A DNA stretch of 25,301 nucleotides, from positions 1 to 25,301 of the IMG/VR virus record IMGVR_UViG_3300033067_000635. One strand, 5' to 3'. Below are positions 1 to 25,301 of this stretch, piece after piece. Origin of the DNA: a virus (Duplodnaviria > Caudoviricetes). Both the position numbers and the translations under genes were made by a program. Below the pieces are notes generated by a model. It ran no database searches. It was given only the letters and a program-made list of their open reading frames with translations, and had not been told where the DNA came from. How positions within the stretch are numbered: the stretch's first letter is position 1; each line of letters starts with the position of its first letter.

Positions 1-2802
1 AACATTGTAAACCAATTCCAGCAGATAGATACGGGCAATAAGATGAATGCCCAGGTCAAGCAATGGAAAGACCTCCAGGAGAAGTTTAAGTCTGGCAAGA
101 TATCAGCCCAGCAATTCCAAAAGCAGAGCGATATGATACTAGCTGAGAATAGAAAGACCTCTGCTAAGCGTAAGCAGCTTGAGAAGGATGTATTAAGCCC
201 ACTCGACCTGGCAAAGGCATCAGGCGAGACCGCCTTAAATGTTGTAGCCCTTGTCGCAAGTGCTGGTGGTGGCCAAGCTACCCTCAAGGCTTTAGCTGGT
301 AAGGAGGGGGCTGCTGGTGTGATAGGAAAGACTGCCCAGTTCGGTGGTCGTGCTTTAGGCATGGACACAAGTAAGTCAGTAGGTGGAGCATTGCTTAAGT
401 CTCAACTAGTGGCCAAACCATCCGTGCAGACTATACCGCAGATAGCTAAAGATGTATCTACAGGCAATTATGGCGGGGCAGCTATAAACACAGCGTTATT
501 GGCCTCTGGCGGTTTAGCTGGTGGACCACTCGGTAGTGGGAAGAAGGTACTCGATAAGGCAGGGGCACAGGTCAGCAAAGCCATATACGATACTCATGGC
601 CTATATGATGTAGTGAAGCTCAAGGGCGGCACAAGCGTCAACGAAGCCTTCACTGCTGCTCAAAAGCTGAGCAAAAACGCTAAAAAGGATGAAGGCATAC
701 TTAAGGTATTCCAAGATCTAGCTGTACAGGAACACGGTAAAGGTCCAGAGGCTGTGGCACGGGCAATAGAAGCTAACCAGCCTGGTGGTAAGAAGTTTGC
801 CGATATGACATACAACGATTTCATAAAAGCCGCCAGTAGCATCGTGTCTGACAGGACTAAATTACAGGCTGTAGCAAAGAATGCTGGGCTTAAGATACCT
901 ACAGGCACAGCAGTAGTGGCTGCTCGTCTCACACCTGAGAGCAAAGCCGCAATAGCTAAGAGACTATCACAGGCTGACAATCCTATCAAGGAGTTGTCAA
1001 TGCTTAAGAAGGAAGGCCTTATAAAGGGCCCTAACTTACCAGGCCAGATAGAAGAGATGGTCAAGTCTGGCGTTACGGGTGAACAACTTGCTAAGAAGGT
1101 AGACTCCCTAAAGGCTGTTCCTGCTGCACTTGTTGATGGTGCCCCGGTAGTAACTAAAGACGGTAGGTTCCTAGCATTTGCTAAGGGTGCAGGTACAGTC
1201 AAAAAGGCGAGTGAAGTTGGTGACATCGTAAAGGGTCAGAAGGCTAAGCTAGGTGCTATTGGTAGAACGCTTGAGAAGATTGGTCTAAGTACTAAACAAG
1301 CAGACCCTGCAGAGCAAAGAGCTATATTCAACAAGGTTAAGGATAGCTTCGTTAAGTCTATAGATGCCAACCCAGATATCAAGATGTCAGGTCGCGAATT
1401 ATTATCAGCTCTTAACAAGGTTACAGACCAGAAGAAGGGTGTATTTGACATACGACAACTTCAAAAGGGCGAGATTGCTGAGCTTATTGGTGGCGATAAG
1501 AAGGCTGCAGGAGACGTATTATCTGCCTACAACAACGCCTTTAAGAAGCTAGGCTTTGGCGAACGTGGGCTAGGGGGAAAGCTTACCGACTTTAACATGC
1601 GTAACAACCCTATCGCACCTGGATACTCACGCATACAGTCAGCTGCAAGATACGAGATTAACCCATTCTTCCGCGTACAAGAGAACCTGGAAACAAGGTT
1701 AGGCGCTGCTGCACTTACCGGCAAGAATACTATGCCATTTACTGACAAGTATAACAATACTGTCAAGTTGCTTAGAGACGAAGGTGTATTCAAGAACATG
1801 TTCGCAGGTCCTGCAGGTGAGGGTGCTGCCGGCTTAGGTGCAATATCTGCCAAGCTATCTAAATCACAGCAAAACCAGATTGCCATGACACTTGAGACGT
1901 TCGCAGGTGGCAAGAACAACGTAATGAAATTTGTATCTGACCCTAAGAACGCTGGTATTATGCAAGATATTAAGACTATCGTTCAGTACCCAGATAAAGG
2001 CTTTACAAGCTCTAACTTTATGAAGGCTCTTAACCTCGCTGTGTTCCCTATGAGGTACAACCTTAAGGTAACGCAATTTGCAGCTAAGGCATTAGCAAAA
2101 CAGCCAGGTGCCGTACAGGTTCAAGTACTTAAGGGCATTAAAGACCTATCAGACTGGCAAAAGACGCCAGAGGGTATCAAGTGGAGCTCGGACAACTCAG
2201 AAGCAATCGGCGTACTTAAATACTTTACCCCGATAGGCACTGTAGAGTCAGCTTTAAGACTTCTTTCTCCCGGTGAAGTACGAGGCATAAAGGATTTAGG
2301 TCAGATCGGTGGTCTACCATTTGGAATAGTCAGCAGAGTATTGCAAGGGCAAGGTATAACTAAGTCAGCCTCTCCATACGTGAACCCTAAGACTGGCGAG
2401 GTTGTACCAGACCAGATACCTAAAGATGTTAAGGCACGGGCAAGTCAGGCTTTGGCTGACATTATCGACACGATGTTTACCTTCCCAGGCCGACTGGTTG
2501 GTGCCCCTGTAAGTAAAAAGCAGTTGTCCCAGGGTGCCGCCGAATGGGCTACATTAGGGTTGCTTAAGGGTGGTAAGTATGAGCCAGTTACAAGAACCGA
2601 CCTCACAGCGCAGCAAAAGAGACAGCAAGCCGTCTTGCAGGCTGGCAAGGGTAGTAATATACCGAAGTCTCCATCAGTTATGCAGCCACGAAGCGTAAGC
2701 CTATCTTCGAGCAAACCAGTAGTCATAACACCAGTTTATAAGACTTCTAAAGCTAAGAGAGCCAAGGCAAAGGCCTCAGCACCAGGAACCTGGCGACCTT
2801 AA
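1..2802 (+). CDS. Large Ala/Gly/Lys-rich virion protein, probably internal/DNA-ejection protein (5'-truncated; >=919 aa)
   Basis: Frame +1 is open from base 1, so the ATG at 43 is probably not the true start. Mostly helical, with amphipathic C-terminal segments (NPFFRVQE, VFPMRYNLKV, GLPFGIV) and a basic tail. Lies next to the head genes. The ejection-protein role is inference; a tape-measure role cannot be excluded. Confidence 0.55.
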   Translation, partial: NIVNQFQQIDTGNKMNAQVKQWKDLQEKFKSGKISAQQFQKQSDMILAENRKTSAKRKQLEKDVLSPLDLAKASGETALNVVALVASAGGGQATLKALAGKEGAAGVIGKTAQFGGRALGMDTSKSVGGALLKSQLVAKPSVQTIPQIAKDVSTGNYGGAAINTALLASGGLAGGPLGSGKKVLDKAGAQVSKAIYDTHGLYDVVKLKGGTSVNEAFTAAQKLSKNAKKDEGILKVFQDLAVQEHGKGPEAVARAIEANQPGGKKFADMTYNDFIKAASSIVSDRTKLQAVAKNAGLKIPTGTAVVAARLTPESKAAIAKRLSQADNPIKELSMLKKEGLIKGPNLPGQIEEMVKSGVTGEQLAKKVDSLKAVPAALVDGAPVVTKDGRFLAFAKGAGTVKKASEVGDIVKGQKAKLGAIGRTLEKIGLSTKQADPAEQRAIFNKVKDSFVKSIDANPDIKMSGRELLSALNKVTDQKKGVFDIRQLQKGEIAELIGGDKKAAGDVLSAYNNAFKKLGFGERGLGGKLTDFNMRNNPIAPGYSRIQSAARYEINPFFRVQENLETRLGAAALTGKNTMPFTDKYNNTVKLLRDEGVFKNMFAGPAGEGAAGLGAISAKLSKSQQNQIAMTLETFAGGKNNVMKFVSDPKNAGIMQDIKTIVQYPDKGFTSSNFMKALNLAVFPMRYNLKVTQFAAKALAKQPGAVQVQVLKGIKDLSDWQKTPEGIKWSSDNSEAIGVLKYFTPIGTVESALRLLSPGEVRGIKDLGQIGGLPFGIVSRVLQGQGITKSASPYVNPKTGEVVPDQIPKDVKARASQALADIIDTMFTFPGRLVGAPVSKKQLSQGAAEWATLGLLKGGKYEPVTRTDLTAQQKRQQAVLQAGKGSNIPKSPSVMQPRSVSLSSSKPVVITPVYKTSKAKRAKAKASAPGTWRP

Positions 2803-2948
2803 CAGCCTCTTACGAGGTCGCAAGCAGGTCCGGCATTACTAGCTCCTTGGCTCATTACATACACGGCCAGGAGTACTAGGATGCCTGCAAATATCCACAT
2901 AGCCCAATCGGGGCCATCGGTGTTCTTAGTTGGCTTATCTTCATCCAT
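2799..2948 (-). CDS. 49-aa single-pass membrane peptide MDEDKPTKNTDGPDWAMWIFAGILVLLAVYVMSQGASNAGPACDLVRGC (below ORF-track cutoff)
   Basis: Translated by hand: ATG at 2948-2946, TAA at 2801-2799. It fills the intergenic gap exactly, and its stop shares the TTAA with the stop of the large gene. Clear hydrophobic helix, with its own promoter immediately upstream. Confidence 0.75.
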   Translation of the reverse strand: MDEDKPTKNTDGPDWAMWIFAGILVLLAVYVMSQGASNAGPACDLVRGC

Positions 2949-2955
2949 AAGCCCC

Positions 2956-2984
2956 ACCTTACACCATTACTAACACATTGTCAA
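2956..2984 (-). promoter_or_regulatory. sigma70-type promoter TTGACA-17-TAAGGT for the 49-aa membrane peptide (likely leaderless mRNA)
   Basis: Minus strand reads TTGACA atgtgttagtaatggtg TAAGGT ggggctt ATG. Perfect -35, 17-nt spacer, ATG 7 nt after the -10. Confidence 0.65.
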
Positions 2985-3006
2985 GTTCCATACATAATTC
3001 AGAGTA
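2970..3006 (+). promoter_or_regulatory. Putative phage late promoter, copy 1 (CTAACA-17-CATAAT-tcagagta)
   Basis: Matches the motif also seen at 5303, 13450, 15027 and 19864. Sits at the head of the GroES/scaffold/capsid cluster. Confidence 0.55.
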
Positions 3007-3016
3007 GGAGGGAAGA

Positions 3017-3325
3017 ATGTTACTTAGTCGGTACGAACAACTTTTACAAGAATGTAATCCCAAGTTACGGATCAAGCGCTATGGCTCTAGTATGGCAGCC
3101 GTGCACGAAGGGAATAAGCATATCTGCCGTGTCCCACAGGGCGAGATAAACGCAAACAATACGTTCGAGATAAAGAAGGGCTGGGCCGACCAGTACATGA
3201 GTAACTTCAACCCTAGTGGGGAATATCGTTACAAGCTAATGACGCGCAGAGGAAGAATTGAGGTAGCTCAGATCCTCTACACGCAAAGGCTCATAACGTT
3301 TCCCCAAATAAGTAAATTATCTTAG
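3017..3325 (+). CDS. Hypothetical phage protein (102 aa)
   Basis: ORF preceded by SD AGGAGG; lies in the head cluster; no recognisable motif. Confidence 0.8.
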   Translation: MLLSRYEQLLQECNPKLRIKRYGSSMAAVHEGNKHICRVPQGEINANNTFEIKKGWADQYMSNFNPSGEYRYKLMTRRGRIEVAQILYTQRLITFPQISKLS

Positions 3326-3334
3326 GAGGATAGC

Positions 3335-3598
3335 ATGATTAAACCATTAGGCGCACGCCTACTCATTGAACCTGTAAAACAAGACCACAAAACTAGCGGC
3401 GGCATTATGCTCGGCGAGGAGTTAGCTCCTCAGAGCCTAAAGGCTGAAGTGCTGGCAGTTGGACCAGAAGTGAAAGACTTCAAAGTTGGAGACGTGATCC
3501 TCGTATCACAGTTCGCACCTACCCAGGCTAAAGAACTCCCAACCGACAAGACACTTATCGTACCAGCTGAAGATGTGCTGGCAGTAATTGCCTCCTAG
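3335..3598 (+). CDS. groES: Phage co-chaperonin GroES (Cpn10) family protein
   Basis: IKPLGARLLI, mobile loop KTSGGIML, EVLAVGP, KVGDVI and EDVLAVI are Cpn10 signatures. SD GGAGGAT. Confidence 0.92.
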   Translation: MIKPLGARLLIEPVKQDHKTSGGIMLGEELAPQSLKAEVLAVGPEVKDFKVGDVILVSQFAPTQAKELPTDKTLIVPAEDVLAVIAS

Positions 3599-3626
3599 AG
3601 TCCCCCACGGGGCTTTATGGAGCCAA
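3588..3626 (+). other. Long imperfect stem-loop between groES and the scaffold gene
   Basis: TTG-c-CTCC-TAGAGTCCC-ccac-GGGGCTTTA-t-GGAG-c-CAA can pair end to end with G-U pairs. No U-tract follows. Confidence 0.5.
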
Positions 3627-3662
3627 TAACTCCACCATACTAATAACCAGGAAACCTGCAAA

Positions 3663-4301
3663 ATGAATGATTCAACAACAGCGTCAGAAGATGCTCAAGT
3701 AGTTGACCCTCAATCACAGGGAATCACGGAAAGCCAAGCTACTGATTCCTCAAGTGTTGTGGAGTCAGAAAGTAACGTCTCTAAGGAGACTAATAGCGAG
3801 GAGAGCCTTGACGCGGCCCAACTCAAAAAAGAGTTAGACCAAGCCAAGATGGAACTCAACCAGAAGCGTAATGCCCTGGCTGAGGTCGAAAAACAAAAAG
3901 AAGAAGCACGCCTGGCAGAACTAAGTGAAGTCGAAAGACTCCGCGAAGAACTTGCACAACGGGACGAAGAAAGAGCACAACAAGAGGCAGTAGCCTTGCG
4001 CGATCGCTTTATCAACGAATACCCGGACGAGAAGGCCCGCGAAGCCGCTAGAAAACTAGTAGCTGAAAATCCATCCAACCTTTCATGGGGTGATGTTCAA
4101 ACAGAAGATGACGCAAAAGCTGCAATCCATCGTCAGATGGACGCCATTAAGGCGGTAATCGGCACGTCAGAACCAGAAGAACAGGAAGGTGGCTACACAG
4201 TCCACTCCAACAACCCGGCAGAACGAATAGGGGATCAAAAATTAGAGAACCTTTCCGCAGCCCAAATGCGTGAAGTTCTGCCAATAGCAGACCCACGCTA
4301 A
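3663..4301 (+). CDS. Capsid scaffolding protein
   Basis: Very acidic disordered N-terminus, central coiled coil and short C-terminal helix (LSAAQMREVLP). Directly upstream of the major capsid gene. Confidence 0.75.
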   Translation: MNDSTTASEDAQVVDPQSQGITESQATDSSSVVESESNVSKETNSEESLDAAQLKKELDQAKMELNQKRNALAEVEKQKEEARLAELSEVERLREELAQRDEERAQQEAVALRDRFINEYPDEKAREAARKLVAENPSNLSWGDVQTEDDAKAAIHRQMDAIKAVIGTSEPEEQEGGYTVHSNNPAERIGDQKLENLSAAQMREVLPIADPR

Positions 4302-4333
4302 ACATAAAACCTTAAACAAGAGACTAAAACCAA

Positions 4334-5272
4334 ATGGCAACAACAAACTTAACAACTACTTCCGCTCTGTCTCCAAAGATGGCCGTATACTACGACCGCC
4401 TTATGTTGGACCGATTGCGTGAGCAGTTAGTTTTCCACCAATTTGGTCAAAGCAAACGCTTACCTGCAAACTCAGGTAAGATCGCTCAGTGGTTCCGACG
4501 CAATGACCTTGCAGCTAACACAGCTACATTGACTGAAGGTACAGTACCTACAGCAATCGGCTTGAGCGCTACAAGCATCAGTGCACAGCTTGCACAGTAT
4601 GGTGACTTCACACAGACTTCAGACCTCATCCAGATGACCTCTATCGACGATGAAATCGAAGCTGCTGTTGACACTCTATCTTTCCGAGCTGCACGAACTG
4701 TTGACGCTTTAGACCGCATCCTGCTTGACGCAGGTACAACTGTTAAATACGGGGGCAGCAAAACTGCTCTTTCAGCTACTGCAGCTGGCGACGTACTTAA
4801 CGGTGCAGAAGTTCGTAAGGGTGTAGTAACCCTTAAAAACCTAAACGCACAACCACTTGATGGTGGTTACTACGTATGGGTCATCCACCCACAAAACAGC
4901 TATGACTTACAGTCAGACACTGCTTCAGGCGGATGGGTAAATGCTAACACTTATGTAGCAACTGAAGGTATCAAGAATGGTGAAGTAGGTAAGTTCGGCG
5001 GAGCTCGCTTCGTTGAAACTACTAATGTCGCTTCAACCACATCTGGTACTTCTGGATCTGCAAACGTGTATAGCACTCACTTGCTTGCTAAGGGTGCTTT
5101 CGGTGTAGTCGACTTCGACGGAGGCGTACACACGTACGTCAAGAAATCTGGCGAACAAGACACTTCGAACCCACTCAACCAGTACGCTACGGTGGGCTAC
5201 AAATTTACATACGCCAACAAGATGTTGGACGAGAATCGTCAAGTTACGTATAAGGTGGGCTCCGCAGCCTAG
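4334..5272 (+). CDS. Major capsid protein, N4-gp56-like family (HK97 fold)
   Basis: Motifs YYDRxML, LPANSGK, TLTEGTVP, QYGDF, HPxxxYDL, GEVGKFGGARFVET and NPLNQYATVGYK are typical of N4-gp56-family capsids. Followed by a terminator. Confidence 0.93.
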   Translation: MATTNLTTTSALSPKMAVYYDRLMLDRLREQLVFHQFGQSKRLPANSGKIAQWFRRNDLAANTATLTEGTVPTAIGLSATSISAQLAQYGDFTQTSDLIQMTSIDDEIEAAVDTLSFRAARTVDALDRILLDAGTTVKYGGSKTALSATAAGDVLNGAEVRKGVVTLKNLNAQPLDGGYYVWVIHPQNSYDLQSDTASGGWVNANTYVATEGIKNGEVGKFGGARFVETTNVASTTSGTSGSANVYSTHLLAKGAFGVVDFDGGVHTYVKKSGEQDTSNPLNQYATVGYKFTYANKMLDENRQVTYKVGSAA

Positions 5273-5297
5273 TCTGTAAACCACTTCGAAACCATCT

Positions 5298-5321
5298 AAG
5301 ACCCAACAGTGGGTCTTTTTT
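5298..5321 (+). terminator. Intrinsic terminator after the capsid gene
   Basis: AAGACCCA-acag-TGGGTCTT followed by TTTT. Confidence 0.85.
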
Positions 5322-5339
5322 GGTTACATACTAAGAGTA
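5303..5339 (+). promoter_or_regulatory. Putative phage late promoter, copy 2 (CCAACA-18-CATACT-aagagta), interleaved with the terminator
   Basis: CCAACA at 5303-5308 (terminator stem/loop) and CATACT at 5327-5332; same spacing as the copies at 13450, 15027 and 19864. Confidence 0.65.
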
Positions 5340-5355
5340 TCTATAGGAGGATACA

Positions 5356-6309
5356 ATGAACATACTAATCACAGGCGGCCTAGGCTTCATAGGCTCAGCA
5401 CTGTTCAACTACTTAGGCCGTGATGATGTAGGAGGCCATGATGTCGACATACTCGATTGCTACACATACGCGGGCGACCCCAAGCGGATTGACGGTATAG
5501 CCAAGATATTCGCCATTGACATTACTCAGCCCATAAACACCAAGATTGTCAATAAGCAGTACGACTATATCCTGCACCTTGCCGCTGAAACACACGTAGA
5601 CAACTCGATCACTGACCCGGGCCGATTCGTCATGACGAACGTGGTTGGTACATACAACATGTTGGAGTTCGCTCGCAAGCAAAAGAACCTGAAAGCATTC
5701 TTGTACTTCTCAACTGACGAAGTGTTTGGACCTGCCCCCGGAAATACTCTATACAAGGAGTGGGACCGATATAACTCGGGCAATCCATACTCAGCGACTA
5801 AGGCTGGCGGGGAAGAGCTCGCCCTGGCATATGGGAACACCTATAACCTGCCCATAATGGTTACTCACACTATGAACGTATTCGGTGCGCGACAACACCC
5901 CGAGAAGTTTGTGCCTATGACCGTGGCCAAGGTGCTTAAGGGTGAGAAGGTCATCATCCACGCCAACGCTGACAAGACTAAGGCAGGCAGCCGCTTCTAC
6001 ATCCATGCCGACAACGTAGCTAAAGCTGTATGGTTTGTGCTCCAAGAGGGCAAGCTACAGGACAAATATAACATTGTAGGCGAGCAGGAAGTGGATAACC
6101 TACAACTTGCCCGGCGTATTGCTGAGATTCTAGGTAAGCCGTTGAGCTACGAGCTTGTAGACTTCCATTCTAGCCGACCTGGCCATGATCTGCGCTACGG
6201 CCTAGATGGTCATAAGCTCCATGACATGGGATGGAGGCTCCCAACAAGCTTCGATACTTCACTTGTTCAAACAGTTCAAGAGATTGCTAAGAACCCATGG
6301 CAAGAATAG
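5356..6309 (+). CDS. rmlB: dTDP-glucose 4,6-dehydratase-like NDP-sugar dehydratase (RmlB/RfbB)
   Basis: TGGLGFIGS NAD motif, HLAAETHVDNSI, STDEVFG, PYSATKA (YxxxK) and RPGHDLRY. Confidence 0.93.
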   Translation: MNILITGGLGFIGSALFNYLGRDDVGGHDVDILDCYTYAGDPKRIDGIAKIFAIDITQPINTKIVNKQYDYILHLAAETHVDNSITDPGRFVMTNVVGTYNMLEFARKQKNLKAFLYFSTDEVFGPAPGNTLYKEWDRYNSGNPYSATKAGGEELALAYGNTYNLPIMVTHTMNVFGARQHPEKFVPMTVAKVLKGEKVIIHANADKTKAGSRFYIHADNVAKAVWFVLQEGKLQDKYNIVGEQEVDNLQLARRIAEILGKPLSYELVDFHSSRPGHDLRYGLDGHKLHDMGWRLPTSFDTSLVQTVQEIAKNPWQE

Positions 6310-7070
6310 GTTTCGGCGTTGTCACGTACAACAGACCCAAGTACCTGCAAAAGGTCTGGAAAGAGGTTCAGTATAACGTCTTGCCGTTCGTAGATGAGTT
6401 TATGGTCTACAATGACGGCTCTACCGCCGACTATAAATGGCCGTTTGGCAAAATGTCCCAGGTTAAAGGTGTGGCCATTGTTGATTCTAAATCAAATCGT
6501 GGAGTTGCACACGCTAAGAACGAATTGCTGAAACGGTTAAGCGTAAATAATGACTTCATATTCATCATGGAAGATGACATCCTGCCGGTCAGCCCAAAGG
6601 TCATCCCAACCTACCTAGCGGCCTACAAAATGACCGGTATCGACCACTTTATGTTCGCACACCATGGCCCAGCGAACACTCACGCCATAGACGTGCAAGG
6701 GCCAGTCGTGTGGTGGCCTAGCTGTGTAGGGGCCTTCACCTTCTACACCAAGGACATCCTAGAGAAGGTGGGGCTAATGGATGAGAACTTCAATAACGCG
6801 TGGGAACACGTAGAACACAGCTGGAGAATCCTCAAGTCTCACAAGGTTCCCTATGGCTACTGGCCTGATGTCCTGGGGTCAGAGACCTTGCTCAAGGAAA
6901 TACCGGGCAGCATCGACAAGTCCTCCATAGGCGGGCAGGAAACCCCGGCTAGACTAAGGGTGATAGTGGACGGCCTCCTGTACTGGAAAAAGAAGGATAA
7001 GGACTTCCCGGCACAGCACACCCTAGAGATATACCAAAAAGCACTTAAGGAGGCCATAGAGAATGATTAG
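6297..7070 (+). CDS. Glycosyltransferase, GT-A fold (GT2-like)
   Basis: VVTYNRPKYL, YNDGS, NRGVAHAKN, MEDD (DxD equivalent) and KVGLMDENF. Confidence 0.88.
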   Translation: MARIGFGVVTYNRPKYLQKVWKEVQYNVLPFVDEFMVYNDGSTADYKWPFGKMSQVKGVAIVDSKSNRGVAHAKNELLKRLSVNNDFIFIMEDDILPVSPKVIPTYLAAYKMTGIDHFMFAHHGPANTHAIDVQGPVVWWPSCVGAFTFYTKDILEKVGLMDENFNNAWEHVEHSWRILKSHKVPYGYWPDVLGSETLLKEIPGSIDKSSIGGQETPARLRVIVDGLLYWKKKDKDFPAQHTLEIYQKALKEAIEND

Positions 7071-7743
7071 CATATTACTACCGAGCAGGAATCGACCCGA
7101 CAACATTAAGAGGTTGTGGGACAGCATTGTCGCAACCTCAGACGACCTGACCAACATCGAGATGATTGTAGCGGTGGATCGTGATGACCCTCAACTAAAG
7201 GCCTACGTAGAACTAAGTAAAACCGAGCCCATTCATCTGATAGTTATGGACAGGACTGTCCTATCTATCTACTGGAATGAATGCCAGAAGGCTGCTAAAG
7301 GCCCTATATACATGCACGCAGGGGACGACCTTATCTTTAGGACTCAAGGTTGGGACACACAGGTTAAGGCCGCCTTTGACGAGTATGAGGACAAGATTGT
7401 CTTTGTGCACGGTGATGATGGCGGCGGTAATGGCCAGAACTTTGGAACTCACGGTTTCATCCACAAGAACTGGGTTAATGCTGTAGGCTACTTTGTCCCA
7501 CCGTACTTCAGCTCTGACTACAATGATACTTGGTTAAACGATGTATCCAACATGTTGTCAAGGCGTAAGTATGTAGACATCCTGACCGAACATATGCACC
7601 CAGCCTTCGGTAAGGGACCTATGGACATTACCCATGAAGAGAGGCTAACGAGGCATAGAACTGACAACGTGGATGCCATGTACGCCAACAAAGCTGAAGA
7701 ACGGGTACAAGATAGTAATAAGCTAAGGGAGGTGATGAAGTGA
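7063..7743 (+). CDS. Glycosyltransferase, GT-A fold (GT2-like)
   Basis: ISILLPSRNRP, VAVDRDD, AGDDL, YNDTWL and EHMHP. Confidence 0.85.
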   Translation: MISILLPSRNRPDNIKRLWDSIVATSDDLTNIEMIVAVDRDDPQLKAYVELSKTEPIHLIVMDRTVLSIYWNECQKAAKGPIYMHAGDDLIFRTQGWDTQVKAAFDEYEDKIVFVHGDDGGGNGQNFGTHGFIHKNWVNAVGYFVPPYFSSDYNDTWLNDVSNMLSRRKYVDILTEHMHPAFGKGPMDITHEERLTRHRTDNVDAMYANKAEERVQDSNKLREVMK

Positions 7744-8939
7744 AGATAGGCATGTTAGGCATGGGCAAGCTGGGACTACCAGTAGGCCTAGCCATAGAAT
7801 CTAAAGGCCATGAAGTCAAGGGTTACGACGTAAACCCGGCCGTGACTGGCTATCTGAAAGACCGCAAGATACCTTATAGGGAAGAGGGACTCCAACCACT
7901 ATTAGATAAGACTAAGGTTGAGATGGTTGAGTCCATCGACGAACTGTGTGAATGGGCAGACATCGTGTTCTGTGCTGTCCAGACACCTCACGACCCTATG
8001 TATGAAGGAACGACTAGGCTACCAGAAGACCGCAAAGACTTTGACTATAGCTACCTTATTGAGGCTGTTAAGCAAGTACGCGACACAACCCTAGTAGTTA
8101 TTTCTACGTGTCTTCCCGGTACGTTTGACACACAGATTAAACAACATATTAGCCCTACTGTCAACTATATCTACAACCCGTTCTTTATTGCTATGGGGAC
8201 TGTACTAAAGGACTTCTTAGACCCAGAGTTTGTTCTTATTGGCGGTGATCCTGGACCCCTAGAGGGCTTCTACAGGACCATCCACCAGAAGCCCCTCCTG
8301 GTAACTGACATAACTACAGCCGAAGCTATCAAGGTATCATATAACACCTTTATTACAACCAAGACTGTCTTAGCTAACCTCTGGGGACAGATAGCCGAGA
8401 AGACAGGGGCAAATGTAGACGACATCTACAAGGCTTGGAGTATGGCTACCGATAGGCTCATCAGCCCACGCTACTTACAGGCTGGTATGTCTGATGGTGG
8501 TGGCTGTCATCCACGGGACAACATAGCCCTCTCATACATATCAGACCAGCTAGGCTTAAAGTTCAATTTCTTTGAGTCGCTTATGCTGGCCAGGGAGTCC
8601 CATGAGGAGTGGATAGCTGACTACGTCCTTAACCTCAACATCCCGCAGCCTATCTTAATACTAGGTAAGTCGTTCAAGCCTGAAACTAACATCGTCACGG
8701 GTTCTCCAGCAATACTACTTGCAAACCTCTTAGAAGAGAAGGGGGCGGCGTTCACCCAGTACGACCCTTACATAGACGAGGTTGAGCCAAACTTAGACCA
8801 GCGCCTTATCGTGGTTGTGGCTACTAAGCACGAGGTCTTCTCTACCTACAAGTTCAAACAGGGGACCGTTGTGATTGACCCGTTCGGCATCATAGCTGAC
8901 CAAGAAGGCGTTGAAGTACGCAGACTAGGCCGCCGATGA
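7740..8939 (+). CDS. UDP-glucose/GDP-mannose 6-dehydrogenase family protein
   Basis: GMGKLGLP Rossmann motif, AVQTP, YNPFF, AEAIKVSYN, catalytic GGGCHPRD and GKSFKPET. Confidence 0.93.
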   Translation: MKIGMLGMGKLGLPVGLAIESKGHEVKGYDVNPAVTGYLKDRKIPYREEGLQPLLDKTKVEMVESIDELCEWADIVFCAVQTPHDPMYEGTTRLPEDRKDFDYSYLIEAVKQVRDTTLVVISTCLPGTFDTQIKQHISPTVNYIYNPFFIAMGTVLKDFLDPEFVLIGGDPGPLEGFYRTIHQKPLLVTDITTAEAIKVSYNTFITTKTVLANLWGQIAEKTGANVDDIYKAWSMATDRLISPRYLQAGMSDGGGCHPRDNIALSYISDQLGLKFNFFESLMLARESHEEWIADYVLNLNIPQPILILGKSFKPETNIVTGSPAILLANLLEEKGAAFTQYDPYIDEVEPNLDQRLIVVVATKHEVFSTYKFKQGTVVIDPFGIIADQEGVEVRRLGRR

Positions 8940-10024
8940 AGGCTTTACTACTGCACAGTGAGAACTCCGGAGTAGGCTACTACCGTATATGGATGCAGGC
9001 CAAGTACCTCAAGAAGATAGGTTGGAACATTACTAGGCTACCCGACCAGATGCCTGTTTTGCCAAACGACGACGAAATAGGTGATAGGACCGAAGATAAA
9101 GAACTCAAGGATAACTATAGGAAACACGGCAGTTGGGAATCACTCTGTAAGGGTGCTGACATCCTCGTGTACCAGAGACCAGACGAACCGCAGACCCTAG
9201 CTATGGCTATGGCTATGCGGGATGTCTGTAATGCACCTGTGGTATTTGAGATAGATGACAACGTATTTGACGTAGCTGAAACCAACCCATCTTATAAATA
9301 CTGGTACCCTGGCTCACCCTACAGAGAACTGGCTGAGATGTTTATGCGGAATGTTGATGCTATAACTGTCACAACTCCGGCCTTGAAAGAGGTCTACAGT
9401 AAGTATAACGATAATGTAATAATCTTGCCTAATTGTCAAGACCCTGACGACTGGAAGGTTAGGAAGCCTACACCTGAAGATAAGCTGGTAGTGGGATGGG
9501 CCGGTTCGTCTACCCACTATGATGACTTAAAGGTTATCCGCCGACCTCTAAAGAAGTTCTTACGCAACTACCCTAATGCAGTATTCAGGGTTCTGGGAAC
9601 CTTACCAGACTTTCTAAAGGATATTCCTGGTGTAGAGTTCAGAACTGACTGGGTTCATGTCTCTAAGTGGCAGGAGAAACTAGCCGAACTAAACTTTGAT
9701 ATTGGTGTGGTACCAGTAGTACAGCGTCCTTTTAACGAGGGCAAGTCGAACATCAAGTGGCAAGAATACTCGATGCTTGAAGTACCAACTATTGCAAGTA
9801 AGGTTGGGGAATATAAAGAGATAGAGCCAGGCGTAACAGGCTTTCTCGCAAGTAGTGAGGCAGAGTGGTATCACCACCTCAGCAAGCTTGCGGATGACGC
9901 TCAGTTGCGGAAGACGGTAGGTAGGCAAGCCAAACAATACACCCTAGAACACCACAACATAGATAAGAGGATCAAAGACTGGGATGCAGCCTATAGAACA
10001 ATCATCGACAAGTTTCACGCTTAG
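8936..10024 (+). CDS. Glycosyltransferase, GT-B fold (GT4-like)
   Basis: SGVGYYRI, FEIDDNVF, DAITVTT, GWAGSSTHYDDL, FNEGKSNIKWQEY, PTIAS and GVTGFL. Confidence 0.9.
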   Translation: MKALLLHSENSGVGYYRIWMQAKYLKKIGWNITRLPDQMPVLPNDDEIGDRTEDKELKDNYRKHGSWESLCKGADILVYQRPDEPQTLAMAMAMRDVCNAPVVFEIDDNVFDVAETNPSYKYWYPGSPYRELAEMFMRNVDAITVTTPALKEVYSKYNDNVIILPNCQDPDDWKVRKPTPEDKLVVGWAGSSTHYDDLKVIRRPLKKFLRNYPNAVFRVLGTLPDFLKDIPGVEFRTDWVHVSKWQEKLAELNFDIGVVPVVQRPFNEGKSNIKWQEYSMLEVPTIASKVGEYKEIEPGVTGFLASSEAEWYHHLSKLADDAQLRKTVGRQAKQYTLEHHNIDKRIKDWDAAYRTIIDKFHA

Positions 10025-10427
10025 ACCGCTAGTTACCCAAACCCCAGCTGCGGAGCTTAAGGTAACAGGCGAAGCCCAACCAGTAGCAGTTGGTGATAAG
10101 CCTGAAGCCGATATTACATTGTACGAGGCTAAGTGGGGTCGAACATTCCTATCTGACCTATATGACGCTTCAGGTCTAGGGGACTTTGCTAAGCAAGAGT
10201 TGGCAGAAGTAGACAGCTACATCCTGTCAGAGATAAAAGACCGCGACCTTACTCATACTAAAGAGTCTTACAAATCAATACTAGCAGAGCTAGAAGGTAA
10301 GTTAGACCTTAACCCTAATCTAAAGTTTGATGTGAAGCTTCAGAAGCTGCGCTCCTATGTAGAGATAATCCAGAGGCAAAAGAACCTCGACCTTAGAAGA
10401 AAGCTATTAGAACATGGCCAACAATAA
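9984..10427 (+). CDS. Hypothetical helical protein (147 aa)
   Basis: Bridges the GT-B gene and the next ORF with short overlaps; start uncertain. Confidence 0.7.
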   Translation: MQPIEQSSTSFTLRPLVTQTPAAELKVTGEAQPVAVGDKPEADITLYEAKWGRTFLSDLYDASGLGDFAKQELAEVDSYILSEIKDRDLTHTKESYKSILAELEGKLDLNPNLKFDVKLQKLRSYVEIIQRQKNLDLRRKLLEHGQQ

Positions 10428-10824
10428 TGGCAACATAGTCAAACGAACTTCCCAGTACATAGATAACCTGGGCTTCAACGAAGATACCCTTCTCAAGATG
10501 GTTGAGATTGGCGGCACAGATGGTGCTACAACAAACCGCTTAAAGGTCAATAGTGATGGCTCTATTAACGTCACCGGTGGGACAAGTAGTAGCGGGCTTA
10601 AGGCTACAGCAGCATACAGTATTCAAGCCATCTCGGATGATGGGACTTATAAATACTTCTTCTTCGAGGATGCCTCGCTGAATTATTACATCATGCGTAA
10701 ACACAAAACCACCAATGTATTTACCTATACCAAGGGGACAGGTGGTTACTCACTAGTATATGTCTCAAGTTCAGCGGGGCCTAGCGGCTCACCTGTCTGG
10801 GACACATACGGGGCAACATTCTAA
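10414..10824 (+). CDS. Putative virion decoration/fibre-attachment protein (136 aa)
   Basis: LKVNSDGSINV-type fibre segment plus an aromatic-rich beta C-terminus; lies in the structural cluster. Function is inference. Confidence 0.55.
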   Translation: MANNNGNIVKRTSQYIDNLGFNEDTLLKMVEIGGTDGATTNRLKVNSDGSINVTGGTSSSGLKATAAYSIQAISDDGTYKYFFFEDASLNYYIMRKHKTTNVFTYTKGTGGYSLVYVSSSAGPSGSPVWDTYGATF

Positions 10825-10835
10825 GAAAGGAATAT

Positions 10836-11051
10836 ATGAAAGCACTAATCACAGCAAAATCAGAGTTAAGTCTAAACCTTACCAAGTTCTATACCTTCGA
10901 TGTAGTAAGTGATGGGGAAGTAATCCTTAGTAGCCAATCAGTCGAGTGCCGACCTAGTGAGCTACAAGACGTTATCAAGAACAAGCTTGACGACTTTACG
11001 GTAGAATACGAAAAAGACCTGGACATTGAAGTAGGCCAAGAGGTTAGCTAG
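10836..11051 (+). CDS. Hypothetical protein (71 aa)
   Basis: SD AAAGGA; stop overlaps the start of the 800-aa gene. Confidence 0.75.
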   Translation: MKALITAKSELSLNLTKFYTFDVVSDGEVILSSQSVECRPSELQDVIKNKLDDFTVEYEKDLDIEVGQEVS

Positions 11052-13453
11052 TGGCCCTTCTGACGTACAACGGAAGTAATTTCGACACTATGTTGGGTAG
11101 TGCGACTATTACTGCTACAACCGTTGCCGTCACAACCGCTGGTATTACGAGTGCTGGTTCAACTGCCCCTAACCTGGTTAACGCCGTGACTGGCTGCTGG
11201 ATATGGGTAGCTGCTGCTCCAACATCGGGTAACTTCACAGTAGAGCTTATGGAATCTGGGGTATCCAAGGCTCTCGCCACGATTAACTTTGCCAATATTG
11301 TGCTAGGTGCAAACTACGTCCGGTTCGCCACACCTTATACTTTTGCAACCTTAACTGCCTCAGCTTATACAATCAGGGTTAAGAACTCGGCTGTAAACTC
11401 CGGCACGTTAAGAATCGCCGCTTCTGGCCTGTGGTACCAGATGACCTATAACTTAACTGTGGCTACTCCGGCCGCTGCTACAGATGATGTTTGGGTAGGG
11501 GGCTTTAATGACGCTGGCCTCACAACCAAGACCCTCACCATATCAGGAACGTCTAATGCCTGGGGTACTGGTGCTGCCACAAACATCGGTTCTACTACAC
11601 AAACAATGGGTGCAGCCGTTACCTGTGGGAGCGGTGGTACTCTTAAGTTTGATACCTCAGCTTCTACAACACTCTCCATTAAGGGTAGTGTCTTTACCAC
11701 CGTTGGTGGGGTGTTTGATATGCGAGCTTCAGCCACAAAGTCCATTATAAACACACTCATAATTGATGGTGCCGTCACAGGCGACCAGGGGATATTCTCA
11801 GGCCAATCGACTGTGGGTGGGCAGTTCCTTACTACCGGAGCTACTTACGACATTTACTCGACTTATGTTTCAGGACTAGGAACCGCCGCCAGTCCGATGA
11901 TAACGGGTATAGCCTGGGACGCTGACGTTGGCGATGAGATTGTAATTGGTGGTGGGACGGGTTATGACAAGAACGAAGTCCGCTATATCAAGACTCGCAA
12001 CTCCTCAACCTCATTTGTGTTAAGTGCTACTCCTGGTGGTGTAGAATCTGCCTTAGCTAATACTCACGCTGTCGGTTCACACATGAGCAACCTGACACGT
12101 AACTCAATCATCAAACCCCTTAACACCGCTAGGGGATGGTTCGCTAACAACAACACCTCTACTGCCATTAGTTCGTTTGACTATACCCGCATGGAATATA
12201 CCGAATGTGCTTCTGGTAAGGGTATACAGCTAAACCCCCAGAACGCCTCAACCTTTGACGGCGTAGTCTTTTATAACAACATATCTGGTGGTCGAAGTAC
12301 TATTACGCTACCTTCTAACACTACTGCTCAAACTCACAACGGTATAATCCTCTATAACACTCAGGGTACCAACTTCTCAGCTCAGTCTGGTATAGCCTTA
12401 TCATCTTCAATTAACAAGACCCTCACTAACTGCTTCCACTATAACGCTCCAAGTGGTGTAGTGAGTTGTGGATTCATATCTCTTGGTGTATCTTCTACTG
12501 CAAATACATTTACGAACTGCCACTCATACGGCGGTAATGCAGTAAACTCATCGGCTGGGTATGTAATTGGATTGTTCGCCTCATCTGGTAATACCTTCAA
12601 TAACTGCACAGTCAATGGTGCCAGACAGAACGCTACCTACCTTGCCGCGGGAGACAGCAATATTTTCAACAACTGTACCTTTGGAGATAAGGCGAGCAAT
12701 ACGAATGATGTGACAGCCCTTACTTCAACGCTTAACAAAGCACTATTTAATGCTTGTACGTTCGGTTCAACCACACTATTTACGAACTACCTTAACCAAC
12801 TTGAGGGTAGCGAAGTTACCTTTCAGGACATGGACGGCAACACTACAAAACACCGCTGGTATAACAACCACGGTGCTGGCTGGTCGGCTGGTGCAGGACT
12901 TACTGATACAACTGTCAGAACAGCCAGCTCACTCTCTCTCGTTGTCAAACCAGAAGATAACTCTGCCGGTTTCTACTGGGAAACAACTGTACCACAGAAC
13001 CCCACCTCACAGGTTGGTATCTTTGGGTATGTTTACCGCAATGCAACCTTTTCAAGTGGTACCTGTAAGGTAGAACTGTTCCTGGATGGTTCAACTGTCG
13101 CCGATGCTACCTATACCTTCCCGACAACTACAGGCTCTTGGCTGCCATTCAACATCTCGGCATACAACGTGGCGACAACTACTCGATTAGCTAGGGTGAG
13201 GTTTACAGGTATAACTGCAACCGCTGGGGCATACTTCTTTGTGGACGACCTCTATGACGCAGGAACAAGTAATAAGGTGGCCGGACTCGACCTTTGGTAT
13301 AAGGGTAAGCCAGCACCAATCGTAGTGGCTTCTGACTACTCGGCTATCCCTGCTCAGGTATGGGGCTACTCTGACGGCACAACCTCTGCAAACACTATGG
13401 GCAAACGTCAGGTTGATGCGGCAGATAACGCTGAACTCGCGGCAGTAAGCTAA
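11051..13453 (+). CDS. 800-aa Thr/Ser/Asn/Gly-rich spike/fibre protein with right-handed beta-helix
   Basis: Repeats such as NKTLTNC, NTFTNCHS, NTFNNCTV, NIFNNCTF and ALFNACTF form the Asn/Cys ladders of parallel beta-helices. A beta-sandwich-like region follows near the C-terminus. Confidence 0.75.
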   Translation: MALLTYNGSNFDTMLGSATITATTVAVTTAGITSAGSTAPNLVNAVTGCWIWVAAAPTSGNFTVELMESGVSKALATINFANIVLGANYVRFATPYTFATLTASAYTIRVKNSAVNSGTLRIAASGLWYQMTYNLTVATPAAATDDVWVGGFNDAGLTTKTLTISGTSNAWGTGAATNIGSTTQTMGAAVTCGSGGTLKFDTSASTTLSIKGSVFTTVGGVFDMRASATKSIINTLIIDGAVTGDQGIFSGQSTVGGQFLTTGATYDIYSTYVSGLGTAASPMITGIAWDADVGDEIVIGGGTGYDKNEVRYIKTRNSSTSFVLSATPGGVESALANTHAVGSHMSNLTRNSIIKPLNTARGWFANNNTSTAISSFDYTRMEYTECASGKGIQLNPQNASTFDGVVFYNNISGGRSTITLPSNTTAQTHNGIILYNTQGTNFSAQSGIALSSSINKTLTNCFHYNAPSGVVSCGFISLGVSSTANTFTNCHSYGGNAVNSSAGYVIGLFASSGNTFNNCTVNGARQNATYLAAGDSNIFNNCTFGDKASNTNDVTALTSTLNKALFNACTFGSTTLFTNYLNQLEGSEVTFQDMDGNTTKHRWYNNHGAGWSAGAGLTDTTVRTASSLSLVVKPEDNSAGFYWETTVPQNPTSQVGIFGYVYRNATFSSGTCKVELFLDGSTVADATYTFPTTTGSWLPFNISAYNVATTTRLARVRFTGITATAGAYFFVDDLYDAGTSNKVAGLDLWYKGKPAPIVVASDYSAIPAQVWGYSDGTTSANTMGKRQVDAADNAELAAVS

Positions 13454-13487
13454 CAAGATACTCCTAACATAGACATACTCAGGGTAT
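13450..13487 (+). promoter_or_regulatory. Putative phage late promoter, copy 3 (CTAACA-18-CATACT-cagggtat-ATG), leaderless
   Basis: Motif match; ATG 13488 lies 8 nt after the -10-like hexamer; no SD. Confidence 0.7.
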
Positions 13488-14066
13488 ATGGCAACCGTTA
13501 CTCCGACTGCAATTATGGCCCGCTTCAACACGCGGATGAGAGATACCCAAGATAGAACCTTTACTTCTAGCGAGAAGGATGAGTTTTATGCTGCGGCACT
13601 CGATGACCCATACTGCACAAAACTAGCACGAGATACCTCACTGACTATTGTGGCTAACCAAGCTACCTACACTGTACCGGCTGGTTTTGTGGGGAACTTA
13701 ACCGATGTGGGCTATGACGTAAACAGTTATGGATATACCCACTACCTAGATAGGCAATCATTTGAGGTTGTAGATGGTATCCTGATATTCCACTACAGCT
13801 ACCAAAGCCTTCCGGCGGGTAAGACACTTCATATTATTGGGCAGAAGAAGCTAGATGTGGCGGATAATGTCCCTGAATACTTAGTACCATACATTCTAGA
13901 GCTTATGTCAATAGAAGCCTTTGAGACTCTTAAGAGTGGCCTTACTACAAGGTTCCTCAAAAACGACATCACTATGTCGGAGATTGTTACAAGCATATCT
14001 ACCCACGAACGCAAGGCAGCTTCATACCGTTCAAACTTAGCAAACAAACGATCAGTACAGGGGTAA
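13488..14066 (+). CDS. Putative head-tail adaptor/neck protein
   Basis: 192 aa with helix / beta insert (QATYTVPAGF) / helix (VPEYLVPYI) layout typical of phage adaptor proteins; first gene of the tail block. Confidence 0.55.
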   Translation: MATVTPTAIMARFNTRMRDTQDRTFTSSEKDEFYAAALDDPYCTKLARDTSLTIVANQATYTVPAGFVGNLTDVGYDVNSYGYTHYLDRQSFEVVDGILIFHYSYQSLPAGKTLHIIGQKKLDVADNVPEYLVPYILELMSIEAFETLKSGLTTRFLKNDITMSEIVTSISTHERKAASYRSNLANKRSVQG

Positions 14067-14069
14067 ACT

Positions 14070-15023
14070 ATGGCTATATACGATAGCTCCACCCTCGGAA
14101 CGCCGAATAACTATATCACGTTCAACGACGAATCGGGCACAACTTACTACAGGATGAAGACTAGGACACCAAACAGGAGGGAGATTGCCGAGTTTGACCT
14201 TAAATTGCCCGAAGGTACAGGGGACAGTGATTTTGAATCTTTTATAGGTAAGACCTACCTTATCATCGAAGGGGTAATGTACCCAGACGATGAAACTGAC
14301 TTCCACAACGCTAGGGAGAACCTACGCAAGCTCGCATCCCTAGAGGTCCAGCAGTCTGACTCCCAGAGTGATGGGGGATACGTTCCGTACAAGTGGGCGG
14401 AAAACGTAGGTAAACAACTGTTTCTGAAGGTTATGTATATAGACATGGCCGAGAGTACCCGCCAAGGACTCAAACAACCCTTTAGGTTGATCTGCAAAAT
14501 TAAATACCCTCATATCCTGGCTCAGACTGCTAAAACGGTCCAGCTAGGTATCACCACAGTCAATCAGTTGGGTGGGGCAACTATCCCCGCCATAATACCG
14601 ATGTCTATACCATCAACCACTTCTGGTGGGTCTAGTATATTCCCGTTATCTTTTAGCACCGTCTTTGGCGGGACACGCTCCAGTGGTAACACCACTGCTA
14701 CGAATGACGGGGATGTAGACACCTTCCCGACAATCCAGATATACGGTCCGGTCAGTAGACCGAAGATAGTCAACCGTCGAACAGGTGAGTACATCGAGCT
14801 AGATATTAACCTACCAACCACCTCTGACGCTGCCATTATTACTTACGACCAGGACAGCCTGAGTGTGACAGCCCAGAACGTAAACGCTTATGGCAAACTG
14901 ACATCAGGTTCAACCCTTTTCAAGCTGAAACCAGGGGACAACCAGCTTACCTTTACAGGGGCAAGTCTAGGGGTGGGGTCTTACTGCAATGTGTCATTCT
15001 TTGACGCTTGGCCCCTTTCCTGA
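14070..15023 (+). CDS. Distal tail protein (Dit)-like, siphovirus-type tail component
   Basis: C-terminal NDGDVDTFPTIQIYGPVSRPKIVN ... LFKLKPGDNQLTF ... FFDAW is characteristic of Dit proteins. Confidence 0.75.
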   Translation: MAIYDSSTLGTPNNYITFNDESGTTYYRMKTRTPNRREIAEFDLKLPEGTGDSDFESFIGKTYLIIEGVMYPDDETDFHNARENLRKLASLEVQQSDSQSDGGYVPYKWAENVGKQLFLKVMYIDMAESTRQGLKQPFRLICKIKYPHILAQTAKTVQLGITTVNQLGGATIPAIIPMSIPSTTSGGSSIFPLSFSTVFGGTRSSGNTTATNDGDVDTFPTIQIYGPVSRPKIVNRRTGEYIELDINLPTTSDAAIITYDQDSLSVTAQNVNAYGKLTSGSTLFKLKPGDNQLTFTGASLGVGSYCNVSFFDAWPLS

Positions 15024-15026
15024 TAG

Positions 15027-15063
15027 CTAACAATCTAACCACTTAAGGACAACACTAAAGTAT
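15027..15063 (+). promoter_or_regulatory. Putative phage late promoter, copy 4 (CTAACA-18-AACACT-aaagtat-ATG), leaderless
   Basis: Motif match; ATG 15064 lies 7 nt after the hexamer. Confidence 0.65.
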
Positions 15064-16056
15064 ATGGCAAACAAGATCTGCAGCGTCGTTACAGGCGGCT
15101 CAAACTCCCACCAAACTACATCAGCCGAAATTAACGGCATTGCAACTGACTTCATCTCTCAAGGTGTAGTAGGGGCGGTTTCTAATACTTCAGGTGTTGC
15201 CCCGGCTACTGGAGCCTTTGCAGTCAATGCTATCGGCACACCAAACATGTCTGTACGTGTCACAAACGGCGTTGCGTACGTTACAGCCACCCCAACAGGA
15301 GGGACATCTCAGACCTTTAGGGTAACTATGGACGCTACAGAGGATGTAACCATAGCAGCCAACGCTACTGGCGGCACTCGATACGACTGGATTTATATTA
15401 AGCTCGATGCTGATAAGCTGGTCAACCCAGCAGTCGATGCGAGTGATGTTGCAACTCTTACGACTTCACGAAGTACATCTGCCTCGACTGACAACGGGAC
15501 ACCTCCTACTTATGGGTATGCTATAGCAGTTGTGACAGTCGCTAACGGTGCAAGCTCTATTACGAATGCGAACATCACAGACAGTAGGACTAGGACCGGG
15601 GCAAAAACACTAGATACTAGCACGGCAAGCAACAACCTTGTCACTGCACCTATGCTATCGACTTCAGCTATTAAGCTAGGGTATGCTCAAATAACAGCAG
15701 ATATAACTACTTCAGCGACATCTGCCACCCTCGCTACAGGGCTAAGCACTACAGTTACTATCCCTGCTGGCGGAAGGTCTGTGAAGGTTACTGGCTACCT
15801 ACCAACAGCCTATAACAACGGAGCCAACCAAGTAAGAGTTACCCTGTGGGATGGCACTGTTGGATCGGGTACACAGATCGGTGCAGCCTTCAACGGTAAC
15901 GCAGCTGGGCAGGCTGTTCCGTTTACTATTATGGCTATAGTAACCCCTTCGGCTGGTAGCAAGACCTATAGTGTCGGGTACCACGGCTCAGGCGGGAACA
16001 CTACAATCCAGTGTGCTTCAACAGGTCCAGCATTTATATTAGTGGAGATGATCTAA
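15064..16056 (+). CDS. Baseplate-anchored tail fibre/receptor-binding protein A
   Basis: N-terminal ~175-aa anchor domain (PNMSVRV..G.AY, TIAAN...RYD.IY, IAVVTVANGA..I.NANITDSR) and a C-terminal beta-sandwich. Confidence 0.75.
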   Translation: MANKICSVVTGGSNSHQTTSAEINGIATDFISQGVVGAVSNTSGVAPATGAFAVNAIGTPNMSVRVTNGVAYVTATPTGGTSQTFRVTMDATEDVTIAANATGGTRYDWIYIKLDADKLVNPAVDASDVATLTTSRSTSASTDNGTPPTYGYAIAVVTVANGASSITNANITDSRTRTGAKTLDTSTASNNLVTAPMLSTSAIKLGYAQITADITTSATSATLATGLSTTVTIPAGGRSVKVTGYLPTAYNNGANQVRVTLWDGTVGSGTQIGAAFNGNAAGQAVPFTIMAIVTPSAGSKTYSVGYHGSGGNTTIQCASTGPAFILVEMI

Positions 16057-17261
16057 TGGCCGTTAAAACCGCAGCAATAATCCAATCAGGAACTTCTAAC
16101 TATCTTACACCGGCAGAGAGCTTTAACGTTGTAGCAACAGACACGCTCACCCCAGGTATCGTAGGGTCTTATACCTCAACCTCTGGCGTAGCACCTACTA
16201 CAGGCTCGTTCGCTGTAAACGCCCAAGGCTCACCAAATATGACCGTAGCGGTTAGTGCTGGACAGGCCTATGTGAACGCCACCCCTACAAGCGGTACGGC
16301 CCAGAACATCCGGGTTAAACTTGCCTCTAGCGAGAACGTCACTATCGCTGCTAACTCTACAGGTGGAACACGTTACGACTTCGTGTACATCAAGGTAGAT
16401 GCTGATAAGCTTAACAACCCAGCTGCTGACGGTACCGACGTAGTAACCCTAACTACTCAACGTTCTACAACTTCTACAGTTGACTCAAACGGTGCCCTAG
16501 CCAACGCACTCTGTATTGCTATCGTAACCGTAACCAATGGCGCAGTTGCTATTAACAACGCAGATATATCAGATTACAGAATTGCCTGTAGCTCAACATT
16601 CGATGGATGGTCTAGTGCAAACGAGTCCCATGTATATGCTAGTGCAACGACCGTCACTGTTCCAAGTGGCGCACTGTCTAAATACTCGCCGGGTGACAAA
16701 TACCGTATCTATCAGAATAATACTGTAAAGTATTTCTATATTATTGGCGTCACAAACACGCTCCTGACTATCACTGGCGGATCAGACTATACTCTTACAA
16801 ACTCTACAATCAGTAACCCTTTCTACAGTAAGCGAGCTACGCCTCTAGGGTTCCCGCAGTACTTTAATTATAGCCCTACCTGGTACAACCTAACCGTCGG
16901 ATCAGGTACGGTCATCGCCAAATTCAACTTGACTGGTGGAATGGTTCATTACTGGGGGTCATTTGTTTACGGGGCAGGGAGCGCCGTAGGGACATCTGCA
17001 TCTGTCAGCCTACCGATCCTACTAAACGCATCTGCATGGTATCCGAGTGAGAACTTCGAGTACGGTCACGCCCACTTCCAGGATACAGGGTCAGCTGCTT
17101 TTACTGGCACGTGTAGATTCGATGCTAATGATAGGCTAGTCTTCGCGGCATTGGCCTCTGGTGGCACCTACGCCTCACACGGTACCACAGCCTCAACCAT
17201 ACCGTTCACCTGGGGTACCAGCGACAAGATACAATGGAACACAGTCTACCCGGCTGTTTAA
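16056..17261 (+). CDS. Baseplate-anchored tail fibre/receptor-binding protein B (paralogue of A)
   Basis: Start moved from 16011 to ATG 16056 (TAATG overlap, GGAG upstream, aligns with the paralogue's start). Same anchor domain, different C-terminus. Confidence 0.78.
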   Translation: MAVKTAAIIQSGTSNYLTPAESFNVVATDTLTPGIVGSYTSTSGVAPTTGSFAVNAQGSPNMTVAVSAGQAYVNATPTSGTAQNIRVKLASSENVTIAANSTGGTRYDFVYIKVDADKLNNPAADGTDVVTLTTQRSTTSTVDSNGALANALCIAIVTVTNGAVAINNADISDYRIACSSTFDGWSSANESHVYASATTVTVPSGALSKYSPGDKYRIYQNNTVKYFYIIGVTNTLLTITGGSDYTLTNSTISNPFYSKRATPLGFPQYFNYSPTWYNLTVGSGTVIAKFNLTGGMVHYWGSFVYGAGSAVGTSASVSLPILLNASAWYPSENFEYGHAHFQDTGSAAFTGTCRFDANDRLVFAALASGGTYASHGTTASTIPFTWGTSDKIQWNTVYPAV

Positions 17262-17271
17262 GGAGACCACT

Positions 17272-18429
17272 ATGGCTCCTCAATACAAAATAGAAATCCT
17301 CGACCGGGACAGGAATAAAATAACGGCGGTCAAAAACTTCGCCCCGCTGGACACTGCTAATAAATGGTTGGAATACTCCAGCAAACTATCTAACTGGGGT
17401 ATCTGTAGGTTTAGGGTTGGAACCAAAGACCCTATGTTGGCTCAGCATGGCGACATCCTCCAGCCGTTCTTCAACCACGTTCGGGTGTACCGGGCTGGGG
17501 TGCTGGTATGGTCTGGTATTATTGTCCGTTGCCCAAACCGCAATAAGAACTACATAGAGGTTGAGGCCCGCAGCTACCTCTACATGCTTACAACCGTTCT
17601 AGTTAAGCACGACGCCTCAGTTACAACTGGGGATGGTAAGGACAATTACCGGACATTCGATACTGGGACCATGGCCACGGCTGTCCAAAACGTACTGACA
17701 GAAACTAAGAACTTTGTGGACTCTGGAAACATCTTAAAGGGTATGACCATAGGGACAATAGAGAACCCTAACTTTCCAGCAGGGTATGTAACCGCGGCCA
17801 ACGCGCCCCTTACAGGAACGTGGACATTCAGCTCGGACATGACTATACAGTTTGACTACCGGGATGTACTGTACTGCCTGCAAATGCTAGCTAACTACCC
17901 AGCCTGTGACTTTGAGCTGACCCAAGACCTAGTGTTCAACTTCAAGCAGTTTATGGGGTCTAAGCAACCTAGCATGATGTTCGAGTATGGTAACTACGGC
18001 TCCATAGAGGACTACAACGTCATCTTAGATGGGGCCAACATGGCCAATGACATTACTGGAGTGGCGGCCGATTATGGCAACCAGATCCTCCACGCTAGCA
18101 AGACAGATGACGCGAGTATTGCCAAGTACGGCCGAATCCAGGGTGTTGCTGCCTACATAGATGTCAAGAATAAGAACGCCCTGACCTCCAGACTACAGGA
18201 GGAACTAAGGAACACCAGCACTCCAGACGGGGAAGTCCATGTAACCCTAAATGAACGTGCCTACCCACTAGGGCAGTACGGTTTGGGCGATACAATCACA
18301 CTTCGCATAAAAGACCACATAATAGAGTTAGACAGCGTGAGAAGGATTGTAGCCATAGATGTTAAGGTTCACACAACAGGTAAAGAATCTATTCGCTTGG
18401 TTACTAACCCACCTAAGGAGGGGATATAA
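17272..18429 (+). CDS. Baseplate hub / Tal-like tail protein (Gp37-like)
   Basis: Start moved from 17161 to ATG 17272 (SD AAGGAG). RVYRAGVLVWSG, SIAKYGRIQ, YGLGDTIT and RRIVAIDV match hub/Tal-type proteins. Confidence 0.75.
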   Translation: MAPQYKIEILDRDRNKITAVKNFAPLDTANKWLEYSSKLSNWGICRFRVGTKDPMLAQHGDILQPFFNHVRVYRAGVLVWSGIIVRCPNRNKNYIEVEARSYLYMLTTVLVKHDASVTTGDGKDNYRTFDTGTMATAVQNVLTETKNFVDSGNILKGMTIGTIENPNFPAGYVTAANAPLTGTWTFSSDMTIQFDYRDVLYCLQMLANYPACDFELTQDLVFNFKQFMGSKQPSMMFEYGNYGSIEDYNVILDGANMANDITGVAADYGNQILHASKTDDASIAKYGRIQGVAAYIDVKNKNALTSRLQEELRNTSTPDGEVHVTLNERAYPLGQYGLGDTITLRIKDHIIELDSVRRIVAIDVKVHTTGKESIRLVTNPPKEGI

Positions 18430-18617
18430 TGGCAATTCACACTATAGACACTAAGACTGAAAGCCCGGACGTACTAAATATAGTCCGTGAGGGGCTTGGA
18501 ACTGTAAGCGCTGCACCTGTAATAGAAGGCCAGTCGGTTGGTAAGATTGTAATTAAGAACAACCAGATCATCGTGAATGATGGGACCAATGATAGGGTTC
18601 TTATAGGACTGTTCTAA
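18429..18617 (+). CDS. Small tail-tip protein (62 aa)
   Basis: GKIVIKNNQIIVNDGTNDRVLIG resembles the C-terminal beta-prism end of central tail fibres; TAATG coupling to the hub gene. Confidence 0.6.
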   Translation: MAIHTIDTKTESPDVLNIVREGLGTVSAAPVIEGQSVGKIVIKNNQIIVNDGTNDRVLIGLF

Positions 18618-18633
18618 TGACTGGTGGTAAACC

Positions 18634-19416
18634 ATGACCTTCGGGATGAAGGCCAGCCAGCTGGGCTATAACGTAAACACCGCTGCGGACTATCAACTAT
18701 TATACAGTTCTGAATGGCCACTACTTAAGATAGAAGCCCAGGGTACTGCAACCATAACAGACTCTGGGGTTGACCAGGTTATCTACACCCATAACCTGGG
18801 GTATTGCCCGATGTTCTGGATATACGACATATCTGGTACAAGCTCTGGACTGGTGGGCAACTTCACTATGCAGTTCAATACCAGCCAGTTTGGTGCTAAT
18901 ACAACTGAGCTAAAATACTTCAATAACTTCGCCACTAGTGGGGTGCACTACATTCGCTACGTTATATTCCGCCTAGACCTCGACACGGCCTTTACGGCAC
19001 AGAACATAAACCTGTCTCCCGGATCACAGACCCTTATAGACAACTATGGTATCAAGGTTGCTGGCCCTGGTAAGAGCATAACCTCTACAGACTATAGGGA
19101 CTACACTGTCCACTCAGATACAAGGTCGCCTATGGTACATAGCGTACTTGCGCAGAACATATCTACCCCGGATAGCACCATATTCCCAGGCGGGTACTCT
19201 GCAACTTGGACACACACTCTTGGGTACAAACCAATGTACTTTGTCTATATAAAGTCTACCAGCTATATACCCGGGATAGGGTACTACACCGGAATGCTCG
19301 GTGATGGATCCGGCAACCAGTTCTTAGACTTTGTAGGAACCTCCATTCGGGTAAGTTCGTTCGCCACAGGGGATAGGGCGTCCATTGTAATACTAAAGGA
19401 TCAACTACTACTATGA
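18634..19416 (+). CDS. Tail-tip protein with two tandem copies of a ~130-aa domain
   Basis: FGMKASQLGYNV...HNLGYCPMF is repeated as YGIKVAGPGKSI...HTLGYKPMY. Confidence 0.7.
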   Translation: MTFGMKASQLGYNVNTAADYQLLYSSEWPLLKIEAQGTATITDSGVDQVIYTHNLGYCPMFWIYDISGTSSGLVGNFTMQFNTSQFGANTTELKYFNNFATSGVHYIRYVIFRLDLDTAFTAQNINLSPGSQTLIDNYGIKVAGPGKSITSTDYRDYTVHSDTRSPMVHSVLAQNISTPDSTIFPGGYSATWTHTLGYKPMYFVYIKSTSYIPGIGYYTGMLGDGSGNQFLDFVGTSIRVSSFATGDRASIVILKDQLLL

Positions 19417-19862
19417 GTGGAATAAAGATATCCCTACCAGGCTACGATGTAAAAACAGCTACTCCAGAGCAGCTCGCACTAAGCTCAGACTACATAAGCC
19501 CAAAACTTAGGTTACAACAAACCCCTGCCCACGCGAATACGTTTAGCTATATAGTGCCAACAACCGTCACACCTGGCAGTACCACCAACATACTAGCCGT
19601 AAACCATGGATACTCCTACACGCCTGCAAGCCTGTGTCACTGGACTGGGTACATAGATAACGGACCGGGCATCGTGTCGTTTAATATATGCCCGATGATC
19701 TTAATCCAGGCACCACAAGTAGATATACGTGCCTATTGTACGCCAACACAATTCCGTCTTGATCTAGTTGTAGACGCATTCCACCCCGGTACTATAGCTG
19801 CACCAATAGGCGGTCAGACTGCTAGTTTCCGCTACTACATACTTGCTGAGTCAGGCACCTAG
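19413..19862 (+). CDS. Tail-tip protein with one copy of the same domain
   Basis: SGIKISLPGYDV...LALSSDY...HGYSYTP...FRYYIL aligns with each half of the preceding protein. Confidence 0.7.
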   Translation: MSGIKISLPGYDVKTATPEQLALSSDYISPKLRLQQTPAHANTFSYIVPTTVTPGSTTNILAVNHGYSYTPASLCHWTGYIDNGPGIVSFNICPMILIQAPQVDIRAYCTPTQFRLDLVVDAFHPGTIAAPIGGQTASFRYYILAESGT

Positions 19863-19863
19863 A

Positions 19864-19899
19864 CCAACATCTAAACTCTAGTCTGACAATACTTAGGGT
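19864..19899 (+). promoter_or_regulatory. Putative phage late promoter, copy 5 (CCAACA-18-AATACT-tagggt-ATG), leaderless, lysis module
   Basis: Motif match; ATG 19900 lies 6 nt after the hexamer; no canonical SD. Confidence 0.7.
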
Positions 19900-20202
19900 A
19901 TGAATATACAAGCAGTATTAGGGTATGGAGCTGTGCTCATTGGTATGGGCAGTATGGTCGTGTCCGGAGTTATGTGGAACGTAATTAAGGCATATAAGGA
20001 GCGGATAGACCAACTGGAGTCAGAGACTAAACGTTGTGCAGCCGACCACCAAGTCTCTCAAGGTCAGATAAAAGAACTCAAGGAACAAGTTAAAGAGTTT
20101 AAAGACCTGCCCCTGAAGGATATCCAGGAAACACAAAAAGGGATTCTAGAAACACAAAAACAAATAGTCGAACTACTAACTAGAATCGGGGACAACCAAT
20201 GA
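19900..20202 (+). CDS. Membrane protein with N-terminal TM helix and coiled coil (holin/antiholin-like)
   Basis: Hydrophobic residues 3-30 then heptad repeats; ATGA overlap with the endolysin. Confidence 0.65.
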   Translation: MNIQAVLGYGAVLIGMGSMVVSGVMWNVIKAYKERIDQLESETKRCAADHQVSQGQIKELKEQVKEFKDLPLKDIQETQKGILETQKQIVELLTRIGDNQ

Positions 20203-20957
20203 CAACCCAAGAGTTCTTCGCTAAGTATGACGGTAGGCGTATAGACTTTGATGGTAACTACGGTGCCCAATGTATGGACCTCGCGGCACAGTACATCCAG
20301 GAGGTTGTCGGGGTATCAGGGTGGAGTATCGGACGTGCAACAGCTTATCAGGTCTGGTCTGAGTTCGACGCCATATCGGCGAACCAGATATACGATAAGA
20401 TACCAAACACGCCAGAGGGAGTCCCCCAGGCTGGGGATATTGTTGTATGGGATACGTCTATAGGAAGTGCTGGGCACATTGCTGTAGCAACAGGACAAGG
20501 GGATACGAACAACTTTACAAGCTTCGACCAAAACTGGCCAGGCGGGAGTGCCAGCCACTACCAGTCTCACAACTATAACGGGGTTGTAGGTTGGTTAAGA
20601 TTAAAGAATAAACAAGGAGGCCAACCAATGGCAGAAACTAAAGAACAAGCAGAAAATAGGCTCCTACATGGACCAGGTGGCATCGACGACCTGACCATCC
20701 AGAACTATAACCTTGGCGTGCAATTAAACAACCTCAGGCAAACGGAAACTCAGCTACGTAAAGACGTAGATACCATAGCTAAGCAAGTGAAAGACTTGCA
20801 AGCCCAGGTAGCTGGTAAAGATAAGCAGATTGCCGACCTGAATACCCTCGTGGCGCAAAAGGACGCGGACATTCAAAACCTAAAGAACGCTGGGAAGATC
20901 CCAGTAGACAACAAGTGGGAGCTGTTTAAAAGCTTAATCAAGGAGTTACTAAAATAA
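20199..20957 (+). CDS. Endolysin, N-terminal CHAP domain plus C-terminal coiled coil
   Basis: DFDGNYGAQCMDL (catalytic Cys), PQAGDIVVW, AGHIAV (catalytic His), FDQNW and GVVGWLR. Confidence 0.92.
   Translation: MTTQEFFAKYDGRRIDFDGNYGAQCMDLAAQYIQEVVGVSGWSIGRATAYQVWSEFDAISANQIYDKIPNTPEGVPQAGDIVVWDTSIGSAGHIAVATGQGDTNNFTSFDQNWPGGSASHYQSHNYNGVVGWLRLKNKQGGQPMAETKEQAENRLLHGPGGIDDLTIQNYNLGVQLNNLRQTETQLRKDVDTIAKQVKDLQAQVAGKDKQIADLNTLVAQKDADIQNLKNAGKIPVDNKWELFKSLIKELLK
20628..20957 (+). CDS. Putative in-frame internal product of the endolysin gene (109-aa coiled coil, from Met144)
   Basis: AAGGAGG (20614-20620) lies 7 nt upstream of an in-frame ATG exactly at the domain boundary. Confidence 0.65.
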   Translation: MAETKEQAENRLLHGPGGIDDLTIQNYNLGVQLNNLRQTETQLRKDVDTIAKQVKDLQAQVAGKDKQIADLNTLVAQKDADIQNLKNAGKIPVDNKWELFKSLIKELLK

Positions 20958-21145
20958 TGTTTTCACCAATAACAAAAGAACAATGGGTGAGCGTAGTACG
21001 CAATAGCGTGTTCGCATTTGCCTCAGTGTTTATTGCTACCCTGCAAGTTTCAGGGGCTTTAGACAAAAAGGCCGTACTAGCTGCTGCAACTGCTGCCGGT
21101 ATGGCTGTTATCAAAATCGTTGAGAAGTCTTTGACGGAGGGCTAG
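20957..21145 (+). CDS. Holin (two TM helices, r1t-like)
   Basis: 62 aa with two hydrophobic helices (W....RN....F...FIA; AVLAAATAAGMAVIK); coupled to the endolysin stop. Confidence 0.75.
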   Translation: MFSPITKEQWVSVVRNSVFAFASVFIATLQVSGALDKKAVLAAATAAGMAVIKIVEKSLTEG

Positions 21146-21147
21146 GC

Positions 21148-21330
21148 ATGGCTACAGAAATCACTTCTACCAAAATGTCTCAGGTGATAGCTCAGCCAAA
21201 AAACGTTTTAAACGTCGAAATGGTACAAACACCCACGGAGGGCATTACCGAAGGTTCTGACGTCGACTTCCTAGCTGAAAGCGTAGCAGCCGATCCAGAC
21301 TCGTTCAATGTCTGCATATCCTGCGACTAG
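21148..21330 (+). CDS. Acidic disordered 60-aa peptide ending in CxxC (DPDSFNVCISCD)
   Basis: SD GGAGG; terminal dithiol motif like the C-terminal tails of ribonucleotide reductase large subunits. Confidence 0.7.
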   Translation: MATEITSTKMSQVIAQPKNVLNVEMVQTPTEGITEGSDVDFLAESVAADPDSFNVCISCD

Positions 21331-21348
21331 CCGAAGGTACAAGAATAT

Positions 21349-21361
21349 AAACCGAACATAA
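21349..21361 (+). repeat. 13-bp motif AAACCGAACATAA, copy 1 (inverted copy at 22005-22017)
   Basis: Exact reverse complement TTATGTTCGGTTT at 22005-22017. Both copies have TAGCCGA shortly upstream. Confidence 0.75.
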
Positions 21362-21392
21362 TGTCAAGGCTCAAGCCTAAAAGGAGGATACT

Positions 21393-21665
21393 ATGATACA
21401 AGTGAATAGGGAACAGCTGGACCGCGAGAGGGATGACTATTTAGAGGACGTTCAAATAGCAGAGCGTAGGGAAGTAGAGGAGCGGAAGTTCAAGCTGAAG
21501 CTAACAAAGGCGGAGCTGGCTGGCAAACATAAGTACAAGACTATTGAGCGATCGTTCGTAGCCTTGGCTAAGTGCATACCGTATTGCCTGTGCGTAATGG
21601 CAATTCTAATCCTATCATTGTTTGGTAGGCCAACCCCGCCAGCACTAGAGGACTTTTTGAAGTAG
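21393..21665 (+). CDS. Hypothetical 90-aa protein, charged helix plus C-terminal TM segment
   Basis: Strong SD AAGGAGG; hydrophobic CIPYCLCVMAILILSLFG. Confidence 0.8.
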   Translation: MIQVNREQLDRERDDYLEDVQIAERREVEERKFKLKLTKAELAGKHKYKTIERSFVALAKCIPYCLCVMAILILSLFGRPTPPALEDFLK

Positions 21666-21673
21666 CCATCTAT

Positions 21674-21719
21674 GAGCCACCGCGAGCCACTCTAGTGGTT
21701 ATCCTCCCCGCGGTGGTTC
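21674..21719 (+). terminator. GC-rich branched stem-loop between convergent genes (terminator or 3' regulatory element)
   Basis: GAGCCACCGCG/CGCGGTGGTTC 11-bp stem, inner AGCCAC-tcta-GTGGTT hairpin and 8-nt bulge ATCCTCCC. G-U pairs favour the + strand; the U-tract is short. Confidence 0.6.
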
Positions 21720-21992
21720 TTAAGTGGACAGCTTCCTTTCGATGTAGCGAAGCATACGTACCTTCCAAGTTCTGTTTTCTTTTTGAACCCTTGTAATGAG
21801 TGGGGGAAGCTCGTGTCTTGGGGTTATAACCTTGGCATGGCAGTGGTGGCATAGGCCGATAAAGTAACCGAACGACTGCGTAGTGGGGTCGTATAAATAC
21901 TTGCCGGGCTTCATTGGACGTCCTGGCTTCCTATACTTTGACTTGACTGGCAGCTGGGTAATCAGTTGCTGTTGGGCATAATCGTCGTGCAT
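21720..21992 (-). CDS. Hypothetical basic 90-aa protein (RKPGRP AT-hook-like, CHHCH)
   Basis: SD AAAGGAG 4 nt before ATG, own promoter upstream, stop abuts the hairpin. Confidence 0.75.
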   Translation of the reverse strand: MHDDYAQQQLITQLPVKSKYRKPGRPMKPGKYLYDPTTQSFGYFIGLCHHCHAKVITPRHELPPLITRVQKENRTWKVRMLRYIERKLST

Positions 21993-22004
21993 GTGACTCC
22001 TTTC

Positions 22005-22017
22005 TTATGTTCGGTTT
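22005..22017 (-). repeat. 13-bp motif AAACCGAACATAA, copy 2
   Basis: Inverted copy of 21349-21361, immediately upstream of the SD of the leftward gene. Confidence 0.75.
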
Positions 22018-22033
22018 TTAATCGGCTACCTTT

Positions 22034-22074
22034 ATGATAGCAGATTAGTATAGCAGATTGCCATAACCAAACAA
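22034..22074 (-). promoter_or_regulatory. Leftward promoter(s): TTGTTT-16-(TGc)TATACT and a second TGcTATCAT, built on a 10-bp direct repeat
   Basis: ATAGCAGATT at 22037-22046 and 22050-22059; each copy gives an extended -10 on the minus strand. Confidence 0.55.
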
Positions 22075-22075
22075 G

Positions 22076-22112
22076 CATGAGCGTTGACAAAGAGCTCATG
22101 GTTAGATAAAAT
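22076..22112 (+). promoter_or_regulatory. Rightward sigma70 promoter TTGACA-17-TAAAAT with overlapping palindrome CATGAGC-N11-GCTCATG (putative operator)
   Basis: -35 at 22084-22089 and -10 at 22107-22112; inverted-repeat arms at 22076-22082 and 22094-22100 straddle the -35. Confidence 0.85.
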
Positions 22113-22318
22113 GGATATTAACGAACTTTGACATTCAAATATGGATAAACCCATATAAGCTAGTCATTGACTGAACGTACTCGTTCAGGTTTAGAAATAA
22201 TTACCGCTTCGCAAAAGGTACAAATGTCGACATAGTAGTTTTCGCTAACCTGTAAAGTACGAAATGCCTTAATTTTGTTTTGGTGTTTTCACTAAACACG
22301 AGTTTTTCAGTCAGGTTC

Positions 22319-22347
22319 ATTATACCACGCACTAGCTTATATGGCTA
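22319..22347 (-). promoter_or_regulatory. Antisense promoter TAGCCA-17-(TGg)TATAAT reading back into the leader
   Basis: Perfect extended -10 TGGTATAAT (22327-22319) and a 4/6 -35 at 17-nt spacing; predicted start near 22312. Confidence 0.65.
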
Positions 22348-22356
22348 GTGTTTTTT
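22330..22356 (+). terminator. Conditional intrinsic terminator upstream of the replication operon
   Basis: CACTAGC-ttatatg-GCTAGTG followed by TTTTTT. Confidence 0.85.
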
Positions 22357-22367
22357 GTTACAAAATA

Positions 22368-22446
22368 CCCGACCGTCTTAGGCTGAGTTTCGGCAAAAGG
22401 CTCGGCGGCTTGGCGGCACTTCGGTGCTTAGCCTATGGCGGTTGGG
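22368..22446 (+). ncRNA. 79-nt GC-rich branched RNA structure directly before the first replication-operon SD
   Basis: CCCGACCGTC/GGCGGTTGGG and TAGGCTGA/TTAGCCTA stems enclose a GCAC-TTCG-GTGC (cUUCGg) hairpin; several G-U pairs. Confidence 0.7.
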
Positions 22447-22459
22447 AAAGGAGGAAAGT

Positions 22460-22588
22460 ATGAACCCAAGTAGGGTAATAATCGCTAAAGACTGGGCGGA
22501 CCTACTAACTAAAATCTATGGCTATGAGCTAAAGAGAATTGTATGGGCCCAGATCAGCAAAGACCAATTAAAAGTAGGAGTTAGATAA
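22460..22588 (+). CDS. 42-aa protein MNPSRVIIAKDWADLLTKIYGYELKRIVWAQISKDQLKVGVR (below ORF-track cutoff)
   Basis: SD AAAGGAGG 5 nt upstream; TAATG overlap with the next gene. Confidence 0.75.
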   Translation: MNPSRVIIAKDWADLLTKIYGYELKRIVWAQISKDQLKVGVR

Positions 22589-23088
22589 TGGACAACGACA
22601 AACCAGCTAGAGAGTATACAGATTTCACGAAGGATGATGTCGTGGTGGGTGAGGGCTCAAGCTTTGACGATTACGTCAAGTTAGAGCCAGGCGAGCCGTA
22701 CAAGGCACATGTAGTCGAGATCAAGAAGGGCTCTAAGATGAAGAACGGTGAGCTTGTTGAAGGATGGATGTATGTTTGGTACGAGCTAGACGAGGGCGAA
22801 GGCAAGGGTCAACGGTATAGGGGTGATTTCAACCCAGTACTGTCTCCTAAGTCAAACCTACAGAAGTTCGTAGACCTAATCTATGGCACACACCAGTCAG
22901 TCTTTGACCCGAATGATGTCATTGGGAAGCCTGTAAGGGTTCTACTGTCTGAGCCTTGGGGTGAAAAAGGGCTGCAGTTTGTAGCGAGCTACCTAAAGCC
23001 AACGGCAGACCAAAAGAAAGTTGAACAGGACGAAGACCTAGATACCGTTAAGGCTGTATTCGGGGACGACGTTAAATCAGTTAGCTAA
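22588..23088 (+). CDS. Putative single-stranded DNA-binding protein (OB-fold, DUF669-like)
   Basis: LEPGEPYKAHVVEI, WYEL..GEGKGQR, SPKSNL.KF and DVIGKPVRV, with an acidic C-tail; lies in the replication operon. Confidence 0.6.
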   Translation: MDNDKPAREYTDFTKDDVVVGEGSSFDDYVKLEPGEPYKAHVVEIKKGSKMKNGELVEGWMYVWYELDEGEGKGQRYRGDFNPVLSPKSNLQKFVDLIYGTHQSVFDPNDVIGKPVRVLLSEPWGEKGLQFVASYLKPTADQKKVEQDEDLDTVKAVFGDDVKSVS

Positions 23089-23101
23089 TAAGGAGGGTGC
23101 G

Positions 23102-23287
23102 GTGGAAAAGATTACAAAGGCCGAGGTGCAACTAGCAGCAATTCGGATTCACTTGGATGGTGTGGCTTTCTACCGCACCGCTTACGAAAAGGGAGAAGAC
23201 AGTAACGCTGTCATAGAGTACCTGACCGTAGTGGAAGATGCCATAAAACAAATAGATGAGATAGTCAATGGCAAGCCCGCAAGTTGA
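23102..23287 (+). CDS. Hypothetical helical protein (61 aa)
   Basis: SD AAGGAGG before a GTG start. Confidence 0.75.
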   Translation: MEKITKAEVQLAAIRIHLDGVAFYRTAYEKGEDSNAVIEYLTVVEDAIKQIDEIVNGKPAS

Positions 23288-24038
23288 AAACGGGGCGGTA
23301 AGTATCGCTACTAGCTTGCACCAAGCGATATTCCAAACAGACTTTACAAGCTTGGAACGCAGGGTGCTTGACATAGTGATATATATGACGTATGGCTATA
23401 GTCGAACAAAGACAGAATTGTCCGTTCATGACATACGCTATTTACTAGGCCCCATAGACAAAAACCGAACAGACAGAATACAGAAAACGTTGGACGGATT
23501 GCTTGCTAAAAGAGTGCTTTTTAACCAAGAGATTGGCGAGGGCAGGTTCTTAATAGGCGTCCAGAAAGACTATGATAAATGGCTTACCGAGGTTCCAAAA
23601 CATGACAAAATGTCAGGTATACAGTTGTATTCTAATAATATAACTAATAGCTACAGTATACATGACAAAATGTCACCTACTGAGACTCTCGTTAAATATA
23701 CTTGCAAGGCTTTGAACTTAAGCTTCCCGGTTAAACTGCTTGGAATTGAGCGTAACCGAGCTAAGATTCTTTACCTGCGAGTACTCAAAGAACTTGGTGA
23801 ACCCATACCTACTCTTTTCTTCTTAAAAGACTGCGTGGATATGATTGCCGAGGATAAATACGTGCTGGAAAACGTTCGGTTCCCGATGGCTTACATGGCT
23901 AACCAGATAGATACCTGGCTGGCTCGTACGCCGAAAAAGACCCGAAGCGTAAAAATAGATGAGGAGCTTACAGGCTACCGATTCAGGTACGACATTAAAA
24001 AAGGAAGGTGGGTGAAGAGTGCAGACAAACTTGTTTGA
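23268..24038 (+). CDS. Replication initiator, lambda O-like N-terminal domain
   Basis: PQVENG..IA..L, FTSLERRVL.....TYGY and IGVQKDYDKW match Phage_rep_O proteins; internal repeats plus an AT-rich tract. Confidence 0.85.
   Translation: MASPQVENGAVSIATSLHQAIFQTDFTSLERRVLDIVIYMTYGYSRTKTELSVHDIRYLLGPIDKNRTDRIQKTLDGLLAKRVLFNQEIGEGRFLIGVQKDYDKWLTEVPKHDKMSGIQLYSNNITNSYSIHDKMSPTETLVKYTCKALNLSFPVKLLGIERNRAKILYLRVLKELGEPIPTLFFLKDCVDMIAEDKYVLENVRFPMAYMANQIDTWLARTPKKTRSVKIDEELTGYRFRYDIKKGRWVKSADKLV
23600..23675. repeat. Putative replication origin: two 16-bp direct repeats ACATGACAAAATGTCA flanking an AT-rich spacer
   Basis: Exact copies at 23600-23615 and 23660-23675, each containing the palindrome TGACA-aaa-TGTCA; located inside the initiator gene. 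Confidence 0.75.
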
Positions 24039-24279
24039 TAAACCAGTGACTAAAGAAACCTTCGCCCCTAACCTTACGGCGGAGTACGAGAAACGCTACC
24101 AGGAGTTGACTAGGGCTCAGCAGTTACGTTACCAACGTGAAGACATCGACAACGAACGGGTACAGATAAAGTTCTGGGGTGAGTTTCGTGACAAGGTTAC
24201 GGACGAGACAACCAAGGAAATGGTCAACGACATCTTATCCCGCCACCTCACAAAGCTGTCGGAGCTGTTGCGATGTTAG
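24019..24279 (+). CDS. Hypothetical helical protein (86 aa) between initiator and helicase
   Basis: Overlaps both neighbours; possible helicase accessory (inference); start uncertain. Confidence 0.7.
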   Translation: MQTNLFDKPVTKETFAPNLTAEYEKRYQELTRAQQLRYQREDIDNERVQIKFWGEFRDKVTDETTKEMVNDILSRHLTKLSELLRC

Positions 24280-25166
24280 AGATTACTGGACCACTTAACC
24301 GCAGGATGACTAACGAAGAGGCTAGGAACCTGCTTGACCAGCTTATCCAGAAGGTTGACCCCATGACAGGCAAGGCTGCTGACCTGATACCTGTCGCGTC
24401 AACCGTAGAGGAGGCTGTAAAGCGAATACCTAAACCAGGCCAGATTGTAGGCTTATCCACTGGCTACGCCGACATCGACAAGATGACAGGCGGTCTAGCC
24501 CCTGGAGAGGTTTCAGTCTGGTACGGCGGTACCTCAACAGGTAAGTCACAGCTTACCCAGAACATCGCCTTGAATATGGCGCAGGCAGGCATACCAATGC
24601 TGATGTTGCCACTAGAGATGGGCGTATACCTCAACACCGCTAGGTTGATGACCCTTTGGGGCCCCGACAATGCCTACGAATTCGCAAAGCTCCCCATCTA
24701 TTACCCTGACACTAAGAGGATGGATGTTACCACCTTAGCTAACACGGTAAGGGACGGGGTAGACAAACTAGGTATAAGGGCAGTTGTGGTAGACCAACTT
24801 CAACAGCTAGTACCTAGAACTGGGGCAAACCTAGTAGAGGCTATCAGCTCAACAACCGATGAGCTACACAAGATAGCCGATGAGAGTCAGGTACATATCC
24901 TGCTAATCTCACACATTAACCGCACTGGCGATCCAGGCACCGCCCCCAAGCTCTCTGAGCTGAAGGGCTCCGGGTCGATAGAACAGGATGCTGACATATG
25001 TGTTGGACTATACAGGGACACCGAGGATGACGCACCAGAGAAGGGATACCGTTCCCCGCTGATGCTACACCTCACCAAGAATAGAAACCGTGGGACCGAG
25101 AACTACAAGGCATCGCTTGGGTTTGAAGGGATGCGGTTGGTAAGTAGAACCTTGAAATTACAGTAG
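24273..25166 (+). CDS. DnaB-like (SF4) replicative helicase, essentially the C-terminal ATPase domain
   Basis: GLSTGY.DID..TGGL, Walker A GGTSTGKS, LEM, Walker B VVVDQLQ, LISHINR, LKGSGSIEQDAD and KNRNRG. Confidence 0.93.
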   Translation: MLEITGPLNRRMTNEEARNLLDQLIQKVDPMTGKAADLIPVASTVEEAVKRIPKPGQIVGLSTGYADIDKMTGGLAPGEVSVWYGGTSTGKSQLTQNIALNMAQAGIPMLMLPLEMGVYLNTARLMTLWGPDNAYEFAKLPIYYPDTKRMDVTTLANTVRDGVDKLGIRAVVVDQLQQLVPRTGANLVEAISSTTDELHKIADESQVHILLISHINRTGDPGTAPKLSELKGSGSIEQDADICVGLYRDTEDDAPEKGYRSPLMLHLTKNRNRGTENYKASLGFEGMRLVSRTLKLQ

Positions 25167-25301
25167 ATAAATAAGCGGAGAGCACACACTCTAAGCACGT
25201 TCGTAATGCTAAAAACAAAAACATACTGGGTGCCGTCAGCCCAGACAGTGACGGTCAAATGGCTCTGCTCTTACGTGGTTAGCAGCAGCCCAGTAGCCAA
25301 C

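Follow-up and report, generated by a model that had tools for sequence, protein, structure and literature searches.

A leader of ~240 nt preceding the replication operon of a tailed phage very probably contains a terminator/antiterminator switch, and on balance we favor its interpretation as a transcription attenuator of that operon triggered by an antisense RNA initiated from a promoter lying inside the terminator. The leader is carried by a 25,301-nt stretch of DNA (the window), positions 1 to 25,301 of IMG/VR record IMGVR_UViG_3300033067_000635 (Duplodnaviria; Caudoviricetes), which is linear and 66% complete according to CheckV. The switch is well supported by its conservation, by pair-keeping changes, and by the prediction of the same stepwise switch in a diverged phage (L122).

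Genes along the window are ordered from capsid, sugar-modifying, and tail genes to CHAP lysis genes, followed by a rightward replication operon, and the leader region occupies the gap separating the lysis genes from the replication genes (Table 1). The sequencing runs containing this stretch are labeled as wastewater, sludge, river, and other aquatic samples. The closest annotated relatives of the helicase and capsid proteins are only 27 to 36% identical. In the operon, the 166-aa protein had been labeled SSB in an earlier note on this DNA made from the sequence alone; its gene matched no family in Pfam or PHROG, and the protein can be called SSB-like by position only. Elsewhere in the window, a 60-aa ORF (21148-21330) without a family match has its last 15 residues, ending in CISCD, identical in L122, while the remainder drifts. 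A GroES gene adjoins the capsid gene and is followed by an epimerase gene, three glycosyltransferase genes, and a UDP-glucose dehydrogenase gene (3335-10024), a cluster possibly involved in virion glycosylation.

Table 1. Features of the leader region and of the neighboring genes (window coordinates)
Feature	Position	Strand	Remarks
G+C-rich hairpin (long)	21666..21727	+	Between convergent late genes and the 90-aa gene
90-aa basic protein gene	21720..21992	-	GRxMxPG...CxxC...VRLL family; Shine-Dalgarno-like site
TAGCA repeats and candidate leftward extended -10 (22055-22047) for the 90-aa gene	22030..22068	-	Similar in L122
Predicted antisense RNA	22066..22312	-	~240-245 nt, both ends predicted
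Hairpin centered on the rightward -35	22073..22103	-	Candidate antisense 3' end; letters differ per allele
Rightward promoter, TTGACA-17-TAAAAT	22084..22112	+	11/12 match to sigma70 consensus
Leader RNA	22119..22358	+	~240 nt if terminated; predicted start site
5' masking domain	22129..22166	+	UGAC/GUCA plus 22139-22156 hairpin
Antiterminator strand	22151..22164	+	14 nt; perfect inverted pair with 22331-22344
Long nested rod	22168..22313	+	22168-75/22306-13, 22179-84/22298-303, 22186-90/22248-52; all in MFE
Early local hairpin	22171..22188	+	Replaced later by the long rod in predicted folding
Apical loop region	22211..22225	+	14/15 letters kept in L122 though the stem changes
Counter-promoter, TAGCCA-17-TG(G)TATAAT	22319..22347	-	Inside the terminator
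Intrinsic terminator	22329..22358	+	Stem 22329-22351, 9 pairs, then T run
Branched RNA structure	22368..22446	+	Just 5' of ribosome site 22448-22454, first operon gene
First operon genes	22460..23287	+	42-aa ORF (ATG 22460), 166-aa acidic-tailed protein, 61-aa ORF
Lambda-O-like replication initiator	23268..24038	+	PF04492, E 5e-10
DnaB-like helicase	24273..25166	+	PF03796, E 8e-33; phrog_19

All of the sequence elements on which the earlier note had built its switch, namely, the rightward promoter, the terminator located upstream of the replication genes, the 14-nt antiterminator with its three nested stems, the two competing local hairpins, and the counter-promoter, were found in the window. 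The rightward promoter is the best of six sites in the interval 19000-25301 and matches the consensus at 12/12 positions in L122 and 11/12 in the short allele of two further IMG/VR phages (L118 and L119) described below. Pattern and position place an intrinsic terminator in the leader of the replication operon, with predicted energies of -12.5 kcal/mol in the window, -12.2 in L122, and -9.0 in the short allele. Since neither the promoters (6 versus 7.7 in shuffled sequences) nor the terminators (6 versus 6.0) of the interval 19000-25301 exceed chance, the weight of these elements rests on their arrangement and conservation. No other promoter matching the consensus at 9/12 or more positions is present between the terminator and the operon start. 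The predicted fold of the leader is unusually stable (z = -4.2, with 0/200 shuffles as stable), as is that of L122 (z = -8.0). The 14-nt inverted pair exceeds chance: in 1,500 versions of the 240-nt leader shuffled by dinucleotides, the longest pair obtained had 12 nt. Among 209 windows of 240 nt tiled along the contig, no pair was longer than 9, but no tile contains both arms of the 14-nt pair.

L122 carries the whole region, its proteins being 42% (166-aa protein), 50% (initiator), and 69% (helicase) identical to those of the window. The two leaders are identical in 193 of 244 columns (79%). Identity is lower in the divergent promoter region (73%), in the downstream hairpin (69%), and in six flanking genes (50 to 68%). 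Despite four substitutions, none of the 14 antiterminator pairs is broken in L122: 11 are unchanged, 2 are converted to G-U, and 1 is changed on both sides. The two-sided change, in the loop of the terminator, disrupts the outer pair of a local hairpin and can therefore be explained only by the long-range helix. The G-U substitutions fit a function in the plus-strand RNA. Random placement of the 48 observed substitutions kept all 14 pairs in 1.6% of cases (0.4% with at least four substitutions in the helix), and placement of four substitutions on the 28 positions kept all pairs in 2%; these values (P of 0.004 to 0.02) are rough, since the helix had been chosen in the window itself and substitution rates are not uniform across the leader. 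In the rod, the outer (8/8) and inner (5/5) pairs are identical in L122 and the register of the middle stem is shifted; the early hairpin has one two-sided change. The covariation thus described rests on two full alleles and on a single two-sided change in the key helix.

Among the phage records retrieved, just two contain the full leader. Searches with a gapped leader pattern, with 90-aa alignments, and with an initiator alignment returned the same three phages and no others. A scan with the 14-mer gave 116 viral loci and, besides the locus of the window itself, none of the 80 checked was followed within 500 nt by 9 or more complementary bases. Comparison by blastn with phages and plasmids (72,556 plasmids) revealed no match to the leader. 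L129 was discarded as a homologue because it is an unrelated prophage, and the single 13-residue match obtained in a genome scan was judged spurious. Two other candidate signals were rejected: a leader peptide starting at ATG 22141, which has 5 codons here, 9 in L122, and no ribosome site, and the conserved 8 nt that open the leader, since 35 of 38 loci with the promoter plus TAACGAAC were unrelated.

Folding of leader prefixes of increasing length predicted the same order of events in both long alleles: 5' hairpins, the rod by 200 nt, the antiterminator helix, and finally the terminator. The antiterminator helix appears once the 5' arm and loop of the terminator have emerged and reaches P = 0.99 at 226 to 230 nt in the window and at 228 to 230 nt in L122; from 233 nt onward, the terminator is favored in both alleles. 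These values come from equilibrium folding of the prefixes rather than from simulated kinetics. The masking domain hides the antiterminator strand in the predicted OFF fold. The OFF fold of the terminated-length RNA is 2.4 and 4.2 kcal/mol below the ON fold. The finished RNA thus favors the terminator, and the ON state would have to be held kinetically. In equilibrium folds, the antiterminator still forms when the nested stems alone are blocked. It also persists (P = 0.99 at 22346) when the last 20 to 125 nt before 22312 are held unpaired, drops to P = 0.77 and 0.51 with 150 nt unpaired, and is abolished by full coverage. One folding step later, the probability of the terminator in the window rose from 0.50 to 0.88 when 20 nt were blocked.

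The motif TGnTATAAT occurs once over both strands of the 25.3-kb window, in the counter-promoter. Both hexamers and the TG are kept in L122 while letters of the spacer change, and the consensus match would place the RNA over the leader but not over the terminator in the two phages. This conservation may have other causes, since the -35 also belongs to the terminator stem and part of the -10 can pair in a small sense hairpin. The antisense RNA is predicted to start at ~22312, just outside the terminator. Its length was given as ~150 nt in the earlier note; this is probably wrong, since the only candidate minus-strand end hairpin found lies over the rightward -35, which would probably give ~240 to 245 nt. 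That hairpin is not significantly stable in the window (z = -1.1), with z = -3.2 in L122 and -1.2 in the short allele. It is called as a terminator in L122 only, ~240 nt downstream of the counter-promoter, and not in the window; it is also present in the short allele, though the antisense -10 is missing there. The pairing of GACUGAA with UUCAGUC ascribed to the antisense RNA exists but is the mirror image of a sense stem and is thus not independent evidence. In X17, X18, and X19, of which two are metatranscriptome runs and the third may be an RNA run, only scattered contigs were present, several of them from relatives, and none across the 3' half of the leader. In each allele, an imperfect palindrome overlaps the -35 or the spacer of the rightward promoter (window, 22073-22103; L122, 3481-3505; L118, 4681-4698). 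A leftward promoter-like site in the left end of another relative (L132, ~1505-1552) likewise has a palindrome, the letters differing each time.

The two promoters face each other and would also interfere. A purely cis-acting reading, in which transcriptional interference or collision does the work, the antisense RNA does little, and the antiterminator lets the rightward polymerase pass when it wins, would draw on the ~195-nt overlap between the convergent promoters and on the occlusion of the minus promoter by a polymerase paused in the terminator; interference of this type is part of pIP501 control, according to PMC4981023. We consider this reading improbable, since it leaves unexplained the conserved 5' masking domain, the two-sided change in the early hairpin, and the conserved apical loop.

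The apical loop is a candidate recognition site. Its conservation over a drifting stem suits a fixed protein or ligand partner as well as an RNA partner. One X3 contig lacks one base at 22222, on the 3' side of this loop (depth of 5; possibly an error). The conserved loop, combined with the layout of masking domain, antiterminator, and terminator, is what would be expected of an orphan riboswitch sensing a metabolite or a host RNA, with the central rod as the aptamer. Rfam, which includes the C4 and IsrK families, gave no match at the gathering score over the window and none at E ≤ 5 over 21640-22480; over L122, it gave two weak matches outside the leader, far below the cutoffs, and none in the leader itself. 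The view that the element belongs to no known Rfam family was thus borne out. No covariance model of the known riboswitch and T-box classes matched the leader. The element is moreover AU-rich, rod-like, found in just two of the phage records retrieved, and dispensable in sibling phages, and a riboswitch would not need the conserved counter-promoter; sensing of this type is very improbable. A ColE1-type primer RNA origin would be unlikely beside an O-like initiator.

The divergent 90-aa protein is a candidate protein partner of the switch. It is 57% identical to its L122 counterpart and belongs to a family of 32 representatives, for which no Pfam or NCBIfam name is common to more than 1 of 35 members and no member of the 35 matches a Pfam HTH domain at E ≤ 0.1. 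The model (pLDDT of 85) consists of a β-hairpin with the CxxC motif and two helices. The best hit of a fold search was at noise level (Z = 3.0), and Foldseek returned none at E ≤ 0.001. A feature-based match to T5 nicking-endonuclease clusters (Atlas, 0.94) is an unconfirmed lead. The TAGCA repeats upstream of the gene may be an operator. The joint loss of this gene and of the leader in the short allele suggests a single module, although it is a single event, and makes doubtful the RNA-only switch proposed in the earlier note.

This loss, which spares the promoter located between the gene and the leader, is also what would be expected if the protein bound the leader, for example at the apical loop, and set the choice between terminator and antiterminator, the counter-promoter serving mainly to drive the 90-aa gene through the rightward promoter. 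Conservation of the loop over a variable stem, the basic character of the protein, its CxxC motif, and the presence of PC4/Pur-alpha nucleic-acid binders among the weak fold matches (Z of 2.3 to 2.5) point in the same direction. However, all fold matches are at noise level, and a candidate extended -10 of its own lies close to the 90-aa gene; control by the protein in place of the antisense RNA appears unlikely to us.

From 22331 onward, L118 and L119 share 99.5% identity with the window; they carry 76 bp in place of 595 bp (21736-22330). L118 is letter-identical to the window over 517 bp to the left of 21735 and over 1,017 bp to the right of 22331. In this short allele, the rightward promoter is fused to the terminator, and the 90-aa gene, antiterminator, rod, and antisense -10 are all missing. 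The short joint was found in three of four runs (X3, X12, and X13), with long-allele contigs alongside in X3 and X12, and individual contigs from X3 and X7 extend across the long leader, so that an assembly artifact was rejected. Contig depth in X12 and X13 is higher for the short allele than for the long form. A third long-type relative, from run X17, covers 21802-22176 and has indels near the promoter in common with the short allele. These shared indels, with L122 as the outgroup, suggest that two deletions gave rise to the short form, which would spread by recombination. The G+C-rich hairpin forming the left border of the swappable cassette is very stable, has an asymmetric bulge (z = -5.3 in the window and -5.7 in L122), and is kept in all three alleles. 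Compared with positions 17259-25243 of the window (with L132 10705-12000), L118 is a mosaic, with 99.5% identity in the replication genes, ~89% in the tail and lysis genes, and ~71% near the first gene of the window.

The chief argument against an obligatory gate comes from the short allele. Although the switch precedes the initiator/helicase operon, gating of that operon, as claimed in the earlier note, is doubtful, since near-identical phages without the leader keep the promoter and a weaker terminator. Because these siblings keep the terminator without the antiterminator, in three of four runs, the terminator must leak or be overridden otherwise. In the short allele, a 6-bp competing hairpin reaches P = 0.78 before the 3' arm of the terminator is made and, together with the weaker terminator (-9.0 versus -12.5 kcal/mol), would allow leakage. 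The branched structure downstream of the terminator is present in all alleles, the short one included (z of -4.1 and -4.3), has 3 two-sided changes among 29 predicted pairs between two phages, and has no Rfam match; it may act in processing, stability, or translation.

A small RNA could also be the main product of the locus (~240 nt, or ~50 nt in the short allele), with a leaky terminator, an operon expressed by read-through, and a 14-bp helix that tunes the leak. The short allele, with its promoter and terminator, no antiterminator, and greater depth than the long form (X12 and X13), would suit such a product, as would the preference of the finished RNA for the terminator fold. Against it stand the antiterminator substitutions that preserve pairing, the stepwise switch of both long alleles, and the search for a trans target: the best non-self match to the leader in the parts of the phage genomes searched had an E value of 0.94, providing no convincing target. 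We assign little probability to this explanation.

Under the antisense-triggered attenuation that we favor, small 5' hairpins would form first in the leader RNA, and the long rod would close next, placing the 14-mer beside the emerging terminator arm. The antiterminator helix would then form before the 3' arm of the terminator is made, leading to read-through by default. The RNA from the counter-promoter would cause termination: as it would cover the antiterminator strand and not the terminator, the terminator would stay free when this RNA is bound. As with CopR in pIP501, the role of the 90-aa protein would be to tune one of the promoters. The short allele would be unregulated, with leaky read-through past the weaker terminator and the 6-bp competing hairpin.

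The leader likely works as in pT181 and pIP501 attenuation, with unrelated sequence, neither Rfam nor blastn against the 72,556 plasmids relating it to the RNAs of these plasmids. In the pT181 repC leader, as described in PMC5703833, a pre-emptor strand pairs by default with the 5' arm of the terminator, and the leader is covered by a counter-transcript, RNAI. The leader studied here similarly precedes a replication initiator gene and combines a pre-empting strand with a predicted counter-transcribed RNA. The differences concern the length of that RNA (87 nt for RNAI versus ~240 to 245 nt predicted here), the replication genes (an RCR Rep versus a phage operon with an O-like initiator and a helicase), and the terminator, which contains the ribosome site in pT181, whereas it lies ~100 nt before it here, with a second structure in between. 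In both pT181 and pIP501, the antisense start is just outside the terminator, according to PMC5703833 and PMC4981023. PMC4981023 describes pIP501 as having convergent sense and antisense promoters and a small co-regulator, CopR, both control parts being nonessential. The copR/RNAIII/repR region of pIP501 resembles the present one by its long leader, its convergent promoters, and the adjacent gene for a ~90-aa protein. Both control parts, nonessential in pIP501, are absent here from a natural variant which, unlike in the pIP501 case, also lacks the antiterminator yet keeps the terminator. CopR is an XRE/HTH_3 repressor of the rep promoter, whereas the 90-aa protein is divergently encoded, has no HTH_3 match, and is modeled as a β-hairpin/CxxC and two-helix fold. 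RNAIII has 136 nt, versus ~240 to 245 nt for the RNA predicted here.

Phage P4 holds back its replication genes by a same-strand RNA, according to PMC4825925. The P4 CI RNA and its seqA/seqC sites, as well as IsrK, are similar to the present case in that phage replication genes are withheld by RNA-induced premature termination. However, the CI RNA arises by processing of that same transcript and base-pairs with seqA and seqC, whereas the candidate regulator originates here from the opposite strand. No Rfam match to the P4 CI or P1 C4 type was found, and no second site matching the leader beyond chance was present in the genome parts searched. We found no description of the element in the literature; no match was present in the portion searched of the 10,000 candidate viral RNAs listed with PMC10690425, and the element may be among the others.

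PF00589, PF01381, PF13614, and PF07508 matched none of the four phage records (66 to 88% complete), and no tyrosine integrase, serine recombinase, HTH_3, or ParA was detected in these incomplete records. The same domains were absent among 28 further proteins compared with PHROGs, 24 of which were picked from the extra DNA of the relatives. Thus, no classical repressor was found in these records. A broader proposal, which is possible but rather unlikely, is that 21736-22330 is an exchangeable control cassette made of the 90-aa protein and a two-state leader with its antisense RNA, providing the sole replication switch of a phage without integrase, repressor, or partition gene and leading to a quiet carrier state or immunity, with the 76-bp variants being constitutive.

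Antisense-driven attenuation of replication is textbook knowledge for Gram-positive plasmids, as is same-strand RNA immunity for P4-like phages. If our interpretation is correct, attenuation by an opposite-strand RNA would operate before the initiator/helicase operon of a tailed phage, together with a small protein of no known family, and the mechanism would be extended to phages without a recognizable repressor. The long and short alleles, which differ in the switch but otherwise have identical flanks and at times coexist in one sample, would offer a natural control for the function of the switch. An attenuator/antisense pair of unrelated sequence may also be of use to builders of orthogonal RNA regulators.
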